A stretch of DNA of 64,000 bases, taken from positions 10,145 through 74,144 of the forward strand of contig JBMNGW010000009.1 of the NCBI GenBank assembly GCA_050950025.1, read 5' to 3'. Positions 1 to 64,000 of the stretch are shown one piece after another (position 1 is the first letter of the stretch; every line of letters begins with the position of its first letter). Under the pieces are notes generated by a model. It had not been told where the DNA came from. It made no database searches and saw nothing but the letters and a program-made list of their open reading frames with translations. The DNA is from Sphaerochaetaceae bacterium (GTDB taxonomy: Bacteria; Spirochaetota; Spirochaetia; Sphaerochaetales; Sphaerochaetaceae). The translations under genes were made by a program, and so were the position numbers.

Positions 1-682
1 CAAAGGGGAGCCCTGTTCTTCCCATTCCGCTTTGAATCTCATCGCATATCAACAATAAGTTGTGTTTTTCACACAGTTGGGTAAGAGCATCCCAGTACGA
101 CTGAGGCCCTTGATGAATACCCCCTTCCCCTTGAATAACTTCCACCATAATGGCACAGGTATCTTCAGTAATAGCATGCTCTAAAGCCTGCAAATCGCCA
201 AAGGGGACAAAGTCAAAGCCCCCAAGCATTGGCCCAAAAGAGCTTTGATACTTAGTTTGGCCTGTGGCGCTTAAAGAGCCGTAGGTTCTGCCGTGAAAGC
301 TGTGCTCCATACAGATAATCTGATTTTTCTGTTGCCCATACTTACGGGCAATTTTAATGGCAGCTTCATTGGCTTCAGTCCCGCTATTGCAAAAAAAGAC
401 TTTAGACAACTGTGTTAGCTCAACAATTCGTTTGGCCGCTTTGATGGCGTACGGGTTCCAATACAAGTTGGACACATGCACCACCCCCTGATCAAGGACT
501 TTTTTTAAAGCAGCAAGATACCCCTTATGGCCGTAGCCCAAAGCATTGGTAGCAATTCCTCCCACCAAATCAAGGTAGCCCTTATGTTGATCATCATACA
601 AAGTCCGCCCCTCTCCTTTAACAAACACAAGAGGAAATTGGGCATACGTATTTAAAAAAACAGCTTTACCTTGTTCTATCAT
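1..682 (-). CDS. argD: acetylornithine aminotransferase, N-terminal part (gene runs off the left edge)
   Basis: Reverse translation from ATG (682-680) gives MIEQGKAVFLNTYAQFPLVFVKGEGRTLYDDQHKGYLDLVGGIATNALGYGH..., typical of class-III PLP aminotransferases. AGGAGA RBS lies upstream. It is last in the argC-argJ-argB-argD run on the same strand. It is absent from the ORF track because it is truncated. Confidence 0.85.
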   Translation of the reverse strand, partial: MIEQGKAVFLNTYAQFPLVFVKGEGRTLYDDQHKGYLDLVGGIATNALGYGHKGYLAALKKVLDQGVVHVSNLYWNPYAIKAAKRIVELTQLSKVFFCNSGTEANEAAIKIARKYGQQKNQIICMEHSFHGRTYGSLSATGQTKYQSSFGPMLGGFDFVPFGDLQALEHAITEDTCAIMVEVIQGEGGIHQGPQSYWDALTQLCEKHNLLLICDEIQSGMGRTGLPF

Positions 683-692
683 AGGTGTTCTC

Positions 693-1556
693 CTAGCGGG
701 TCATCATCGTGCCGATGCCTTCATTGGTGAAAATTTCCAACAACATCGAATGGGGAATTCTCCCATCGAGAATGTGAACACTTTCCACCCCTTTTCTAAT
801 ACCGTCCATGCAGCATTGGGTTTTGGGAATCATTCCGCCACTGATTGTTCCATCAGCAATGTAGCGCTCTGCCTCAGCAAGGCTCAGCTGGCTGAGAATG
901 GAAGCAGGATCATCTTTGTCGGCCAAGATACCCTCCACATCGGTCAAAAAGACCAGCTTTTGCGCATTAAGAGCCCCGGCAAGAGCACTGGCAGCATAAT
1001 CGGCATTGATGTTGTAGGTGTTACCACTGTAATCGGTACCAATCGGAGCAACAACGGGCACAAAATCGGCTTTCATCAACGAGTCGAGCAAATCGGTGTT
1101 AACTTTCACCACCTCCCCAACAAATCCCAAATCTTTGCCTCCGGCTAGTTTTTTTCTGGCAATCAAGGTATCACCGTCTTTACCGTTAATTCCCACGGCC
1201 TGAATCCCTTGTCCCTGCAAACTTTGCACCAATTCTTTGGAAATAGAGCCGGAAAGGACCATTTCGGCAATATGGGCTGTCTCGGCATCAGTGACGCGTA
1301 ACCCATCGACAAAATCGCTCTCTTTACCCAATTTTTGCATTAAAGTAGTAATTGAATTTCCCCCGCCATGGACAACTATGGGCCTCATACCGATTCTTTT
1401 CATCATGGCGATGTCTTGGATGATGGACTTTTTCATCTGCTCATCGACCATGGCACTGCCGCCGTACTTAATGACGACCGTTGAGCCGGCAAACCTTCTG
1501 ATATACGGTAGAGCCTCAATTAAAACTTCTGCTTTTTGTATGACATTTTCCATCAT
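693..1556 (-). CDS. argB: acetylglutamate kinase
   Basis: 287-aa ORF with VVIKYGGSAM and VHGGG amino-acid-kinase motifs. Lies in the arg operon. Confidence 0.93.
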   Translation of the reverse strand: MMENVIQKAEVLIEALPYIRRFAGSTVVIKYGGSAMVDEQMKKSIIQDIAMMKRIGMRPIVVHGGGNSITTLMQKLGKESDFVDGLRVTDAETAHIAEMVLSGSISKELVQSLQGQGIQAVGINGKDGDTLIARKKLAGGKDLGFVGEVVKVNTDLLDSLMKADFVPVVAPIGTDYSGNTYNINADYAASALAGALNAQKLVFLTDVEGILADKDDPASILSQLSLAEAERYIADGTISGGMIPKTQCCMDGIRKGVESVHILDGRIPHSMLLEIFTNEGIGTMMTR

Positions 1557-2776
1557 TAACTTCTATATTCTCCATTTATTCTTACATACTCATACGATAA
1601 ATCGCAGCCCCAGGCTGTTGCTTCCCCTGGACCATCTCCGACAACTGCCTCTACTTGAACCACTTTTTGTGTGAGTATCTTTTTGGCCAAATCTTCGTTG
1701 AAAGCAACCGGGACCCCTTTATCTAAAACAACTATCATCCCCGCTTCACTGATATACGCTAAAGATACGCTCTGGGGGTCAAAGTTCGCTCCCGAGTACC
1801 CCATGGCACACAAAAGGCGTCCCCAGTTGGCATCCGCGCCAAAAAAGGCCGTTTTCACTAAGCTGCTGGAAATAGCACTGCGAGCCATCAGCCGAGCATC
1901 TTCTTTTGAGGGGGCCCCTTTGACATGCATCTCAATAAATATGCCTGCCCCCTCACCATCTTTAACAATGCTTTTGGCCAAAGCGGTGTGGACAAACAAA
2001 AAAGCCTCTTCAAACACAGATCGTTGAGGATGATTTTCATCTATAACAGACGTACCGCTAGTCCCGTTGGCTAAAACCAACACCGTATCGTTGGTACTGG
2101 TATCGCCATCGACGCTAATCATATTGTAGGAATCAACAACAGTGCTTTTTAACAGGCTTTGCAAATACGATTGCTTTACAGCCGCATCGGTGGTAATAAA
2201 CGCAAGCATCGTAGCCATATTGGGGTGTATCATTCCCGATCCTTTAGCCATCCCCCCAATTCGCACAGTTTTGCCCTCCAACTCTATTTCCAAAGCCACC
2301 TCTTTAATAAAGGTATCGGTTGTGCAAATGGCTGCAGCTGCTTCACTGGCCGCTTCAACGCTGCTTTGACAATCGGCTAAAGCAGCGGCTATCCCTTTTT
2401 CAATGATTGGCATCGGTAGCGGCACACCAATAACCCCTGTGGAGCAGACCAACACTTGTGTTGGTGCAATCTGTAAGTGGTCTCCCACCAATTCGGCCAT
2501 TTTTTGACAATCAGCATACCCTTGGGTACCGGTGCACGCATTGGCATTGCCGCTGTTGGTTACTAGAGCTTTCACCTTTTGTCCGGAGGCGACAATCTGT
2601 TGGTCCCACACCACAGGAGCCGCTTTTACGACATTGGTGGTAAATGAGCCGGCAACAGTTGCGTCATGGGAGCTGATGAGGACCATAAGATCTTTATTTT
2701 TGCGCTTTAAACCGGCAGCAGTCGATCCGACTGTAAACCCTTTTGCTGCAGTAATTCCACCTGTAATCTGTTTCAT
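1556..2776 (-). CDS. argJ: bifunctional ornithine acetyltransferase / N-acetylglutamate synthase
   Basis: 406-aa ORF with ArgJ-like sequence, including the autoprocessing region MLAFITTDA and the C-terminal YVRINGEYRS. 1-nt overlap with argB. Confidence 0.93.
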   Translation of the reverse strand: MKQITGGITAAKGFTVGSTAAGLKRKNKDLMVLISSHDATVAGSFTTNVVKAAPVVWDQQIVASGQKVKALVTNSGNANACTGTQGYADCQKMAELVGDHLQIAPTQVLVCSTGVIGVPLPMPIIEKGIAAALADCQSSVEAASEAAAAICTTDTFIKEVALEIELEGKTVRIGGMAKGSGMIHPNMATMLAFITTDAAVKQSYLQSLLKSTVVDSYNMISVDGDTSTNDTVLVLANGTSGTSVIDENHPQRSVFEEAFLFVHTALAKSIVKDGEGAGIFIEMHVKGAPSKEDARLMARSAISSSLVKTAFFGADANWGRLLCAMGYSGANFDPQSVSLAYISEAGMIVVLDKGVPVAFNEDLAKKILTQKVVQVEAVVGDGPGEATAWGCDLSYEYVRINGEYRS

Positions 2777-2784
2777 ACACTCTC

Positions 2785-3843
2785 CTACAACGGGAAGGGG
2801 GCAATCATATCGATTCCTGCCGACTCGGCAAATCCCAAAGCAATATTCATATTCTGCACAGCCTGCCCCGCAGCCCCTTTGACTAAGTTATCTAAAGCTC
2901 CGCAGGCAATCAGGCGATTTGTTCTCTTATCGACTGTAAAGCCGATATCAACATAGTTAGAACTTTTTACCCAACGTGTTTGGGGGAAAACTCCCGGTTC
3001 AAGCATCCTAATAAACTGCTCTTTGTCATAATGCTTCTTATAACTGGCCTCAATCTCTGACAGACCGACCCCTTCTTGCAAATTGGCATACACAGTGGCC
3101 AAAATTCCTCTGTTCATCGGCACCAAATGGGGAGTAAATTGGAGAACCACATCTTTAATCGACTTTCCGTGTGTTAAAGAGAGGGCCAATTGTTCTTCAA
3201 TTTCCACAGTGTGGCGATGGGTTCCCACCGCATAGGCCTTCAATGTTTCATTTACTTCGCAATACAGTGAATCGAGCTTCTCTCCCCTTCCTGCTCCCGA
3301 AACTCCGCTTTTAGCATCAATGATGATGCCTTTACTCTCAATTAGCCTGTCATAAAGTAGCGGATGGAGCGTTAAAATAGCGGTGGTGGTGTAACATCCT
3401 GGATTGGCAATTAACCGAGAAGCGGCAATGTCACTGCGATACAGCTCTGACAGACCATAAACAGCTTGGTTTAGTAATTGCGCAGAGCCGTGGGAGGTGT
3501 TATACCACTGTTCATACACTGCCACATCTTTCAATCGATAATCGGCTCCCAAATCAATAATCAGACATTTTTTTAGAATCTCGCTATTGAGCTGGTGGCT
3601 CGAAATACCATGAGGTAATGAAAGAAAAAGTACATCGCAACGATCTGCCATCTGAGCTATGTCGGCAGAGTCGAGCTGTTGATGATATATTTTACCAAAA
3701 TTAGGATAGACACTCTGATAGGGCGAGCCTGCATGACTGTGAGAGCCGCACAGTATGCTTTGAATGTTTGGATGGGCCACCAGCAGGCGCATAAGTTCGC
3801 TTCCTGCATAGCCGGTTGCTCCAATAACTCCAACTGTAATCAT
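2785..3843 (-). CDS. argC: N-acetyl-gamma-glutamyl-phosphate reductase
   Basis: The ORF track starts at 3930, but the family-typical N-terminus MITVGVIGATGYAGSEL begins at ATG 3843. Active-site region NPGCYTT is present. Confidence 0.9.
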   Translation of the reverse strand: MITVGVIGATGYAGSELMRLLVAHPNIQSILCGSHSHAGSPYQSVYPNFGKIYHQQLDSADIAQMADRCDVLFLSLPHGISSHQLNSEILKKCLIIDLGADYRLKDVAVYEQWYNTSHGSAQLLNQAVYGLSELYRSDIAASRLIANPGCYTTTAILTLHPLLYDRLIESKGIIIDAKSGVSGAGRGEKLDSLYCEVNETLKAYAVGTHRHTVEIEEQLALSLTHGKSIKDVVLQFTPHLVPMNRGILATVYANLQEGVGLSEIEASYKKHYDKEQFIRMLEPGVFPQTRWVKSSNYVDIGFTVDKRTNRLIACGALDNLVKGAAGQAVQNMNIALGFAESAGIDMIAPFPL

Positions 3844-4027
3844 GTGTTTATCTCCCTTATACTCGTATTTACTGTATATATATTCATTTTCTTTTTTTGT
3901 ATACCCATTTTCATGCATATTTATGCACAAATAGCCTTTTTGTTCCCGTTATACGCTAAAAAGAGATTTCAAGTCAACCATTTGTCGCATTTGCAACATA
4001 AATAGATGGGACAGGGCCCCTTTTTTA

Positions 4028-4501
4028 GTGTATGATGCCGCTATGAGAAGAGAAGACAGAGCACAAAGTGAAGCTTTTGCCCGCCGCATCTTTGATGAAG
4101 CGGAGTACGGAGTATTATCCCTCGTTGACCAAGATAATCGACCCTACAGCATCCCTGTTTCTCCCGCTATTGAGGGTAACACTATCTACATCCACTCCGC
4201 AGTTGCGGGAAAGAAATTGGACCTTATTGCATCCAACAATTACGTAAGTGTCACCTGTGTGGGAACAACTAAGCTCCTTCCTGCTGAATTTGCCACCTTG
4301 TATGAATCGGCAACAGCGTTTGGTAAAGCTAAAATAGTCACCGACGATGCTGCCAAACGCCAGGGATTAATGGTTATCGCCCGCAAATACTCGCCCGAGT
4401 ACACAGAAGAAGCCCAACAATACATCACCAAAAAAAATGCTCTTGTAACCCTGATTCAAATTGAAATAGAAACCCTGAGTGCCAAAGCACGCCTAATATA
4501 A
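4028..4501 (+). CDS. pyridoxamine 5'-phosphate oxidase family protein, Nim-like (nitroimidazole-reductase family)
   Basis: 157-aa ORF collinear with the NimA architecture (MRRxxR..., PYxIPVS, IYxHSAxxGxKxD, KYSP). The start could be the internal Met at 4043. Confidence 0.7.
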   Translation: MYDAAMRREDRAQSEAFARRIFDEAEYGVLSLVDQDNRPYSIPVSPAIEGNTIYIHSAVAGKKLDLIASNNYVSVTCVGTTKLLPAEFATLYESATAFGKAKIVTDDAAKRQGLMVIARKYSPEYTEEAQQYITKKNALVTLIQIEIETLSAKARLI

Positions 4502-4512
4502 GAGGTATACCC

Positions 4513-4815
4513 ATGATTGAGAATGTTTATACATTTAGTACAGAAGAGTTAACGCACGTTGAGCGAATTGTCCAACAAGAAAATCTGAGAATAAACCATT
4601 TGAGTTTGGCAGTAGGAGATGCTGTGGATCCTCATCCCACACCCGAAGCTGCCCACATGATTGTTACCAGCGGCACCTTAGCGTTAAAACTCAACGATCA
4701 AGAGCAAAAACACTATCCCGCCGGATCGATTATCGGCATCCCGGCTAACACCATGCTCCACATTGCCAATGGCGGGAATAAGGCGATGCATCTCTTTGTC
4801 ATCAAGACTGAATAA
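4513..4815 (+). CDS. cupin domain protein
   Basis: 100-aa ORF of small beta-barrel size with a G-x5-HxH-like region (DPHPTPEAAHMIV) and GSIIGIPANTMLHIAN. RBS-like GAGG lies upstream. Confidence 0.6.
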   Translation: MIENVYTFSTEELTHVERIVQQENLRINHLSLAVGDAVDPHPTPEAAHMIVTSGTLALKLNDQEQKHYPAGSIIGIPANTMLHIANGGNKAMHLFVIKTE

Positions 4816-5032
4816 GGAGTCTTGCAATTGCAACAAAACAGAGGAGTATCTGTTGCATGAGTTTCTATTTGCACCAAATGACCCTCTGAATTGTTGCATT
4901 TTTGACAAAAATCGGATATACGTCCTGCATGAAGATGTTGCGAGGTTCACGTGATTAACCAGTGCGTCCAGCCTTTTGCCGGCTTAAGGTGCCGGCTTGC
5001 CTTTGCGCACATCTTTAACGTGAGCAAAAAGG

Positions 5033-5068
5033 AGCATTCTGCCTCAGTGCGGAGTGCTCTTTTTATTT
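5033..5068 (+). terminator. intrinsic terminator-like hairpin in the purL leader (possible attenuator or expression platform)
   Basis: agcattctg (5033-5041) pairs with cggagtgct (5050-5058) as a 9-bp stem including G-U pairs, with an 8-nt loop. It is followed by CTTTTTATTTTA and ends 22 nt before the purL ATG. Confidence 0.6.
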
Positions 5069-5090
5069 TATCGTCCAAAGGGAGACTCTT

Positions 5091-7400
5091 ATGGAAGGAA
5101 CAACCCGCTTTGACATTCAGTCGATGACTGATCAACAAATCGAACAACTAATGGGGCAGCTTAACGTCGGCCTTTCTGTCTCTGAAGCCAGAGACCTGCA
5201 AAATCGTATTCTTGGTCGCAGTCCCACATTAGCCGAGCTAATTTTGTTCGGTATTGAAGGCTCGGAACACTGTTCGTACAAAAGCAGTCGCCCCTACCTC
5301 AAACTTTTCCCCACCGACGGAGCTGATGTTATCATCGGAGCCAAAGAAGATGCCGGGATTGTCCGCATCTGTTCAGACAACCAAGGCAACGGTTATGGTG
5401 TTGTCGTGAGCCACGAAAGTCACAACCACCCCTCCCAACTTGTCCCTTACGAAGGGGCTGCCACCGGTATTGGGGGAAACATTCGTGATGTCTGTTGTAT
5501 GGGAGGCTCTGTGATTGCCGTCGGCGGTGATTTTCGCTTTGGTAATCTAGATATTCCATACAACCGTTATTTAGCCGACCAAGTCGCAGAAGGAGTTGCT
5601 GGGTATGCTAATCCCACCGGAGTTCCCGTTATTGCAGCTAATGTGCAGTTTGACCCTTCGTATAATGATAACTGCTTGGTAACAGCCGTCACATTGGGCA
5701 TTGTGCGAGAAAAGGAGATTATCCACTCCTATGCTCCATCCAATGCTGATGGGTATGATTTAATTTTAGTGGGCAAGAGCACTGATAACAGCGGTTTTGG
5801 CGGAGCAAGTTTTGCCAGTTTCGATATCTCTTTGGCCGATGAACATGTGAATAAAGGGGCCAACCAAGAACCCAATGCATTTTTGGGACGACTGTTGATG
5901 CGCGCAACTGATGAGCTGGTAGCTCTCCTTAGTGCCAAAGGTTTAATTGATCAAGTTGCCTGCAAAGATTTGGGAGCAGGCGGCATCGCCTGTGCCACGG
6001 TGGAGTTGGCTGAGGGGGGAGGCTACGGAGCTTTTGTTAATGTCGATTTAGTTCACAAAGCCAGCGATGAGCATCCCCCGTATGTAATTCTTTGCTCCGA
6101 AACGCAAGAGCGGTATCTGTGGGCGGCACCTAAGACCATTACCCCGTTGATTCTTGACCATTTCAACTCCACGTTTGCTTTGAGTGAAGTCTCCCATAAA
6201 GCTCAGGCAACTATCATCGGTCATATTACCAACTCGACTAACTATATTGTCGTTTCCGAAGGACAAGTACTCATTGATGCACCGGCAAGTGAAATCACCA
6301 AAGGCTTTTTGTACCACAGACCCTTAGGTGAGCCTCTTGCGCCTCAAGATGATCCAGTTTTGCCGCTTCCAACAGATTTGAAAAGCGTGTGGTTAGCTAT
6401 TTTGAGCCACCCCAATGTAGCTAGCAAAGAGGCTATTTACAACCGCTTTGATCGCCATGTGCAAGGTGATGTCATCCAACCTCTGGAATCTGCACAAGCA
6501 GGCATTATTACCCCCTTTAACAACCAAGAGTTTCCCCAGGAGATTCAGCAGGTGGGAGTAACTCTTAGCTGTAGTCAAAACCCCCGTTTTAACGCTATCG
6601 ATGCCTACCAAGGGGCCTATTTAGCAGTCTTACACTCTTTTGCCAATACGGCTGCCAGCGGAGCACAAGCGATTGCTATCAGCGACTGTCTTTGCTATGG
6701 GAATCCTGAAAATCCTGTTGCAATGCGACAGTTCGCCGACGGGGCTAAAGGGGTGGCCGATGCTGCTACCGATTTGGGTGTTCCGGTAATAGCAGGCAAT
6801 GTTTCGCTGTACAACGAATCTAAAGATTCGGCAATTGTTCCCAGCCCCATGATTGCTATGATTGGCAAATTTGACGATGTGCAAACAGCCTTACCGATGC
6901 AATTGCAGCAAGCTGGATCAACATTGCTCCTCATTGGCCAAATTGCAAACGAGTGCGGAGGAAGCATCTATTGGGACCTCTATGACAAAAGGGGAAGTTC
7001 CCTACCCCAAGCTAATGCTTCAGAGATGAAAAAAGCTGCCGCCGCCATTGCAAAATTGGCCGCAACAAAAAAGATTGCCAGCTGCCGCACCATTGCTGAA
7101 GGGGGCTTAGCTACTGCAGTAAGCCTCATGGCCTTTGGCTCAGAGTTTGGCTGTGCATTGAGCACTCAAGAAACTCTGCGCGATGATCAGTATCTCTTTA
7201 GCGAAAGTTTGGGCTTTATTGTGGAAGTGGAAGCTGAGCATCTGCAAACAGTTCAACAGGTTATAGAGCAAGCTAAGCTGCCGTACACCCATATCGGTAC
7301 AACAACTGCCAAGCAGAGCATTACTTATAAGGATATACATATTGACCTCATTGAAGCTCAAAGCCTCTATAACACCGCTTTGACGACAATGTTGCAGTAG
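5091..7400 (+). CDS. purL: phosphoribosylformylglycinamidine synthase subunit PurL (small PurL type)
   Basis: 769-aa ORF with EHCSYKSS, SHNHPS and duplicated AIRS/AIRS_C-like halves. GGAG RBS at 5081-5084. Confidence 0.93.
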   Translation: MEGTTRFDIQSMTDQQIEQLMGQLNVGLSVSEARDLQNRILGRSPTLAELILFGIEGSEHCSYKSSRPYLKLFPTDGADVIIGAKEDAGIVRICSDNQGNGYGVVVSHESHNHPSQLVPYEGAATGIGGNIRDVCCMGGSVIAVGGDFRFGNLDIPYNRYLADQVAEGVAGYANPTGVPVIAANVQFDPSYNDNCLVTAVTLGIVREKEIIHSYAPSNADGYDLILVGKSTDNSGFGGASFASFDISLADEHVNKGANQEPNAFLGRLLMRATDELVALLSAKGLIDQVACKDLGAGGIACATVELAEGGGYGAFVNVDLVHKASDEHPPYVILCSETQERYLWAAPKTITPLILDHFNSTFALSEVSHKAQATIIGHITNSTNYIVVSEGQVLIDAPASEITKGFLYHRPLGEPLAPQDDPVLPLPTDLKSVWLAILSHPNVASKEAIYNRFDRHVQGDVIQPLESAQAGIITPFNNQEFPQEIQQVGVTLSCSQNPRFNAIDAYQGAYLAVLHSFANTAASGAQAIAISDCLCYGNPENPVAMRQFADGAKGVADAATDLGVPVIAGNVSLYNESKDSAIVPSPMIAMIGKFDDVQTALPMQLQQAGSTLLLIGQIANECGGSIYWDLYDKRGSSLPQANASEMKKAAAAIAKLAATKKIASCRTIAEGGLATAVSLMAFGSEFGCALSTQETLRDDQYLFSESLGFIVEVEAEHLQTVQQVIEQAKLPYTHIGTTTAKQSITYKDIHIDLIEAQSLYNTALTTMLQ

Positions 7401-7410
7401 GAAGGGTCCC

Positions 7411-8475
7411 ATGAAGCAAGAAAAAAGCATCAGTTATAAAGATTCGGGAGTTGATATCACAGAAGGCAATTTGGCTGTAGAGCTGATGAAAGAGGCCGTG
7501 GCTTCCACCTATTCGCCCCGCGTCATCGCTCCTATTGGCAGTTTTGCCTCGATGTATGATATCAGTACCCTAGTCAAAGAGTATAAACATCCTGTGTTGG
7601 TCCAAAGTGTGGACGGAGTGGGCACCAAAGTCACGGTTGCCCGCATGGTTGGCGATTTCTCTACTATCGGAGAGGACCTCTTTTATGCCTGTGCCAACGA
7701 TATAGCGGTCCACGGAGCCAAGCCGTTGACCTTCCTTGATTATATTGCCAATGACGTACTTGATGCTCGTGTGGTCGCTAGCATTGTTAAAGGCATTGCC
7801 AAAGCCTGTGTTGAGTGCTCAACATCGTTAGTCGGTGGCGAAACAGCCGAAATGCCGGGAGTCTACTTAGCAGGTGAGCATGATTTAGTGGGACTGATTA
7901 CCGGCATAGTTGAAAAAGAGGATTTGATTCAAGGCCACAACGTCCAAAAAGGGAACGCTATTATTGGCATCGGATCTAGCGGTTTACACACCAACGGTTT
8001 TTCTTTGGCGCGCAAAATTTTGTTTGAGCACGGTAAACTGACAGTGGATCAACCGCTGTATACAGACCCCAGCCACACAATAGGAGCGGCTCTTTTAAAA
8101 CCGCATGCCAATTATATCAACGGCGTTCAAGAGCTTTTGGCTAAAGGGGCCCCCATTCTTTCAATGGCCCATATTACCGGCGGCGGCTTAGTGGAAAATG
8201 TACCGCGAGTTATTCCTCAAGGATTAAGCGCCCGTTTCTACCCTTCACGATGGAGCGCCCCGCCTATTTTCCAAGCCTTACAGCAGATTGGGAACGTCAA
8301 CTTTAGTGAAATGTACCGAACATTTAATATGGGAATCGGGCTCGTCATTATTGTGGAGCAAAGCGATAAAGAATCTGTTTTAAAGATGGCACAACAGGCC
8401 TTTAATCTTCCTGTGTGGGAAGTTGGCGAAATTGCGCAAGGAGAAAAAACATGGATCGAGGGGGTCACCGTATGA
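7411..8475 (+). CDS. purM: phosphoribosylformylglycinamidine cyclo-ligase (AIR synthetase)
   Basis: 354-aa ORF with SYKDSGVDI, DGVGTK and ITGGG motifs. Confidence 0.93.
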   Translation: MKQEKSISYKDSGVDITEGNLAVELMKEAVASTYSPRVIAPIGSFASMYDISTLVKEYKHPVLVQSVDGVGTKVTVARMVGDFSTIGEDLFYACANDIAVHGAKPLTFLDYIANDVLDARVVASIVKGIAKACVECSTSLVGGETAEMPGVYLAGEHDLVGLITGIVEKEDLIQGHNVQKGNAIIGIGSSGLHTNGFSLARKILFEHGKLTVDQPLYTDPSHTIGAALLKPHANYINGVQELLAKGAPILSMAHITGGGLVENVPRVIPQGLSARFYPSRWSAPPIFQALQQIGNVNFSEMYRTFNMGIGLVIIVEQSDKESVLKMAQQAFNLPVWEVGEIAQGEKTWIEGVTV

Positions 8476-9731
8476 AAGCGCGCTTAGCAGTCATTGAATT
8501 TCCCGGAACAAATGATATCACCACAGTGGTAAAAGCAGCAAAAAAAGCCAATATTGAGGCAGTTGTGTACCGTTGGAATGAAAAAGAGCTCGATTTTTCC
8601 TCCTTTGATGCCTATGTGCTCGCCGGTGGATTTTCATTTCAAGATCGCAGCCGAGGGGGCATCATTGCCGCTTTGGATCCGCTGATGGAAAAGCTCAAAT
8701 CTGAAGATGCTAAAGGCAAGCCCATTTTGGGAATCAACAATGGAGCCCAGATTCTCCTTGAAGCAGGCCTTGTTCCCGGCTTTGATCGCTATGAAGTAGC
8801 CGGCTCTTGCGCCCCTAATTTGCAACTGGTAGACAATACTGTACTCGATGCTAGTTTCTACCATGCCACCGTCTTTGTTAAACCGCTGAACAGCTCCCTG
8901 TTTTTTGAAAATACCGTTATCGAAGGGTATATCGGCACAACCGAAGGACGCTTTGTTTTTGAACCCGAAGTGCTGAAAATGCTCTATGAAAATAAAGTGG
9001 CTATGCTGCAGTACTGCGACTTTGAAGGTACTGTCGCTCAAGAATTTCCCACCAATCCCACTGGATCGATGGACAACCTGGCAGCAATAGGCAACCACAA
9101 AGGCAATGTGTTGGCCTCCATGGTCCAACCAAAACCCCCTGCCCTTTCTCAAATGCTACTGGCCATGGTAACAAACAAGAAGCTAAAGAGCTCCTTTGTA
9201 CCGTTTACGCTGCCTTCCAGAGCACCGAGTAAGAGTATTCGCCAAGCAACCCAAAAAGATGCCGAGCTTATCGTAGGAACAGCCATCACTGACGACACCT
9301 CTTTGAGTGTTGAAAAACGGCTGCACTTAATGGGCATTGCTGTTCGGATACAGCGCTTTATCCACTGGGAAATTGGCAAACAAGAAAACGCCTCTGCCAA
9401 ACAATGGGAAGCTGATGTAGCTACAGCCAAAAAGAGCTTTGAGCTGTATAACCACAACAAAGAGTATCTGCTTCAAACACTTCCCTCCAGCGATCTGGCC
9501 TTTTTAACCCGCTGCTCTGCTACTGAAGATGCATTAGGAAGGAAAACGGCCCAAGTGCTTCAAAAGCACTATGGTATTACGACATTTGCCTCTCTTAGGC
9601 ACAGCGTGTTGTGGCTTTTAACAGTCGATGAAAACGCCACTTTCGATAAAGAGGAAGTGATTGAAAAAGCTCTTGCTACCAATATCTTCAATAACCCAAT
9701 CAGTCACTGGAGAGAACATTATGAGCATTGA
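8472..9731 (+). CDS. purQ: PurQ-like (class I glutamine amidotransferase fold, triad degenerate) fused to two PurS-like repeats
   Basis: The family-typical start MKARLAVIEFPGTND is at ATG 8472 (4-nt overlap with the purM stop); the ORF-track start at 8415 is rejected. The N-terminal ~235 aa align to PurQ but read GINNGAQ instead of GxCNGFQ. The C-terminal ~155 aa (from about 9255) contain two PurS-like units ending NPISHWREHY. Confidence 0.8.
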   Translation: MKARLAVIEFPGTNDITTVVKAAKKANIEAVVYRWNEKELDFSSFDAYVLAGGFSFQDRSRGGIIAALDPLMEKLKSEDAKGKPILGINNGAQILLEAGLVPGFDRYEVAGSCAPNLQLVDNTVLDASFYHATVFVKPLNSSLFFENTVIEGYIGTTEGRFVFEPEVLKMLYENKVAMLQYCDFEGTVAQEFPTNPTGSMDNLAAIGNHKGNVLASMVQPKPPALSQMLLAMVTNKKLKSSFVPFTLPSRAPSKSIRQATQKDAELIVGTAITDDTSLSVEKRLHLMGIAVRIQRFIHWEIGKQENASAKQWEADVATAKKSFELYNHNKEYLLQTLPSSDLAFLTRCSATEDALGRKTAQVLQKHYGITTFASLRHSVLWLLTVDENATFDKEEVIEKALATNIFNNPISHWREHYEH

Positions 9732-10704
9732 CAGAGATTCCTACCGCTCAATTATTCGCAACCATCTTCATCAGGGAGTCAGCCATACCGATTTTGCTTT
9801 ACCGGAGCATTACAGCGGTAAAGTACGCGAGCGCTACCGCCTTGATGAGCAGCGGTTGCTCATTATTACCACCGACCGCCAAAGTGCTTTTGACCGTATT
9901 TTGGCTACTATTCCCTTTAAAGGAGCGGTGTTAAACCTCGTTTCTGCTTGGTGGTTTGAGCACACTTCCCCCATTATTGCCAACCACCTACTGCAAATTC
10001 CCCACCCCCAAATAGCGGTGGTCAAAGAGTGTTCTGTCTTTCCAATTGAATTTGTGGTTCGGGGGTATATTACCGGCACTACCAACACCTCACTGTGGAC
10101 AGTTTATAACAGCGGCCAAAAAGAGTACTGTGGCCATGTGTTACCCGAAGGGTTGGTGAAAAACCAGAGACTTGCTAAACCCCTGCTCACTCCCACCACT
10201 AAAGAAAAGACGCACGATCGTCCCATTTCACCTGCTGAGATTGTACAAGAGGGGTGGATGAGCCAAGCCGATTGGGACGAAGCAGCAGCTAAAGCGCTGG
10301 AACTGTTTGCCTACGGTCAAAAAACAGCTTTGGAACATGGGTTAATCTTAGTCGACACAAAGTATGAATTTGGCAAGGATAAAGAGGGAAATATTATCCT
10401 GATTGATGAAATTCATACTCCCGACTCCTCCCGCTATTGGCTGGCCGACAGCTATGAAAGCCGCTTTGCATCCCAACGGGAACCTGAGTCGATCGACAAA
10501 GAGTTCCTCCGTCTTTGGTTTGCCCAAAACAGCGATCCTTACCATGATAAAGAGTTGCCTGTGGCTCCTGAAGAGTTGGTAGTTGAACTGTCGCTGCGGT
10601 ACATCATTTTGTATGAGATGATAACCGGCAAACCATTTCCTTTCCCCAGCGGCAGCTCAATTGAGCAGGCCGTATCAGATATTATAAAGGAGGCATCAAA
10701 GTGA
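9721..10704 (+). CDS. purC: phosphoribosylaminoimidazole-succinocarboxamide synthase (long form)
   Basis: ATG 9721 (MSIDRDSYRS...) is chosen over the 9661 track start. SAICAR synthetase motifs YSGKVRERY, TDRQSAFD and LVDTKYEFG are present. Confidence 0.9.
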   Translation: MSIDRDSYRSIIRNHLHQGVSHTDFALPEHYSGKVRERYRLDEQRLLIITTDRQSAFDRILATIPFKGAVLNLVSAWWFEHTSPIIANHLLQIPHPQIAVVKECSVFPIEFVVRGYITGTTNTSLWTVYNSGQKEYCGHVLPEGLVKNQRLAKPLLTPTTKEKTHDRPISPAEIVQEGWMSQADWDEAAAKALELFAYGQKTALEHGLILVDTKYEFGKDKEGNIILIDEIHTPDSSRYWLADSYESRFASQREPESIDKEFLRLWFAQNSDPYHDKELPVAPEELVVELSLRYIILYEMITGKPFPFPSGSSIEQAVSDIIKEASK

Positions 10705-11099
10705 ACAGTGAAGTCATTATAATTATGGGTTCTGAAGCAGATCGTCCTTTTGTCGCTTCTATCACTGCCGAACTAACACTCCTGGGCATCTCATATAAAG
10801 AGTATGTCGCTTCGGCTCATAAACAGCCGCTAAAGGTGTTGCAGATTCTTCAGGAACACGAAAAACAGTCTCGGCTTGTTTACATAACGGTTGCCGGTCG
10901 TTCCAACGCTCTTTCGGGCTTTGTGGCAGCCAATTCAATTGCTCCGGTTCTGGCCGTCCCCCCGTTTGCCGATAAGCTCGATATGCTGGTTAATATCCAT
11001 TCAACACTGCAAATGCCTTCCAATGTACCGGTAATGACAGTCCTTGATCCGCGCAATGCTGCTTTGGCTGTCCAAAGAATTTTGGGAGTTGCCCAATGA
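10701..11099 (+). CDS. purE: AIR carboxylase, class II PurE-like
   Basis: GTG start with AAGGAGG RBS at 10687-10693. IIIMGSEAD N-terminus. Contains SAHK (class II signature) rather than the class I SAHR. No purK in the operon. Confidence 0.85.
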   Translation: MNSEVIIIMGSEADRPFVASITAELTLLGISYKEYVASAHKQPLKVLQILQEHEKQSRLVYITVAGRSNALSGFVAANSIAPVLAVPPFADKLDMLVNIHSTLQMPSNVPVMTVLDPRNAALAVQRILGVAQ

Positions 11100-12520
11100 G
11101 CGGAATTGTTGGCATCATTGGTTCTTCTGAGGTTGCCACTCAGCTCTACGACAGTCTTATCCAATTGCAACACCGCGGCCAAGATGCAGCTGGTATCACC
11201 ACCTGCGATCAGCGGTTCCACTTTAAAACCGGTTTGGGGTTTGTCCGCGATATCTTTTTAGAACGGCACATCAAGCGGCTTAGCGGAACGATGGGAATAG
11301 GCCATACCCGCTACTCCACCAACGGAGATGCAAAAAATAGTGACTCTATTCAACCTTTTTGGAACAGCGCCCCTTTTGGCATCTCATTTGCTCACAGCGG
11401 GGCTATTGTCAATGTCAAAACCCTTACTGAGATGGTCATTAACCAACGGCGCCGTTACTTAAACACCTCTACTTGTAGCGAAGTATTAATGCAATTATTT
11501 TCCTCTTCGCTTGAAACAGGGCTTATTACGGATGCCAAGCGCCCCTTTTTTGATATCGTAACAGAATCGGTTGCTGAATTGATGCAATTGGCCCAAGGTT
11601 CTTACTCTGTTATCTCCATCATCAAAGACAAAGGGCTGGTAGCCTTCCGTGATCCTCATGGTATTACCCCTTTGGTGTTAGGAGAGCGCCAAGGTCCGGA
11701 TGGGACAAGCGAATATATTGTCTCTAGTGAAAACACGATGTTTTACATGCTTGGCTATACCCTGCTGCGCGATATTCACCCCTCCGAAGTCGTCTTTATT
11801 GAACCCGATGGCACACTGCATTCGACCATCATAGGCAAAAAAGAATTTAATCCCTGCATTTTTGAATATGTGTATTACTCGCGCCCCGATGCGATGGAGA
11901 ATTCTATCAGTGTTTATCGCAGCCGCCTGCGAATGGGAGAGAACCTAGGCAAAAGATGGAAACAACAGTACGGCGATTTACGCCCTGATGTTATCATTCC
12001 TGCCCCGGCTACGGCCAACACTATGGCCTTGGCAATGGCAAAAGAGTTACAGACCAACTACTCAGACGGATTGTACAAAAATCCTTTTATCGGGCGCACT
12101 TTTCTAATGCCCGATCAACAACAGCGCAGTCAATCGGTACGCTACAAACTAGTTCCTCAGCAACTGGAAATTCGCAACAAAACGGTCATGATAGTCGATG
12201 ATAGCATTGTACGGGGAACCACCAGTCGTGAAATTGTCAGTATGGTTCGCAACTTTGGTGCTAAAGGGGTCTATTTTGTCAGTGCTTGCCCTCCGGTGAT
12301 ACAACCTTGTTTCTACGGAATCGACATCCCTTCAAAAGAAACTCTTATTGCAGCCAATAACACCGTTGAACAGATACGCAACTACCTTCAAGCCGACATC
12401 CTCTTTTTCCAAGACTTAGAGGATTTAATAGAAGCAGTTACCCGCAAAGGGGAACACAACATCGACATGCCCTGCCATGCTTGTTTGGGCGGTCCCTACT
12501 GTCAAGGAGGGCCGAAGTGA
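11096..12520 (+). CDS. purF: amidophosphoribosyltransferase, Fe-S type, with a non-canonical Ntn glutaminase site
   Basis: 474-aa ORF collinear with PurF (GHTRYST, PRTase loop MIVDDSIVRGTT, C-terminal CHAC Fe-S ligands). The N-terminus is MSGIVG rather than MCGIVG. Confidence 0.88.
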   Translation: MSGIVGIIGSSEVATQLYDSLIQLQHRGQDAAGITTCDQRFHFKTGLGFVRDIFLERHIKRLSGTMGIGHTRYSTNGDAKNSDSIQPFWNSAPFGISFAHSGAIVNVKTLTEMVINQRRRYLNTSTCSEVLMQLFSSSLETGLITDAKRPFFDIVTESVAELMQLAQGSYSVISIIKDKGLVAFRDPHGITPLVLGERQGPDGTSEYIVSSENTMFYMLGYTLLRDIHPSEVVFIEPDGTLHSTIIGKKEFNPCIFEYVYYSRPDAMENSISVYRSRLRMGENLGKRWKQQYGDLRPDVIIPAPATANTMALAMAKELQTNYSDGLYKNPFIGRTFLMPDQQQRSQSVRYKLVPQQLEIRNKTVMIVDDSIVRGTTSREIVSMVRNFGAKGVYFVSACPPVIQPCFYGIDIPSKETLIAANNTVEQIRNYLQADILFFQDLEDLIEAVTRKGEHNIDMPCHACLGGPYCQGGPK

Positions 12521-14439
12521 AACATCTGCTAGTACTTGGCAGCGGAGCCAGAGAACACGCTATTATTACTCAATTGGCCTATTCAAATACGCTGAGAGCT
12601 GAGCATACAGCCCTGCATGGACTGGGAACCACTAACAACCCCGGCATCAGTGCCATCTGCCAAGATTCGGGGGGAACTTATGCTATTGGTCCCATTACCG
12701 ACAGCTCTTTTGTAGTTAAGCATTGTCTGAAACTCAACATCTATTTGCTGATTATTGGCCCGGAGGCCCCTTTGGAAGCAGGAGTAGCCGATGCGGCTAG
12801 GAAAGCTGGCATATTGGTTATGGGACCGGGGAAAGCTGGGGCACGCTTAGAAAGTAGTAAATCTTTTACCCGGGAGTTTCTTAATACCCATCTTCCTTTC
12901 TCTTCGCCCACCTATTACACCATCAGAACGATGGAGCAAGCCAAAGAGGCTCTTAGGTCATTAGCCGAATCGTATGTGGTAAAAGCTGATGGCTTAGCAG
13001 GGGGTAAAGGGGTACTGATTTGGGGAGAGCACTTATTTAGTGATCAAGAAGCATTGGCCCAATGTGCAACTTTTTTGAGCAAAAACGGGCAGTGCGTCAT
13101 TGAACAAAAACTTACCGGCCAAGAATTCTCCCTTTTAACGCTTACCGATGGTACCACCGCTGTCCATTTACCTGCTTTACAGGACCATAAACGGGCCTTT
13201 GACAATGATGAAGGGCCCAATACGGGGGGAATGGGCAGTTACACCGACAAAGACGGTACGCTCCCTTTTCTTACTGCGTATGAGGAGCAAGTGGCTAAAG
13301 CCTATAACGAAGCCGTTATTAAAGCGATGGACTTTCCTTTTAACGGGGTTCTGTACGGAGGGTACATGGCAACAGCCGAAGGGGTGAAAATTATCGAATT
13401 CAACACCCGCTTTGGCGATCCCGAGGCTTTGAATTTGATGCCGCTTCTTAAAAGTGACGGCATTGAACTTTTCGAAAGGGTAGCTAACGGCACCCTTGCC
13501 GATTATCACCTGCAGATGGACAGTCGCCCCTCATTAGCTTTATACATCGTCCCCCAAGCTTACCCCACTTCTTCTACTGTGGGCGATGAGCTAAGCTTGG
13601 CTCCAAATGAGAAAGAGGTGAGCCTTTACTACGGCTCAGTTGATGAAAAAGAGGGCAAACTCTTTAGTGCCGGCTCGCGCAGTGTGGCGTATGTTGCAAT
13701 TGCCGACACTTTGCAACAGTGTCGCCTCTTGTTGGAAAAACCCCTTTCTCAAGTCAAAGGGAATTTTCGCTGGCGCACCGATATTGGTTCAAAAGAGGTG
13801 TTGCGTCAAAAAATAGAGCATATGCACGTATTACGAAAACCGCTGAGAATAGCTGTTTTAGGTTCTACCAACGGCACTGACATGGACTATATTGTCCAAG
13901 AGATTGCCAAAGGGACAGTCCCTGCAGAAATTGCCGTGGTGATTTCCAATGTGTGTGAGGCTGGTATTTTACAAAAAGCCAAAGCGTATGGGATTGCCCA
14001 CTTTTGCGTCGACCAAAAAGGGAAAGAGCGCGATGCTATAATCTCGGCTCTGTGCAAAGAGCATGCTGTCGATTCAATCCTTTTAATTGGGTATATGCGT
14101 ATTTTAAGTCCCCAATTTTGCCACGACTGGGAAGGTAGAATTATTAATGTTCATCCCTCCTTGCTTCCCGATTTTGCTCAAACAATGGACCAAGACACCC
14201 ATGCTCTGGCACTGAAGCGATATCGGCAAACGGGTAACGATCGCACAGGTTGCACAGTCCATATTGTGACTAGTGAATTGGATAGCGGTCCGATTTTAGT
14301 GCAAAAAGCGCTACGCATTGCTTCTGACGATACTCCTCAATCGCTGAAAAAACGGGTCCAAGTGCTGGAAGGAGAGGCTTTGAGTGAAGCGTTGAAGCGT
14401 GTATATCCTGTTGGCGGTAATTTTAACAAACTGCTTTAA
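12517..14439 (+). CDS. purD: fusion protein: phosphoribosylamine-glycine ligase (PurD) plus phosphoribosylglycinamide formyltransferase (PurN)
   Basis: GTG 12517 overlaps the purF stop (GTGA), with AGGAGG at 12506-12511. The N-terminus VKHLLVLGSGAREHAI and an ATP-grasp core mark PurD. From about 13840, LRIAVLGSTNGTD...INVHPSLLP...TGCTVHIVTSELDSGPIL marks PurN. Confidence 0.88.
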   Translation: MKHLLVLGSGAREHAIITQLAYSNTLRAEHTALHGLGTTNNPGISAICQDSGGTYAIGPITDSSFVVKHCLKLNIYLLIIGPEAPLEAGVADAARKAGILVMGPGKAGARLESSKSFTREFLNTHLPFSSPTYYTIRTMEQAKEALRSLAESYVVKADGLAGGKGVLIWGEHLFSDQEALAQCATFLSKNGQCVIEQKLTGQEFSLLTLTDGTTAVHLPALQDHKRAFDNDEGPNTGGMGSYTDKDGTLPFLTAYEEQVAKAYNEAVIKAMDFPFNGVLYGGYMATAEGVKIIEFNTRFGDPEALNLMPLLKSDGIELFERVANGTLADYHLQMDSRPSLALYIVPQAYPTSSTVGDELSLAPNEKEVSLYYGSVDEKEGKLFSAGSRSVAYVAIADTLQQCRLLLEKPLSQVKGNFRWRTDIGSKEVLRQKIEHMHVLRKPLRIAVLGSTNGTDMDYIVQEIAKGTVPAEIAVVISNVCEAGILQKAKAYGIAHFCVDQKGKERDAIISALCKEHAVDSILLIGYMRILSPQFCHDWEGRIINVHPSLLPDFAQTMDQDTHALALKRYRQTGNDRTGCTVHIVTSELDSGPILVQKALRIASDDTPQSLKKRVQVLEGEALSEALKRVYPVGGNFNKLL

Positions 14440-14448
14440 TCAAAGAGC

Positions 14449-14473
14449 AGGACCTCCCGCTAGTGGAGGTCCT
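14449..14473 (+). terminator. GC-rich hairpin after the pur operon (terminator-like, no clear U-tract)
   Basis: aggacctcc (14449-14457) pairs with ggaggtcct (14465-14473) around a 7-nt loop, starting 10 nt after the purD-purN stop. Confidence 0.45.
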
Positions 14474-14853
14474 TGCATTATGATGAAGCGCCTAGCAGAT
14501 CAGCGTGGGTGTAGATGTCTAGACGCCCCTCTTTTATGTATAGGGCTGATTAAAACATGCAACGGCTTATGTGTCAAGATGCAAGGTAGTTTTTTGTTAA
14601 ACTTCTTCTAAACTATGGCTTTCTTAAAACAAATTTTTACTTCTTACTCCTGCTTCCTTCCCATAAATTCTTCAGGTATGACACAAGAAAACATGGGGTA
14701 TGCAGATAGTTATTCTATGAAGAGTTCAGCATTTATCTTTAGGCAAACGATATTGGATTGTGTCCATTTTGTGCAGCGATGACATAACTTAGGGAATGCA
14801 ACAAGTGCTAATTTAGAATAAAGCCTGAGGTTAAAACTCAGGCTTTTAGGGAT

Positions 14854-14936
14854 TACCGGCAATCGGACTTGAACCGATACGTCCTTGCGGACAATAGATT
14901 TTGAGTCTATCGTGTCTACCATTCCACCACGCCGGC
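14854..14936 (-). tRNA. tRNA-Leu (anticodon CAA), class II with long variable arm
   Basis: Hand fold: acceptor GCCGGCG/TGCCGGT, anticodon stem ATAGA/TCTAT with loop CTCAAAA, long variable arm, T-arm ATCGG-TTCAAGT-CCGAT. No encoded CCA. A hairpin at 14821-14845 follows on the minus strand. Confidence 0.85.
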
Positions 14937-14989
14937 GCTGCAAAAGAGCTTACACCATCATTATAAAAATGACAATACGGGTTTCCCAA

Positions 14990-16174
14990 TTATTGCAGAT
15001 ACCGTTCAATATTAGCTTTATGCTCTTCATAGGTTTTGGCAGGATGAATTTCCTGTTGTCTGTCATGAATATAATAAAACCACTGATGCTCAGCTGGTTT
15101 CATAGCGGCATCTAAGGCTGCTAAGCTGGGAGATCCGATTCCCGCCGGCGGTAAGCCTAGATGAGTATGGGTATTAAAAGGGGAATCGCTTGCCGATTCA
15201 TCCTTTGTTAAAGGGCGGTCCCACACTCCCAAACCATAGCGCAAAGTGGCATCAATGCCCAAACTCATCTGGACTGCAAGACGATTGTAGATGACGCCCG
15301 CTATTAATGGCATTTGAGAGACCTTATTGGTCTCCCGTTGAATCATGGAGGCGATGATGACAATCTGTGCTAAAGGAAGACGCAGTTGATCAGAGGCTGC
15401 CAAATAGGAGTGCAGCGCCTCATTAAGAGCATCCTGCATCTGAAGTGCCAAATCGTAGGCACTGCCATGCCATTCGTATGTGCCGCTGATAAACCACCCT
15501 TCGACAAAGCCCAACCTCCGCTCTTTGGCTATAAGGGAAGCAGCCTGACTGAACTCCGTCGGTTTTATCAGTTTTCTGGCTACCAAAAGGGCATCAATGT
15601 CTTCAATGGTGAACCCAGGATATATCAAAAGCGTATTGTCAGTTGGTTTGACCAACAAAGAGGCGATATAAGCAAAAGGGGTTTGAGCTGCAAAGCTGTA
15701 GGTACCGGGTTGTAATCGGGTGGTAATTTCCAACTCTTCAAAATATGAGAGCAGTTGTTCGTGGTTTTCAATTACTCCACTTTCTTCCAACAATAGGGCT
15801 ATTTGACGGGCGCTCATGCCGCTGGTGATTTCCACATCGATTGACTGTAACGTCTTGGGAGTCAATAAAGCGGGTTTGCCGGTACTTTGGAAAATGACGA
15901 CAGCGAGGACTAAGGAGACAAATATGATGAAGCTGGCTAAAAAGGGACCGAAAGAGATATCAAATTGGACATTTTTATTTGATTTAGCTTTTGGGGGCGG
16001 CTTTTTAGGGGGAGCTTTCTTGGCAACAGGCACTTGTTTTGGGCTTTTGGCCACAACAGTCGTCTTCTTTTGACTTTTTTTGCGCTCTTCAACAATCGTT
16101 TTTGCATCATTGCGGCTAGGAACGCTACTGTCGAAGCCTAACTCTTTTTGCTCTGGTTTCTTTTGCTGCGCCAT
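14990..16174 (-). CDS. mltG: endolytic murein transglycosylase MltG (YceG family) with basic Lys/Pro-rich N-terminal tail
   Basis: 394-aa ORF with one TM segment followed by a YceG-like domain (ASMIQRET, IDATLRYG, FNTHTHLGLPPAGIGSP). Confidence 0.85.
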   Translation of the reverse strand: MAQQKKPEQKELGFDSSVPSRNDAKTIVEERKKSQKKTTVVAKSPKQVPVAKKAPPKKPPPKAKSNKNVQFDISFGPFLASFIIFVSLVLAVVIFQSTGKPALLTPKTLQSIDVEITSGMSARQIALLLEESGVIENHEQLLSYFEELEITTRLQPGTYSFAAQTPFAYIASLLVKPTDNTLLIYPGFTIEDIDALLVARKLIKPTEFSQAASLIAKERRLGFVEGWFISGTYEWHGSAYDLALQMQDALNEALHSYLAASDQLRLPLAQIVIIASMIQRETNKVSQMPLIAGVIYNRLAVQMSLGIDATLRYGLGVWDRPLTKDESASDSPFNTHTHLGLPPAGIGSPSLAALDAAMKPAEHQWFYYIHDRQQEIHPAKTYEEHKANIERYLQ

Positions 16175-16179
16175 AAGCT

Positions 16180-17325
16180 CTACATCTCCTGCTCAAGGCT
16201 TGCTGAAAGAGCTTGCTTGAGCGAACCGATTTTTTCTCTGTTGGCTCCAATCGTTTTTTGAATATCAACTATTTGGCGATTATGTTGATCTATCATCCCT
16301 CTGATATGTAAGATCCGTTCTTCATCCTGTTCAATAAGATAGACCAGCTCCCCAATTTCACTTTCAATGTTCAGCTCGCCTATCTTTTTTTGCAGTTGTT
16401 TGCGAATCCGCTGATGACGGGCAATTTGATCGTAACAGGTGAGCATAATGGGAGGGATTTCTCTCCCTTTCCAAGGCTCTGTGCTTTCACTGATGATAGT
16501 GCCGTAGCCAATGGCAAGTTGATTAACTGTTTGTTGTCTCTCTTTGCCTATTTGTTGTAATTCCTGCACTTTGCGTTCAATTGAGCCGCTGACACCCACT
16601 TCTTCTAGTCTCCCCTTTTGTTCGGTAATCTGCTGCTGTAACAACGTAACTTCTTGGTGACACATCTCTATTTCACTTTGCAAGCGGTTGACTTCTTGGT
16701 GGAGCTGGGGTGCCGAAGAGCTCACAAGCAGCGGTAAGGCATCGGCCTGGCTAATAAGCTGTCCCACTTCTTCAAAAAATGCTCTGTTTTCTTTCACGGC
16801 GGTGTTAAAACGATGAGATAACACAAGCAGGCGAAGTTTAAGAGGGAGGTTCAAAACTGGTTTGGTTTGCTCTGATTTAGCATGTAAGGTGGCCTGTTCT
16901 GCTCTCAGATTCTCAATTTGTTGTTGCCGTTGATGTAAAGAGGGGAGCAATGTATCAAGTTCTGAAGCAAGAACTCCGCTTACCGACTCTTCCCATGCAA
17001 TTACTCCGATGCGGGAAAAGACGACTTGTAGCTCTTTTTGTGTTTGAGCGATAGTTTTCTTAAGTTCTCTAATACCTTTGTTGGAATCGGTAAGGTTGCT
17101 ACCGATTTGCTTGAGGTGGGCAGTTTGTTGCTTCAGCGCATCAAGTAGCGACTTTTCTTTCGCTAACGAGGCAAACAGTAGCTCAGAACCTTCAATATTC
17201 AGTGGAACACCCAGCTCAAGGGCATGCATACCAAGCTCACCCAGCAGCAGCTGCACATCTTGTTCTACTGTTTGAATATGCTCTTCTATCACCTCGATTT
17301 CGCTACGCTGACGACCCATGAGCAC
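16180..17325 (-). CDS. coiled-coil protein of unknown function
   Basis: 381-aa ORF rich in Q/E/L heptad-like sequence. No enzymatic motif recognised. 5 nt upstream of mltG on the same strand. Confidence 0.55.
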   Translation of the reverse strand: MLMGRQRSEIEVIEEHIQTVEQDVQLLLGELGMHALELGVPLNIEGSELLFASLAKEKSLLDALKQQTAHLKQIGSNLTDSNKGIRELKKTIAQTQKELQVVFSRIGVIAWEESVSGVLASELDTLLPSLHQRQQQIENLRAEQATLHAKSEQTKPVLNLPLKLRLLVLSHRFNTAVKENRAFFEEVGQLISQADALPLLVSSSAPQLHQEVNRLQSEIEMCHQEVTLLQQQITEQKGRLEEVGVSGSIERKVQELQQIGKERQQTVNQLAIGYGTIISESTEPWKGREIPPIMLTCYDQIARHQRIRKQLQKKIGELNIESEIGELVYLIEQDEERILHIRGMIDQHNRQIVDIQKTIGANREKIGSLKQALSASLEQEM

Positions 17326-17450
17326 TCCTATCCCCAGTGGACACCATCATACCATACAGAGTGTTCCTTGACAAAGCAAGCGCCACTAGTTATTCTGAGC
17401 CCAGATGATTAAAAAGAGCATCACATGAATGAAATTTCTGTGGAGGCGGA

Positions 17451-18998
17451 ATGACAGACCAACCACTCCCCTCCCTGCTGCAGCGTACGTTGGATGAGTT
17501 GGAATCAAAAAGGGGGCCACGACAGAGCCTCTTTATCGAAGCGGGAACAGAGGCTGTGCCAATAGCCTTACAACGTTCCATTCAACTTTCCCAACAGTAT
17601 CTGAGCACACACATTACCGATGCATCCCTCAGGGCCAGTGAACCTCCCCTGTTGCTTCTTTTGCCCCAACAGGAGATGGAAAAGTGGCTTCACAATCCAC
17701 AAAACCCATTTTGCAAAGAGTTCACCTGTCTTTTTGAAACCAACTCCCCCCGCTTTGATTTGTCGAGCCTTAATGCCAAATCGCAGGTTCTGGCTACTAC
17801 GGCCCAAAGAGCCATTGACCATATCAGGCGCGACAATATTTTTCTTAGTGAAACAGCAATTGTGGTGGTGGCGTACGAATTTACCCTCTTAGAGGGAGAG
17901 GATCAGCAGCAATTGGACGCCAGAGCTTGTGCCTTTTGGGACGATTGCCGCTTCATTCTCACCAAGCTGAACCAAAATGTCCATGTGGAACTGTATGTTA
18001 ATACGTTTAATCATCTAAAAAGAGACCCCAAAGAGCTTGTTGCAAATCCCCTGCTGCTATTTCGACAGATGTGGGAACGTCCAGTGCACCCGCTCTTTGT
18101 TATCTCTACCGATGCCTTAGATACTGAAAGTGTCATGAGCCTCTTGTATGCCGAACATAAGGACAACTACTTAGTTGTCATGCGTACAGAAAAAGAGGTA
18201 GACACCCTTAAAAAAGGTCTTAAGGCAGCCCCAGTAAAGCTACAGGCCAGCGGCATTGGACTAAGAAGACTGCTTTCCCTCAACGCGCCTATGGAACAAG
18301 AGGTTGAAACAGTCATTTTAGTCGGCCTGAAAAGCAAGGATGTCGTTCAAGTCATCCGCATCATCGGCGAGTACACCCATGCTTCTTACATCATTGCACT
18401 CGCCACCGAACAAGAGGCGCACAACATCATCACCAGCAAGGAGACTTTGCTCATGAACAGTGAACTTAAAGCCATGCCCGAGACTCAAGAAGTCGTTGCC
18501 GGCAAAATCCAGATGCTTGTTGCCAAGCTTAACATTGACAACCGCCCTGACGAAATCGAAGAATTAAAGAAAATTATTAAAAAGAATGTTCCGTTTTACC
18601 GCAGAGGCCATTTCTCAGCCTACCTGCTGCGCGAACATTTAGCGGCAAATGAGAAAAAACCGGCCACAAGGGCTAAAGCATCTGCACCAGAAACTGCCAA
18701 ACCTGCTCCCAAAACGCAAAAAAGCGCACCAAAACAACAGACTCCCCCCGTCCCAGAAGGGGCTAGAACCCTTTATTTAAATGTGGGGAAAATGAGGCGC
18801 CTTTATGCTAAAGAGCTCTCTCAGATTCTGATTGACCAGTTGGGAATTACACGCGAAGACATTTTCGCTTTGCGTATCCATGATAAATATTCGTTTATCA
18901 CCCTCTCTCAGGAACATGCCGATAAAGCTTTGGAGAAAATGCAAGGCATCGATATCAGAGGACGCACTGCTTCCATCAGCTATTCGAACAAGGAATAA
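17451..18998 (+). CDS. DEAD-box-helicase-like protein with degenerate catalytic motifs and a C-terminal DbpA-type RNA-binding domain
   Basis: 515-aa ORF. The C-terminus TLYLNVGKMRRLYAKELSQILIDQLGITREDIFALRIHDKYSFITLSQEHADKALEKMQG resembles the DbpA/CsdA RBD. The N-terminal part is collinear with two RecA-like domains, but no GxGKT, DEAD or SAT is seen. Confidence 0.55.
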   Translation: MTDQPLPSLLQRTLDELESKRGPRQSLFIEAGTEAVPIALQRSIQLSQQYLSTHITDASLRASEPPLLLLLPQQEMEKWLHNPQNPFCKEFTCLFETNSPRFDLSSLNAKSQVLATTAQRAIDHIRRDNIFLSETAIVVVAYEFTLLEGEDQQQLDARACAFWDDCRFILTKLNQNVHVELYVNTFNHLKRDPKELVANPLLLFRQMWERPVHPLFVISTDALDTESVMSLLYAEHKDNYLVVMRTEKEVDTLKKGLKAAPVKLQASGIGLRRLLSLNAPMEQEVETVILVGLKSKDVVQVIRIIGEYTHASYIIALATEQEAHNIITSKETLLMNSELKAMPETQEVVAGKIQMLVAKLNIDNRPDEIEELKKIIKKNVPFYRRGHFSAYLLREHLAANEKKPATRAKASAPETAKPAPKTQKSAPKQQTPPVPEGARTLYLNVGKMRRLYAKELSQILIDQLGITREDIFALRIHDKYSFITLSQEHADKALEKMQGIDIRGRTASISYSNKE

Positions 18999-19000
18999 TA

Positions 19001-19645
19001 ATGGTCGTTGAACGTTTTGCTCTTGGTCCCTATCAAGCTAATTGCTACGCTTTTCACAATACTAAAGAGGTGTGGCTTATCGACCCGGGGTTTAGCGGTC
19101 ACCAACTGGCCTCCTACATCAAAAGTAAAGGGTGGGTTCCGGTGGCTATTCTACTAACCCACTCCCACTGGGACCATGTGTTGGGCATAGGCGAGCTGCT
19201 GCAAGCCTATCCCGACCTTCCTGTTGGCATTCATACCGATGAAAAGCCCTATTTGGATGGAAAACAGATGCGCAAGATGGCCTTGCGCTTTGATCCAAGT
19301 TTGCAAAGCCTTGATGAGCAATTGTGGATCGATGTTCCCCAGCCCACCATGTTACTAAACGATAAGCAGCTTATCCCCGGTTGCAATCTTACCGTTTTGC
19401 ACACTCCCGGCCACTCAAAAGGTTCAGTGGCCTATTGGGCACAAAAAGAGGGCCTTCTCTTTAGTGGGGATACGTTGTTTGCCAGTTCCATCGGACGCAC
19501 CGATTTGCCCGGAGGCGACTCAGAAGCCATCATCACCTCCATTAAAACGAAATTAATGACTCTTGATGAGGCAACTATCGTTTATCCGGGCCATGGGGAA
19601 AGTACAACCATTGGGTTTGAAAAAACCAACAATCCTTGGCTGTAG
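19001..19645 (+). CDS. MBL-fold metallo-hydrolase (glyoxalase II-like)
   Basis: 214-aa ORF with THSHWDH and later HTPGHS/GD motifs. Confidence 0.85.
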   Translation: MVVERFALGPYQANCYAFHNTKEVWLIDPGFSGHQLASYIKSKGWVPVAILLTHSHWDHVLGIGELLQAYPDLPVGIHTDEKPYLDGKQMRKMALRFDPSLQSLDEQLWIDVPQPTMLLNDKQLIPGCNLTVLHTPGHSKGSVAYWAQKEGLLFSGDTLFASSIGRTDLPGGDSEAIITSIKTKLMTLDEATIVYPGHGESTTIGFEKTNNPWL

Positions 19646-20032
19646 CTACCATGATTTACGTTTGGGGCCTTCCTCTCCGCTTTTGCACTTAACGCACAAT
19701 ACGGCCGAGGGGATGGCCCTTAGCCGTTCTTCGGGAATCAAAGCACCGCATTGCAAACACACCCCGTAACGCCCATTCTTTAAGCGCGTTAGGGCCGCTT
19801 CAACACTTTTGAGGCGGTTGGCGGCATGTTGGTTCAAGGCTTCCATTTTCTTACTGGCAATATCGTCGGCAGCAATATCGCCAATGTCTTTGGTCCCCAT
19901 GGCATTAATCATGCTGCGAAAGTCCTCATCCTCATTGGCTATGCTCTCAAGAATCTCTTTGCGCTGAGCAAGCAGCAATTGTTCCATTTCGGCATAAAAT
20001 TCTTCAGTCATTCCAAACACCTCTGCAAACAT
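19646..20032 (-). CDS. TraR/DksA family C4 zinc-finger regulator
   Basis: 128-aa ORF with a coiled-coil N-terminus and CLQCGALIPEERL...VLCVKC. Confidence 0.8.
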   Translation of the reverse strand: MFAEVFGMTEEFYAEMEQLLLAQRKEILESIANEDEDFRSMINAMGTKDIGDIAADDIASKKMEALNQHAANRLKSVEAALTRLKNGRYGVCLQCGALIPEERLRAIPSAVLCVKCKSGEEGPKRKSW

Positions 20033-20086
20033 ACTTCAAACAGTTTCAATAAAGATGGATGCCTTTTGCCTATCCGTCAAGTAAAA

Positions 20087-20698
20087 TCATCTCTGAAAGA
20101 GGAATTCTTGCACAATAGCGCTCAGTTCGGCATAGGTTTGCGTACTGGGTAGCTGGGGCTCATCCTGGATAATCTGTTGGGGTGCTTTGAATAAAGCTCC
20201 GCCATCGGCTGCTTTAATCATCGTTAAATCATTGTACGAATCGCCGGCTGCAAAAACAGAAAATCCGAGGCTTTGCAAAGCTTTGACAGCCTTGTATTTG
20301 CCATTGTCCTGTCGCAGTCGATAATCAATTATCATCGAGTTCTGATCAACTACAAGCGTATTGCAAAACAGTGTCGGATACAGAAGTTTTTTCATCAGTG
20401 GTTGGGCAAATTGGGTAAAAGTGTCACTGAGAATAATAACTTGTGTCTGCTCTTTAAGGGAGTTGAGAAACTCCAAAGCTCCTCCAAAAGGCTCCATAGT
20501 CGCAATGACGTGCTGAATATCGCTTAAAGAGAGCTTATGCTCCTCTAAAATAGCTAATCGTCCTCTCATCAGCACATCATAATCAGGCTCATCACGAGTA
20601 GTCCTTTTTAAGGCTTCAATTCCCGTCTTCTTTGCCACATTAATCCAAATCTCGGGTACAAGTACCCCCTCCAAGTCCAAACAGACAATCTTTTGCAT
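20087..20698 (-). CDS. thrH: phosphoserine phosphatase / homoserine phosphotransferase ThrH-like HAD hydrolase
   Basis: From ATG 20698: MQKIVCLDLEGVLVPEIWI...TTRDEPDYDVLM...ILSDTF...AAGDSYND, nearly collinear with Pseudomonas ThrH as recalled. Confidence 0.8.
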   Translation of the reverse strand: MQKIVCLDLEGVLVPEIWINVAKKTGIEALKRTTRDEPDYDVLMRGRLAILEEHKLSLSDIQHVIATMEPFGGALEFLNSLKEQTQVIILSDTFTQFAQPLMKKLLYPTLFCNTLVVDQNSMIIDYRLRQDNGKYKAVKALQSLGFSVFAAGDSYNDLTMIKAADGGALFKAPQQIIQDEPQLPSTQTYAELSAIVQEFLFQR

Positions 20699-20709
20699 GC
20701 TACACTCTC

Positions 20710-21704
20710 TCAAATTTTCCACTTTTTGCCGCTTTTGAACAGGGCATTGATGACGTTTGTATTGGCCAATGTGTGCTCTAAGCTGCCAATAAACGGCTGT
20801 CCGCTGGCAGCGCAGGCGGCAAATTGCTCACACTCCTTTTGGTATTGATCCATTGGCTCATACTGATAAATTTGGGCTTTCGCTGTGCGCGAATCATCAT
20901 AGACTTCAAAGGGCCATTGGATTCTCTGTATCGCTTGTGAAACGTATTGGGGGACTTCAATCCTCTTTGAATCGGTTAAGAATGTCATTGATGTGTGGAA
21001 GGGATGTTGCATACCGGTAATAAAGCTCATCTGAGCCCCTGAGGCAAAGCGGAGAATCCCAGTAGTATTATGATCAACTTTCAGCTTCAGGATCGTGGTC
21101 CATCACACAGGCGACTTCCACCGGTTCCTCACCGGCCATCCAGCGCCCCACCGTAATGGGATAAACACCGATGTCCCATAAAGCTCCCCCCCCGTCTTGG
21201 TAGAAATTGCGAATATCTTGAGGATTCTTATTATAGAGGGTGAAAAACCCGTGGATGCTTTGCAATGGGCCAAAGTCATTGTTTTGCAAATGTTCTTTCA
21301 GACCAATCAACCGATTTTGGTGAAAAAATGGCGTACGCTTCGCCAATAAGAAGACCGCTTGAGTCTCTTAGTTTTATTAAATGCTGCACATCTTCGGCTT
21401 TTAGGGCCAACGGTTTTTCGCACAACACATGCTTACCTGCTTTGATTGCTTCAGTGATCCAATGCACATGCAGATGGTTAGGCAAAGGGAGGTAGACGAT
21501 ATCGATAGTCGGATCTTCCAGCAGTTGCTCATACGAGCCATAAGCTAAGGCAATTGCGTTTTTCTTGGCATAAGCAATTGCTTTTTGTTCCTCTCTGGAA
21601 GCAACGGCCACTAATTCGCATTGGTCACTGGCATGCAAAGCTGGAATCAGTTTATCTTGGGCGATACCCGCCGTGCCTAAAATACCCCAACGACTTTTTC
21701 CCAT
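20710..21704 (-). pseudogene. Gfo/Idh/MocA family oxidoreductase, disrupted by two frameshifts
   Basis: Three consecutive ORFs in different frames (21276-21728, 21074-21346, 20710-21030) together reconstruct one protein (GILGTAGIA Rossmann N-terminus, EKPLA, then VDHNTTGILRFASGAQ). The first shift is at an A6 run (21323-21328); the second is near 21075-21105. Confidence 0.75.
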
Positions 21705-21772
21705 GGGCTCCTCCTCAACTTCTCCCATATTGGACGCAATCGGGCGTTAAAGCAAGAGCACAAAGGGAATAT

Positions 21773-23422
21773 TTAGAGCTTGGGATACGAACTTTTCATC
21801 CCCCGCTGCATCCACAGATTGGGAATCACTAACCAATTACTGTCGCTTGTGGGAACAAGTTCTTCTGTCTGTAAAAACTCTTCGGCTAACAATGTAAGAA
21901 GATCGGTATCGCTGATACGTAGCATCCGATCTAAAATCTGCTGTCCCTCCAATCCGGCCGCTTTCAGATGTCCCCCCTCACCAAGGGCTCTTTTGGCACT
22001 CAAAGCTACCTCATAGGTCTGCTCCGAAGAAAAAGCTCCTCCTTGAGCCAGCGTCTTTAAACTTATTTTTTGAGAGGGCCCTTTGGTGATATCCACCACA
22101 TAATTGACTCCCGCCAGCGAATCGTAAAGCTCCCAATTAGCTCTCATATCTTCAGTAAAAAGAAGTAAATCATCATCAAGGCTCCTCATTTGGTTAAACC
22201 ACTGAGCATAGGAATATTCAAGATACGAGCGGATTTCAGAGCCGCTTAAACGCATGGTAATAATGGGATACGTAAACGGACCAAAAGCTAGCAGATCTTG
22301 GATGCTTACAGGTCCTTTGTGTAACACAGTATCTACAGCGTTCAAACTTGCCAAAGAGATAGGGGCTAAAGTCTCTTTTTGCTCTACTGCATGGATAAGA
22401 TCAACAAATTTGGAATCGCCAAAAGCTCCCTCTTTGGAGCTTATCGATTCACTAAGGTTGCCTATGATTGTTGAGCCCCAGCTCTGGGCTTCTGTTACAA
22501 ACTGCCCAAAGCGCTGCTCAAACATTTGGTCAACTGGATAATCGGCTGCTTTTAGCATTTGTGGCTCTAGTGATACAAGCTGACCCTGATCAAAGGCAGC
22601 TGTAACTGTCATAAATTCGCTGCCGTTTTGAGGCATAGAGACAACGTGTTCACCTTCAGCTGTTCCTAAGGTAAAAACCAAGTCAAACTCTGAGGCAAAC
22701 GAAGATCCAGCAGCTGTTTTTGTTTGTACCAAAGCTATCATAAGATCGGGCTTTTCTTCTTTGATGATATCTATATAGTGCAAGGCAGCTTCTTCCATCG
22801 GCTGGATTTCTACCCCTTTACCAAACACCAGAGGCGCATAAACAGGATCAATTAATCCCATCACACCAATAGTTAAGCCCTTTTGCTTGAGGATCACATA
22901 GGGCTCTAAAAGCGGTTCTTTTGTTTTGGCATCAACTACGTTGGCAGCAAGGTAGGGGTAGTGGGCCTGGGAAACGACGGCCCTAAAAGGGGTAAAGCCT
23001 GCTTCAAGATCTCGAGGTCCACTTAGGGCGGCATCATATCCTAAGGCATCTAAAACCAAGCTGACAATATGGGGCTGTTTTTCCACATTATAGGTGCTGT
23101 AATACGTTTCTAAGCTTCCTTGGAGGATGTTCCCACCTTCTAAGAGAAAAAGGGCTCTCTCTTGTTGGTTCTGCTGTTTTAAATATGAAGCAAGATGAGA
23201 CAATCCCCCAGGGGCAACTACTTCTCCATTCACATTGGCAGTAACGACAATCACCACCTCTTTTTGCTCGCTTGGAGGCTGTACAACATCCTTAACTGGC
23301 TCTATAACAAGGGGCTCGGGCTCTTGGATGATTGGTATCGATTCAGTGGAAGCACAAGCTACAAGCACTCCAAGTGCCATCAAAAGTGCTATCCCTCTAA
23401 AAAACAGGTTACGATATTTCAT
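21773..23422 (-). CDS. 5'-nucleotidase / metallophosphoesterase-like lipoprotein with degenerate metal-binding motifs
   Basis: Start at ATG 23422 (MKYRNLFFRGIALLMALGVLVACAS, lipobox). Collinear with the UshA/5'-NT family, but motifs read TANVNG, GGN and GPRDLE in place of NDxHG, GGD and GNHEFD. Confidence 0.65.
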   Translation of the reverse strand: MKYRNLFFRGIALLMALGVLVACASTESIPIIQEPEPLVIEPVKDVVQPPSEQKEVVIVVTANVNGEVVAPGGLSHLASYLKQQNQQERALFLLEGGNILQGSLETYYSTYNVEKQPHIVSLVLDALGYDAALSGPRDLEAGFTPFRAVVSQAHYPYLAANVVDAKTKEPLLEPYVILKQKGLTIGVMGLIDPVYAPLVFGKGVEIQPMEEAALHYIDIIKEEKPDLMIALVQTKTAAGSSFASEFDLVFTLGTAEGEHVVSMPQNGSEFMTVTAAFDQGQLVSLEPQMLKAADYPVDQMFEQRFGQFVTEAQSWGSTIIGNLSESISSKEGAFGDSKFVDLIHAVEQKETLAPISLASLNAVDTVLHKGPVSIQDLLAFGPFTYPIITMRLSGSEIRSYLEYSYAQWFNQMRSLDDDLLLFTEDMRANWELYDSLAGVNYVVDITKGPSQKISLKTLAQGGAFSSEQTYEVALSAKRALGEGGHLKAAGLEGQQILDRMLRISDTDLLTLLAEEFLQTEELVPTSDSNWLVIPNLWMQRGMKSSYPKL

Positions 23423-23454
23423 TCTTTGTACCCCCTTTATGATACAATCGGCCC

Positions 23455-24345
23455 ATGAATAGGTTACGCCATTATCTGTTGAGCTTCTTTTTAGGTTCCC
23501 TGATTTCAATTATGGTTGTCTGCAACACACTGTTGGGCCAACAAACAACGATGGCCCTCTCTTTTTTCTTTAACCACGGCATCGGCATTGTTTTTCTTTC
23601 GCTGCTCCTTCTTTTTTATAAACCTCATAAAGAAAAGGCCCCTTGGTACCTCTATTTTGGCGGCGTATTTGGTTTTTTCATCCTCAATGCCAACTATGTG
23701 ACAATCACCGCCATCGGTGTCTCTTTGACAATGGCTACTGCTGTCTTTGGGCAAGCCTTAGGCTCTCTTATTTTTGATCTTACTGGGTGGATGCATATGA
23801 AGACCTATCCAATCAGTCGTCGCAAAGCTCTGAGTTTGGCTCTCTGTTTTGTCGGCATCGTTTTGATGGGTGCTGAAGGGGGCTCTTTTCTTCTTCCGTA
23901 TATTCTGCTGGGCATCGCCACTGGCACCATCACTATGATTCAAATGGTCTACAACTCACGCTTGGCAGCCATCAAAGGCATCATCTACAGCGCTCGCAAT
24001 AACGTGCTTAGCGGTTTTATTGTGGCATTGATTATCTATGGCGCAATGGGCTTAGGTCCCACCATACGTGCTTTTTCCTCTTTGAAAACACTTCCTTTGT
24101 ATCTTATAGCTGGAGGCGGAATATTGGCAATGGTCGTGGTGATGGGGACCAACTTTGTTATTCCCAAAATCCCCGTCATTTACAGCGCCCTTTTGCTTAG
24201 CAGTGCCCAAATCATTTCTTCTATTTTTCTTGATCATCTATTAGGGATAACGTTCCCTCCCCTTCTTCTTTTGGGAGCAATCGTCATTTTAGTGGGGATG
24301 GTTATTAATGTCTGGGTCGATTCAATTGAGCGCAAAAGCTCTTAA
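23455..24345 (+). CDS. DMT-superfamily membrane protein (duplicated DUF606/YdcZ-like)
   Basis: 296-aa ORF with about 10 predicted TM segments and two similar halves. Confidence 0.6.
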   Translation: MNRLRHYLLSFFLGSLISIMVVCNTLLGQQTTMALSFFFNHGIGIVFLSLLLLFYKPHKEKAPWYLYFGGVFGFFILNANYVTITAIGVSLTMATAVFGQALGSLIFDLTGWMHMKTYPISRRKALSLALCFVGIVLMGAEGGSFLLPYILLGIATGTITMIQMVYNSRLAAIKGIIYSARNNVLSGFIVALIIYGAMGLGPTIRAFSSLKTLPLYLIAGGGILAMVVVMGTNFVIPKIPVIYSALLLSSAQIISSIFLDHLLGITFPPLLLLGAIVILVGMVINVWVDSIERKSS

Positions 24346-25322
24346 AGCTCACCTGTAATACCATACGAGGAGTTTTGGGCAACAATGAATCCCTCTTTTT
24401 CTAAAGCTTTGAGCGCTTTTTCGATGCGATCCATCTCATAAGGCAGGTGTTGGCCCACTTTTTCTTTCTCTAACGGCCCCTTCTCTTGCAACAAAAAAAG
24501 GACTTTGGCACGAACTTGCCGAGGCGAGTTTTCAAAAGGGCTCTGTTTTGCATACTGAGCGCTGCGACGATTGGGATTAGGGACAAGGGTTTTGAGCTTA
24601 GCTCCCCAATCCAATAATGCATAATACCAATGTTTGTAATCGGTTTGCATCTCAGTCAGCTCTTCCAATTCTGCCAAAAGCGTAGCGTCAGTAACATTTT
24701 CCTGGTGGGGATGAAAGTGGTAGAGAAGAACCCGACGGATATTCGTCTCCAGATAAAGAGCTTTTTGTTGATACGCAAACACCATAATAGCAGCACTGGT
24801 TGCCGCCCCTACCTGTGGTAAAGTCAGTAGCTCTTTTTGCGTTTTAGGCAATTGCCAGCTTTGTTGTTTACTGGAAGTGGCTATTGAGTGCAAAGCCAAA
24901 GCTCTGCGGTTGTATCCCAAGCCCTTCCACATCTGTAAGACCTCGCTTAAAGAGGCTTGAGATAAAGCTTCCAATGTGGGCCACCGCTTAATAAACTGCT
25001 CATATTTAGGTTCCACACGTTCAACTTGAGTCTGCTGAAGCATCATTTCAGAAACAAGGATGTGGTAGGGATTCGTTGTTTGCCGAAAAGAGAATATCCG
25101 CTTATAGAGGCGATAATGCTCCCAAACAGCCAAAGATAGGGCGTTAAAAGCCTCTTTACGCTGGTCTTTAGAAAGCGTTTCGATTGCTACAGCTTTAAGA
25201 CTCAGCAGTATTTTTACCTCGTTGCTTGCGCTTATTTTGTCGCTCTTCTTTGCGCATTTTACGCATTTCACTTCGCTTACGCTCTTCTTCCAGCATCTTG
25301 CGGTACGATTTACCACTGCCAA
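24342..25322 (-). CDS. HhH-GPD base-excision glycosylase, MutY/Nth-like, without Fe-S cysteines, with C-terminal winged-helix-like tail (start uncertain)
   Basis: Contains SEMMLQQTQVERV, GLGYNRRA, LPQVGAATSAAI (HhH) and LLDWGA (catalytic Asp position). No CX6CX2CX5C cluster. The first ATG (25322) overlaps the AI-2E gene by 128 nt; the true start may lie at a non-ATG codon around 25190-25210. Confidence 0.65.
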   Translation of the reverse strand: MAVVNRTARCWKKSVSEVKCVKCAKKSDKISASNEVKILLSLKAVAIETLSKDQRKEAFNALSLAVWEHYRLYKRIFSFRQTTNPYHILVSEMMLQQTQVERVEPKYEQFIKRWPTLEALSQASLSEVLQMWKGLGYNRRALALHSIATSSKQQSWQLPKTQKELLTLPQVGAATSAAIMVFAYQQKALYLETNIRRVLLYHFHPHQENVTDATLLAELEELTEMQTDYKHWYYALLDWGAKLKTLVPNPNRRSAQYAKQSPFENSPRQVRAKVLFLLQEKGPLEKEKVGQHLPYEMDRIEKALKALEKEGFIVAQNSSYGITGEL

Positions 25323-26346
25323 TCATCACCGCCACCGGTTTAAGCGATTGTACATTGGCACAGAGGATTTGGATGACGCTGGTAATCGGAACAGCCAAGA
25401 ACATGCCGGCGACTCCCCAAATAAAGCCCCACAGCGACAGCGAGACCAAAATAACAAATGGCGATAAATTTAATTGCACTCCCTGCATACGCGGATCGAG
25501 GATATTACCTAGGACCATTTGAATGGAAATCATCAACACTGCTACATAAATAATATTGGCCCAATTGGGGAAAAACTGCAAAAGAGCCATAATAATGGTC
25601 ATTACCGTAATAATAATTGACCCGATAGAGGGGATGAAGTTCAACACAAAAGCCAATACTCCCCACATAATGGCAAAATCGAGTGTGGTCGCTAAACTGG
25701 CTAAATAGAATAATATTCCGGTGGCTAAACTGATTAAGGCTTTGAGCAACAGATATTTGGAAATCTGGCGGTTGACCCGCTCAAACATCACGGCAACACG
25801 CATCCCTTTCCCCCCCGGTAAAGCGATGCGCAATTTGGGAATCAACGATTGGCGTTCCATCAATAAAAAGAGGACAAAGATATAGATAACCGATGCGGTG
25901 GAAAGAATGTTGATAGCTCTGCCGCTGACTGAAGTAAGGCTGCTGAGAATCACCCCCTGCCAATCAACATTCAGCTGAGTTAGGAAGCTGGTCCCCACAT
26001 CCATATTCAGCATATCGACAATCCAGGCATCAATAACAGAAAAACGCCTGATGTACATCGGCAGGCGTTTAATAAGGCGATCGACAGTGAAAAAGAAAAA
26101 CCAGCCAGCTATCAAAAAGACGATTAATAGAATCAGCATGGCAATGACAACGCCCAGCCAACGAGGAATTCTCAATTTTTCCAGTTTATTAAGAAATGGG
26201 TTGAACAGCAAAAAAAGGAAAAAAGAGATGAACAAAGGGAGAGTTACTGTGCTGGCAATTTTTAAAGTTGCAGCAACGAGAATTACGGCAATAGCTATTA
26301 AGGCAGTCTTACCAGCATCTTTGGGGGTTCTTCCCTGTTCTGACAT
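25195..26346 (-). CDS. AI-2E family transporter (PerM/UPF0118)
   Basis: Start chosen at ATG 26346 (MSEQGRTPKD). Multi-TM protein with a typical AI-2E C-terminal half and a basic tail. Confidence 0.8.
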   Translation of the reverse strand: MSEQGRTPKDAGKTALIAIAVILVAATLKIASTVTLPLFISFFLFLLFNPFLNKLEKLRIPRWLGVVIAMLILLIVFLIAGWFFFFTVDRLIKRLPMYIRRFSVIDAWIVDMLNMDVGTSFLTQLNVDWQGVILSSLTSVSGRAINILSTASVIYIFVLFLLMERQSLIPKLRIALPGGKGMRVAVMFERVNRQISKYLLLKALISLATGILFYLASLATTLDFAIMWGVLAFVLNFIPSIGSIIITVMTIIMALLQFFPNWANIIYVAVLMISIQMVLGNILDPRMQGVQLNLSPFVILVSLSLWGFIWGVAGMFLAVPITSVIQILCANVQSLKPVAVMIGSGKSYRKMLEEERKRSEMRKMRKEERQNKRKQRGKNTAES

Positions 26347-26401
26347 GAACTTACTATAAGCTAGCTTGGAAAATACTGCAATATCTGATAAAAATTCCAA
26401 T

Positions 26402-27130
26402 ATGAAAATCCATCCCAATCTGAGCAGAATTGCCATTGTTTTGGTAGAGCCTCAAGAATCGGCAAATATCGGCTCAGTGTGCAGGGCGATGAAAACCATG
26501 GGAGTTCAACGGCTGATCATTGTAGGCAACAAAGAGTACGACCAAAGCCGTATTGCTACCTTGGCAGTCCACGCAGCAGATATTTATGAACAGCATCGAC
26601 GTTTTGCCACCCTTAAAGAAGCCCTTGCTGAGTCTGTTTTAACAGTCGGAGCTACCCGTCGCCGAGGGAAGAATCGCAAATACTTTGCCCTTAGCCCAGA
26701 GCAACTGGCAGAGAAAATTAATCAAACAGGCTCCGGTGAAATAGCTATTGTATTTGGCAGAGAAGCAGATGGCCTTTCCGATGAAGAGCTACATCAGTGT
26801 CATTTAAGTGTGGCAATTCCCACTAGCGACCTTTTTCCCAGCCTTAATTTAGCCCAAGCCGTTCAAATCATCACTTACTCGTTGTTTCGCCACCTTAGTC
26901 CCACTTTGGGGTACGAACCGATAAGAGAAAAACGGGTCAGAGAAGTAGCCCATACTGCCGTATCTTCTTTAGAAGCCTTACGCTTTTACAATCAACATGA
27001 TCAAGCCGATTTGGAACGCTTTTTTCGAGACATTTTTGCCCGAGCCGCTTTAAGTGAAAAAGAGGCCCAGCGCCTAAGTAAAACGTTCATAAAAATTGGA
27101 CGCCTTGGCGCTCAGCAAAAGGAGAAATGA
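26402..27130 (+). CDS. trmJ: TrmH/SpoU-family RNA 2'-O-methyltransferase (TrmJ-like)
   Basis: ATG 26402 (MKIHPNLSRIAIVLVEPQESANIGSVCRAMKTMG). SPOUT motifs are present. The TTG at 26366 is less likely. Confidence 0.75.
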   Translation: MKIHPNLSRIAIVLVEPQESANIGSVCRAMKTMGVQRLIIVGNKEYDQSRIATLAVHAADIYEQHRRFATLKEALAESVLTVGATRRRGKNRKYFALSPEQLAEKINQTGSGEIAIVFGREADGLSDEELHQCHLSVAIPTSDLFPSLNLAQAVQIITYSLFRHLSPTLGYEPIREKRVREVAHTAVSSLEALRFYNQHDQADLERFFRDIFARAALSEKEAQRLSKTFIKIGRLGAQQKEK

Positions 27131-27936
27131 TGTCATCTTTTTTAGACCCCCTACCCCGCGTTATTGCCCATCGGGGCGACAGTCATAATCATCCCGAAAA
27201 TACGGTGCCCGCTTTTATAAGCGCGTTAAAGATGGGGATCGATGTCATTGAAACCGATGTCCATCTGACCAAAGATAACCAGATTGTCATTTGGCACGAT
27301 CCCACTTTGGAACGCAACACCAACGGACACGGAAAAATTGAAGATTATACGCTAGCAGAGCTAAAAACCTTTGATGCCGGGTATATGTTTAGCCCTGATG
27401 GGGGAATTACGTATCCCTATCGGGGCACAGGGGTGGTGATGGCAACACTGCAAGAGGCTTTGGAAGCCTGTCCCACGGTACGTTTCAATGTTGATCTTAA
27501 AACAAAAGATCGGAGAATTGTATCTGAATTTGTCCACGTTGTTACTGCTAAGCAGGCCCGCTTGCGAGTTTTATGTGCCAGCTTTCATAAAAGCAACTTA
27601 GATTTAATTCGAAAAACCGATCCCGACATCCTTACCAGTTTAACAACGATTGAAGTACTTCCCCTGCTCCTTAAGCAAAAAATGGGGCTGTTGGGTTCTG
27701 CTTCCAAGCAGAAAAGGAAAATGATTTTTCAAGTGCCGGTGCGCCAGTGGGGCATTGAAGTCATTACCTCCCGTTTTATCGAGGAGTTTCACCGTTTGGG
27801 GGCAATTATCCAAGTGTGGACTATTAACGAGGAAGAGGAGATGAGACGTCTATTTGCCATGGGAGTCGACAGCATTATGACTGACAACCCCGCTTTGGCT
27901 TTAGAAGTAGCTTCTCAAATGGGCCTTATAAATTAG
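27127..27936 (+). CDS. glycerophosphodiester phosphodiesterase family protein
   Basis: 269-aa ORF with VIAHRGDS, IETDVHLTKD and WTINEE motifs. Confidence 0.85.
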   Translation: MMSSFLDPLPRVIAHRGDSHNHPENTVPAFISALKMGIDVIETDVHLTKDNQIVIWHDPTLERNTNGHGKIEDYTLAELKTFDAGYMFSPDGGITYPYRGTGVVMATLQEALEACPTVRFNVDLKTKDRRIVSEFVHVVTAKQARLRVLCASFHKSNLDLIRKTDPDILTSLTTIEVLPLLLKQKMGLLGSASKQKRKMIFQVPVRQWGIEVITSRFIEEFHRLGAIIQVWTINEEEEMRRLFAMGVDSIMTDNPALALEVASQMGLIN

Positions 27937-28736
27937 TCGGAAGCCTCGGGTGTCCCCGCTTCCACTTTTTTAAAGTACTTGTAGGTACTTACCTTCAGCT
28001 CATTAGCTGCCTCTTCGTCACAGACAACCAGACAGTTGCTGTGGCTTTGCAAAATGCTGCAGGGCCACATCTGAGTCATCGGTCCTTCAATCATCGCCTG
28101 CAATGCCCGAGTCTTGCCATACCCATTTACTAATATGACAATCTGTTGGGCATCCATAATAGTTTTGATGCCAACAGTAACAGCCAGTTCGGGAACTTTA
28201 TTAATATCATCGTTAAAAAAACGGGAGTTTGCCGCTCGGGTATCGATTGTCAGTCTTTTCACCCGCGTTTGCGAATCGAAAGAGGAAAAGGGTTCATTAA
28301 AAGCAATATGACCATCTGATCCGATGCCTCCCAAAAAAAGATCGACTCCGCCAAAAGAGGCAATAGTTTTCTCGTACTCATAACACTCTTGGATAATATC
28401 AGGGGCATTGCCGTTTGGAATATGAATGTTTTCTTTGGGAATGTCGATATGCTTAAAAAAATGCTCTTCCATGAAGCGGTGATAGCTTTGTGGATGGTCT
28501 TCGGCCAAACCGATGTACTCATCCATATTAAATGTCACCACATGCTTAAATGATAAACCATCAGTTTGATGAAGTTTGATTAGATGGCGGTAAATTCCTA
28601 TGGGAGTGGATCCGGTAGGCAAACCAAGAACAAAAGGATCAGAAGAAGTTGGTCGATGGGCCCTGATGGCTCTACCTACATAACGGGCAGCCCATTCACT
28701 CATAGATTCATAGTCGTTTTCAATGATTAATCGCAT
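27933..28736 (-). CDS. nagB: glucosamine-6-phosphate deaminase
   Basis: 267-aa ORF with LGLPTGSTP, FNMDEY and GIGSDGHIAFNEP. Confidence 0.93.
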   Translation of the reverse strand: MRLIIENDYESMSEWAARYVGRAIRAHRPTSSDPFVLGLPTGSTPIGIYRHLIKLHQTDGLSFKHVVTFNMDEYIGLAEDHPQSYHRFMEEHFFKHIDIPKENIHIPNGNAPDIIQECYEYEKTIASFGGVDLFLGGIGSDGHIAFNEPFSSFDSQTRVKRLTIDTRAANSRFFNDDINKVPELAVTVGIKTIMDAQQIVILVNGYGKTRALQAMIEGPMTQMWPCSILQSHSNCLVVCDEEAANELKVSTYKYFKKVEAGTPEASD

Positions 28737-28939
28737 TAGGAGCTCCTTTGTGGCACCACAAGAATTTAACCATATTCTTTCGTATCACTCAACAAAAAAT
28801 GGAAAAAAATAGTATTTAGAAGTTCCAAAAACTCCATAACATAACCGCTAATGCCAAATAATTCCTTATCAGGGTTCTGTTTTGGATACCATTGTAAAAA
28901 GAACAGTAAATCAGCAGGTACCCCTCATCCCCTTCTTAT

Positions 28940-31660
28940 ATGATACGATACCCCATTATGGGTCAACGGGTACAATACGATAAACAGACAGTGGCAGTTC
29001 TCCTTTGGGATAAAGAGAGCAGAGCTTGGATTGATCAAAGCTCATCGATTACCGCAATTTACACCGCCTACAGATATAAAAAACATACCGGCTATACTGT
29101 CTATTTTCGGGGATCACAACGCTCTTACTTCTTTAAAAAAGAGAATGTCCGCTTTAAGAAAAAACGGAAAGCTCTTCAAGAACCCATTAGAGAAAAGGAA
29201 GCACCCCCTGTAGCAAAAGATGAAGTAGTACGAACTTTGGAACAGCTTAAGAAAAAACTCAATGCCAACAATTCTTTAAAGAAAGCAGAAACGCATTCTC
29301 CAAAACAGATTCATCAGTTCATTACCTACTACCAGAATCTTGCTGCCTATGCTCAGACCATTGCCGATGAGCAGAGTCCTCTTTTTATTCTTGCCCGCAG
29401 TTATCAACGGATGAATTTTTCTGTTCATTCAGTGTTAAACGATCTTTTTCGCAGCATATCAAGAAAATACCCGTTAGATGAAACGCCAATTATAGCACCC
29501 TTTATTTTTAACCAAAGCCAATTGAAAGCTATTGAACAAGCCCTTTGTTCCTCTATCTCTGTTATCGAAGGGCCCCCAGGAACAGGGAAAACGCAAACAA
29601 TTTTAAATCTTGTTGTTAACCTATTTATACGGGGAAAAAGCTGTGCCGTTGTTTCAAATAACAATACAGCCATTGATAACGTACAACAAAAATTCCAAGA
29701 AACTGAGTTTGAGTTCCTGCTGGCCCGCTTGGGTAACCAAGCATATGTAGAGACTTTTTTTGCCAGTCAAAGCAATGAAACATTAGAGAATCTTTTGCAA
29801 AATGCGTATCAGTACACCCCTTCATTTAACGAAATTGCTGCCCTTCATCACACAATGAAGGAAATTCAACAAGCAGAAGTGAAGCGTTCTCAATTGGAAG
29901 AGACTCGCCGCTGTTTAGAACTTGAATTGAAGCACCATAATGAGAAATGGGACAAAACACACCTTGTGCGACCTCACTACCCTTCTAAGACCTATATCGA
30001 ACTCCTTGTTCGTCTCCAAGAGCCGCGAAAAATAAGGTTTTTTGAGCGCAGGCGACTGGATCGAAAATTTGGCATCAATCTAAGACGCCAAGATCATAAC
30101 CAGCTTCTTGATGAAGCAGAAAACCGTTACTACCAAGCTAAGCTCCAAGAAATCGACCAAGAGCTTGAACAAGGTCAATTTTTTCTGGCCGGTAGTCACC
30201 CCCAAAAGGTAGAAAAGAGACTTCAACACCTCTCAACTCAAACTCTGAAACAAAAACTGATTCAGCACTATCAATCGTTTGAACAAAAACCCTTTACCCA
30301 AGCCACATTCAAACAAGAATTTGCCAGATTTATAAAGCGCTATCCAATCATTTTAAGTACCGCCCAGTCACTGTTGAACAATGTTCCTCATGGCTTTACT
30401 TTCGATTATTTAATTATTGATGAAGCCAGCCAAGGTGATTTATTAAGCAGCATTCTGGCTTTAAACCAAGCAAGAAATGTTGTTGTTATCGGAGACTCCA
30501 AACAACTGCAACAAATTGAGGAAGAGGCACTTTACGCCGAATCACGGCGATTGGCCCAAATCCATGCCATACCGCCCCATTATCGCTATGAAGCCAACTC
30601 AATTTTAACCACCACTAAGAAAGCTATCACTGATGTACCGACAACTCTTTTAAAAGAACACTACCGCTGTCCGCCCGCAATCATTCATTTCTGTAACCAG
30701 ATGTTCTACGATAACCAACTTGTTGCCATGACACATAATCATCAACAACATATTCGCATTATAAAGACTGTTGAAGGCAATCATGCTTACAAAAACCCAT
30801 ATGGTACAGGATTATATAACCAACGAGAAATTGATGAAGTCGGGAAGCTTCTAGAAAACCGAGTGGACCCTGATGTGGGGATTATTGCCCCTTTCCGTTA
30901 TCAAGCCGAATTGCTTAACAATCGCTATAGCTCTGCCACAATTGAGGCCGATACCATTCACCGTTTCCAAGGACGAGAAAAGAAAGAGATTATTCTTTCG
31001 TTCACCGTTAATGATATTGCCCAAGAAGGAAAAGACCGTCTTTCCGATTTTGTTACCAACCATCAACTGCTGAATGTAGCAATTTCACGAGCCAAAAACA
31101 CCATAACTGCCATTGTTTCTCATAAAGTCTACCATTCCAAAAATAATCCTATCAGCGATTTTATCCGCTATGCTGAGTATCACTACGGCTCGGCAGAAGA
31201 GTCGACGGTCACTTCAATTTTTGATCTGTTGCACAGCGATTATTCCAAATCTTATCTTAAAGCCATGCATCGAAAATCCACTCTCTACGCCAGTGAACTA
31301 TGGATGAGAGAGCTTATTACTACATCTCTTACCCATTACCCTAACATTTATGTCTCTATGCACCTGCGTCTTTCAAAACTACTGCGCTCAACAAAAGAAT
31401 TTTCCAAAAAAGAACAAGAATACTTGCTCCATCCTTGGACCCACGTTGATTTTCTCTTTTACAACAAGATTACCAAACAAGCTCTTTTTGTTATTGAAGT
31501 GGATGGAGTAACGTTTCATGAACAAAGGCCCAAACAACGGCGGCAAGATACCCTCAAAGACCGTGCCTTGCGGGCAAACGGCATTCCTGTTCATCGCTTT
31601 AAAACAAACGAATCGGAAGAAGAGAGAAAACTAAAAAACATTCTGGTTGATTATGCCTGA
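28940..31660 (+). CDS. Upf1/DNA2-like SF1 helicase fused to a C-terminal PD-(D/E)xK (Vsr/DUF559/DUF2726-like) endonuclease domain
   Basis: 906-aa ORF. Helicase motifs: Walker A GPPGTGKT, motif II LIIDEASQ, GDSKQL, EHYRC, TIHRFQGRE, LNVAISRAK. C-terminal nuclease-like motifs: HVDFLFY...FVIEVDGVTFHEQ...DRALRANGIPVHRF. The N-terminal ~80 aa and a long coiled-coil insert are unassigned. Confidence 0.8.
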   Translation: MIRYPIMGQRVQYDKQTVAVLLWDKESRAWIDQSSSITAIYTAYRYKKHTGYTVYFRGSQRSYFFKKENVRFKKKRKALQEPIREKEAPPVAKDEVVRTLEQLKKKLNANNSLKKAETHSPKQIHQFITYYQNLAAYAQTIADEQSPLFILARSYQRMNFSVHSVLNDLFRSISRKYPLDETPIIAPFIFNQSQLKAIEQALCSSISVIEGPPGTGKTQTILNLVVNLFIRGKSCAVVSNNNTAIDNVQQKFQETEFEFLLARLGNQAYVETFFASQSNETLENLLQNAYQYTPSFNEIAALHHTMKEIQQAEVKRSQLEETRRCLELELKHHNEKWDKTHLVRPHYPSKTYIELLVRLQEPRKIRFFERRRLDRKFGINLRRQDHNQLLDEAENRYYQAKLQEIDQELEQGQFFLAGSHPQKVEKRLQHLSTQTLKQKLIQHYQSFEQKPFTQATFKQEFARFIKRYPIILSTAQSLLNNVPHGFTFDYLIIDEASQGDLLSSILALNQARNVVVIGDSKQLQQIEEEALYAESRRLAQIHAIPPHYRYEANSILTTTKKAITDVPTTLLKEHYRCPPAIIHFCNQMFYDNQLVAMTHNHQQHIRIIKTVEGNHAYKNPYGTGLYNQREIDEVGKLLENRVDPDVGIIAPFRYQAELLNNRYSSATIEADTIHRFQGREKKEIILSFTVNDIAQEGKDRLSDFVTNHQLLNVAISRAKNTITAIVSHKVYHSKNNPISDFIRYAEYHYGSAEESTVTSIFDLLHSDYSKSYLKAMHRKSTLYASELWMRELITTSLTHYPNIYVSMHLRLSKLLRSTKEFSKKEQEYLLHPWTHVDFLFYNKITKQALFVIEVDGVTFHEQRPKQRRQDTLKDRALRANGIPVHRFKTNESEEERKLKNILVDYA

Positions 31661-31668
31661 TGATACAC

Positions 31669-32730
31669 CTATTGGATAACGCCTCCGCCAAGCACCGCTT
31701 CATCTTGGTAAAAGACAATAGATTGTCCGGGAGTAACGGCCTTTTGAGCCTCAGCAAACCGGACAATCACTGTTTTATTGGCTTGCACATCGATTAAAGC
31801 AGCTTTGGGCTTTCCGGTGGATCGAATTTTGGCTTTCACTTCATACCGGCCGCTAGGCTGTTCAATGAACATCCAATTAAGCTGTTCGGCAACTAAGCTT
31901 TGGGCAAACGTTTGTTCTTCAGTTCCCACGATCACGGTATTGGTTGAAGCATCAACACGCAGTACATAGAGTGGCAAAGCCGAAGAGATCTTCAACCCTC
32001 TTCTTTGGCCGATAGTGAAATTCCAATAGCCATTATGGGTTCCCAAAACAGTTCCCTGAGCATCCTCAATATTTCCTTCTAGCGGTTGGACATCGAGTAA
32101 ATCGCTGTATTGGCCGCTGTAAAAGTCTTGGCTCTCCTCAGTTTCTTCAGCAAAAAGACCAACTTGAAGAGCCAGATGTTTGACATCCTCTTTTTTTAGC
32201 TCTCCTAAGGGGAACATCACTTGAGAAAGCTGTTGTTGAGTAAGGCGATAAAGAAAATAACTTTGGTCTTTTTTAGGATCAAGGCCCATTAACAAGCCCC
32301 ATCTTTGGCCTCTTTTCTCCACACGAGCATAGTGGCCGGTGGCAAAGCGGTCAAACTGTATCCCTTTTTGAGCGGCAATGCGGGGAAGGGCCCCAAATTT
32401 AATCAGGCTGTTACACCAGATGCAGGGATTGGGAGTCCGTCCTGCCTTATACTCATGGCGAAAGTCCTCAAGAACAATCTGCTCATACTCTTTGGCACAA
32501 TCAAGCACATGGTATTCAATACCCAGCATTTCACTGATTCGCTGTGCTTGGGCAATATCTTCAGCTTCGTTAGGCCCGAAGCAGGCATTCTTCTTCAATT
32601 CACCGGTAAAAGGATTCCCCTTTTGCCATATCGACATGGTGGCTCCGACAACCTCGTGTCCTGCCTGCTGTAAAAGCAGAGCCGCAACAGCAGAGTCGAC
32701 TCCACCGCTGAGTCCAACCAATATACGCAT
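31669..32730 (-). CDS. mnmA: tRNA 2-thiouridine(34) synthase
   Basis: 353-aa ORF with MRILVGLSGGVDSAV (PP-loop) and NPCIWCN. Confidence 0.93.
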   Translation of the reverse strand: MRILVGLSGGVDSAVAALLLQQAGHEVVGATMSIWQKGNPFTGELKKNACFGPNEAEDIAQAQRISEMLGIEYHVLDCAKEYEQIVLEDFRHEYKAGRTPNPCIWCNSLIKFGALPRIAAQKGIQFDRFATGHYARVEKRGQRWGLLMGLDPKKDQSYFLYRLTQQQLSQVMFPLGELKKEDVKHLALQVGLFAEETEESQDFYSGQYSDLLDVQPLEGNIEDAQGTVLGTHNGYWNFTIGQRRGLKISSALPLYVLRVDASTNTVIVGTEEQTFAQSLVAEQLNWMFIEQPSGRYEVKAKIRSTGKPKAALIDVQANKTVIVRFAEAQKAVTPGQSIVFYQDEAVLGGGVIQ

Positions 32731-32764
32731 CTATTCCTCCACACGCCCCCAGGCGCAGTACCGT

Positions 32765-32802
32765 AAAAAAGAGAAACCGCTCCGGAAGTCTCCAGAGCGG
32801 TT
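32765..32802 (-). terminator. intrinsic terminator downstream of tRNA-Asp
   Basis: On the minus strand, AACCGCTC-N12-GAGCGGTT (32775-32802) is followed by TCTCTTTTTT. Confidence 0.6.
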
Positions 32803-32806
32803 CAAG

Positions 32807-32880
32807 CGAGGATGACGGGACTCGAACCCGCGATCTACGGCGTGACAGGCCGTCGCGATAACCAACTTCGCTACACCCTC
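32807..32880 (-). tRNA. tRNA-Asp (anticodon GTC)
   Basis: Hand fold: acceptor GAGGGTG/CATCCTC, anticodon stem ACGGC/GCCGT with loop CTGTCAC, T-arm GCGGG-TTCGAGT-CCCGT, discriminator G. No encoded CCA. Confidence 0.88.
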
Positions 32881-32894
32881 ATCAATGCATGAGG

Positions 32895-32923
32895 AACTTA
32901 CAACAACAAATGAGTTTTGTCAA
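32895..32923 (-). promoter_or_regulatory. sigma70-like promoter for tRNA-Asp
   Basis: On the minus strand, TTGACA (32923-32918), a 17-nt spacer and TAAGTT (32900-32895), about 15 nt upstream of the mature tRNA 5' end. Confidence 0.55.
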
Positions 32924-32945
32924 CCTCTGTGTATTGTTCTGTTAT

Positions 32946-33014
32946 TGTTCAGCGATTCTGATACCAACTAAGTGTTCAGCGATTCTGATACCTTTTTGCT
33001 TGTTCAACTGAACA
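32946..33014. repeat. two perfect 20-bp direct repeats (TGTTCAGCGATTCTGATACC) plus a TGTTCA-N2-TGAACA palindrome, in 27-28-bp register
   Basis: Copies at 32946-32965 and 32973-32992, and a palindrome at 33001-33014. TGTTCA begins at 32946, 32973 and 33001. Confidence 0.8.
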
Positions 33015-33168
33015 GTATTTCTATGGCAAATAGGCTGTTTTGTGCCACCCTCTCTTATTGAAACATACCCATTTCTCCCAATGGAGGATTGATTGCTCCC
33101 ATTACAACCATCCCATTAGAGAAAAGTCCATGAGCTTTTACCCCTAAAGCAATACGTCATACCTAAGC

Positions 33169-33264
33169 TTACAAAATACTGATAACTATTAACTGATTGT
33201 TTACAAAATAATGATAACTATTAAGTATAAGTTTACAAAATATTGCAAACTATTTGACTTATAT
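33169..33264. repeat. three tandem 32-bp imperfect direct repeats (TTACAAAATAnTGATAACTATTAA...)
   Basis: Units start at 33169, 33201 and 33233, an exact 32-bp period. Units 1 and 2 are nearly identical over about 24 bp; unit 3 is diverged (TTGCAAACTATTTGA). Confidence 0.8.
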
Positions 33265-33856
33265 CCTGAGTAGAAGGCTCATCCACATCGTTCCCGCCTA
33301 TAAGTGGTTGTTGTAGGGATAAAGGTGTTCCTCTGGCAAAAGCTCATTCCAACACGATGCTTTTGAGTACTTAGAATATCGCTAGCAGCTGCAAAACCCT
33401 CATTATCAAATTTGGGTAGGTCTGCAGAGTTTCATTGCGTGAGTCTTTTGTCTTGATGTGGCAGTGACTCCCTTAAGTTGGAATTCCGCTATCTGTCACC
33501 ATGGTCAAGGTTTTCACTTACAAGGAGGAAAACCAGGATTTAACCCATTGTAAGGCAACAAATAAACTGAACTTTTCTGAAGAATATTTTGTAGTGCTTT
33601 AGACTCATTTCTTTGTTTTGGTCTCTATCCAATGCAATCCTTTGATTAAGTATCCCTTTTGCTGATTTTGTGAAGGCTTGTTTTATTTTTGAATGAGAAG
33701 ATTGGAAGTAATTAGCCACGAAGTTTTGATTGACCACATAAAAAAAGGAGTATCTTCCTTTCATAACACTATTTTACAAAAACGTGTTACGATGGTACCA
33801 CACCATTTAGCTCCTCTTTCTCATTTGGAAAGCTAAATTACCTATTGGAGGTACCA

Positions 33857-34978
33857 ATGAACAATAGAATACGTCAATCGGTTCTAATCGCTCTTCTTCT
33901 TATGCTCTTTAGCACTGCAATAATCGTTGCCGCACCTGTTCAAGAGATGGAGCTCACTCAAACGAAAATTGTAACTGATATGAGAGGGCGCAGTGTTACA
34001 ATCCCCAGTACCGTTGATACGCTGATTGCTTTGGATGCAGGAGCTCTTCGGCTTGTGAGCTACCTCGATGCCACCAATAAGATCATTGCTGTTGAAGATG
34101 CCGGTCATGGACGAGAGAAAAGTGATTATCCTTTTTTCTATCTAGCAACCTATCGCATCGCCTTTCCTGCGTTAAGAGATCTTCCCAGTATCGGAAGTGC
34201 AGATAACCATGAAGGAATTATTGCAGCAAATCCCGATCTCATTATCTCTTCGGCAGTCGATGTAGCGAAGCTTGATCAACTGCAAAACACTCTTGGCATT
34301 CCTGTTTTTGGCGTCGATGTTGATGTAGAGTTCTACGATATCGACCGATTCTATGACCAACTCCAAAACCTTGGTGCGGTGCTTGGAACGAAGAAGCGGG
34401 CTTCTGAGCTCATTGATGGAATCAAAGCAAGTCTATCCGATCTTGAAAAACGGGCGGCCAAGGTTACCGCTTCAAAAAGGGTCTACGCCGGAGGAATGAT
34501 GTACTATGGTGAAGCCGATCTTTTGCGAACAACTGGGGACTTTCTCCCCTTTGATCTTATGGGAGTACTCAACGTTATGCCAACAAACCCAACTGGCAAT
34601 AGGCAGCCGTATATGACCGGTCTTGAAGATCTTATTGCGGCTGATGCCCACTACATCTTTCTTGATACCGCCAACCTTGCGCTTTCAGAGAAGGGCTACA
34701 ATGAGAACCAAAAAGTCCTTGATCAACTCGTTCCGGCGTTCAAAAACAAAGATGTTTATTCCACCTTTGTTTATAAATACTATGGAACAAACTGGGAGAA
34801 CCAACTAATTAACGTCTATTATGTGGGAAAAGTTCTCTATCCCGAGCTGTTTAGTGATATTTCACTTAAGGCAAAAGCAGAGGAACTTTGGAAACTCTTT
34901 TTCAATGTGGACTTAGATTACGAGAGGGTTTGCGAACTGCAAAAATCTACTCCCAAGCAAGTAGAGTGGTTTAACTAA
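33857..34978 (+). CDS. ABC transporter substrate-binding protein (Fe-siderophore / corrinoid / heme type, cluster A)
   Basis: ATG 33857 with GGAGG at 33847-33851 and a signal peptide. PBP type-8-like sequence (IIALDAGALR, NPDLII). Confidence 0.8.
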   Translation: MNNRIRQSVLIALLLMLFSTAIIVAAPVQEMELTQTKIVTDMRGRSVTIPSTVDTLIALDAGALRLVSYLDATNKIIAVEDAGHGREKSDYPFFYLATYRIAFPALRDLPSIGSADNHEGIIAANPDLIISSAVDVAKLDQLQNTLGIPVFGVDVDVEFYDIDRFYDQLQNLGAVLGTKKRASELIDGIKASLSDLEKRAAKVTASKRVYAGGMMYYGEADLLRTTGDFLPFDLMGVLNVMPTNPTGNRQPYMTGLEDLIAADAHYIFLDTANLALSEKGYNENQKVLDQLVPAFKNKDVYSTFVYKYYGTNWENQLINVYYVGKVLYPELFSDISLKAKAEELWKLFFNVDLDYERVCELQKSTPKQVEWFN

Positions 34979-36025
34979 ATGCAAGAGATTTCCAACCTTT
35001 ATCAGGGGTATCTAAAAAAGAAGCGTCTCTTTTTAGGTGTGCTTTTTCTGCTTCTGCTCGCAGTAAGCGTGATTGCAATCACTGCCGGGAGTATCAAAAT
35101 CCCTTTTTATGAGGTTCTCTCAACAATTATCCGCCTCGATACAAGTAATCGAGGCCGGATTATTTGGGATGTTCGCATGCCCCGTGTACTTGGCGCTATT
35201 TTGGTAGGAGCGGGTTTATCCTTAGCGGGGGTGATGATGCAATCTGTGTTAAAAAACCCGCTGGCATCTCCGTACACCCTCGGTTTATCCAGTGCAGCAG
35301 CATTTGGAGCTTCCTTTGCGATTGTCTTTCTTGGAGCTGGAACCAGCACCACCAGTACAATCATTGTCAGTAACTTTGTTTCCGTTGCCCTCAGTGCTTT
35401 TGTGTTTTCCGTCATCTCAATGGTTGCAATCTTAGCGCTGACGCTGTTAACATCGATTTCGAGTCAAAGTATGGTACTGGCAGGAATCGCAATCGGCTCA
35501 ATCTTCTCCGCAGGCCTTACATTAATGCAGTACCTGGCCAACTCTGTCCAACTTGCTTCAATCGTTTCTTGGACCTTCGGCGATTTGGGGCGGGCGAACT
35601 GGCGAGCTTTGGGGATTATCAGCTTAGCTCTCATTCCCCTTTGGCTTTTGGCACTGTGGTATCGTTGGGACTTTAATGCAATGGATAGCGGGGAGGACTC
35701 GGCAAAAGCCCTTGGAGTTCGGACCAATTCAATCCGAATCTTTGGGATGCTTAGTGCCTCTATCCTTTCGGCAATCATCGTCTCCTTCTTTGGAACAATC
35801 GCATTCATCGGCCTTCTTGGTCCGCATATCGCTCGGCGCCTCATTGGCGGCGATCATCGCTTTCTTTTGGTTGCTTCTCCTTTAATCGGCTCATTCATTT
35901 TACTCATCTCTGACACTTTTGCCCGCACAATTCTCGCTCCTATGGTTCTTCCTGTTGGGATTTTAACCTCCCTTCTTGGCGGACCGCTGTTTATTTATCT
36001 GCTTATTGCTAGGAGGAGGAGATGA
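34979..36025 (+). CDS. FecCD-family ABC transporter permease
   Basis: 348-aa multi-TM ORF with RMPRVLGAILVGAGLSLAGVMMQ and GPHIAR motifs. Confidence 0.88.
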   Translation: MQEISNLYQGYLKKKRLFLGVLFLLLLAVSVIAITAGSIKIPFYEVLSTIIRLDTSNRGRIIWDVRMPRVLGAILVGAGLSLAGVMMQSVLKNPLASPYTLGLSSAAAFGASFAIVFLGAGTSTTSTIIVSNFVSVALSAFVFSVISMVAILALTLLTSISSQSMVLAGIAIGSIFSAGLTLMQYLANSVQLASIVSWTFGDLGRANWRALGIISLALIPLWLLALWYRWDFNAMDSGEDSAKALGVRTNSIRIFGMLSASILSAIIVSFFGTIAFIGLLGPHIARRLIGGDHRFLLVASPLIGSFILLISDTFARTILAPMVLPVGILTSLLGGPLFIYLLIARRRR

Positions 36026-36777
36026 TTCTCGATATTCAAAACCTTTCATTTCGCTATAAGCACAACCTGGTTATTCAAGAGATTGAGTTCACCGCCGAAA
36101 AGGGATCTCTAGTGGCGATTCTCGGAAGAAACGGAGCAGGCAAAACCACATTGCTTAAGTGCATCAATCATGTTCTTAAAAGTCAAACCGGAACAGTTCT
36201 TATAGAGGGAATTGACACAAAAACCCTCCGTCCCCTTCAACTAGCGAGAAAAATCGGTTGGGTTCCCCAAAGTGGCGAGATCTCGCTAATGAACGTCTTT
36301 GATCTTGTCCTTCTTGGTCGCAAGCCTCATTTTACCTGGGCTCCGACAAAAGAAGATTACCAGAAAGTCGAAGAAGCCTTAACAACAATCGGAATTAAAT
36401 CATTGGCTCTTCGCCCTGCCAATCAGTTAAGCGGCGGGGAGTTTCAGCAAGTTCAAATCGCCAGGGCCCTTGCTCAAGACCCTAAGGTGATTCTTTTTGA
36501 TGAGCCAACTAGTAGTTTGGATATCCACAATCAGTATCGCCTTATGTCAACGATTCAAATGATTATTCGTCAAAGCTCGCGCCTTGCTGTGATGGCTGTT
36601 CATGATCTGAACATGGCTTTGCGATACTGTGATAAATTTATTCTCCTTAAGGAGGGGAAAGTCTTTGCTTGCGGTGGCACAGAAGTAATAACCCCCTCTT
36701 CGATTGAAGCAGTCTATGATATTAAGACAAAAGTGGTAGAGGTTGAAAACTACCCAATCGTCGTTCCTGCCAAGTAA
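36022..36777 (+). CDS. ABC transporter ATP-binding protein (FepC/BtuD-like)
   Basis: Walker A GRNGAGKTT, signature LSGGEFQ, Walker B ILFDEPTS. 4-nt overlap with the permease gene. Confidence 0.9.
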   Translation: MILDIQNLSFRYKHNLVIQEIEFTAEKGSLVAILGRNGAGKTTLLKCINHVLKSQTGTVLIEGIDTKTLRPLQLARKIGWVPQSGEISLMNVFDLVLLGRKPHFTWAPTKEDYQKVEEALTTIGIKSLALRPANQLSGGEFQQVQIARALAQDPKVILFDEPTSSLDIHNQYRLMSTIQMIIRQSSRLAVMAVHDLNMALRYCDKFILLKEGKVFACGGTEVITPSSIEAVYDIKTKVVEVENYPIVVPAK

Positions 36778-36783
36778 AAAAAG

Positions 36784-37338
36784 ATGAAAAGCCAAGAGCA
36801 AAGAGCAATACAAAACGCCATTAGGTTCCACCTTGATACTTATCCTGGTGGCACGCTCATCGATTTGTATAAAAGTTTTTTCCAAGATCAGTATGGTCCT
36901 GGGCATTTACTGGAAGACCGAAAGAGGGCGTGGAATTATTTTTCCCTTGAGCTTGATGGGATGAAGAGCCAGAATCGACATACAGGTGAACCGTGTGGGG
37001 CCGGTCGCTCCTTCTACCGTCTCCCCCTTGATTTAGTACTCGATGACATTATTAATAAGAACGATTATTTTGAGGCATTTATTTCAAGTGCCAAAGCAGT
37101 TACCCTTCTCAAAGTAGCAGCTTGGCAACAAAAATGGGATGAAATTATCCTACTCATTAAAGAGGAAAAGAGATTTTTGCCAACTTTTGAAGAGGACCTT
37201 AAAATAATCGATTCACTGCTAAGCAGCGGCTCTTATTTGATAAGCCACAGTCAAACCTACCGCAACCTGTACGATCCTCACTACCGCCTCTTCTCCATCA
37301 AAGAGATGAACTCTCTTAAATACCGCTATCTAGGCTAA
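36784..37338 (+). CDS. conserved-looking hypothetical protein, apparently co-transcribed with the ABC transporter
   Basis: 184-aa ORF starting 6 nt after the ATPase stop. No motif recognised. Confidence 0.5.
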   Translation: MKSQEQRAIQNAIRFHLDTYPGGTLIDLYKSFFQDQYGPGHLLEDRKRAWNYFSLELDGMKSQNRHTGEPCGAGRSFYRLPLDLVLDDIINKNDYFEAFISSAKAVTLLKVAAWQQKWDEIILLIKEEKRFLPTFEEDLKIIDSLLSSGSYLISHSQTYRNLYDPHYRLFSIKEMNSLKYRYLG

Positions 37339-37550
37339 AATCGTACTTTCTTAACCCCAAATTCTTCTTCACTAGGATACAGTGCCACATAAGGTGACAT
37401 GCCAAAAAGATACCTGTGGAGAAAGCTTCACTCCCTTCGGAATACATATGAGCTTGTCAGTTTCTGAGATGCTTCTTTTAAGGATGGATTTAGCCACGGT
37501 AAAACCACTTCTGATTTTATCGATATGCTAAGATTTACAACAGACAGGCT

Positions 37551-38276
37551 TCACCATACATCGATTGACGTCTTTTCGCGAAGGAAATCAAAGACTTCTT
37601 TCACCTTGTTCCTTCTTCGAGCATAACGTAGCATTGAGACTTGGTTGATACGATATGTTGCGAACATCATCTCAATCGCAGAGGGATAGTCACCTTTAAA
37701 AATCATGAGATTCTTGTTTGCAAACAAATCAACAATCAGCTTCTCCAGAGGCACCTGATATGACTCACCATCTGATTTGGGTGCCTCTGAGACCAAGCGG
37801 TCGATGATGATTCCATCATCGGTGCCATATAGCAGTATCTCTTGGGCTTTAGGTCTCAACAGCACCCTGCCCGGGAATCTTTCAACAAGAGCAAAGAACA
37901 CAAAATCCCAACCATCCTTCTCTACCTCGAGGAAGATCTGATTGTGTGCCACTTGGTGATTGAAAAACTCATTGAGCCAGGACAATTCCCAAACTCTATA
38001 GGAAAGCAAAGGAAACTGCTTCTGCATGTACTCGATAACCTGCAAGGCTGTATGGGAATATTTACCGATAAAGACGCTTTTAGTCGGCTCCTTCTCGGCT
38101 TTCTTATATTGATTACGTCCAACTCTGATTAGCAAGGCGGAATCTTGCAGAGTTTCCAACAAATATCTGAGTTGCGTCTTTTTGAAGGTGGGCTCGACAA
38201 TCTGTGCGGCATACAGTATCTGCTGTCTTGTAAACGTGTCATCTGCTAATTTTTGCATGATTGCATACTTGTTCAT
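37551..38276 (-). CDS. AbiEi-like / winged-helix N-terminal domain protein (orphan, no AbiEii partner)
   Basis: From ATG 38276: MNKYAIMQKLADDTFTRQQILY...LLETLQDSALLIRVGRNQYKK, which resembles the AbiEi_4-type wHTH. The C-terminal domain is unassigned. The assignment is tentative. Confidence 0.35.
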   Translation of the reverse strand: MNKYAIMQKLADDTFTRQQILYAAQIVEPTFKKTQLRYLLETLQDSALLIRVGRNQYKKAEKEPTKSVFIGKYSHTALQVIEYMQKQFPLLSYRVWELSWLNEFFNHQVAHNQIFLEVEKDGWDFVFFALVERFPGRVLLRPKAQEILLYGTDDGIIIDRLVSEAPKSDGESYQVPLEKLIVDLFANKNLMIFKGDYPSAIEMMFATYRINQVSMLRYARRRNKVKEVFDFLREKTSIDVW

Positions 38277-38613
38277 ACTTATCACCGCCCAGCCATTTCG
38301 GCAAATATCTATTTTTTTGCCGTTTTGGCTTTTCTCCATGCGAAAGCTATTGTAACAGCTTCTGCCATATAGCGCTTAATTTTTGAGCTTTATTTCAAGT
38401 TTACTAGGCTTGCTACTGTGCACTACGATAAGAAGTCAAACAAAAGGGTAAAAACATAATTTCCTTGATCAAAGAAATTTCATCTTACGTGCTCCCTTGC
38501 ATGCTGCCAGTGTTACTCTCTTTTGACACCTAATGCTGGAAGGCTACTTTGTTTAATTACTCAAAATAAGCAGGACTGTGGTATAGTCAGAGTATTCTCA
38601 TCGGGAGGGATGT

Positions 38614-39315
38614 ATGAAACGGACCATCTTGCTTATCGTTCTTTTTCTTTTAGTCTTGCAAAGTGCTACTGCCCTTGTCCCCTTGTCAATGAGCCTTGGC
38701 TCAAAGATTATCGATATTGCCACCCATAAAGGTAAAACACAAGTGACCCTGCAAGATGGGCAACTTGTCACTTTGGGAGGATCAAGAATCGGTAAATTAA
38801 AACAAACGCTTTTAGAGTATTCCTTTGTCGATCTTCCTTTTGACCAAAGGCTTGATGTGTACCAACAAAGCAGCCAGAACCTTTTGTGGCCCTCCGTTAA
38901 GGGCGCTTTGATTGGTTTTGGCGGCGGCTCGTCTATCCAAGGAGACTGGGTTGGAGGGTTGGTTGGTCTTATTGCCGATACTGCTTCGGCAACTGCCATC
39001 GGAACGGGCTTGGGTCTTATGTTCATCGATATGATAATCCACGGCATGTTTGGCGTTGAATATCCTCCCGATGATTCGGAGCTCTACGATATATCGAAAG
39101 CCTTACTGATTGGCGGAGCAATTGGACTGGGAGCCAGTCGCGTCCTCCAAGCCACTTGGCCTCTGATCTACGGCAGTCGGTACAACAGCACTTTAAGAAA
39201 AGGGTTGGGAATTGACAAAAAAGGCAACGATGCCTTTGCCCTGTCTATTATTCCTTTGCCACAAGCATCGGGGTATATGAGTCTGGTGGTGGCAACAACT
39301 ATCCCCATCGGATAA
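38614..39315 (+). CDS. secreted/membrane Gly-rich protein, possibly P13-family porin-like
   Basis: Signal peptide MKRTILLIVLFLLVLQSATA. The GFGGGSSIQGDWVGGLVGLIAD segment resembles the spirochaetal P13 core as recalled. Confidence 0.4.
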   Translation: MKRTILLIVLFLLVLQSATALVPLSMSLGSKIIDIATHKGKTQVTLQDGQLVTLGGSRIGKLKQTLLEYSFVDLPFDQRLDVYQQSSQNLLWPSVKGALIGFGGGSSIQGDWVGGLVGLIADTASATAIGTGLGLMFIDMIIHGMFGVEYPPDDSELYDISKALLIGGAIGLGASRVLQATWPLIYGSRYNSTLRKGLGIDKKGNDAFALSIIPLPQASGYMSLVVATTIPIG

Positions 39316-39330
39316 AAGCGAGGTCTCAGA

Positions 39331-40236
39331 ATGCAAGAAGCTTTGCTCCTCTTTTTTCAAAAACTCTCCTCTCCGGTATTGGATACCGTAGTTCAAGTAC
39401 TCACGTTTTTTGGCGAAGAGACGGTGTTTATCCTTTTTATTGCCGCTTTATTGTGGTGCTTTTCCAAACAAAAAGGGTTTGCTATCTACAGCTCCCTTTT
39501 TAGTGCCCTTATCGGCATGAGTGTGCTCAAAGCTCTTATCAAATACCCCCGTCCGTTCCAAGTTTTGGGTGACATTGAAGGCAAGCGCCTTTCTACGGCT
39601 ACCGGTTACTCTTTCCCCAGCGGCCATAGTACAGGAGCAGCTGCCTTTTATAGCTCTGTTTCACTTATCTACAAAAAGCGGTGGCTCTCAATTGTCAGTG
39701 CTTTACTAATTGCACTGGTGGGATTATCACGGATCTATTTAGGAGTCCATTGGCCTTTGGATGTCTTTGGAGGCCTTGCTTTAGGAATCGGGGTCTCTTT
39801 TGCTTTAAGCTCTTTCTTCTTTCATCTGTATGAGCAGAAAGAGAAACTAAGGAGCTTTTGTTTTGCCGTTGGCATCGGCAGCACTATTGTTGCCGTTGGA
39901 CTGACGCTTTTACTCATCTTAGAAAAAGCCGATCCGTTGGGCTTTAGTGATCCGATGAAACTCTTTGCCTTAGCAGGCGGAGGGTATTTGGGATTCGCTT
40001 GGGAGCAAAAACATATCAATTATGTCACAGAGGCTAATTTGGCTGTGAAGCTTCTGCGGTTGGTCTTTGGGTTGGCAATCCTTTTTTTCATTCAGAGTCT
40101 GAAAAGCATCTTAGGAGCACATTTGGCAATTACCTTAATACGCTACTACCTCATTGGCCTGTGGGTAACATTTTTGTATCCGTTGATTGGCAGCAAAATT
40201 CCGGTAGGCAACAACCACTATTTCTTTGACTGCTGA
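39331..40236 (+). CDS. PAP2-family phosphatase with extra C-terminal TM region
   Basis: KxxxxxxRP (KALIKYPRP), PSGHS and SRIYLGVHWPLDV motifs. Confidence 0.85.
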   Translation: MQEALLLFFQKLSSPVLDTVVQVLTFFGEETVFILFIAALLWCFSKQKGFAIYSSLFSALIGMSVLKALIKYPRPFQVLGDIEGKRLSTATGYSFPSGHSTGAAAFYSSVSLIYKKRWLSIVSALLIALVGLSRIYLGVHWPLDVFGGLALGIGVSFALSSFFFHLYEQKEKLRSFCFAVGIGSTIVAVGLTLLLILEKADPLGFSDPMKLFALAGGGYLGFAWEQKHINYVTEANLAVKLLRLVFGLAILFFIQSLKSILGAHLAITLIRYYLIGLWVTFLYPLIGSKIPVGNNHYFFDC

Positions 40237-42752
40237 GCAAGTTCAACCATCTGCTGTTGGGTAAGTTTTTCCAGCTCATTGGCATCTTTGCGCATCTCTT
40301 TGGGTAAAGTAAAGTTATCCTTGCCCCATTTTCCGTAGAAACCGTATTTACCGTTGAACACACCTAAGCTTTTACCCTCCAGCGGCTCAAATTCTTTAAG
40401 CGGGGGGGCTGCTCCCCTTTTGCCTGCACCTGGGCGGCGGCCCGGTTTGGGAGTGCGTAACAGTGTAAGGGCCTCTTCCAAGCTTACGGTGAAAACTGCC
40501 TCTTCATTGGCCAAAGAGCGAAATTCTCCGTCACTTCCCACATACGGGCCATAGCGGCCAATAGCGGCAATGACATCTTTGCCCGTATCGGGGTGGATGC
40601 CAATTTGGCGAGGCAGGTTAAGATAATTCACAATCTGCTTTAATTCCATCGTTGCCGGATCAATCCCTTTGGGAACAGAAGAGGTTTTGGGTTTGGGATT
40701 TTCCTCACTCTTTTGCCCCAGTTGGAAATACGGGCCAAATTTTCCACTTAAAAGATAAATGGGCAGTCCACTGTCGGGATCGACTCCTATGCTTTCTAAA
40801 GCATCGCCATTTTTTTTCACCTCTAATAAAGCGGCCAATTGCTCGGCTCCCGTTGTTCCGGGGTACACATCGGCAGGTATTGAGGCATTCAGGTCGCCTT
40901 TGCTGATATACGGGCCGTACTTACCTATCATCACAGCATAGGGATCACTGATATAAGGAATTTCAATCCTTTTGGCATCGGCTGGTTTTACACTCTCCAA
41001 TTTTTCATCTACTTGCTCTTTAAGTCCTTGTTTACCCTCATAGAATGTTTTCAGATAATCAAGTTGGTGGGCCTTGCCTGCGGCAATAGCGTCAAGATGG
41101 CTCTCCATATCGGAAGTAAATTGATATTCAACTAATTGTTCAAAATGCTTTTCCAGCAACTGGACCACAGCAAAGCCGACAAAAGTGGGCAATAGGGCTG
41201 TCCCCTCTTTAACGACATACGCTTTTTCAAACAGACGGTCGATAATGGTTGCATAGGTGGAAGGTCTGCCGATTCCCTGCTTTTCCAACTCTTGAACTAC
41301 AGTGGCTTCGGTAAAGCGGGCAGGAGGTTTGGTCTGGTGTTCAGTATTTTCAAGACTCTTAAGCTCAACAGACTCCTGTTCTTGCATATGGGGCAAAAAT
41401 GTCTCCGAATCTTCAAGTGCAGCTTCGGGGTCATCTTTACCCTCCACATAGGCGCGGATAAATCCGGCAAAAGCAATCCTGTTGCCGCTGGCACCGAAAG
41501 TGGCATCATCAACTTCAATTTTGACAATGGTTGATATTTTTATGGCATCGGCCATCTGACTGGCCACTGTCCGTTTCCAAATTAAATCGTAAAGGGCTTT
41601 TTCAGTCCCTTTTAAAGCAGTTTTATCGGGGTGAACAAATGTTTCCCCCGCAGGGCGAATAGCTTCGTGAGCCTCTTGAGCCGATGAGCTTTTGGCAGAA
41701 TATTGGCGGGAAGTGGGACTCAAATAATCGGAGCCAAAAAGAGAGGCGGCAACATCACGAGCTGCTTTTATCCCCTCTTGGCTCAGTGAAGGAGAGTCGG
41801 TTCGCATGTAGGTAATTAAGCCACTTTCATAGAGCTTTTGAGCAATGCTCATCGTCTGTTTGGCACTGAGGCGGAGTTTACGACTCCCTTCTTGTTGCAA
41901 AGTGGAAGTGATGAAAGGGGGAGCAGGTCGCTGTTTTTTCTCTTTTTCTTCAATTTGGACTACTTTCCATTCTGAGGTGTGTAACCGCTTGGCCAACTCT
42001 GTGGCTCCGTTTTCATCTAGCAGCAGCACCTGTGTTTTTTTCAACTTCCCGGTTGTTGCATCAAAATCTTTGCCGCTAGCCAAACGCTTAGAGCCCACTT
42101 TTTCAAGTCGAGCTGTAAAGCTTTCGTTGCGCTTGGTAATAAGATCGGCTTTCAGCCCCCAGTAATCGGAGCTGACAAATGCCATCCGCTGGCGCTCTCG
42201 TTCGACAATCATTCGCAGTCCCGGACTTTGCACCCGTCCTGCCGAAAGATTTTGCAATGAAAGCTTGCGCCATAAAAAGGGGGAGATGGTGTAGCCGTAG
42301 AGGCGATCGAGAATACGACGGGCCTCTTGAGCTTGGACTAAATCCATATCCAGCTCTCTTCCATGCTCAAGAGCATGGAGAATCGCTTTTTTTGTAATCT
42401 CGTGAAACACCATCCTCTGATACGGTACTTTGGGTTTCAGCAACTCCACTAAATGCCAAGAAATACTCTCACCTTCACGGTCTTCATCCGTTGCCAGTAG
42501 CAGGTGGGAACTGGTGGCAAGTTCTCTTTTGAATTCTCGAATAATTTTCTCTTTGCCTTTGGCAACAACATAATTGGGCTCGTAGTTATTTTGGACATCA
42601 ATTGCAAGATCTTTAGCAGGTAAATCGCGCACATGGCCATTACAAGCCATAACCGTGTAATCAGAAGGGAGAAATTTCTTGATGGTTTTGGCTTTAGTGG
42701 GGGATTCTACAATAATAAGGGTCTTCGTTCCATTTTTCTTCGTATTGGCCAT
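40218..42752 (-). CDS. topA: DNA topoisomerase I with four C-terminal G(K/R)(Y/F)GxY repeats instead of Zn fingers
   Basis: 844-aa ORF with Toprim LIIVESPTKAKT and active-site region ITYMRTDS. C-terminal repeats are GKYGPY, GKFGPY, GRYGPY and GKYGFY, without Cys tetrads. Confidence 0.93.
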   Translation of the reverse strand: MANTKKNGTKTLIIVESPTKAKTIKKFLPSDYTVMACNGHVRDLPAKDLAIDVQNNYEPNYVVAKGKEKIIREFKRELATSSHLLLATDEDREGESISWHLVELLKPKVPYQRMVFHEITKKAILHALEHGRELDMDLVQAQEARRILDRLYGYTISPFLWRKLSLQNLSAGRVQSPGLRMIVERERQRMAFVSSDYWGLKADLITKRNESFTARLEKVGSKRLASGKDFDATTGKLKKTQVLLLDENGATELAKRLHTSEWKVVQIEEKEKKQRPAPPFITSTLQQEGSRKLRLSAKQTMSIAQKLYESGLITYMRTDSPSLSQEGIKAARDVAASLFGSDYLSPTSRQYSAKSSSAQEAHEAIRPAGETFVHPDKTALKGTEKALYDLIWKRTVASQMADAIKISTIVKIEVDDATFGASGNRIAFAGFIRAYVEGKDDPEAALEDSETFLPHMQEQESVELKSLENTEHQTKPPARFTEATVVQELEKQGIGRPSTYATIIDRLFEKAYVVKEGTALLPTFVGFAVVQLLEKHFEQLVEYQFTSDMESHLDAIAAGKAHQLDYLKTFYEGKQGLKEQVDEKLESVKPADAKRIEIPYISDPYAVMIGKYGPYISKGDLNASIPADVYPGTTGAEQLAALLEVKKNGDALESIGVDPDSGLPIYLLSGKFGPYFQLGQKSEENPKPKTSSVPKGIDPATMELKQIVNYLNLPRQIGIHPDTGKDVIAAIGRYGPYVGSDGEFRSLANEEAVFTVSLEEALTLLRTPKPGRRPGAGKRGAAPPLKEFEPLEGKSLGVFNGKYGFYGKWGKDNFTLPKEMRKDANELEKLTQQQMVELAQQSKK

Positions 42753-42874
42753 AATTGTCTACCTTTTGCTGTATATAAGCTCTTTTGCCTAATACAGACG
42801 AACTACAGTTATAGGAAGTGGTTCTCATTTTGTCAACGATTGACAGGGCTCTGATGTAAGGACACAATGGCCTT

Positions 42875-43333
42875 ATGAAACAGCAGCATGCTAAATTAGT
42901 GCTTGGCCTACTGATTATTTTTGGGGGAATTAATCTGATACCCAAAGCATTGGAACTCTCTTTTTCCCTTTTGTTTTCTGGATGGTGGGCGTTATTACTG
43001 AGTTGTATCGCCTTAGCTTCCACTGTTTTTGGTAGTGTCAATCAGTGGGTCGTGGTGTGGCTTTTTCCCCAATCACACAACTGGCTTTCCCTTTGGCTTG
43101 CTACTTCGCTGTTTGTCGGAGGAGCAATCATTATCTTGGGTCTTCTTTTTCTGCTAAAGAGCAAAGATGAGAAAAAATATCATTTTCCCCACTTTTTTCA
43201 TACGCAGAAAAAAGACGATACTGATGCTCCTTCTTACAGTGCCGTTTTTAGTGGAATGGAGATGAATAACAGCTTAATTAATCTAAGCAGCTGTACTTTG
43301 TTGACTATTTTTGGAGGCAGCGAAATTTTGTGA
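42875..43333 (+). CDS. membrane protein with a short LiaF/DUF2154-like C-terminal stub
   Basis: 152-aa ORF with 3-4 TM segments. The tail ...VFSGMEMNN...LLTIFGGSEIL resembles the first repeat of the LiaF C-domain and then stops. Confidence 0.45.
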   Translation: MKQQHAKLVLGLLIIFGGINLIPKALELSFSLLFSGWWALLLSCIALASTVFGSVNQWVVVWLFPQSHNWLSLWLATSLFVGGAIIILGLLFLLKSKDEKKYHFPHFFHTQKKDDTDAPSYSAVFSGMEMNNSLINLSSCTLLTIFGGSEIL

Positions 43334-44058
43334 ATAGGAAGTCCAGTCCTCTGTTAAAAGTTATTAACGTAGCCTTTTTAATTGGTGTGTTGGCTCTCTT
43401 TGGCAGCTGCGCTGTTTTTCAAGGCTTGCAGCTTACCGCCACTTCACAGGGGTGGGCAACAACCGATTTGTATGTCTACGACTTTTTCTTAACACTGCTT
43501 GAAGATTTTGAGCCTTTTTCGGAAACTGAGCGGACTGTCTCAATTATGGATGAACATGTTGATGATGTGATGAGGCAGTTGCATGCTTCACCAAGTGCCA
43601 CTCACATATCGTTAGTCAAAAACAGCAAAAACAGCTATTTCATCGATTTCACTTTCTCCAGCTTAGTTAATTTGCTCAATGATTTGAATCGTAACCAACA
43701 GCAAAATATCATCAGAGTAAAGGGCAACTCGCTCCACTTTTACCTCGATATCGATAATTATCCCCAGCTGGAAAATATGGTCCCCTTTTTACAAGATCCC
43801 AATTTTGAAACTTTTGGACCTTTGTATAACATTGGTATGAGTGAAGAAGAGTATCTTGATATGATTAGCTACATCCTAGGAGAGGAAGGGCCCCCTTCAA
43901 TTGAAAGCAGTATTATCGCACTGAATTTCACCACCCCCTCGCCAATCACCTCTTATAGTGGAGGGGAAAAAACTGGGGCTAATTCAATCCGTTTTGATAT
44001 CCCCCTCATCGATTTTCTGCTACTGGCAACTCCTATTGAGTTTAGTCTTTCGTGGTAA
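43330..44058 (+). CDS. lipoprotein of unknown function
   Basis: 242-aa ORF with lipobox LFGSC. 4-nt overlap with the preceding gene. Confidence 0.55.
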   Translation: MNRKSSPLLKVINVAFLIGVLALFGSCAVFQGLQLTATSQGWATTDLYVYDFFLTLLEDFEPFSETERTVSIMDEHVDDVMRQLHASPSATHISLVKNSKNSYFIDFTFSSLVNLLNDLNRNQQQNIIRVKGNSLHFYLDIDNYPQLENMVPFLQDPNFETFGPLYNIGMSEEEYLDMISYILGEEGPPSIESSIIALNFTTPSPITSYSGGEKTGANSIRFDIPLIDFLLLATPIEFSLSW

Positions 44059-44059
44059 C

Positions 44060-45166
44060 TTAGAGATTGAAACGGAAGTGCATCACATCTCCGTCTTGCA
44101 CTTCATACTCTTTACCCTCAATTCGTAATTTACCCGCCTCTTTTAGCTTGACTTCGCTTTTATAGGTAAACAAGTCGGTGCAGTGGTAAACTTCGGCTCT
44201 AATAAACCCTTTTTCAAAGTCGGTATGGATAACCCCTGCTGCCGCGGGAGCTTTATCGCCGGCATGGATTGTCCAGGCCCTATTCTCATCGCTGCCGGCT
44301 GTGAAGAAGGTCCTTAATCCCAATGCATGATAAGCGCTACGAATCAGGGTGTTGAGTCCCGATTCTTTTAGCTGGGAAGCTTCCAAAAACTCCAGTTTTT
44401 CCTCTTCGCTTTCCAAAGCCGCTATTTCTGCCTCTATTTTGCCGCAAATTTCAACAATTTCAGAATTTTCGGCTGCGGCAATTGCTTTAACCGTCTTAAC
44501 GTGTTGGTTGGGCACACCAATCATATTCTCTTCTATGTTGCACACATAAATTACCGGCTTAAGGGTAATCAGGTGCAAATCGCTAAGCAGCTCTTTTTCT
44601 TCGGCACTGAGGCCCAAGTTACGGACCGCTTGGCCTTCAGAGAGCTCTTGTAGCAACCGCTCTAAAAGCGGCAACACTTTTTGAGCTTGCTTGGCAGTCT
44701 CTTTATCTAAGCGCGTCATTTTGGCCAACCGTTGGTACCGTTTATCGACAGTTTCAAAATCGGCTAAGGCTAGCTCAATGTTAATGGTTTCAATATCGCT
44801 AGCAGGGTCAACTTTATTGGCCACATGAATAATGTTTTCATCATCAAAGCAGCGCACCACATGAATAAGGGCTCCGACTTCCCTAATGGATGCTAAAAAG
44901 CGGTTACCCAACCCTTCCCCTTTGGAAGCACCTGCTACCAACCCTGCGATATCGACGAATTCTACCACGGCGGGAATTACTTTTTTGGCCGGGATAAGAG
45001 CCGCGATGGCATCCAGGCGCCGATCGGGAACATTGACTATGCCAACATTAGGATTGATAGTGCAAAAAGGATAATTGGCTGTTTCAGCCGGTGCGTTTGA
45101 GAGCGCAGAAAACATGGTGGATTTGCCAACGTTAGGCAAACCCACGATACCGCAATTTAAACCCAT
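44060..45166 (-). CDS. ychF: redox-regulated ATPase YchF
   Basis: From ATG 45166: MGLNCGIVGLPNVGKST. C-terminal TGS-like region, ending FRFNL. Confidence 0.92.
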   Translation of the reverse strand: MGLNCGIVGLPNVGKSTMFSALSNAPAETANYPFCTINPNVGIVNVPDRRLDAIAALIPAKKVIPAVVEFVDIAGLVAGASKGEGLGNRFLASIREVGALIHVVRCFDDENIIHVANKVDPASDIETINIELALADFETVDKRYQRLAKMTRLDKETAKQAQKVLPLLERLLQELSEGQAVRNLGLSAEEKELLSDLHLITLKPVIYVCNIEENMIGVPNQHVKTVKAIAAAENSEIVEICGKIEAEIAALESEEEKLEFLEASQLKESGLNTLIRSAYHALGLRTFFTAGSDENRAWTIHAGDKAPAAAGVIHTDFEKGFIRAEVYHCTDLFTYKSEVKLKEAGKLRIEGKEYEVQDGDVMHFRFNL

Positions 45167-45262
45167 GGGGGAACCTCTTAATCTGCTTGTAATGCCAGAC
45201 GAGTATACCATATACTGTAAAAAAAGATAAACCAGTGGAGCAGGCCTATCGGCAATTCACCT

Positions 45263-46531
45263 TTGATTACCATTTCTACCCAAAATCCTAAAGCACTACT
45301 TATCACCATTGTTCAAAGTGGCGAAAACCAAATCCAAACTCAAGCTCGGTTGGAAGAATTAGCCAGTTTGGCTCAGACAATGGAAGTCCAAGTGCTTTTG
45401 TCATTAACCATTGTGCTTAATCAAAAACATCCAGCCACCCTAATTGGCTCGGGCAAAGTTGAGGAGCTAAAAAGCCTCATTGACCTCCATAGTGCAGATC
45501 TTATTATTTTTGACCAAGAACTTCCCCCCCGAGCCCAAAGAAACTTAGAAAACAGGCTCGATTGTGCAGTTATCGATCGCCAAGAGGTCATCTTGCAGAT
45601 TTTCAGTGACCGTGCAGCCACCAAAGAGGCCCGATTGCAAGTTGCTTTGGCCCGCCAGCAATACTCGTTGCCGCGCCTTACACGGCGGTGGACCCATTTA
45701 TCACGGCAACGGGGAGGGATGAGAGGCACTCGTGATGCCGGAGAAACGCAGTTGGAGCTCGATCGCAGAATTGTCCTTAATACGATTTCTTCTTTAAAAA
45801 AAGAGTTAAAAAAAGTTGTTTCTCAGCGTTCGGTACAACGCAAATCACGCCTCAATTCTCCTATTGCCACCTGTGCCATTGTTGGCTACACCAATGCCGG
45901 AAAATCTTCCTTACTTAATGCATTAAGCAACAGTTCAGTCTTAGTAGAAAATAAGCTTTTTGCCACCCTTGATCCGACAACTCGCACAATCACCCTCCCT
46001 TTAGGCAAACAAATGCTCTTATCTGATACTGTAGGCTTTGTCAGTAACCTTCCCCACCAGTTAGTTGAAGCGTTCACTTCCACTTTGGAAGAGGCTACGT
46101 ATGCCGATTGTATCCTTCATGTAATTGATGCTTCCCACCCCGATCCTTTAGGCTGTTTTGCGACCACGACCCAAGTTCTTCACTCCTTAGGGTGCTCTGA
46201 AAAGCCAACCATTCTTTTCATTAATAAAATGGATGCCCTTAGTGATGAATTTGCCATTGCCCGCTTAAAAAGCGAACATCCTAAGGCTTTAGAGGGATCG
46301 GTGAAACAGAGAGTTGGAATTGATACATTGCTGCAGGCCTTAGAAGAGGCTGCAACGTACGGGATGGTCCTCAAAAAGTATCTGTTGCCACTCGATCGCG
46401 GCGATCTTCTTGAGCGACTGCGTAATCAGGGGGCCCTATTGTACAGTGAATATATCGATGAAGGAATCACAGTCCAAGCTAAAGTGCCTTCTCACCTTAT
46501 CGATGAGCTAGCCAAATTTGAACAGCTATAG
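45263..46531 (+). CDS. hflX: GTPase HflX
   Basis: GYTNAGKSSLLNAL, DTVGF and NKMD motifs. TTG start, so the N-terminus is uncertain. Confidence 0.88.
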   Translation: MITISTQNPKALLITIVQSGENQIQTQARLEELASLAQTMEVQVLLSLTIVLNQKHPATLIGSGKVEELKSLIDLHSADLIIFDQELPPRAQRNLENRLDCAVIDRQEVILQIFSDRAATKEARLQVALARQQYSLPRLTRRWTHLSRQRGGMRGTRDAGETQLELDRRIVLNTISSLKKELKKVVSQRSVQRKSRLNSPIATCAIVGYTNAGKSSLLNALSNSSVLVENKLFATLDPTTRTITLPLGKQMLLSDTVGFVSNLPHQLVEAFTSTLEEATYADCILHVIDASHPDPLGCFATTTQVLHSLGCSEKPTILFINKMDALSDEFAIARLKSEHPKALEGSVKQRVGIDTLLQALEEAATYGMVLKKYLLPLDRGDLLERLRNQGALLYSEYIDEGITVQAKVPSHLIDELAKFEQL

Positions 46532-46559
46532 TAAAGGCTGCCAAGTTGGCAGCCTTTAC
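46531..46559. terminator. perfect 12-13-bp hairpin between convergent hflX and the OMP-like gene (bidirectional terminator candidate)
   Basis: GTAAAGGCTGCC-AAGTT-GGCAGCCTTTAC. No strong U-tract on either side. Confidence 0.5.
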
Positions 46560-46570
46560 AATGCTAAAAA

Positions 46571-47035
46571 TTAGTCAAAATACCACAAGAATCCCAACGA
46601 AGTGCCAAAGTCGAACTTGATATCAGGATAGACAGCCAGTCCGGGGGCAATTTTAAAGAAAGCTTCGGCAGGGAACTGCTCAAAGAAATAAGAGAGTCCC
46701 ACAGGAACGTTTACAGAGGCGGCAAAAGCTTTAAAATCGGTGGCAATATGAGCTGCTGCGGTTACTCCGGCATTCACATAGAAAGGCAAATCGCCAATGG
46801 CAAACTCATAGACATCATATTGAGCACCCGCTTCAATTGCGATACTTCCGCCATAGTTGTACCCCATGGTTCCAACTACTCTAAAATCGTCCATGCCGTA
46901 CTTGATGGCAACTCCGCTTACCGGATATCCGCCGCTGAGTCCCACACCAAGGCCGTTGGTTTTCATGTAGCTTGCTGCCGTAAGAGGAAGCGCTACAATA
47001 AGAACAAGAGCGAGAACAAGAATTACTTTCTTCAT
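46571..47035 (-). CDS. small beta-barrel-like outer-membrane protein (paralog A)
   Basis: 154-aa ORF with a signal peptide, alternating Gly/aromatic beta-strand pattern and C-terminal ...LGFLWYFD. Confidence 0.55.
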   Translation of the reverse strand: MKKVILVLALVLIVALPLTAASYMKTNGLGVGLSGGYPVSGVAIKYGMDDFRVVGTMGYNYGGSIAIEAGAQYDVYEFAIGDLPFYVNAGVTAAAHIATDFKAFAASVNVPVGLSYFFEQFPAEAFFKIAPGLAVYPDIKFDFGTSLGFLWYFD

Positions 47036-47278
47036 ACTTTCTCCTTTGGGATTATCTCCCAGGGTAACGACTTGTAAACCAGAATACCTGATTTCTTTAT
47101 CCCTATATAAAGGGACAACATAGCCAAAAGTTACACTACCGTCAAGATTATGACATTATTTACGGATTTGTACATCCTTTTATTGCTCTATTTTCTCCCT
47201 ACCCCTTTTTACGTTGGTTTTAGACACTTAACGAACTTTCGTCAATCTGTTATAGTTGTCCGACCATAGGAGGCGGCC

Positions 47279-48892
47279 ATGAAAGATAACCAAAGCAGGC
47301 GGCTTACGCCAAGAGGATTCATTACCGGATTTTTCGGTTTGATTATCATCACCAGCAGCTCTATGTATGTGGCATTGCGTATGGGGGCTTTACCTTGGCC
47401 CACAGTCTTTGTCACTGTTGTCAGCATGGCTATTTTGCGCCTTTTCAAAGGTTCCACCCTGCAAGAAATTAACGTTACCCATACAATGATGAGCGCAGGA
47501 GCCATGGTTGCGGGGGGATTGGCTTTCACTCTTCCCGGCATCTGGATGCTTAACAGCCAAGCCACCTTCCCCCTTCACTCAATTTTAATTCTCACCATTG
47601 TGGGAGCTGTGCTGGGAACCTTGTTCACTGTCATTGCCCGCCAGCGCTATATCGTTGAAGAGGAGCTTCCTTTTCCTATGGGCCAAGCCGCCTACAACAC
47701 TCTAATTGCCAGCACCACGAAAGGCAAAGGGGCTAAAACCCTCTTTATTGCTATGCTCTTTGCCGTAGTATTTACCGTTTTGCGGGATCAATTCCCCCTG
47801 ATTCCTCCAGTTCTGATTCTATTTGGCGGCAGTGCTTTACTACCGGCCTTATCGTTGTGGGTATCTCCGATGGCAGCAGGTATCGGGGCCATTATTGGGC
47901 CGGTACTCTCTTTGGTGTGGTTGGGTGGAGCAGTGTTTGGCTACGTGTTACTGACTCCCATCGGCATTGCACTAAAGCTGTTTGAGAATATCGCTGCTGC
48001 CGATTTGTTTCGCCAAAACCTAGGGATTGGCTTAATGGTGGGAACGGGCATCGGTATTTTAATCAAAGCTTTTATTCAGAAAATTAAAGTTCAAAAGAAG
48101 GGAGAACCCAAAGAATCACCGTTTGCTGTTCTGCCTGCCAAAACACTGATAATTGCCGCTGCTATAGTAATCGCTGCTTTAATTTTGCTAAGTGTCGGCA
48201 CTGAAATCTCCTTTTTGCAGGCAGTAATAACACTCATTGGCATTTATTTGACAACGCAATTAGCAGCGATGCTCACAGGGCAAACTGGCATCAACCCGAT
48301 GGAGATTTTTGGTATCCTTGTGTTATTGGCAATTCAAGTTATTTGGAGCCCTTCCACCAATGCTGCGTTCAGTGTGGCAGCTGTAACTGCCGTAGCCTGT
48401 GGATTAACCGGGGATATGATGAACGACTTAAAGTCGGGTCATTTACTGGGCACCAAAGCACTGAGTCAAATTGTGGCTGAAGGTATCGGCGGAGTTGTGG
48501 GAGCTGTTGTGGCCGTTATTGCCCTGTTTGTCCTTAAAAACTCTTTTGGCGGCTTTGGTTCTGAGCTTTTGCCCGCCCCTCAAGCTAAGGCAGTGACTGC
48601 CATGGTGGGGGGATTGGGCCACGTTCCCGCTTTTATTGTGGGAACAATAATCGGCATCGGCTTATATTTGGGATCCGTGCCGGCAGCCACTTTGGGACTG
48701 GGAATCTACTTACCGTTTAACATCTCTGCCATCATGGGCCTTGGGGCTATTATCTTGATAATCACCAAAGCGCTATTGGGCAAAAACAGATATGCTGTTA
48801 TTGGTGAAAAGACCAACCTTATTGCCAGCGGCTTTTTAGGTGGAGAGGGAATCACCGGCGTATTACTGGCAATTATTGCGATGTTCTCCTAA
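47279..48892 (+). CDS. OPT-family oligopeptide transporter
   Basis: 537-aa ORF with about 14-16 TM segments, LTPRGFITG N-terminus and a typical OPT layout. GGAGG RBS upstream. Confidence 0.8.
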   Translation: MKDNQSRRLTPRGFITGFFGLIIITSSSMYVALRMGALPWPTVFVTVVSMAILRLFKGSTLQEINVTHTMMSAGAMVAGGLAFTLPGIWMLNSQATFPLHSILILTIVGAVLGTLFTVIARQRYIVEEELPFPMGQAAYNTLIASTTKGKGAKTLFIAMLFAVVFTVLRDQFPLIPPVLILFGGSALLPALSLWVSPMAAGIGAIIGPVLSLVWLGGAVFGYVLLTPIGIALKLFENIAAADLFRQNLGIGLMVGTGIGILIKAFIQKIKVQKKGEPKESPFAVLPAKTLIIAAAIVIAALILLSVGTEISFLQAVITLIGIYLTTQLAAMLTGQTGINPMEIFGILVLLAIQVIWSPSTNAAFSVAAVTAVACGLTGDMMNDLKSGHLLGTKALSQIVAEGIGGVVGAVVAVIALFVLKNSFGGFGSELLPAPQAKAVTAMVGGLGHVPAFIVGTIIGIGLYLGSVPAATLGLGIYLPFNISAIMGLGAIILIITKALLGKNRYAVIGEKTNLIASGFLGGEGITGVLLAIIAMFS

Positions 48893-48917
48893 GATGCCCA
48901 GTGGAGGAACACATAGG

Positions 48918-49967
48918 ATGAACCAAAGGCGCAAAATGCCTAAAAGCTTATATGCAATGAAGCCCAATGAACTATTGGGTGCCTTACACTTGGAAAAACC
49001 GTTTCAAGGGCGGCAGATATATCGCTGGCTGACTCGCGGCATTGTTGATTATGAAAAGATGACCGATTTAAGCAAAACCTTGCGCTCTGAGCTACAAGAG
49101 TCGATGCCCTCGGTCCTTTCGACGACTGTGCTTACACACCAAGAAGATGAAACAGGAGCCATAAAAATTGCCCTAAGATTGCACGATGGGCTCATCATTG
49201 AAGCGGTGTTGCTAACCGACGACAAAGGGCGGAGCACTGCCTGTTTATCCAGTCAAGTCGGCTGTGCTATGGGCTGTACCTTCTGTCGTACCGCCACCAT
49301 GGGCTTAGAACGTAATTTACAAGCTTTTGAAATTGTGGAGCAGTTTGTCCATTTGTTACATATCGATCCCTCTGTAAGCCACATTGTGTTTATGGGGATG
49401 GGTGAGCCTATGGCCAACTTTGATGAAGTAATCAAAGCCATCTCTTTTTTACACGATTCGGATGGTTTTAATATTGGCTATCGGCGCATCACTATCAGTA
49501 CCTGCGGCTTAGTGCCGGGAATTAAAGCTTTGGGAGAGCTGAATCTTCCCATTAAATTGGCTGTCTCTTTAGCTGCTGCCGATGATAAACTCAGAACGCT
49601 TTTGATGCCTGTTAACAAAGCTTACCCGCTGGCTGAAGTAAAAGAGGCTCTTGTGGGTTATCAAGCGACTGTGCAAAAGCGATTCACCCTTGAATATGTC
49701 ATGCTCAAAGAGCAAAACACGTCATACGAAGATGCAACAAAATTGGCCTCTTTTATCAGAGGCCTTGATGTCATGGTCAATCTCATTCCTTGGAATCCGG
49801 CAGCTGAGCTTGCCTGGGAAACACCCACAGCAAAAGAGATCAGCCGCTTCACAAAAGCTCTAGAGCAAATGGGAGTCCCCTATACTCGACGCCATGCGCG
49901 CGGTAAAGGTGTCAACGGAGCTTGCGGCCAGTTGGCAGTCCAAACCAGAGGCCGCAATACACAATAA
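48918..49967 (+). CDS. rlmN: 23S rRNA (adenine2503-C2)-methyltransferase, radical SAM
   Basis: ATG 48918 with GGAGG at 48903-48907. Contains CAMGCTFC (CxxxCxxC), GMGEP and C-terminal ACGQL. Confidence 0.9.
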   Translation: MNQRRKMPKSLYAMKPNELLGALHLEKPFQGRQIYRWLTRGIVDYEKMTDLSKTLRSELQESMPSVLSTTVLTHQEDETGAIKIALRLHDGLIIEAVLLTDDKGRSTACLSSQVGCAMGCTFCRTATMGLERNLQAFEIVEQFVHLLHIDPSVSHIVFMGMGEPMANFDEVIKAISFLHDSDGFNIGYRRITISTCGLVPGIKALGELNLPIKLAVSLAAADDKLRTLLMPVNKAYPLAEVKEALVGYQATVQKRFTLEYVMLKEQNTSYEDATKLASFIRGLDVMVNLIPWNPAAELAWETPTAKEISRFTKALEQMGVPYTRRHARGKGVNGACGQLAVQTRGRNTQ

Positions 49968-49986
49968 CAAACATCTAACCAATCAA

Positions 49987-50454
49987 TTAAAACAGATAGT
50001 AAGCTCCGGCAGAGCCAGTAAAGCCCAAGGCTCCACCCCAGTTTACAATTATTTCGGGGCCTGCTTTCACGAAGATCTTCACCGGATAATCATCCATGTA
50101 CCAAGTCCAGGTAACCGGAATCCCCACGGAGACCAGTGTCGCAAATTTACTAAAATAGAGGCCTAAATTACCGCCGACACTTAAATAGAGGTCTAATCCC
50201 CAATCGCTTTGGATAAACGGAGTCGGAAAGTTATAACCTCCTCCCAAGCGCAAAAGAAATGAATTTGACCCATATCCTACATCAGCAGCAGCATATGCAG
50301 AACCAAAATTATATTCACCTGTTGCACCGATATGGAATGGAATTCCAGTGACCAACCCAGCTCCTATTCCATCTCGTGCTTTGCCGGCAAAAACCGCACT
50401 TGTTCCAATCAATACCAGCAGAAGAAGTATCACAGTAAGTTTTTTCATGGCCAC
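49987..50454 (-). CDS. small beta-barrel-like outer-membrane protein (paralog B)
   Basis: 155-aa ORF with the same size, signal peptide and Gly/aromatic pattern as 46571-47035, ending ...AGAYYLF. Confidence 0.55.
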   Translation of the reverse strand: MAMKKLTVILLLLVLIGTSAVFAGKARDGIGAGLVTGIPFHIGATGEYNFGSAYAAADVGYGSNSFLLRLGGGYNFPTPFIQSDWGLDLYLSVGGNLGLYFSKFATLVSVGIPVTWTWYMDDYPVKIFVKAGPEIIVNWGGALGFTGSAGAYYLF

Positions 50455-50550
50455 CTCCTCTTAGACATTCGTCTTGTGCCTCATTTCCAATCTTATCCCC
50501 TCCTTGAAGGATGTCAAGAAGAATAAGATATAACATGTGAGGAAGGTAGG

Positions 50551-50585
50551 TAAAAAAAATGCTCCCGTCCACTGTGGAGGGGAGC
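50551..50585 (-). terminator. intrinsic terminator downstream of alaS
   Basis: On the minus strand, the hairpin GCTCCCCTCCA-CAG-TGGACGGGAGC (one mismatch) is followed by a T8 run (plus-strand A-run 50552-50559). Confidence 0.65.
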
Positions 50586-50593
50586 CTAGATGG

Positions 50594-52378
50594 TTATTTT
50601 TCCAACACTGCTCTGATTCTGCGCACTCCGGCAGAGGAAGATTGCTCTTTTTTGATGACAAAACGGCCCATCGATCCGGTGCTATTTACATGCGGTCCTC
50701 CGCAAACTTCTTTGGAGAAATCGCCGACGCTGTAGACTTTCACTTTCTCATCATACTTACCGTCAAACAGGGCAATCGCATGGGCATTGCGAGCTTGCTC
50801 TAAGGTCATGGTTTCAAAAGAGACGGGCAAATCTTGGTCAATGACATCGTTGACAATTTGCTGAACTTGTTGAATCTCTTCTTTGGTCATTGGTTTGTCG
50901 TGGGTAAAATCAAAACGCAATCTTTCGGTAGTAATGTTTGATCCTTTTTGGGCCACATGGTCACCAAGAACCATAATCAAAGCTTTATGCAAAAGGTGTG
51001 TTGCTGTATGCAAAGCCGTGGTCAGCTCGCTATGATCGGCCAGTCCCCCTTTGAACTGTTGTTCGCTTCCTGCTCGTGAAAGTTCTTGATGCTTTTCATA
51101 CGCAGCTTGAAACCCCTCTAAATCGACGGAAAACCCGTTCTCAGCTGCCAGCTCTTGTGTCAGCTCAATGGGAAAGCCATAGGTGTCGTAGAGTTTGAAA
51201 GCAAGGCGTCCGCTAATGATGCGGCTATTTCCTTTGAGGAGGTTAGGCAACATTTTGGCAAATTCATGCTCCCCTTTTTGTAAGGTATTGGAGAATTTTT
51301 GCTCTTCAAGTTCCAATTCACTGAGGATAAAATCACGATTTTCTGCCAGCTCAGGATAACTGCCTTGGTACATATCAATGACAATCTGGGCCAATGTTCC
51401 AAGAAACTCTCCTTCAATGTGGAGTTTTTTACCGTGGCGAATGGCCCGTCGAATCAGGCGTCGGAGAATATACCCTTGACCAACATTGGAAGGCTTAACC
51501 CCTTTTTGATCTCCTAGGATAAAAACACTGGTACGCGCATGATCGGCAATAATGCGTACCGACACATCAGTTGTTTCATCTTCTGTATAGGTAATAGAAC
51601 TGAGCTCTTCAATTTTCTTAATCAGCGGAATGAAGACTTCTGTCTCATAGACACTCTTTTTTCCCTGTAAAACAGCAATGGTCCGCTCAATACCCATGCC
51701 GGTATCAACGCACTTGCGCTCCATTGGCACGTAGGTATGTTCATGGGTCTTGCGGTATTGCATAAATACATCGTTCCAAATTTCAAAGTACTTACCGCAC
51801 GAGCAGCCGGGGCGACACTGATCAGAGCAAGCGGGTCTGCCTGTGTCGATGAACATCTCTGTATCAGGGCCACAGGGTCCGACTTCTCCTGCAGGTCCCC
51901 ACCAGTTATCTTCACGCGGCAAAAAGTAAATCCGTTCTTGAGGAATTCCTTTATCCAACCAATGTTGAGCCGATTCTTCATCTCGGGGAACTTCATCATC
52001 ACCTTCAAAAACCGTCACAGAGAGTTTATCTTTATCGATGTTCAAATGTTTGGTGAGAAATTCATAACTATAATCAATGGCCTCTTTTTTAAAATAATCG
52101 CCTAACGACCAGTTACCGAGCATTTCAAAAAAAGTGAGGTGATGCGGATCTCCCACCGCTTCAATGTCACCGGTGCGAATGCATTTTTGGTAATTGACCA
52201 AGCGGTTGCCTGCCGGATGCTCTTGACCAAGGATGTAGGGAACCAACGGATGCATCCCTGCTGTGGTAAAGAGGACCGTGGGGTCATTTTCGGGTATTAA
52301 AGAGGCTCCTGAGATCTGTTTGTGATCTTTGGAGACAAAAAAATCGATAAATTTTTGGCGTAGTTCATCTGCTTTCAT
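50594..52378 (-). CDS. alaS: alanine--tRNA ligase, short form (catalytic, tRNA-binding and editing domains, no C-Ala/DHHA1 domain)
   Basis: 594-aa ORF with FTTAGM, FFEMLGNWS, editing-domain HTATHLLH and CGGPHV. It ends right after the editing domain. Confidence 0.9.
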   Translation of the reverse strand: MKADELRQKFIDFFVSKDHKQISGASLIPENDPTVLFTTAGMHPLVPYILGQEHPAGNRLVNYQKCIRTGDIEAVGDPHHLTFFEMLGNWSLGDYFKKEAIDYSYEFLTKHLNIDKDKLSVTVFEGDDEVPRDEESAQHWLDKGIPQERIYFLPREDNWWGPAGEVGPCGPDTEMFIDTGRPACSDQCRPGCSCGKYFEIWNDVFMQYRKTHEHTYVPMERKCVDTGMGIERTIAVLQGKKSVYETEVFIPLIKKIEELSSITYTEDETTDVSVRIIADHARTSVFILGDQKGVKPSNVGQGYILRRLIRRAIRHGKKLHIEGEFLGTLAQIVIDMYQGSYPELAENRDFILSELELEEQKFSNTLQKGEHEFAKMLPNLLKGNSRIISGRLAFKLYDTYGFPIELTQELAAENGFSVDLEGFQAAYEKHQELSRAGSEQQFKGGLADHSELTTALHTATHLLHKALIMVLGDHVAQKGSNITTERLRFDFTHDKPMTKEEIQQVQQIVNDVIDQDLPVSFETMTLEQARNAHAIALFDGKYDEKVKVYSVGDFSKEVCGGPHVNSTGSMGRFVIKKEQSSSAGVRRIRAVLEK

Positions 52379-52417
52379 GGCTTTGAATACTATGGAAGGA
52401 GTACTTTTGTGTCAAGC

Positions 52418-53317
52418 TTAGTCAAAAAGCGGAAGCTGTTCTTTAGAAGAAATAAACAGTGTTTTATAGAGCTCTTCGGCTCTTTTGATCACCACTGTAT
52501 GCGGTAACAGTGAAAGGCGCCGCGGCCAAGAAAGGCTTCGGTTGTCCAAAGCATGTTGAAACAGAGCGACTTGCCTGCCAATGTGCGCAGCATGCTCTGC
52601 CTGCCCTACTGCCGTCCCTCCATCGCGATCTTCAACAACAAGAGTTGCTCGACATAAAGCATTCATCAGCTGCCCTTTAAGTAGCACATGCCACGCTTTT
52701 GGCTCAACTGTGGGAGGAATCTGCGTTACGACAGCCCCGTTAGAAAGTATCTTGTTATAAAGGGCAAGACGATTACTTTGCACAGGCTGAACCAAAGAAG
52801 TCTGCAAAACTGCCAGTGCAGGCACTTTCATGGCAGCTGCACTTAAAAGTGCAGTCCCTTCTATTCCCACCGCCATTCCCGAGGCAATAACCACAGGATG
52901 TTCAACTAAAGCATGAACGCTCTTTTTGGCCGTTTCAATCCCTTCGACACTGGCTGTTCGTGTACCGACAATAGCCAATGAGGCCTTTTTTAACCAATCT
53001 GGATTGCCTCTTAAATATAAAAAACGGGGAGGCTCTTCCAATTGCCTTAGCGCTTGCGGATACAACGGATCTTTAGTCGAAATGACCATATCGTGCAACG
53101 TGAGTTTGGCATACTGTGCCCGTACCCAAAAAAGGCTTTCTGAAAGCTTATTGGGTGAGAGCGAAGTTGCCTCGGCATACAAGCCAATGTGGTCTAAAAA
53201 AGGCTCTGCAAGCGAGATCTCCTTCTCAATCTGATTGACTAAGATTTCAACTTTTTGTTGGTCTTGCAGTGCATGTATAAGGGTATGGTAATTGATTGCT
53301 TCAGTACGGCTGTCCAT
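52418..53317 (-). CDS. dprA: DNA-processing protein DprA/Smf
   Basis: 299-aa ORF with LAIVGTRTAS and IASGMAVGIEG Rossmann-like DprA core. Confidence 0.82.
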   Translation of the reverse strand: MDSRTEAINYHTLIHALQDQQKVEILVNQIEKEISLAEPFLDHIGLYAEATSLSPNKLSESLFWVRAQYAKLTLHDMVISTKDPLYPQALRQLEEPPRFLYLRGNPDWLKKASLAIVGTRTASVEGIETAKKSVHALVEHPVVIASGMAVGIEGTALLSAAAMKVPALAVLQTSLVQPVQSNRLALYNKILSNGAVVTQIPPTVEPKAWHVLLKGQLMNALCRATLVVEDRDGGTAVGQAEHAAHIGRQVALFQHALDNRSLSWPRRLSLLPHTVVIKRAEELYKTLFISSKEQLPLFD

Positions 53318-53410
53318 GGATTCTCAGTGTATAAGCAGAAGCAAAGGGAAGCAAGATAGGCTTTAACCTAGCACCACCTCTTTAGTGCTCTTTATTGGCA
53401 ATCTCAGAGG

Positions 53411-54355
53411 TTAGCCCACTCTAAGTCTGTTTATTCTTGAACCTATCAACTCTTTGTAGTTTGTTTGCTCTTTAGTGGGTAACAAGCTTTGGTCAATCTC
53501 TTCATAAAATCGGCCCTTCAAGCTCATCAGCCGATTCATCAGAGTCTCTGATGCTTTGGCATTAATGCCATAAGCTTCAGCTAAGTATAAAAAGTCAGCT
53601 CTATTAAGCTTGCTCCGTTTTCCTCGTAACGTAAGAGCACTCTCTTCTAAGTCTTCTTTGAGTATGAGATTAGTAGGAAGTAAATCATAGGCTGGTGTTA
53701 ACACATACTGCAGGTTATCAGGGGCATATAAAGAGAAGTTCTTTAAGTGCATATCACTGTTGCCGGTAATAAAAGAGAAAACAAGGAGGGACCACAAGGT
53801 AATAGCATCGAGTAAGCGAGGCGAGTAGCGTTTCAATATTTTGCCAAGGTGCTCATATGATGAACGATATTTATCTTCAGTTAATCTTTCTCCAAGCTGA
53901 CAAAAATCTTCCATCGCTATTTTTTTATTATGAAGTCGATCAATACGTTTACATAAATATGCATATTCTCCATCTTCTAGACGATAAAGAGCATGTTCGA
54001 CAGTCTCAATGTTTGCTAATGAGGCCAGATGCATTGTCAGATGTTCAAATTCAGGGAGATAGGGATATTCCTTACTGGGAAGTTTAAGGATATACCCAAG
54101 GGGCTGACCAATGAGTGTTAATTGGCCTTTGCCTAGTTCACCTGATAAATGCAAAGATAATTTCTTTTGGACACCCGGTACAGCATATCCCTCTTGCACA
54201 CTCTGCGTTACAGCTTGTTCAAGAAACTCACTTGTAAGGTTAAGGGGAGGTAGGACCGATACACCAAAAAACTGCTTAACACATGATGAATGCCACTGAT
54301 TTTGGTGATGTTCATCTGTTATTGGTCTATTACAATGCAAACATCTTTTTTTCAT
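53411..54355 (-). CDS. hipT: HipT-type HipA-family Ser/Thr kinase toxin (kinase core only) with N-terminal CxxC...HxxC element
   Basis: 314-aa ORF with Gly-rich loop VPGVQKKLSL and catalytic loop GNSDMHLKNFS. The N-terminal HipA subdomain is missing and is encoded separately upstream. Confidence 0.8.
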   Translation of the reverse strand: MKKRCLHCNRPITDEHHQNQWHSSCVKQFFGVSVLPPLNLTSEFLEQAVTQSVQEGYAVPGVQKKLSLHLSGELGKGQLTLIGQPLGYILKLPSKEYPYLPEFEHLTMHLASLANIETVEHALYRLEDGEYAYLCKRIDRLHNKKIAMEDFCQLGERLTEDKYRSSYEHLGKILKRYSPRLLDAITLWSLLVFSFITGNSDMHLKNFSLYAPDNLQYVLTPAYDLLPTNLILKEDLEESALTLRGKRSKLNRADFLYLAEAYGINAKASETLMNRLMSLKGRFYEEIDQSLLPTKEQTNYKELIGSRINRLRVG

Positions 54356-54675
54356 GTGAGACCTTTTAGCGTCACTGCTCCAATCGTATCTTTACACGCA
54401 ACCAGTAATAGTCCCATACGATCTTTGGCATCAAGTTTCCAATTCTTTAAGAATATTTCTAAAAGCCACCCTTCGGGGATCAGTCCATCAAAAAATGGAA
54501 ACATAGTAGTACTCAAATACGATCGGTCAGTTAATGGGAGTGTTAAACTCACACTAGTAGCATCATTACGCCTTAAATACTCTGGATCATAGGTGAAGGT
54601 ATACCCTTGATCTGTCTCTTTTAGGATTCCGGCAGGAATGTTGTGTATATACACTTGGGCTGTCCGATATGCCAT
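54352..54675 (-). CDS. hipS: HipS-type protein (stand-alone HipA N-terminal subdomain)
   Basis: 107-aa ORF with VYIHNIPAGILKE...YTFTYD...SLTLPL...FFDGLIPEGW, a HipA N-subdomain pattern. ATGA overlap with hipT. Confidence 0.78.
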   Translation of the reverse strand: MAYRTAQVYIHNIPAGILKETDQGYTFTYDPEYLRRNDATSVSLTLPLTDRSYLSTTMFPFFDGLIPEGWLLEIFLKNWKLDAKDRMGLLLVACKDTIGAVTLKGLT

Positions 54676-54676
54676 A

Positions 54677-54886
54677 TTATGGCTCCTCTACATTTATGGG
54701 AACTGGAGCTAATTTAAATCCGAACAGGTGTAAAGCTTGATTTACTTTATCAAGCTGCAGTGTTGGCTTTCCTTGCTCTAGCTCTCGAACAAATCTCACC
54801 CCCACTCCGGCTAGCAAAGCAAACTCTTTTTGAGTAAGGCGAGCTTTTTTTCGATATGTGCGAACCAACTGAGATAATTCTTCCAT
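54677..54886 (-). CDS. hipB: XRE-family HTH protein (HipB of the tripartite module)
   Basis: 69-aa ORF, LTQKEFALLAGVGVRFVRELEQGK. Its stop abuts the hipS start. Confidence 0.8.
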   Translation of the reverse strand: MEELSQLVRTYRKKARLTQKEFALLAGVGVRFVRELEQGKPTLQLDKVNQALHLFGFKLAPVPINVEEP

Positions 54887-54894
54887 GTCTTATT

Positions 54895-54992
54895 TTATAC
54901 CCGTTCGGGTTGCTTTGCAAGAATATTATTGCTATTACACCCGCTCGGGTTGAATTGTAGCGTTTCTCTTATATTTATACCCGCTCGGGTTG
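54895..54992 (-). promoter_or_regulatory. three operator-like palindromes (TTAYACCCGYTCGGGTTG) at exact 40-bp spacing, embedded in promoter-like -35/-10 pairs upstream of hipB
   Basis: Sites at 54895-54912, 54935-54952 and 54975-54992, each with an ACCCGNNCGGGT core. On the minus strand, site 1 lies in the 17-nt spacer of TTGCAA (54920-54915)/TAAAAT (54897-54892). That -10 ends 5 nt before the hipB ATG. Confidence 0.65.
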
Positions 54993-55115
54993 TTTTCAAG
55001 GATATTTGTTGCCCATAAAGAGGATCTTTTGCCGTATTTAGGAATCTCTTTTCCCATTAGTAGAGAGGGCTTACATATGAGCATTTGATATGGGGATACT
55101 GCTGGTATTCGCCCT

Positions 55116-55153
55116 AAAATACAAAACTCCTCGTTCCCACCAGGGAAGAGGAG
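55116..55153 (-). terminator. intrinsic terminator downstream of tRNA-Phe
   Basis: An 11-bp stem with one bulge (55127-55153) is followed on the minus strand by TTTTGTATTTT. Confidence 0.65.
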
Positions 55154-55162
55154 CTGTCGGTT

Positions 55163-55235
55163 TGCCGCCTCTCGGAATTGAACCGAGGACACAAGGATTT
55201 TCAGTCCTTTGCTCTACCAACTGAGCTAAAGCGGC
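55163..55235 (-). tRNA. tRNA-Phe (anticodon GAA)
   Basis: Hand fold: acceptor GCCGCTT/AGGCGGC, D-arm GCTC-AGTTGGTA-GAGC, anticodon loop CTGAAAA, T-arm CTCGG-TTCAATT-CCGAG, discriminator A. Confidence 0.9.
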
Positions 55236-55273
55236 GCGACCTTCTCGTTTATACCCTGCTACGTTGGCCCATG

Positions 55274-56263
55274 TCAACCCCAGAGATTGTTTTTATCGGC
55301 GGGACGGATAGAGATTTCTCCTGACTGTAAAACGGTGGTTGAGCCATCTGCCAACTGGACGACTAAAGCTCCTTCATCATCGATCTTAACTGCTGTGGCA
55401 ATAAAGCTCTTTTTACCTTGAATTACCTCAATAGAACGTCCTAGGACCAAAGAGCGACGGCGATACTCTTCTAAGTAATCGCTTGTTTCCAATGTGGCGG
55501 CACATTCGCTCATATGCTTTATAACAGAGGCTATGAGGGCGCTGCGGTCTACTTTTTGACCTACTGGGCACAAGGCTCCTGCTTTGTCGTGTAAATCAGA
55601 TGGAAAACCTCCTTGGGGAGGAAATACATTAAGACCAATTCCAACCACAATTGTTTCTATTTTCCCATTCTCAAAACCGCTGACACCCTCAGTTAAAATG
55701 CCTCCCACTTTTAGCTTCCCTTTGTACAAGTCATTGACCCATTTAATTGAGAGCTCCTGCTGTAAGCACTCTTTGACCGCCTTGCAGGCTGCCACCGCAG
55801 TAGCTCCGGTAATTCTTAAAGCCGTTTGCAGATTATATGAAGGTCTAAGGAGCATACTGATGTAAACTCCCGATCCCGGGGGAGAATAAAAGCTTTTTCC
55901 GTTGCGCCCGATGCCTTGGCTTTGGCTATCGGCAACCACAACCGTTGCCGAAGCAGCTCCTTCTAAGGCCAAGCGTTTAGCTTCTTTGTTGGTTGAATCA
56001 ATCTGTTGATGATAATGAAGTGTAAGTTCAGGCATTTGCAAAGCGGCCAGAATGCTTTGTTTAGTCACTATGGCACTAAAGGATTCCAATGTGTAACCAA
56101 CTCGCGTCGAGGATCTAATAACATGCCCTTCACTTCTGAGTTCTTGGATAGCGCGCCACACGGCAGCTCTGCTGATAAAGAGGTGTTGAGCCATCGTTTC
56201 TCCCGAAACGGGAGAGCCTTTGGCCAGTTCAAGCAAATGGAGCACTCGATCTTTGCTACTCAT
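55274..56263 (-). CDS. birA: bifunctional biotin-[acetyl-CoA-carboxylase] ligase / biotin operon repressor
   Basis: 329-aa ORF with an N-terminal wHTH (ISRAAVWRAIQELRSEG), GRNGKSF-type ligase motif (GIGRNGKSFYSP) and a C-terminal SH3-like tail. Confidence 0.9.
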   Translation of the reverse strand: MSSKDRVLHLLELAKGSPVSGETMAQHLFISRAAVWRAIQELRSEGHVIRSSTRVGYTLESFSAIVTKQSILAALQMPELTLHYHQQIDSTNKEAKRLALEGAASATVVVADSQSQGIGRNGKSFYSPPGSGVYISMLLRPSYNLQTALRITGATAVAACKAVKECLQQELSIKWVNDLYKGKLKVGGILTEGVSGFENGKIETIVVGIGLNVFPPQGGFPSDLHDKAGALCPVGQKVDRSALIASVIKHMSECAATLETSDYLEEYRRRSLVLGRSIEVIQGKKSFIATAVKIDDEGALVVQLADGSTTVLQSGEISIRPADKNNLWG

Positions 56264-56293
56264 AGCCCAAGATTACCCATAAAAGAGGATAAA

Positions 56294-56323
56294 TGTAAAC
56301 AATAACCGCCTTATATGTTTACA
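56294..56323. promoter_or_regulatory. BirA operator (TGTAAACA-N14-TGTTTACA)
   Basis: Perfect 8-bp inverted repeat at 56294-56301 and 56316-56323 in the birA/bioY divergent intergenic region. It matches the widespread BirA box TGTAAAC-N14/15-GTTTACA. Confidence 0.8.
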
Positions 56324-56365
56324 ATAGCTTTCTGTTCTGTTATAGCTGTTCTCAAGGAGCGGCAC

Positions 56366-56959
56366 ATGAATCTACGTCATATCATCATTAGCGCACTGTG
56401 TGCGGCATTTATTGTCATCGGTTCGTACATCTCTTTTGCCATTGGACCTGTCCCCATCACGATGCAAACAGCTTTTGTCCTTCTGGCAGGAATTTTGGCC
56501 GGCAAGGGAGTTGCCTCTACCGCTGTGGCCATCTATATCGCCTTAGGAGCTATCGGAGTTCCTGTCTTTTCAGCCGGATCAGGGGGTTTTGCCCACTTAA
56601 CCGGTCCCACCGGCGGCTTTTTAATCAGTTATTTGGTAGCCGGTCCAGTTACCGGATTTCTTGCCGACAGAGGCTTTCGCAACGAGCGCGAATTTCAGCA
56701 GACCACAAAAAAACAACTGTGGTGGATTGTCTTGGCGGCGGTGGTAGGAACACTCATCTTTTTTATCATAGGCGTTCCTTATTTAAAAATGATCCTCACT
56801 GTCAGCTGGACTCAAGCACTCGTAATAGGGGTTCTGCCGTTTATTGCCGGAGATTTGTTGAAATTGCTGGTAGTGGTCATTCTTGGCAATATGTTTGCTC
56901 CTAGTGTTCGTTCTTTCATTGCTTCAGAGGTTGTGGATGAGAAGCCAAATGATTCTTGA
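56366..56959 (+). CDS. bioY: biotin transporter S-component BioY
   Basis: ATG 56366 with AAGGAG at 56354-56359. Six-TM BioY-like sequence (PITMQTAFVLLAGILAG, GGFLISY). Confidence 0.88.
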   Translation: MNLRHIIISALCAAFIVIGSYISFAIGPVPITMQTAFVLLAGILAGKGVASTAVAIYIALGAIGVPVFSAGSGGFAHLTGPTGGFLISYLVAGPVTGFLADRGFRNEREFQQTTKKQLWWIVLAAVVGTLIFFIIGVPYLKMILTVSWTQALVIGVLPFIAGDLLKLLVVVILGNMFAPSVRSFIASEVVDEKPNDS

Positions 56960-57701
56960 AGCTCGGCATTTGCACCTGCACCTAGCAGCCGATCAACCAA
57001 TCCTTTCAGATGTCTCATTTGAGATGAATGAAGGAGAGCTTCTGATTATTGCCGGTCGCAACGGATCGGGGAAGACCATGCTTTTGCGCCTGATAAAAGG
57101 ATTGATTCCCCTAACCGGCGGCTCTTTATGGATCGACCAAAAAGACCTTAGTCGCCGCCCCAAAGAACGCAACAGGCATATCGGATTAGTCTTTCAAGAT
57201 GCCGATACCCAATTGGTAGGTCAAACAGTGCAAAAAGACCTCCTCTTCGGTCTGGAAAACCTGGAGTTTTCACCTCAGCAAAGTACTTTATTAGTCGATG
57301 AAATAGCACAAAAATTAGAACTGACCCACTTGCTAACACGACGTCCTAGAAGTCTGTCGGGAGGCGAGAAACGACGAGTAGCCATCGCTGCTGTTTTACT
57401 GATGCGCCCTCGATTGTTGCTTTTGGATGAGCCATTTGCCAATCTTGATTACCCGGCAGTCGTGCAGGTCCTACAATCACTGCTGGCCTTAAAAAAAGAG
57501 GGTGTGAGCATCATTGTGGCAACACATGAGCTGGAAAAAATTCTGGCTCACAGCGACACATTACTGCTTCTTGATCAGGGAAACGTGATTGGTGTTGGTA
57601 AACCCCACGATATAATCGAAAACATTGAAAGTTGCGGCATCAGAAGGCCCCACTTTCGCCAAGAACCTCTGCCAATAGAGGAGATGACGTGGTTGAAGTA
57701 A
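56937..57701 (+). CDS. bioM: ECF transporter ATPase (BioM-like)
   Basis: Walker A GRNGSGKT, LSGGEKRR, LLLDEP. The start is 56937 or 56949; both overlap the bioY 3' end. Confidence 0.85.
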   Translation: MRSQMILEARHLHLHLAADQPILSDVSFEMNEGELLIIAGRNGSGKTMLLRLIKGLIPLTGGSLWIDQKDLSRRPKERNRHIGLVFQDADTQLVGQTVQKDLLFGLENLEFSPQQSTLLVDEIAQKLELTHLLTRRPRSLSGGEKRRVAIAAVLLMRPRLLLLDEPFANLDYPAVVQVLQSLLALKKEGVSIIVATHELEKILAHSDTLLLLDQGNVIGVGKPHDIIENIESCGIRRPHFRQEPLPIEEMTWLK

Positions 57702-58402
57702 ATTTCTTTCATTACCGCCACAGCACCTCTGTGTTACACAAAGCCCACCCTCTTACTAAAATCGTTGCCCTGCTCGTATGCTCGCTACTGCTTATCAACG
57801 CCTCATTGTTGCGCATCTCCGTAATGCTCGTATTTTTACTTATTCTATTGCTGGCCTTACGCATCCCTATCAAAACGTACTGGCTCCAGATGCGATTTTT
57901 GGCAGCGATAGCGCTGTTAATGGGAGCAACTCGCTATGCAGTAAGCTCTGATGTACTTTTGGGTTTATTAGTGATGCTCCGTTTTATTTTAATGATTGTC
58001 TTGGGAATTGTACTGGCCGATTCTACCGCTACTGATGAGTTAGGCCAAGCTTGTGCTCGTGCATTGTCTTTTCTGTTTCCTAAGCGCTCATATGTAGTGG
58101 CCTCAACGATGGAACTTACGTTGACTCTTATCCCCTTACTCTTGGATATTGCACTGCAAATCAAAGAGGCTCGCAAAGCCCGCCTGGAGCGCCTGTGGCC
58201 CAACCCCGTGCCACCTTTGGTCTCTATGGCATCCCAATTCATTGAACTCTCATTACAAAGGGCACAGGAGCTTGAACAAGCTCTAAGTAGCAGAGGTTAT
58301 CGCATCGATGTCCAAAGAGGAGAGCTGAGGTTCTCAAAAGCAGATGCTATCGTTATTCTCATCACAACAGTGGGGGCTTGGGCCTTGGCCACTTTTAGCT
58401 AA
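57689..58402 (+). CDS. bioN: ECF transporter T component (BioN/CbiQ family)
   Basis: GTG 57689 overlaps the bioM stop. Multi-TM protein with the ARxAR-like EcfT motif region (IKEARKARLER). Confidence 0.78.
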   Translation: MVEVNFFHYRHSTSVLHKAHPLTKIVALLVCSLLLINASLLRISVMLVFLLILLLALRIPIKTYWLQMRFLAAIALLMGATRYAVSSDVLLGLLVMLRFILMIVLGIVLADSTATDELGQACARALSFLFPKRSYVVASTMELTLTLIPLLLDIALQIKEARKARLERLWPNPVPPLVSMASQFIELSLQRAQELEQALSSRGYRIDVQRGELRFSKADAIVILITTVGAWALATFS

Positions 58403-59282
58403 GGGGAAGCACCGAAGCCTCTGTGGCATCAAACTGTCTTTGATTGTCTTGCCCCAACAAATAGACATAACTGCGAATGCGGTCGGCTAGAAGATCATCA
58501 CTGAGATCACTGGGCAACTGATTGGGCTCAATGAGTTGGCCACAGCTGAGTGTAATTGTTTTTCCGCGCTGTTTGAACATCTCATCAGGTAAGTACAACG
58601 ATTCAAAACTCACTTTTATTCTCAAAGCTCTTCTGAGAGACGATAACCGATAAAACTTATTCGAATTAGCCCCATCGATATGCACCGGCAAAATAGGACG
58701 GTTATACACACGCGCCATCCTGACAAATGAGCTGTACCATTTCAAATCAAAAATGACTTTATTAGATAAAGGACGGGAACAATAGCCGGCGGGGAACATA
58801 ATAATTGGCATATCGGAATTAAAAGCTTGCCGATATTGGTCTACCAAGGCCCTTTGGTTCCAAGTGGGAATGGGAATCAACAGCGGTTTAAGGGGCTTTA
58901 GCTCACCTAAAATAGCTTTAGACACCATTTTAACCTTGGGATCGATTTTGCCCACAGCATGCATCATAACAAGTGATTCAGGACCTCCCAACGGATGATT
59001 AGCCACAATAATAGGTCGATTAGTGGGGATATCTTTCAGCGATGTTTGGCCTTGAGTTTTGAGCTTCAATTCAAGAAACTCAACAACAGATGCCACAAAT
59101 TCCAGCGGCCCATCATGAAAATGCTCGCTCAAAAAAGTGTTGATTTCATCCAGATGCAATAGCGAAGAGAGGCGATTGAGCGCCATCTTAGGAACCCAAG
59201 GGGCGAAAGAAGGAGCATGCTGGGTTATCAGCTCTTCCAACACAATCGGTTTGAACATCTGATTTGACTGTTGCATAAGCAT
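58395..59282 (-). CDS. lysophospholipid acyltransferase (PlsC-like) family protein
   Basis: 295-aa ORF with IIVANHPLGGPES and FPAGYCSR blocks typical of the aminolipid/lysophospholipid O-acyltransferase clade. Confidence 0.65.
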   Translation of the reverse strand: MLMQQSNQMFKPIVLEELITQHAPSFAPWVPKMALNRLSSLLHLDEINTFLSEHFHDGPLEFVASVVEFLELKLKTQGQTSLKDIPTNRPIIVANHPLGGPESLVMMHAVGKIDPKVKMVSKAILGELKPLKPLLIPIPTWNQRALVDQYRQAFNSDMPIIMFPAGYCSRPLSNKVIFDLKWYSSFVRMARVYNRPILPVHIDGANSNKFYRLSSLRRALRIKVSFESLYLPDEMFKQRGKTITLSCGQLIEPNQLPSDLSDDLLADRIRSYVYLLGQDNQRQFDATEASVLPLS

Positions 59283-59342
59283 AAAGAAGAGTATAGCAGA
59301 TAATCAGCAAAAATTGGCCATCAACATGCTATACTTCCCGCT

Positions 59343-59924
59343 ATGGAACTTAGTCGGCAAAAGCAACAGCTTAGAGAACAAATGCGCCACCGCTTTAGCC
59401 TTGTTAGCTCACAGCAGCTCGCCTCCGATTCTTTGGCCATTGTTAAGCGCATCCTTGAACTGCCAGTCTACAAGCACAGCTCTCTTGTTTTGGGTTTTGT
59501 CCCTTTGGCTGATGAACCCGATGTACAAGTAGTCTATGACACAGCTTTGGCCCAAGGTAAAAGCGTGGGACTTCCTGTCGCTTTTGCAAAAGGGCGGTTA
59601 CACTTTTACTCTGTCTCTGAGAAATGGAGAACTTCGCTAGAGCCCAATCGCTGGGGTATTGGCGAGCCAAAGCAAGAACACGCGGTGTCTGTTGATTTTT
59701 CATTACATCAAAGTATTTTGCTGTTGGTTCCTGCAGTGGCTTTTACTGTGCACAAAGAGCGATTGGGACGAGGAAAAGGGTATTACGACCGTTTTTTAGC
59801 CACCTCCTTGCCGACGATGAGGGCAGTGGGAGTCTGCTTTGAGCATCAGGTGGTTGAGAATCTGCCTACCGCCAAAAATGACAGGCCTGTCGATATCTTA
59901 GTGACTCCTAAAACAGTGTTTTAA
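59343..59924 (+). CDS. 5-formyltetrahydrofolate cyclo-ligase
   Basis: 193-aa ORF with LVPAVAFTVHKERLGRGKGYYDRFL. Confidence 0.88.
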   Translation: MELSRQKQQLREQMRHRFSLVSSQQLASDSLAIVKRILELPVYKHSSLVLGFVPLADEPDVQVVYDTALAQGKSVGLPVAFAKGRLHFYSVSEKWRTSLEPNRWGIGEPKQEHAVSVDFSLHQSILLLVPAVAFTVHKERLGRGKGYYDRFLATSLPTMRAVGVCFEHQVVENLPTAKNDRPVDILVTPKTVF

Positions 59925-60427
59925 TGAGTGGGGTGCCATAACCAGCTAAAATGCTGGTCAACCAACATCTGTAACAGCGTATCGCTTTGAGGCGACATAT
60001 GCTTTGTGTCTTGAAGGCGTTTATCTAACAGCAGTAGCTCGCTACGTACTTGGGGACTGCTGACGCTGCGCAGCAGGGTACTAAGAGTTCTAATATATTC
60101 AAGTTGGCGTGTTGGGGAACTGGCAATCACAAACAGGAAGTGAACCGGCTCATTGTCGGCAGCATCATAACTGATGCCGTCGACACTCAATCCCAAGCCG
60201 ATAATAACGCGGTTTAGTCCCGGCACTTTGCCGTGGGCTATGGCAATTCCATGGCCGATCCCAGTCGATTCAAGCAATTCACGAGTCATAACAGCCGCTT
60301 TAAACTGCTTAATATCAGCAAGGCAAGTAAAGACAGCACATTCATCGATGACTTCATTAATTGCTTGCTGTTTCGAATCGCAGGTAATATGGCACACTAC
60401 CGACTCTAGATCGGTATGAAAGTTCAC
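59921..60427 (-). CDS. PTS EIIA (fructose/mannitol/Ntr type) domain protein
   Basis: 168-aa ORF with GIGHGIAIAHGKV, the phospho-acceptor His region. Confidence 0.8.
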   Translation of the reverse strand: MNFHTDLESVVCHITCDSKQQAINEVIDECAVFTCLADIKQFKAAVMTRELLESTGIGHGIAIAHGKVPGLNRVIIGLGLSVDGISYDAADNEPVHFLFVIASSPTRQLEYIRTLSTLLRSVSSPQVRSELLLLDKRLQDTKHMSPQSDTLLQMLVDQHFSWLWHPTH

Positions 60428-60431
60428 TAGC

Positions 60432-61928
60432 TCAGACCTTCTTTGCCAAATACTCGTTCATAGCCTTGGCTGCTTTACGTCCTTGACCCATAGCCAGAAT
60501 AACGGTGGCGGCTCCCAACACAATATCTCCTCCGGCAAAAACTCCCTTCATCGAAGTAGCACAGGTCTCTTCATCAACAATGATGTTCCCTCTGCGGTTG
60601 ACTTCTAGGCCTTTGGTTGTTTTCTCAATCAAAGGGTTGGAGTCGTTGCCGATGGCGACAATGACGGTATCAAAATCGTAGACTTTTTCCGATCCCGGAA
60701 TTTCAACAGGAGAGCGGCGTCCCGATGCATCAGGTTCGCCCAATTCGCAGGTTATCAACTCCACACCGGTAACTCTCCCTTTCTCATCACCAAGAATGCG
60801 CAAAGGAGAATGAAGGTAGAGAAACTGGACTCCCTCTTCTTTGGCATGGGCCACTTCCTCGCGGCGGGCAGGCATTTCACTGTCGGTTCTGCGATAGACT
60901 ATTGTGACTTCATCAGCTCCAAGGCGCAAAGCGGTGCGGGCTGCGTCCATTGCGACGTTCCCCCCTCCAAAAACGGCAACTTTTTTCGAGGTATACAACG
61001 GAGTTCCCGCTTTCATTTTATCGTAGGCCTTCATCAAGTTGCTGCGGGTCAAATATTCGTTGGCACTAAAGACTCCCACAAAGTTTTCACCCGGAATATT
61101 GAGGAATTTAGGTAAGCCGGCTCCCGATCCGATGAAAATGGCATCAAAGCCTTCTTTATCAAATAAATCGGCTAAAGTGGCGGTTCTGCCTACAAGGAAG
61201 TTTCTCTCAATTTTCACTCCCATGGCTTTAAGAGCATCAAGCTCCTCTTGGACTATCGACTTAGGAAGGCGGAATTCGGGAATACCGTAGACAAGCACCC
61301 CTCCCGCTTTATGCAAAGCTTCGAACATGACTACTTCATGCCCTTCTCTTCGTAAGTCGGCTGCCGCTGTCATAGAAGCGGGGCCGCTGCCCACTACAGC
61401 TGCTTTTTTGCCGCTAGGTGGTGCAATTTCAGGATTTTTGCGAGCGTTGTTTTTCGATTCCCAATCGGCAACATAGCGCTCAATGCGCCCGATATTAACT
61501 GCCTTCTCGACACTTTTTAATGATTTACCCACAGTACAGGTCAGCTGACACTGAACCTCCTGAGGGCACACCCGTCCGCAAATGGCGGGAAGCATCGAGC
61601 TCTCTTTAATAACACCAACTGAACCGGCAAAATCACCTTCGGCCGCCAGTTGAATGAATTTGGGAATATTGATCCCTACCGGACAGCCTTTAATACAAGG
61701 AGCATTGGCACACTGAATACAGCGCAAAGCTTCAACTTTTACTTGAGCTTCAGTATAACCAAGGGCTACTTCGTCCATATTCTCACGACGTACGGCTGGG
61801 TCTTGAGAAGGCATATCCTGAATAGGAATCAGCAACCTTTCTTTGACTTTGAGCGTTTGTCCTTCGTATCCGCTTAACAGCTCTTTCGCTGCTTGATCAA
61901 GAGTCTCTAGCTCGATATGTTCTGTCAC
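60432..61928 (-). CDS. NADPH-dependent glutamate-synthase-beta-like / NfnB-like Fe-S flavoprotein
   Basis: GTG 61928 overlaps the upstream stop (GTGA). Two Cys clusters (CIQCANAPCIKGCP, CGRVCPQEVQC) and GSGPA and GGGNVAMD dinucleotide folds. Confidence 0.85.
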   Translation of the reverse strand: MTEHIELETLDQAAKELLSGYEGQTLKVKERLLIPIQDMPSQDPAVRRENMDEVALGYTEAQVKVEALRCIQCANAPCIKGCPVGINIPKFIQLAAEGDFAGSVGVIKESSMLPAICGRVCPQEVQCQLTCTVGKSLKSVEKAVNIGRIERYVADWESKNNARKNPEIAPPSGKKAAVVGSGPASMTAAADLRREGHEVVMFEALHKAGGVLVYGIPEFRLPKSIVQEELDALKAMGVKIERNFLVGRTATLADLFDKEGFDAIFIGSGAGLPKFLNIPGENFVGVFSANEYLTRSNLMKAYDKMKAGTPLYTSKKVAVFGGGNVAMDAARTALRLGADEVTIVYRRTDSEMPARREEVAHAKEEGVQFLYLHSPLRILGDEKGRVTGVELITCELGEPDASGRRSPVEIPGSEKVYDFDTVIVAIGNDSNPLIEKTTKGLEVNRRGNIIVDEETCATSMKGVFAGGDIVLGAATVILAMGQGRKAAKAMNEYLAKKV

Positions 61929-62773
61929 GCTTCGCCTTCCTTTATATCTAAACCGATATGGCATCGGTGATGAGCTTCATCTTCTTGAGGTTTGTAGGTT
62001 CCAAGCCTCATGAGCAAATTGTCCCAGTCAACGGCATGCCCGTCAAACTCAGGTCCGTCAACACAGGCAAATTTCGTCTCTCCGTTCACACTGACTCGGC
62101 AACCTCCACACATCCCGGTGCCGTCAATCATAATGGTGTTCAACGATACAACAGTGGGAATGTTGAAAGGTTTAGTCGTCAGGGTACAGAATTTCATCAT
62201 AATGGGAGGACCGATAGCAACAACCAAATCGGGTTTCCACTCTTCGCACAGCTCTTTTAACGGCTCAGTGACCAACGCTTTGCGTCCGTAGCTACCGTCA
62301 TCGGTACAGACAATCGGCTCGTCAACAATTTTTCTCATCATATCTTCAAGAATGACAAGCTCTTTGGTTCGAGCTCCCATAATAATCTTTACTTCATTGC
62401 CCTCTTTTTTGAGGGCTTGGGCAATCGGGTGCATCGGCGCCACGCCAATACCTCCCCCCACACAGACAACTTTCCCAAACTTTTTGATGTGGGTCGGCTG
62501 CCCTAAGGGGCCAAGAACATTGGCTATTGCATCCCCTACTTCGAGGGTTGCCAAGTGGTGGGTCGTCTCGCCAACAGCTTGAAACACAATGGTAATTGAC
62601 CCTTTTTCGGTGTTGGCATCGGCTATAGTAAGCGGAATGCGCTCGCTAAAGTCGCCACCTTGCTGCAGTATAACAAACTGTCCTGCCTTGCGTTGATTAG
62701 CAATGCGAGGGGCTTCAACTTCCATGCGAAAAACTTCTGCTGAAAGCTGTTGCTTATCCAGAATTGGAAACAT
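61925..62773 (-). CDS. ferredoxin-NADP reductase-like / NfnA-like (sulfide dehydrogenase gamma-type) subunit
   Basis: ATG 62773 (MFPILDKQQLSAEVFRMEVEAP). FNR fold RIPLTIAD, GGGIGVAP and C-terminal [2Fe-2S] motif CGGCRV. Confidence 0.85.
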   Translation of the reverse strand: MFPILDKQQLSAEVFRMEVEAPRIANQRKAGQFVILQQGGDFSERIPLTIADANTEKGSITIVFQAVGETTHHLATLEVGDAIANVLGPLGQPTHIKKFGKVVCVGGGIGVAPMHPIAQALKKEGNEVKIIMGARTKELVILEDMMRKIVDEPIVCTDDGSYGRKALVTEPLKELCEEWKPDLVVAIGPPIMMKFCTLTTKPFNIPTVVSLNTIMIDGTGMCGGCRVSVNGETKFACVDGPEFDGHAVDWDNLLMRLGTYKPQEDEAHHRCHIGLDIKEGEA

Positions 62774-62949
62774 GCGAACCTCCAAAAGCCTCTGTATTGG
62801 TGAATAAGAAAGAAATTCCCTTTTACACCCTTCGGCCATTGTACCACAGTCTTACATTTTGAGCAATTGTCGAGACCTTTTCTTGAGGGTACCTACGCCT
62901 TTCCCTCTGTTGCTTTGTAGGATATCATGCACATAAGAGGAGACAAAAC

Positions 62950-63291
62950 ATGATTATTACCCAACAACAGATGAGCCAAAGCACAAAACAGATGCGAGGA
63001 GGCGATGGAGTATGCCATATGCTCGAATTTTTGAGCAAAGAAGAGATGAACCACGCCCGACTATTTGGCACGATTACTATTCCTCCCAACGCTTCCATTG
63101 GCGAACATCCACACATCGATGAGACAGAGTATTACTGGATTATTGAAGGTGAGGGAGTGCTCACAGAGAGCTCCGGTGTTCACGTGGTCAAAAAGGGAGA
63201 TCTGGTTGTCACTTCCAGTGGAGAGAGCCATGCTATCAGAAACGAAAAAAACACACCGCTAGTGTTGCTAGCCCTCATTATTCTTGACTGA
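62950..63291 (+). CDS. cupin domain protein
   Basis: 113-aa ORF with GEHPHIDETEYYWIIEGEG...GESHAIRN, a two-motif cupin. Confidence 0.75.
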   Translation: MIITQQQMSQSTKQMRGGDGVCHMLEFLSKEEMNHARLFGTITIPPNASIGEHPHIDETEYYWIIEGEGVLTESSGVHVVKKGDLVVTSSGESHAIRNEKNTPLVLLALIILD

Positions 63292-64000
63292 GCAGCAGAT
63301 CTGAATCGAGTACTCGTATTTGGCGACGATAAATACGGCGATACAAGCCAATGCTCATCGTCACAGAGACAATTTCTGAAATGATGAACGTGTACCAAAT
63401 AGCGTTCAATCCAAAAAGAATTGAAAGCAGGAAAGCTACAGGCAACAGAACACCCAACTGACGCACGACCGAAAGAAGCAGACTGTACGTCCCTTTGCCC
63501 ATCGCCTGAAACGAAGAGCTGAGCATAATAGCCACAGCGGCAATGGGGAAATGGAGACTAATACGCCGCAGAGCTCCCGAACCGATGAGCATCATCTCTT
63601 CTGAAGCGTCAAACAGTGAAAGAAGCAGGCGGGGGAAAAGCTGGAAGACCAACATCCCTGCACTCATAACAATAAAAGCAATGATTGTCCCCGCCTTGAT
63701 AGTCCCGGTGATGCGATGTCGATTCTTAGCTCCATAGTTATAACCCACAATGGAAATCATAGCCGACACCAGCCCAAAGACTGGCATAAAAATAAAGCTT
63801 TGCAACTTGAAGTAGACACCGAAAACGGCAACGGCAGTGGCAGTGAAAGAGATGAGAATGGTATTCATTCCCACAGTCATCACCGAACCGATTGATTGCA
63901 TAATAATGGAGGGTAACCCCACTTCATAGATTTCAAAGATAATGATTTTATTGGGCCTGAAGCGTTTAAATATAAGATTCAGTTCTTTTGTTTTGCTTAG
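63278..64000 (-). CDS. MATE-family efflux transporter, C-terminal part (gene runs off the right edge)
   Basis: The minus-strand reading frame is open from 64000 down to the stop at 63278 (...RFRPNKIIIFEIYEVGLPSIIMQSIGSVMT...). The track ORF starts only at an internal GTG. Confidence 0.8.
   Translation of the reverse strand, partial: LSKTKELNLIFKRFRPNKIIIFEIYEVGLPSIIMQSIGSVMTVGMNTILISFTATAVAVFGVYFKLQSFIFMPVFGLVSAMISIVGYNYGAKNRHRITGTIKAGTIIAFIVMSAGMLVFQLFPRLLLSLFDASEEMMLIGSGALRRISLHFPIAAVAIMLSSSFQAMGKGTYSLLLSVVRQLGVLLPVAFLLSILFGLNAIWYTFIISEIVSVTMSIGLYRRIYRRQIRVLDSDLLLSQE

Follow-up and report, generated by a model that had tools for sequence, protein, structure and literature searches.

The 64,000-nucleotide stretch of DNA analysed here (the window), from a spirochaete of the Sphaerochaetaceae, carries a purine biosynthesis operon of seven ORFs, listed below with the profile scores obtained for each.

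5091–7400, + strand: purL, encoding the small PurL (FGAM synthase subunit); TIGR01736, 592 bits, cutoff 526
7411–8475, + strand: purM; TIGR00878, 353 bits, cutoff 236; ATGA overlap with the purQ homologue
8472–9731, + strand: purQ homologue (419 aa), a PurQ-type GATase domain with its triad lost, followed by a predicted C-terminal tandem PurS-like module
9721–10704, + strand: purC; NF009251, 412 bits, cutoff 371
10701–11099, + strand: purE (132 aa); PF00731, E 1e-35; TIGR01162, 114.5 bits, below the cutoff of 149.6
11096–12520, + strand: purF homologue (474 aa, full-length), an amidophosphoribosyltransferase homologue with a degenerate Ntn-glutaminase site
12517–14439, + strand: purD-purN fusion; TIGR00877, 345 bits, cutoff 288; TIGR00639, 146 bits, under the curated NCBIfam cutoff for the PurN domain

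None of the seven ORFs is disrupted, and they are translationally coupled; purF overlaps the purE stop through ATGA and the purD-purN start through GTGA. The order purL-M-Q-C-E-F-DN is common to the window, to the relatives with a Ser-type PurF described below, to two canonical sister genomes (L001 and L002) and to Marinimicrobia. Both sister genomes carry a canonical MCG-type purF in the slot of the window purF, which is therefore regarded as a positional orthologue and not as an obvious paralogue. No second PurF-like sequence was found in the 64-kb window or in the relatives' contigs, and the family-matched window ORFs of at least 150 aa include no other glutamine amidotransferase, stand-alone glutaminase or ammonium transporter.

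Substitutions in the PurF glutaminase site

The TIGR01134 profile identifies the window protein as a full-length PurF (407 bits, cutoff 350; residues 3–468 covered), and phmmer matches it to E. coli PurF (1ecb, 6czf and 8w7d) with E ~1e-120 (8.5e-121 for 1ecb). Alignment to E. coli PurF and, for the cysteines, to B. subtilis PurF (1ao0) places the following positions.

11099–11101, + strand: Ser codon 2 (AGC), at the position of the Cys1 nucleophile
11309–11317, + strand: Arg72-Tyr73-Ser74, equivalent to E. coli Arg73-Tyr74-Pro75, with Arg and Tyr retained and Pro replaced by Ser
11396–11404, + strand: Ser101-Gly102-Ala103, equivalent to the oxyanion-hole block Asn101-Gly102-Asn103, with Gly retained and both Asn lost
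11474–11476, + strand: Cys127 (TGT) in place of Asp127
11855–12484, + strand: whole span of the four candidate [4Fe-4S] Cys codons, Cys254 (11855–11857), Cys405 (12308–12310), Cys460 (12473–12475) and Cys463 (12482–12484)
12197–12223, + strand: intact PRPP-binding loop DDSIVRGTT of the phosphoribosyltransferase domain (residues 368–376, identical to the motif)

The gene opens with ATG AGC GGA ATT GTT GGC at 11096 (M-S-G-I-V-G), and Ser2 aligns with Cys1, as the initial annotation of this DNA had proposed. That annotation had also held that no in-frame upstream Cys-Gly could provide for a propeptide, and the in-frame segment between the previous stop codon and this start (SAQCCFGCP KNFGSCP) indeed contains neither an ATG, GTG or TTG codon nor Cys-Gly-[IV], indicating that the protein has no propeptide. 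Its greatest similarity is to the E. coli enzyme. It differs from the B. subtilis-type [4Fe-4S] PurF in that its ORF opens at Met-Ser-Gly with no propeptide to remove. The phmmer alignment pairs FAHSGAIVN with E. coli LAHNGNLTN and NTSTCSE with NTTSDSE, which bears out two further proposals, a Ser in the Asn101 position (AGC, 11396–11398) and a Cys in the Asp127 position. In canonical PurF, Asp127 binds the alpha-amino group of glutamine; the other glutamine-binding residues, Arg73 (within an intact GHTRYST motif) and Thr76, are kept. Conservation of Arg73, the PRPP loop and the Fe-S cysteines had likewise been predicted correctly: Cys254/405/460/463 align with Cys236/382/437/440 of 1ao0, the B. 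subtilis [4Fe-4S] ligands, and a putative cluster may be formed. Beyond the positions listed originally, Asn103 is replaced by Ala and Pro75 by Ser, and the PurQ homologue of the same operon has lost its triad.

The window protein thus resembles canonical PurF (EC 2.4.2.14; 1ecb and 1ao0) in its two domains, PRPP loop, Arg73/Tyr74 and operon slot, whereas the combination of Ser1, Ser75, Ser101, Ala103 and Cys127 makes glutamine hydrolysis appear unlikely, judging from sequence. The distribution of changes was assessed over 121 invariant columns, defined as those unchanged across 117 canonical relatives, 67 of them in the C-domain. Cys1, Arg73, Pro75, Asn101, Gly102 and Asn103 are invariant in all 117 relatives, and Asp127 is present in 116. 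The window PurF alters nine of the 121 columns, seven in the N-terminal glutaminase domain (including Pro75 to Ser, scored as P74S) and two of the 67 in the C-domain (F261Y and I337L); canonical sister PurFs (among P0001–P0008) alter none. Damage to the protein is concentrated in the glutaminase pocket. Among 150 diverse PurF representatives, Cys1 is accompanied by Ser101 in two and by Ser127 in one. Since PurFs that bear Cys1 can show Ser at either position, Ser101 and Cys127 are by themselves no proof of inactivity, and it is the loss of Cys1 that carries most of the weight. We infer that the glutaminase activity of this PurF has been lost.

Ser-type relatives and selection on PurF

The window purF is nucleotide-identical in three independent assemblies, GCA_964516405.1 (NCBI), SRR31061295 (Logan) and ERZ27247346 (ENA), and the genes upstream of it are covered in JGI 3300044603 at 99.97% identity. 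In addition, three related Sphaerochaetaceae lineages (P0004, P0005 and P0007; 68–72% identity) have a PurF that also starts with (f)Met-Ser-Gly, the Ser at the nucleophile position being encoded by AGC or AGT. From AGY (Ser) to TGY (Cys) is a single mutational step. An artefact of sequencing or assembly, or a start codon called wrongly so as to hide a Cys, was weighed as well, since archaeal start-site errors that concealed this residue of PurF are on record (PMC3261824). Given identical independent assemblies, the same Ser in three diverged lineages, and neither an in-frame start nor a Cys-Gly upstream, this explanation retains practically no probability and is regarded as refuted, in agreement with the initial judgement that a sequencing error was unlikely.

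Outside the N-terminal Ser, the pocket varies among the four Ser-type PurFs. Arg73 is represented by R/K/K/K (Lys in all three relatives), Thr76 by T/T/N/A, Asn103 by A/A/G/R and Asp127 by C/D/D/D, and His100 is replaced by Leu in one protein. Asn101 has become Cys or Ser in the relatives, so that residue 101 is small and nucleophilic in all four, but its codon is AGC in the window and TCC, TCG or TGT elsewhere. Each of the four alters 6–10 invariant columns in the N-domain and only one or two in the C-domain. Because both the pocket residues and the mutational paths at codon 101 differ among the four, the Ser-type pocket looks as though constraint on it had been relaxed, and not like a newly conserved catalytic arrangement.

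The same comparison bears on whether the window PurF might still be a glutamine amidotransferase with altered chemistry, using Ser1, Ser/Cys101 or Cys127 as its nucleophile. Ser is a genuine nucleophile in other Ntn hydrolases, such as penicillin acylase, and the position-2 Ser is kept in all four lineages, residue 101 is always Ser or Cys, and the N-domain is under purifying selection. However, the glutamine-binding residues vary among the four proteins, Cys127 is confined to the window lineage while the other three retain Asp127, and the fact that PurQ lost its triad in parallel suggests that glutamine was abandoned rather than handled by a new chemistry. Glutamine-dependent activity is also described as lost in E. 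coli PurF C1S and AsnB C1S, as cited in PMC3261824. Altered chemistry is accordingly considered very unlikely. The relocated nucleophile raised as an option in the initial annotation gains no support from a Cys127 unique to one lineage and a pocket that differs among all four, and Cys127 in particular is an unlikely candidate for that role.

Across the Ser-type lineages, PurF dN is low despite synonymous saturation. In the closest Ser-type pair dN/dS is ~0.06 for both domains, although synonymous sites are saturated in most pairs and such ratios are usable only for closer pairs and as upper-bound-like values. Both PurF domains are under strong purifying selection and, with synonymous sites saturated and dN low, the window purF is not a pseudogene.

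The closest relatives of the window PurF are canonical Sphaerochaetaceae PurFs (74% identity), and in a tree without archaeal PurF' it falls within their group with 100% bootstrap support; the four Ser-type PurFs form a single clade with a bootstrap of only 68%. This placement is relevant to another explanation, in which the window purF would be a Cys-less paralogue with an accessory, ammonia-dependent or regulatory role and a canonical purF elsewhere would handle the glutamine reaction. Archaeal genomes do carry a Cys-less PurF' or a Ser-variant PurF beside a canonical PurF (PMC3261824), an archaeal MSG-type homologue (P0363/L028) sits outside any pur operon, and the view of the present genome spans 64 kb. 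However, the window purF lies exactly where the sister genomes and Marinimicrobia have their canonical purF, its sequence groups among canonical orthologues, and the window holds no second copy. Simple duplication of purF would also leave the triad loss in the PurQ of the same operon unexplained. A paralogue, which the initial annotation had named as an outcome that would overturn its reading, therefore appears unlikely and finds no support in the visible 64 kb.

The PurQ homologue and its C-terminal extension

The PurQ homologue scores 133.8 bits against TIGR01737, under the cutoff of 177.8. Its structure model (pLDDT 86.8) has T. maritima PurQ, 3d54_D, as the top fold match (TMt 0.77), and the protein is identical to P0121, which is named PurQ in a Sphaerochaetaceae MAG. 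Two motifs were located by alignment to 3d54_D, and the extension by structure prediction and Foldseek.

8730–8750, + strand: GINNGAQ motif, with Asn89 (8736–8738) in place of the nucleophile Cys of G-x-C-N-G-x-Q
9120–9140, + strand: MVQPKPP, with Gln219 and Lys221 in place of the triad His and Glu (canonical MPHPER)
9207–9731, + strand: C-terminal extension with two predicted beta-alpha-beta repeats, PurS-like

The triad positions thus read Asn-Gln-Lys in the window protein, and the P0005 lineage has Ser-His-Glu there. Cys-His-Glu is present in 118 of the 120 best PurQ relatives, and both exceptions belong to genomes with a Ser-type PurF. The PurF substitutions therefore co-occur with PurQ decay, and this same-operon loss adds support to the earlier suggestion, drawn from sequence features, of a glutaminase-inactive and possibly NH3-using PurF. 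P0007 (L020), also a Ser-type PurF lineage, retains a canonical PurQ, so glutamine use has not been uniformly abandoned. The PurQ identity ratio is 0.63–0.67, compared with 0.74–0.77 for canonical pairs, which puts the divergence of PurQ somewhat above expectation.

The extension was modelled with a pLDDT of 90.7. Its best Foldseek matches are the large FGAM synthetases 1t3t and 6jt7 (E 5e-6, ~155 columns), while the single PurS proteins 1vq3 and 2cuw match over ~75 columns (TMt 0.54–0.59), and in the predicted structure it appears as a tandem PurS-like module resembling that of large FGAM synthetase. When the full-length PurQ model was submitted to Foldseek, every match fell on the GATase domain. 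At the sequence level, a profile search of PDB sequences with the extension gave no matches, Pfam PurS gave a weak match (E 0.024) to a relative's PurQ extension only, and hhalign against an approximate B. subtilis PurS sequence was also weak (E 0.06). The usable identification of the extension came solely from structure prediction combined with Foldseek, and not from sequence.

Two enzymes of one operon without their catalytic residues could also signify dead pseudoenzymes, or an operon in early decay in a cell that salvages purines and makes neither PRA nor FGAM. The scores of PurQ, PurE and the PurN domain below curated NCBIfam cutoffs fit such decay, as does the somewhat elevated divergence of PurQ. 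However, the seven ORFs are intact and coupled, the catalytic motifs of the phosphoribosyltransferase are preserved, and PurL, PurM, PurC and PurD exceed their cutoffs. The low dN/dS of both PurF domains, in lineages that have become synonymously saturated since the Cys was lost, is likewise at odds with decay, and the damage is limited to the glutaminase sites, unlike that expected from a random process. Decay of the operon is thus judged highly improbable.

Ammonia as a possible nitrogen donor for purine synthesis

These observations are consistent with the window purF being the pathway's own, ammonia-dependent PurF, inactivated in its glutaminase site and maintained in its other parts, and we consider this reading likely. 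The N-terminal Ntn-glutaminase site would have been inactivated in a protein that preserves its phosphoribosyltransferase half, its Fe-S site and its two-domain fold. The protein would most likely convert PRPP and free NH3 to phosphoribosylamine, with NH3 probably entering through the emptied glutamine pocket and then the interdomain channel. A similar change would have affected the pathway's second step that depends on glutamine: PurQ, devoid of the triad Cys, His and Glu, may be kept as a scaffold bearing the fused PurS-like module; because its triad is lost and it would serve as a scaffold, PurL would be fed by free NH3 too, yielding FGAM.

Several known systems offer analogies. As cited in PMC3261824, E. 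coli PurF C1A and C1S have undetectable glutamine activity and still use ammonia (Mei & Zalkin 1989). The C1S mutant carries the same Cys1 to Ser change as the window PurF and is described as retaining NH3-dependent PRA synthesis (PMC3261824, PMC12017579). Unlike these laboratory single mutants, the change described here is natural, fixed and present in multiple lineages, and is accompanied by further pocket changes. An N-terminal Cys is also absent, as in the window PurF, from PurF' of Crenarchaeota (Ala or Val) and from Mlab_0150 of Methanocorpusculum (Ser), for which Brown et al. 2011 (PMC3261824) hypothesised a role as PRPP aminotransferases dependent on ammonia. However, those proteins are extra paralogues found with a canonical PurF, whereas the window PurF is bacterial, a positional orthologue, located in an operon with a triad-less PurQ, and has no canonical copy in the window. 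In CPS I, a glutaminase-like domain is retained in inactive form with its catalytic Cys replaced by Ser, and free ammonia is used; CPS I is, however, an unrelated eukaryotic and mitochondrial synthase of another pathway, and its GATase domain is of class I (triad). By analogy with E. coli C1S/C1A, archaeal PurF' and CPS I, ammonia-dependent synthesis of PRA and FGAM would be the best reading of the window operon. The literature searched, mostly open-access, contained no bacterial Cys-less orthologous PurF and no triad-less PurQ in a pur operon.

The FGAM synthase components can be compared in the same manner. As in PurLQS (T. maritima 3d54), the window has a small PurL and a PurQ-fold protein, and the predicted fold of the PurQ extension corresponds to that of the PurS-like portion of large PurL (1t3t). 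Unlike PurLQS, however, the triad reads Asn-Gln-Lys, and the predicted PurS-like module is fused in tandem instead of being encoded by a separate gene. Homologues of FGAM synthase without enzymatic activity are reportedly retained in herpesviruses (vGAT / v-FGAM-synthase) as viral tegument proteins with non-metabolic roles, whereas the window purF and purQ lie in an intact biosynthetic operon.

A broader reading, to which we give an even chance, is that a free-living bacterial lineage converted its whole de novo purine pathway from glutamine to ammonia in steps, with the glutaminase site of the orthologous PurF inactivated first and that of PurQ afterwards. The PurQ series (intact in one sublineage, Cys to Ser in another, the full triad lost in the window) would represent stages of this conversion, and the dead domains would be retained as an ammonia entry channel or scaffold. 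CPS I would then have a bacterial counterpart that extends over an entire pathway.

In the textbook view, PurF and PurLQS are obligate glutamine amidotransferases in vivo, and their NH3 activities are mostly in vitro side reactions. If the proposed reading is true, an organism can live on purine synthesis driven by ammonia, and a natural lineage with graded intermediates becomes available for the study of reused ammonia channels and dead glutaminase domains. It would also mean that homology labels such as 'amidophosphoribosyltransferase' and 'PurQ', which these proteins carry at NCBI, can mask a change of nitrogen donor, which is relevant to metabolic models of landfills, digesters and other ammonia-rich systems. 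Conversion of the whole pathway would probably be adaptive in anoxic habitats rich in ammonia, and would spare the ATP cost of glutamine synthesis. The sole habitat sample, that of one relative (L019), is a landfill leachate well, and landfill leachate is high in ammonia.

Active-site residues of the window PurF

The purF reading frame (11096-12520, + strand, 474 aa) opens with ATG AGC GGA ATT GTT GGC, encoding M-S-G-I-V-G, and its product scores 407 bits against the purF profile TIGR01134 (curated cutoff 350). The protein aligns end to end with the E. coli PurF structures 1ecb, 6czf and 8w7d (E about 1e-120), and in this alignment Ser2 lies on the nucleophile, Cys1 (E. coli numbering). LAHNGNLTN of the E. 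coli enzyme reads FAHSGAIVN (Asn101 to Ser, Asn103 to Ala), NTTSDSE reads NTSTCSE (Asp127 to Cys), and GHVRYPT reads GHTRYST, in which Pro75 is replaced by Ser and the Arg and Tyr are retained. The [4Fe-4S] ligands of B. subtilis PurF (1ao0), Cys236, 382, 437 and 440, have their counterparts by alignment in Cys254, 405, 460 and 463. Two of the substituted codons and the PRPP loop are located as follows.

11396-11398, + strand: Ser101 codon, by alignment to Asn101
11474-11476, + strand: Cys127 codon, by alignment to Asp127
12197-12223, + strand: PRPP loop DDSIVRGTT, intact

The initial annotation had described a PurF with Ser at the nucleophile position, Ser for Asn101, Cys for Asp127, no upstream Cys-Gly that would allow a propeptide, and conserved Arg73, PRTase loop and Fe-S cysteines. 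This description was borne out in every detail, with both substituted codons at exactly the coordinates reported. The in-frame stretch 5' of the ATG, back to the preceding stop, holds neither a start codon nor a Cys-Gly. A sequencing error had also been judged unlikely, and three further assemblies (NCBI GCA_964516405.1, Logan SRR31061295 and ENA ERZ27247346) indeed encode the exact protein, with a nucleotide-identical purF and flanking DNA that is 99.9-100% identical; in a fourth, JGI 3300044603, the upstream genes are covered at 99.97% identity. An artefact of sequencing or start-site choice is refuted by the identical independent assemblies and the lack of an upstream in-frame start or Cys-Gly, and its probability is practically nil.

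Distribution, descent and selection

An MCG start is found in 117 of the 120 best PurF homologues. The exceptions, P0004, P0005 and P0007, are labelled by NCBI as Sphaerochaetaceae MAG proteins and are 68-72% identical to the window PurF; they start MSG (one with fMet from GTG) and their pockets are degenerate too. We refer to these three and the window protein as Ser-type. The 117 canonical sequences share 121 invariant alignment columns. None of these is changed in the closest canonical proteins, and nine are changed in the window PurF, at C2S, P74S, N101S, N103A, D127C, R191T and G230S in the N-domain and at F261Y and I337L in the C-domain. In each of the three Ser-type relatives, 6-10 such columns differ in the N-domain and a single one in the C-domain.

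A wider sampling, of 150 PurF representatives of clusters at 50% identity, found Cys, Arg, Asn, Gly and Asp in the five key positions of 134. Cys loss is rare, since only two full-length representatives (P0363 and P0307) lack it. Ser101 occurs despite Cys in two representatives and Ser127 in one; the Asn101 and Asp127 changes would be weaker evidence on their own. Among P0253, P0255, P0322 and P0307, some have Cys1 yet Ser at Asn101 (AHSGHL) or at Asp127, and one carries Gly in place of the nucleophile and His in place of Arg73. These positions vary more than textbook alignments imply. P0363 (locus L028, ENA ERZ3979734, gene 942-2339) is an unrelated PurF-like protein starting MSGIAGIV, in which Arg73, Asn101, Gly102 and Asp127 are replaced by Leu, Ser, Ala and Asn, respectively. 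Its gene lies outside any pur cluster and adjoins LSM and ribosomal L37e genes, which point to an archaeal context, and the protein is probably an archaeal Ser-variant of the type that PMC3261824 describes.

The main alternative is that the window PurF is a Cys-less accessory paralogue and that a canonical purF lies elsewhere in the genome, which we consider improbable. The order purL-purM-purQ-purC-purE-purF-purD/N recurs in the window, in L017 and L020 (both Ser-type relatives), in the canonical sister genomes HGW-Spirochaetae-2 and -4 (L001, L002) and in Marinimicrobia; the MCG-type PurFs of the sisters are 74% identical to the window protein. A second PurF-like sequence was not found in the 64-kb window. 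The junctions on both sides of purF overlap (ATGA with the purE stop, GTGA downstream), suggesting translational coupling. Bootstrapped NJ trees place the four Ser-type PurFs together with P0001-3 in a group of 100% support inside the canonical Sphaerochaetaceae PurFs. The three Ser-type relatives cluster at 100%; support for the window PurF joining them is 68%, or 48% when only the C-domain is used, so that the Cys loss likely, though not certainly, had one origin. Codon 2 is AGY in all four genes, one step from TGY, and codon 101 was reached by different paths (AGC in the window versus TCC, TCG and TGT in the relatives).

Comparisons between Ser-type lineages show saturation at synonymous sites and low non-synonymous divergence; the closest pair, L017 and L026, has dN/dS values of 0.058 (N-domain) and 0.056 (C-domain). 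Divergence of the N-domain somewhat exceeds that in canonical pairs, but there is clearly no decay, and the domain is still needed, though not for its catalytic residues. A pseudoenzyme or a decaying operon is quite unlikely, given this purifying selection and the intact synthase motifs.

Other features of the locus were also recorded. purD and purN are fused in one 640-aa frame (12517-14439), a fusion conserved in spirochaete relatives. PurE (10701-11099) is short (132 aa) and below the TIGR01162 cutoff; its motifs SAHK and AGRSNALSG, which we take to mark the class II type (an AIR carboxylase like that of Treponema denticola), fit with the absence of purK from the operon. Upstream lie an argB-argJ-argC cluster (693-3930, - strand) and, between it and the pur operon, a NimA-family frame (nitroimidazole-reductase-like, PNPOx fold; 4028-4501, + strand) well below its cutoff.

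The neighbouring PurQ

The product of purQ (8472-9731) is identical to P0121, a Sphaerochaetaceae MAG protein named PurQ by NCBI. Its model has the PurQ fold (pLDDT 86.8; best PDB match T. maritima PurQ, 3d54_D), and it scores 133.8 bits against TIGR01737, below the cutoff of 177.8. GICNGAQ of relatives is GINNGAQ here (8730-8750; Cys to Asn), and MPHPER is MVQPKPP (9120-9140; His to Gln, Glu to Lys). This loss of all three catalytic residues does not figure in the initial annotation and is central to the interpretation. The Cys-His-Glu triad is present in 118 of the 120 best PurQ relatives, the exceptions being the window protein and P0134 (Ser-His-Glu). PurQ of L017, beside the Ser-type PurF P0005, has the same Ser-His-Glu motifs as P0134, whereas L020, the third of the Ser-type lineages in which PurQ is visible, retains the triad. 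PurQ decay was thus seen only in genomes with a Ser-type PurF, and it appears to follow the change in PurF. The nearest relative of the window PurQ is only 41% identical, which amounts to a modest acceleration compared with the other pur proteins.

These PurQs, including those of L001, L017, L020 and the Marinimicrobia loci, share a C-terminal extension (9207-9731 in the window, 175 residues), modelled as two beta-alpha-beta repeats (pLDDT 90.7). By fold it best matches large FGAM synthetase (E 5e-6 over about 155 columns), presumably within the N-terminal domain of large PurL, and single PurS structures match one repeat. The model suggests a fused tandem PurS module, for which sequence-level evidence of PurS identity is weak. 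Such a PurQ-PurS-PurS fusion is widespread, given lengths of 410-440 aa in most of the 120 best relatives. It would explain why the operon has no separate purS gene, and why a catalytically dead purQ cannot simply be lost.

Ammonia as the candidate nitrogen source

The best-supported reading of these sequences is that both amidotransfer steps encoded by the operon (PurF and PurQ-linked) would run on free ammonia, with the former glutaminase domains kept as channel, scaffold or regulatory modules. It draws on the targeted pocket loss and the parallel loss of the triad in PurQ, on a PRTase half that is intact, and on the lack of a conserved replacement design among the Ser-type proteins. CPS I is the classical ammonia-using enzyme with a retained dead glutaminase domain. 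One relative was sourced from a landfill leachate well; habitats of this type are typically ammonia-rich, and glutaminase loss there would be neutral or advantageous.

As cited in PMC3261824 (after Mei & Zalkin 1989 and Boehlein et al. 1994), replacement of Cys1 of E. coli PurF by Ala or Ser abolishes glutamine-dependent activity while ammonia is still used, with the same outcome in AsnB. PMC12017579 notes in summary that PRA synthesis from NH3 has been implicated in vivo. The mutant data, and a pocket that is not conserved among Ser-type proteins, argue against a Ser-based or relocated nucleophile in the window PurF, which we regard as quite unlikely.

The archaeal Cys-less homologues PurF' and Mlab_0150 are, in the account of PMC3261824, always paralogues and hypothesised to be ammonia-dependent. 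In contrast, the window PurF is orthologous, operon-resident and bacterial. The Cys loss in such a protein, the triad-less second amidotransferase of the same pathway and the graded stages of loss across related lineages all seem new; the searchable literature, which is incomplete, yielded no report of a bacterial orthologous Cys-less PurF or of a PurQ in a pur operon that lacks the triad.

Elsewhere in the window, NagB (glucosamine-6-phosphate deaminase; 27933-28736, - strand; TIGR00502 at 396 bits) could in principle run in the ammonia-fixing direction. Adjacent genes at 60432-62839 (- strand) resemble a GltA-type small subunit of glutamate synthase and an electron-transfer subunit like that of dihydroorotate dehydrogenase; the two, neither of them a glutamine amidotransferase, are arranged as is typical of NfnAB-type oxidoreductases. 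A 906-aa helicase-like protein (28940-31660, + strand) has partial matches to IGHMBP2 family helicase and anti-phage PLuB and ProA models, all far below cutoffs.

Follow-up and report, generated by a model that had tools for sequence, protein, structure and literature searches.

Several anti-phage systems, among them Nhi, Hna, HmaA, DdmD, ArmC and Hachiman, share a logic in which an ATP-driven motor is coupled to a nuclease effector. These systems often act alone, and sensing of replication intermediates or of DNA ends has been proposed for them. Hna, HmaA, DdmD, ArmC and Hhe furthermore provide precedents as validated defence effectors in which a Vsr-type or PD-(D/E)xK nuclease is attached to the C-terminus of a helicase. 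Two described architectures come closest to the protein studied here. One is Hhe, a single gene combining DUF4011, an SF1 helicase and a C-terminal Vsr endonuclease (Gao et al., 2020), in which the nuclease is required and the E1731A substitution abolishes defence. The other is the CnuH-Vsr fusion of the Type III-B CoCoNuT, a computational prediction in which Walker A of a UPF1-like helicase is followed by a coiled-coil insertion and a Vsr-like nuclease is joined directly to the helicase (Bell et al., eLife 2024, PMC11090510).

Here we analyse a gene for a helicase-nuclease found in a 64,000-nucleotide stretch of Sphaerochaetaceae DNA (hereafter, the window, meaning this whole stretch). Its features point to a horizontally acquired accessory gene encoding a self-contained helicase-nuclease, and we consider, with moderate confidence, that a one-protein defence against phages or other invading DNA is its most likely role.

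Results

The initial annotation had described a lone 906-aa open reading frame in opposite orientation between nagB and mnmA, and the frame is indeed intact at 28940-31660 (+), exactly where it had been placed. Translation probably begins at M7 (ATG at 28958), giving a 900-aa protein encoded by 28958..31660 (+), and not at the upstream ATG at 28940, which would give 906 aa. This start is favoured because 27/27 aligned relatives begin at the equivalent MG.K, and because the recorded product has 900 and not 906 residues: an exact-product look-up from M7 found a 900-aa product on record in an independent assembly, while the 906-aa version gave zero matches. Residue numbers throughout refer to the 906-aa frame.

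The insertion site is bounded on the left by a nagB-like gene (27933..28736, minus strand; Glucosamine_iso 6e-26) and on the right by mnmA (31669..32730, minus strand), whose product is 100% identical to a Sphaerochaetaceae MnmA and which is convergent with the helicase-nuclease gene, the stop codons lying 8 bp apart. The divergent nagB and helicase-nuclease genes are separated by an intergenic gap (28737..28957) that had been noted as AT-rich and about 200 bp long; over 203 bp its GC content is 0.355, which places it in the lowest 1.3% among 203-bp windows. This gap presumably houses the promoters of both genes. A promoter/terminator consensus scan with the sigma-70 consensus called no promoters in it and gave nothing exceeding shuffled background. 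The ribosome-binding site of nagB (AAGGAG) is seen on the minus strand in the gap, and inspection of the sequence revealed no clear Shine-Dalgarno element before either candidate ATG of the helicase-nuclease gene. Two observations, namely that no promoter or terminator was detected and that the window copy is without defence neighbours, were counted against the defence reading.

Horizontal acquisition had been suggested in the initial annotation, which pointed to the nagB-mnmA junction in related genomes and to GC content relative to the flanks as places where it would be visible. In six contigs of two related Sphaerochaetaceae species, the gene is absent and mnmA is followed directly by nagB at a distance of 78-89 bp, with the same downstream gene order as in the window. 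Because the two genes adjoin each other in these species and the downstream order is the same, the helicase-nuclease gene is a lineage-specific insertion of ~2.9 kb. The GC content of the gene is 0.407 against a mean of 0.456 for the 49 window genes (z = -2.2), a shortfall of about 5 points, and its GC3 is 0.374 against 0.453 (z = -2.1; 49 window genes), so that both values are about 2 sd low. The deficit relative to the window is real but modest. In codon-usage distance to the window pool, the helicase gene ranked 38/49; this measure is uninformative here because it scales with gene length, and the comparison was made on the z-scores for GC and GC3. A search of the insertion and its flanks found no integrase, no Rfam element and no direct or inverted repeats. 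Taken together, the empty junction and the composition support the view that the gene is horizontally acquired and accessory.

With regard to the helicase, the initial annotation had proposed a complete Upf1-like motor, and each motif that it quoted was found: GPPGTGKT at residue 211, IIDEASQ at 492, GDSKQL at 518, EHYRC at 573, QGRE at 677 and ISRAK at 715. The SF1 set is complete (Walker A, DEAS-type motif II, and motifs III, IV, V and VI), and the motifs are invariant across the family alignment. RecA1 (aa 190-524; 29507..30511, +) matches Pfam AAA_11 (7.9e-27) and contains Walker A (GPPGTGKT, 211), motif II (DEAS, 494) and motif III (GDSKQLQQ, 518), and RecA2 (aa 563-726; 30626..31117, +) matches AAA_12 (4.5e-22) and contains EHYRC, QGRE and ISRAK with their invariant residues; the scores of both exceed the Pfam gathering thresholds. 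A Foldseek search with the structure model returned IGHMBP2 (1.3e-18), UPF1 (7.4e-18), SETX (2.1e-17) and DNA2 (2.5e-16), as well as ZNFX1 and nsp13, within a range of E from 1e-18 to 1e-12, and the best sequence match to Upf1-like helicases had E = 3.5e-16. Both sequence and model thus indicate that the motor is an SF1B/Upf1-like helicase. By analogy with other members of this family, the motor would be expected to have 5'->3' polarity and to act on DNA or RNA. The motor cores of these eukaryotic and viral helicases (IGHMBP2, UPF1, SETX/Sen1, DNA2, ZNFX1, nsp13) are the closest solved structures, but their identity to the window motor is just 13-18%, their accessory domains differ, and they are without a C-terminal Vsr-type nuclease; in DNA2, the PD-(D/E)xK nuclease is N-terminal.

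A helical, coiled-coil-like insert of ~200 aa lies inside RecA1 (aa ~265-470; 29732..30349, +), between motifs Ia and II of the predicted structure. Such an insert between motifs I and II had been suggested before, and it is real: the AAA_11 match stretches over 335 residues against a model of 257 positions, and the structure model places long helices at 296-334, 349-359, 367-377, 386-419 and 421-445. The insert is common to 10/10 distant relatives, in which AAA_11 is ~340 aa long.

The helicase is connected to the nuclease by a helical linker (aa 737-797; 31148..31330, +) with modelled helices at 737-749, 763-778 and 784-797 and with conserved residues Y744, E746, Y749, F761, D762, E786 and L787. 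The C-terminal domain (aa 802-901; 31343..31642, +) had been read as a Vsr/DUF559/DUF2726-type endonuclease, in agreement with a match to DUF2726 (PF10881; 6.5e-10) that is above the gathering score (39.3 bits against a cut-off of 24.7); the Pfam matches to DUF559 and MTES_1575 are weak. DUF2726 has been classed together with Vsr and DUF559 (PMC3424549), and a DUF2726 match is found in 10/10 distant relatives. The motifs HVDFLFY (835), IEVDG (852), FHEQ (859) and HRFKT (885) are present within a domain modelled as an alpha/beta fold, and residues D837, E853, D855, G856, H860, Q866, D870, K873, R886 and T889 are invariant among family members from six phyla at ~30% identity; D837, E853, D855, G856 and H860 among them make up the acidic and histidine catalytic pattern D ... 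E-x-D-G ... H. When a profile of the nuclease region was compared with PDB sequences, the sole match was 3r3p (I-Bth0305I), non-significant at E = 0.33 and aligned at the E-V-D-G motif. With its catalytic residues retained, the active site of this Vsr-clade (DUF2726) nuclease is intact.

The N-terminus begins with a small all-beta domain (aa 5-74; 28952..29161, +), the first half of a family-specific module, with seven strands in the structure model (pLDDT ~75-85) and conserved W30, D32, G51, Y52, F56, F64 and Y65 in the family alignment. The initial annotation had left an ~80-aa N-terminal domain unassigned; indeed, the all-beta domain gave zero Pfam domain matches, but it is merely the first part of a module of ~180 aa, which in canonical members consists of two small beta-domains and a helical bundle. 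The canonical module gave no significant match in a fold search against the PDB (best E = 0.16), and its weak matches are Tudor/KOW/SH3-like barrels. In the window protein, a disordered K/E-rich linker (aa 77-119; 29168..29296, +; pLDDT 28-35; 39% charged residues) replaces the second beta-domain, whereas in canonical members the region 78-118 is modelled as strands (pLDDT ~90). The closest relative, P0001 (63% identical), matches the N-module profile in two separate stretches, as the window copy does, and P0248 and P0249 probably also have the variant N-terminus without the second beta-domain. The absence of this domain from the window protein, which could impair function, was counted against the defence reading. 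The module is completed by a helical bundle ahead of RecA1 (aa 121-170; 29300..29449, +; modelled helices 121-141, 147-156 and 165-170), in which Y130, L134, A138, P147, L148 and L151 are invariant in the family alignment, and which possibly corresponds to the 'stalk' of Upf1/DNA2-like helicases, by analogy with the description in PMC11090510. An exhaustive search of 1.84 billion representatives with the N-module profile gave 85 matches, all of them N-termini of the helicase-nuclease family. The idea that the module is a shuffled sensor cassette was rejected, the profile being found solely at the N-terminus of this family.

In a comparison with named systems, the best PADLOC matches were MkoA of type I Mokosh (1.9e-44; query 187-748 against profile positions 615-1101 of 1112) and MkoC of type II (2.6e-40), both in the helicase region only. 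MkoA and MkoC share a COG1112/Upf1-like helicase with the window protein, and type II Mokosh likewise joins helicase and nuclease in one protein; the Mokosh nuclease, however, is of the PLD type, whereas that of the window protein is a C-terminal PD-(D/E)xK (DUF2726) domain, and no PLD domain was among its Pfam matches at E <= 1. Nhi (~610 aa) has an N-terminal HsdR-like nuclease and a DUF2075-type helicase (PMC11232893), in contrast to the C-terminal Vsr-type nuclease seen here, and the PADLOC Nhi model PDLC02372 gave no match at E <= 1. The helicases Hna, HmaA, DdmD, ArmC and HamB belong to SF2 and the window protein to SF1, and Hachiman consists of two genes, encoding the HamA (DUF1837) nuclease and the HamB SF2 helicase, whereas the window gene is single and without DUF1837. 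Hhe has the same class and order of domains, namely an AAA_11/AAA_12 helicase followed by a C-terminal Vsr-superfamily nuclease, but is approximately twice as long (HMMs of 1,797-1,911 positions), and its DUF4011 is absent from the window protein (Pfam, E <= 1). The NCBIfam Hhe model NF042953, whose cut-off is 2,000 bits, scored 57.6 bits, and PADLOC Hhe scored 39 bits over short helicase stretches, in alignments that miss the nuclease and the N-terminal module. The statement in the initial annotation that no named system is matched is thus borne out, with the Mokosh, Hhe and PDC-S37 models aligning to the helicase core only and the Nhi model not at all; its claim of a domain order unlike any known one was too strong, given the similarity to Hhe and to the CnuH of Type III-B CoCoNuT. 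An assignment to Nhi, Hhe, Mokosh, Hachiman or CoCoNuT was rejected on tests of their defining features.

The likeness to CnuH raises an alternative to defence directed at DNA. By description, the Type III-B protein shares the UPF1-like SF1 motor, the large helical insertion and the C-terminal Vsr-like PD-(D/E)xK nuclease, as well as extra small N-terminal domain(s) and a stalk. The window protein could accordingly descend from the CnuH-Vsr module and act autonomously in surveillance or defence directed at RNA: its motor would track phage or aberrant RNA or RNA:DNA hybrids, and its Vsr-like domain would cut RNA or transcribed DNA. The architecture fits the published CnuH description, including a small N-terminal domain of nucleic-acid-binding type, the closest solved structures are the RNA helicases IGHMBP2, UPF1 and SETX/Sen1, and the best PADLOC matches, MkoA and MkoC, are annotated as Mokosh 'RNA helicase'. 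On the other hand, the window contains none of the CoCoNuT-defining partners, namely the McrB-like (NxD) GTPase CnuB, the McrC-like CnuC, CnuA and CnuD, nor are they recurrent in the 138 neighbours at 41 loci, where neither McrB nor McrC is among the recurring families. The published account of Type III-B places a Sul7s-like wHTH and an OB fold at the N-terminus, whereas the helicase-nuclease family has one small beta-domain there, or canonically two, for which the fold search gave nothing significant. Moreover, the characterised Vsr/DUF559/DUF2726 enzymes are DNA endonucleases, the Upf1/DNA2 clade also contains ssDNA motors, RNA targeting by CoCoNuTs is itself a prediction, and the likeness to CnuH rests on a description. 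We regard an RNA-directed role as unlikely, though it is the best placed of the alternatives to defence against invading DNA.

The family comprises thousands of homologues, and its ~900-aa architecture is patchily distributed over at least 10 phyla, including Spirochaetota, Fibrobacterota, Bacteroidota, Mycoplasmatota, Bacillota, Campylobacterota, Pseudomonadota and Actinomycetota. NCBIfam has no model for it, existing annotation calls its members merely 'AAA domain-containing protein', and we found no phenotype for any member in the literature searched. The E. coli relative WP_236479692.1 occurs in 648/5,426 complete genomes (12%), including EHEC O157:H7 and O104:H4. This distribution bears on whether the protein might be a helicase-nuclease for DNA repair, recombination or replication restart, analogous to DNA2 or AddA/RecB and serving the host rather than immunity. 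DNA2, RecB and AddA also pair a helicase with a PD-(D/E)xK nuclease, DNA2 is among the top matches in both sequence and structure, and some copies lie amid housekeeping genes (the window copy, L093 and L095). A core repair helicase, which the initial annotation had named as the finding that would undo its proposal, is nevertheless not what we see: the gene is patchy over phyla, present in only a minority of E. coli genomes and missing at the orthologous site in the sister species, the copy in the closest relative is interrupted by an IS110 element, with no remnant of the nuclease domain found beyond it when sought, the family is a frequent neighbour of defence systems, and against the NCBIfam RecD and RecD2 models the window protein falls far short of the cut-offs. 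A role in host repair is improbable in our view.

We judge it no more probable that the gene is cargo benefiting a mobile element, for example through inter-element competition, plasmid exclusion or addiction, with positions in defence islands reflecting shared integration hot spots. In favour of this, a serine recombinase adjoins the gene in L002, and the E. coli copy is on an island with an AlpA regulator, IS1 and IS66. Some copies are on plasmids, including megaplasmids, one gut contig labelled 'Bacteriophage sp.' holds a partial match, and DUF2726 proteins have been reported near mobile elements. However, the window insertion is without integrase, flanking repeats or other cargo, and matches were found in just 2/50,697 phage and 19/72,556 plasmid records; this explanation also overlaps with defence and does not exclude it. 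Lastly, that the window copy is an inactive, decaying remnant having lost its second N-terminal beta-domain is very improbable: aa 77-119 are disordered and K/E-rich where relatives have a well-folded beta-domain and no promoter was called, but the 2.7-kb frame is intact with all helicase and nuclease catalytic residues kept, and the N-terminal variant, being common to P0001 and probably to P0248 and P0249, points to a conserved sub-lineage and not a one-off lesion.

Returning to defence, the family has no conserved partner gene: the 138 immediate neighbours at 41 loci contain 160 different Pfam families, none of them in more than 5 proteins, as the single-gene system proposed in the initial annotation would lead one to expect. 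The same annotation had anticipated homologues near defence genes, and established defence genes were found <=2 genes away in 6 of the 12 loci that were resolved gene by gene; the sample is small and was counted with no formal background control. Several of the PADLOC neighbour matches are unvalidated 'PDC' candidates, and 3/12 resolved loci (L003, L093 and the window) had no defence neighbours.

Discussion

The helicase-nuclease gene is a good candidate for a one-gene immune system because its family elsewhere often sits among known anti-phage systems, and the putative defence role is accordingly one of guilt by association. In a plausible mechanism, intermediates of phage replication, recombination or transcription would expose single-stranded nucleic acid on which the motor could load, and ATP would drive it 5'->3' along the strand, as in Upf1/DNA2-class enzymes. 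Control of substrate access, or oligomerisation, might fall to the N-terminal barrel together with the stalk and the coiled-coil insert. The C-terminal, Mg2+-dependent endonuclease could then be positioned or licensed by translocation or by stalling, so that DNA would be nicked or cut; such cutting would destroy the invader directly or, if indiscriminate, abort the infection. As there is no methyltransferase and no partner gene, self would have to be told from non-self by how the nucleic-acid intermediate is structured, a principle proposed for Nhi, Hna and Hachiman.

If the family is not protective, then it is an ordinary accessory helicase-nuclease. If it does protect against phages, a compact (~900 aa) single-gene helicase-nuclease system would be added to the catalogue, and a common one that the annotation models used here miss; it would also test whether the predicted CnuH-Vsr module works without McrBC. 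The family would further offer a tractable bacterial model of how a nuclease is coupled to Upf1-class motors, on which RNA surveillance and antiviral sensing in eukaryotes centrally depend. A further-reaching and rather doubtful possibility is that the family is an unrecognised and very widespread one-protein immune system, a minimal autonomous form of the Upf1-like helicase and Vsr nuclease module that CoCoNuT systems carry within McrBC operons. What it would sense is RNA, or hybrids arising in transcription or replication, and not DNA ends. Were RNA or hybrids indeed sensed, bacteria would have a surveillance effector in the style of Upf1, ZNFX1 and MOV10, with the N-terminal beta-barrel module as its specificity element.

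The helicase-nuclease gene and its product

The helicase-nuclease ORF occupies positions 28940-31660 of the forward strand (906 aa), exactly where the initial annotation had placed it, alone and in opposite orientation between a nagB-like gene (27933-28736) and mnmA (31669-32730), both on the reverse strand. Every motif that had been quoted is present: GPPGTGKT at residue 211, IIDEASQ at 492, GDSKQL at 518, EHYRC at 573, QGRE at 677 and ISRAK at 715 in the helicase, and HVDFLFY at 835, IEVDG at 852, FHEQ at 859 and HRFKT at 885 in the nuclease. Pfam assigns AAA_11 to residues 190-524 (7.9e-27), AAA_12 to residues 563-726 (4.5e-22) and DUF2726 to residues 802-901 (6.5e-10, exceeding the gathering score), with weaker matches of DUF559 and MTES_1575 to the same C-terminal stretch. 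The start codon is probably in need of correction. In each of the 27 relatives aligned, the protein starts at the equivalent of MG.K, and a 900-aa product is recorded in an independent assembly, the 906-aa form not being on record, which suggests that the real start is M7 (ATG at 28958), giving 900 aa. Elsewhere in the window, the mechanically called HhH-GPD glycosylase ORF (24342-25322, reverse strand) starts at a TTG, encodes 326 aa and shares ~130 bp with the AI-2E transporter gene, and because an independent assembly calls a 234-aa gene, its real start lies further downstream.

Compositionally, the gene is indeed more AT-rich than its neighbours, with a GC content of 0.407 vs a mean of 0.456 for 49 window genes (z = -2.2) and a GC3 of 0.374 vs 0.453 (z = -2.1). 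The AT-rich gap noted upstream of it measures 203 bp and, at GC 0.355, falls within the lowest 1.3% of equal-sized windows. The lowest-GC gene of the window is a HipA_C kinase gene (53411-54355, reverse strand, 313 aa, 4e-41; GC 0.390, z = -2.9; GC3 0.333, z = -3.1), probably the toxin of a toxin-antitoxin system and also horizontally acquired. Two adjoining low-GC ORFs at 42875-44058 on the forward strand (152 and 242 aa, GC 0.403 and 0.416) gave no Pfam match.

In an AlphaFold2 model of the protein (pLDDT 78, pTM 0.69), residues 5-74 fold as a small all-beta domain, 77-119 are a disordered linker rich in K and E, and 121-170 form a helical bundle; RecA1 and RecA2 follow, and after them a helical linker (737-797) and a compact alpha/beta domain (803-888). 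The ~200-aa insert between motifs I and II appears in the model as long helices within RecA1 (296-334, 386-419 and 421-445). Foldseek matched the helicase core to IGHMBP2, UPF1, SETX/Sen1, Aquarius, DNA2, ZNFX1 and nsp13 (E 1e-18 to 1e-12), and sequence matches point the same way, which identifies the core as a complete Upf1-like SF1B motor.

The initial annotation described an unassigned ~80-aa N-terminal domain. This domain is only part of a module of ~180 aa, for which we obtained no significant structural match (best E = 0.16; weak fold matches to Tudor/SAWADEE, KOW and SH3-like barrels). In the model of the canonical module (pLDDT 86), two successive small beta-domains (12-73 and 78-118) precede helices; the window protein and its closest relative, at 63% identity, retain the first beta-domain and have a linker where the second would be. 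Searched exhaustively with a profile of the module, 1.84 billion representative proteins yielded only 85 matches, every one at the very N-terminal end of the protein and with AAA_11 following at ~residue 178. We therefore rejected the idea of a sensor cassette common to other effectors; judged by these matches, the module is fast-evolving and specific to the helicase-nuclease family. Two family proteins, P0269 (717 aa) and P0288 (498 aa), carry the module and the helicase without the long RecA1 insert, and in P0269 no DUF2726 domain could be detected either; these proteins represent trimmed variants or, alternatively, fragments.

The assignment of the C-terminal domain as a Vsr/DUF559/DUF2726-type endonuclease holds. 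D837, E853, D855, G856, H860, Q866, D870, K873, R886 and T889 are invariant even in relatives of ~30% identity. A census of PD-(D/E)xK proteins places DUF2726 with Vsr and DUF559 (PMC3424549), and another paper describes DUF2726 as an effector of the REase fold joined to defence-type N-terminal domains (PMC3710099). Among PDB sequences the nuclease profile met only I-Bth0305I, a Vsr-clade homing endonuclease, in a non-significant match aligned at the E-V-D-G motif.

Genomic neighbourhoods

The 138 genes located at most two positions from the helicase in 41 loci contain 160 Pfam families, none of them in more than five proteins. There is thus no conserved partner gene, as expected from the proposed single-gene reading. 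PADLOC matches in this set were PDC-S01 (DUF4143/AAA_14; five to six proteins), Azaca ZacB/ZacC, AbiEii, AbiO, mad3, PDC-S34, PDC-M66 and PDC-S02, the PDC models being unvalidated candidates; plain housekeeping genes were also present.

For 12 loci every gene was resolved individually, and in six of them established defence genes lie no more than two genes from the helicase-nuclease, which is well above the expectation for random genes, on an informal estimate from a small sample. These neighbours include Mrr and Shedu (SduA_C), near which lie an AAA_15/21 ATPase, SLFN_AlbA_2, DUF4143 and RelB/Fic; a NERD-UvrD helicase together with a large serine recombinase; and full-length Azaca ZacB (9e-146) and ZacC (6e-285). 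At locus L094 (3862-10742), Gabija GajA and GajB lie 20 bp upstream and a YhcG-type nuclease downstream. This Gabija pair is complete, its GajA has an OLD-like TOPRIM domain, and it shares the strand of the helicase-nuclease, so that co-transcription is possible. Three further loci are suggestive: in one, a protein of 1,654 aa matches nSTAND3 faintly; in another, the copy adjoins valS and a PIN/Phd pair lies 1.6 kb away; the third is an E. coli island (L092 11488-16525, pB39_V) that also holds an AlpA regulator, IS1, IS66, Cah and a YeeP-type GTPase. Next after the E. coli relative come a PAPS-reductase-like gene (weak BrxP match, 9e-08) and a ParB-N-domain gene, which make up an IbrA/IbrB-like pair. 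The remaining three, namely the window and the family loci L003 and L093, showed no defence neighbours.

Relation to named systems

PADLOC models matched the helicase core only, in the window protein and in its relatives alike: MkoA (1.9e-44; query residues 187-748 vs profile positions 615-1101 of 1112), MkoC (2.6e-40), PDC-S37, Hhe (3e-11) and DpdJ. NCBIfam holds no model for the family, the best matches all falling far under their cut-offs (IGHMBP2, 132 vs 349 bits; Hhe, 57.6 vs 2,000; ProA, 82 vs 1,500; PLuB, 105 vs 999). We rejected Mokosh because the window protein has no PLD domain, and Hhe on its missing DUF4011 and its score. Nhi, whose ~610 aa comprise an HsdR-like nuclease at the N-terminus and a DUF2075-type helicase (PMC11232893), was rejected as well, the PADLOC model for it giving no match. 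Hna, HmaA, DdmD, ArmC and HamB are SF2 enzymes, whereas the window protein belongs to SF1.

The initial annotation knew of no precedent for the domain order, which does not stand: Hhe shares the order of an SF1 helicase followed by a C-terminal Vsr nuclease, and in Hhe this nuclease is essential for defence. The closest published description is that of CnuH, the helicase of the CoCoNuT systems, which has a UPF1-like SF1 core, additional domains at its N-terminus and, following Walker A, a large insertion of coiled-coil helices, and which in Type III-B CoCoNuT is joined directly to a Vsr-like nuclease (PMC11090510). The likeness is one of description, and the CoCoNuT systems are themselves computational predictions (PMC11090510). 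An RNA-directed, CoCoNuT-like variant would account for this resemblance, but the defining McrB-like and McrC-like partners are missing from the window, and neither McrB nor McrC is among the recurring families of the 138 neighbours in 41 loci; we consider such a variant unlikely. Full-text literature searches on the domain combination found no paper naming or testing the family.

Insertion and distribution

MnmA of the window is 100% identical to a protein from a Sphaerochaetaceae MAG. Six contigs of two related species, whose MnmA is 65-66% identical, have nagB immediately after mnmA at a distance of 78-89 bp, and then GDPD, SpoU methylase, AI-2E transporter, HhH-GPD, YdcZ and 5'-nucleotidase genes, the same order as in the window. 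The helicase-nuclease gene is therefore an insertion of ~2.9 kb that is specific to the lineage. Only 8 bp separate its end from the stop codon of mnmA; flanking repeats, an integrase or an RNA element were not found at the insertion. On the other side, a tRNA-Asp (GTC) gene (32806-32880, reverse strand) lies just upstream of mnmA, and beyond it ~960 bp of low-GC DNA without a listed ORF of at least 80 aa separate it from an ABC-transporter operon with Peripla_BP_2. At 32731-33844, a stretch with an overall GC of 0.40, the gene order shared with related Sphaerochaetaceae ends, the relatives carrying PAP2 and topoisomerase I on that side of mnmA; it may be a second rearrangement or integration scar.

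More than 3,000 proteins matched the query. Hundreds of them, from Acholeplasmataceae, Izemoplasmatales, Tissierellia, CSSED10-310 and numerous metagenomes, are ~910 aa long, 43-49% identical across 99% of the query and identical in Pfam architecture; the most specific names they bear are 'AAA family ATPase' and 'superfamily I DNA and/or RNA helicase'. When a single genome was scanned for each species, full-length matches appeared in Spirochaetota, Fibrobacterota and Bacteroidales, whereas Mycoplasma, Bacilli, Clostridia, Helicobacter, Pseudomonas, Burkholderia, Gilliamella, Streptococcus sanguinis, Leifsonia and others gave matches that cover residues ~184-902 at 30-39% identity; nearly all the genes have 850-930 codons. 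All ten distant relatives tested, from six or more phyla, have AAA_11, AAA_12 and DUF2726; their AAA_11 spans ~340 residues and thus includes the RecA1 insert, and none has a recognised N-terminal domain. The E. coli relative (WP_236479692.1, 893 aa, labelled 'AAA domain-containing protein') occurs in 648 of 5,426 complete E. coli genomes, O157:H7 and O104:H4 among them. The closest relative, P0001, ends at query residue ~777 and runs into an IS110-family transposase (L001 885-4735); no nuclease remnant was detected downstream of the element in L001, and P0001 looks like an IS-inactivated copy.

Because of the patchy distribution, the insertion, the E. coli frequency and the IS110-cut relative, the gene is best described, from such comparisons, as accessory and horizontally mobile and not as a core repair enzyme. 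The horizontal acquisition proposed initially is thereby strengthened, low GC, empty junction and patchy spread agreeing. A role in host repair would suit a universal, syntenic helicase, which the empty junction and the E. coli counts contradict, and it seems improbable; we attach equally little probability to a role that serves the mobile element itself.

Proposed mode of action

It is somewhat probable that the protein acts in defence as one of the motor-nuclease kind, and the earlier interpretation is supported, as that of a candidate, once start codon, N-terminal domain and precedent are corrected. Domain content, intact catalytic residues, insertion, patchy distribution and neighbourhoods are observed; substrate, polarity, trigger and outcome we infer from family knowledge and by analogy with Hhe, Nhi, Hna and Hachiman. 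The window protein is most likely a self-contained motor-nuclease. Single-stranded nucleic acid, laid bare when the invader replicates, recombines or is transcribed, would be where its Upf1-like core loads and from which it moves 5'->3', driven by ATP. The N-terminal barrel, stalk and coiled-coil insert would control access or bring about oligomerisation. Cutting of DNA would then fall to the Mg2+-dependent Vsr-type endonuclease at the C-terminus, so that the invader is cleared or, if cutting is unrestrained, infection is aborted.

The gene is thus a candidate single-protein helicase-nuclease defence system that combines a Upf1-like motor with a Vsr-clade nuclease. The concept would not surprise a specialist; the family itself is widespread, has no name in the annotation resources that were tested, and lends itself to experiment.
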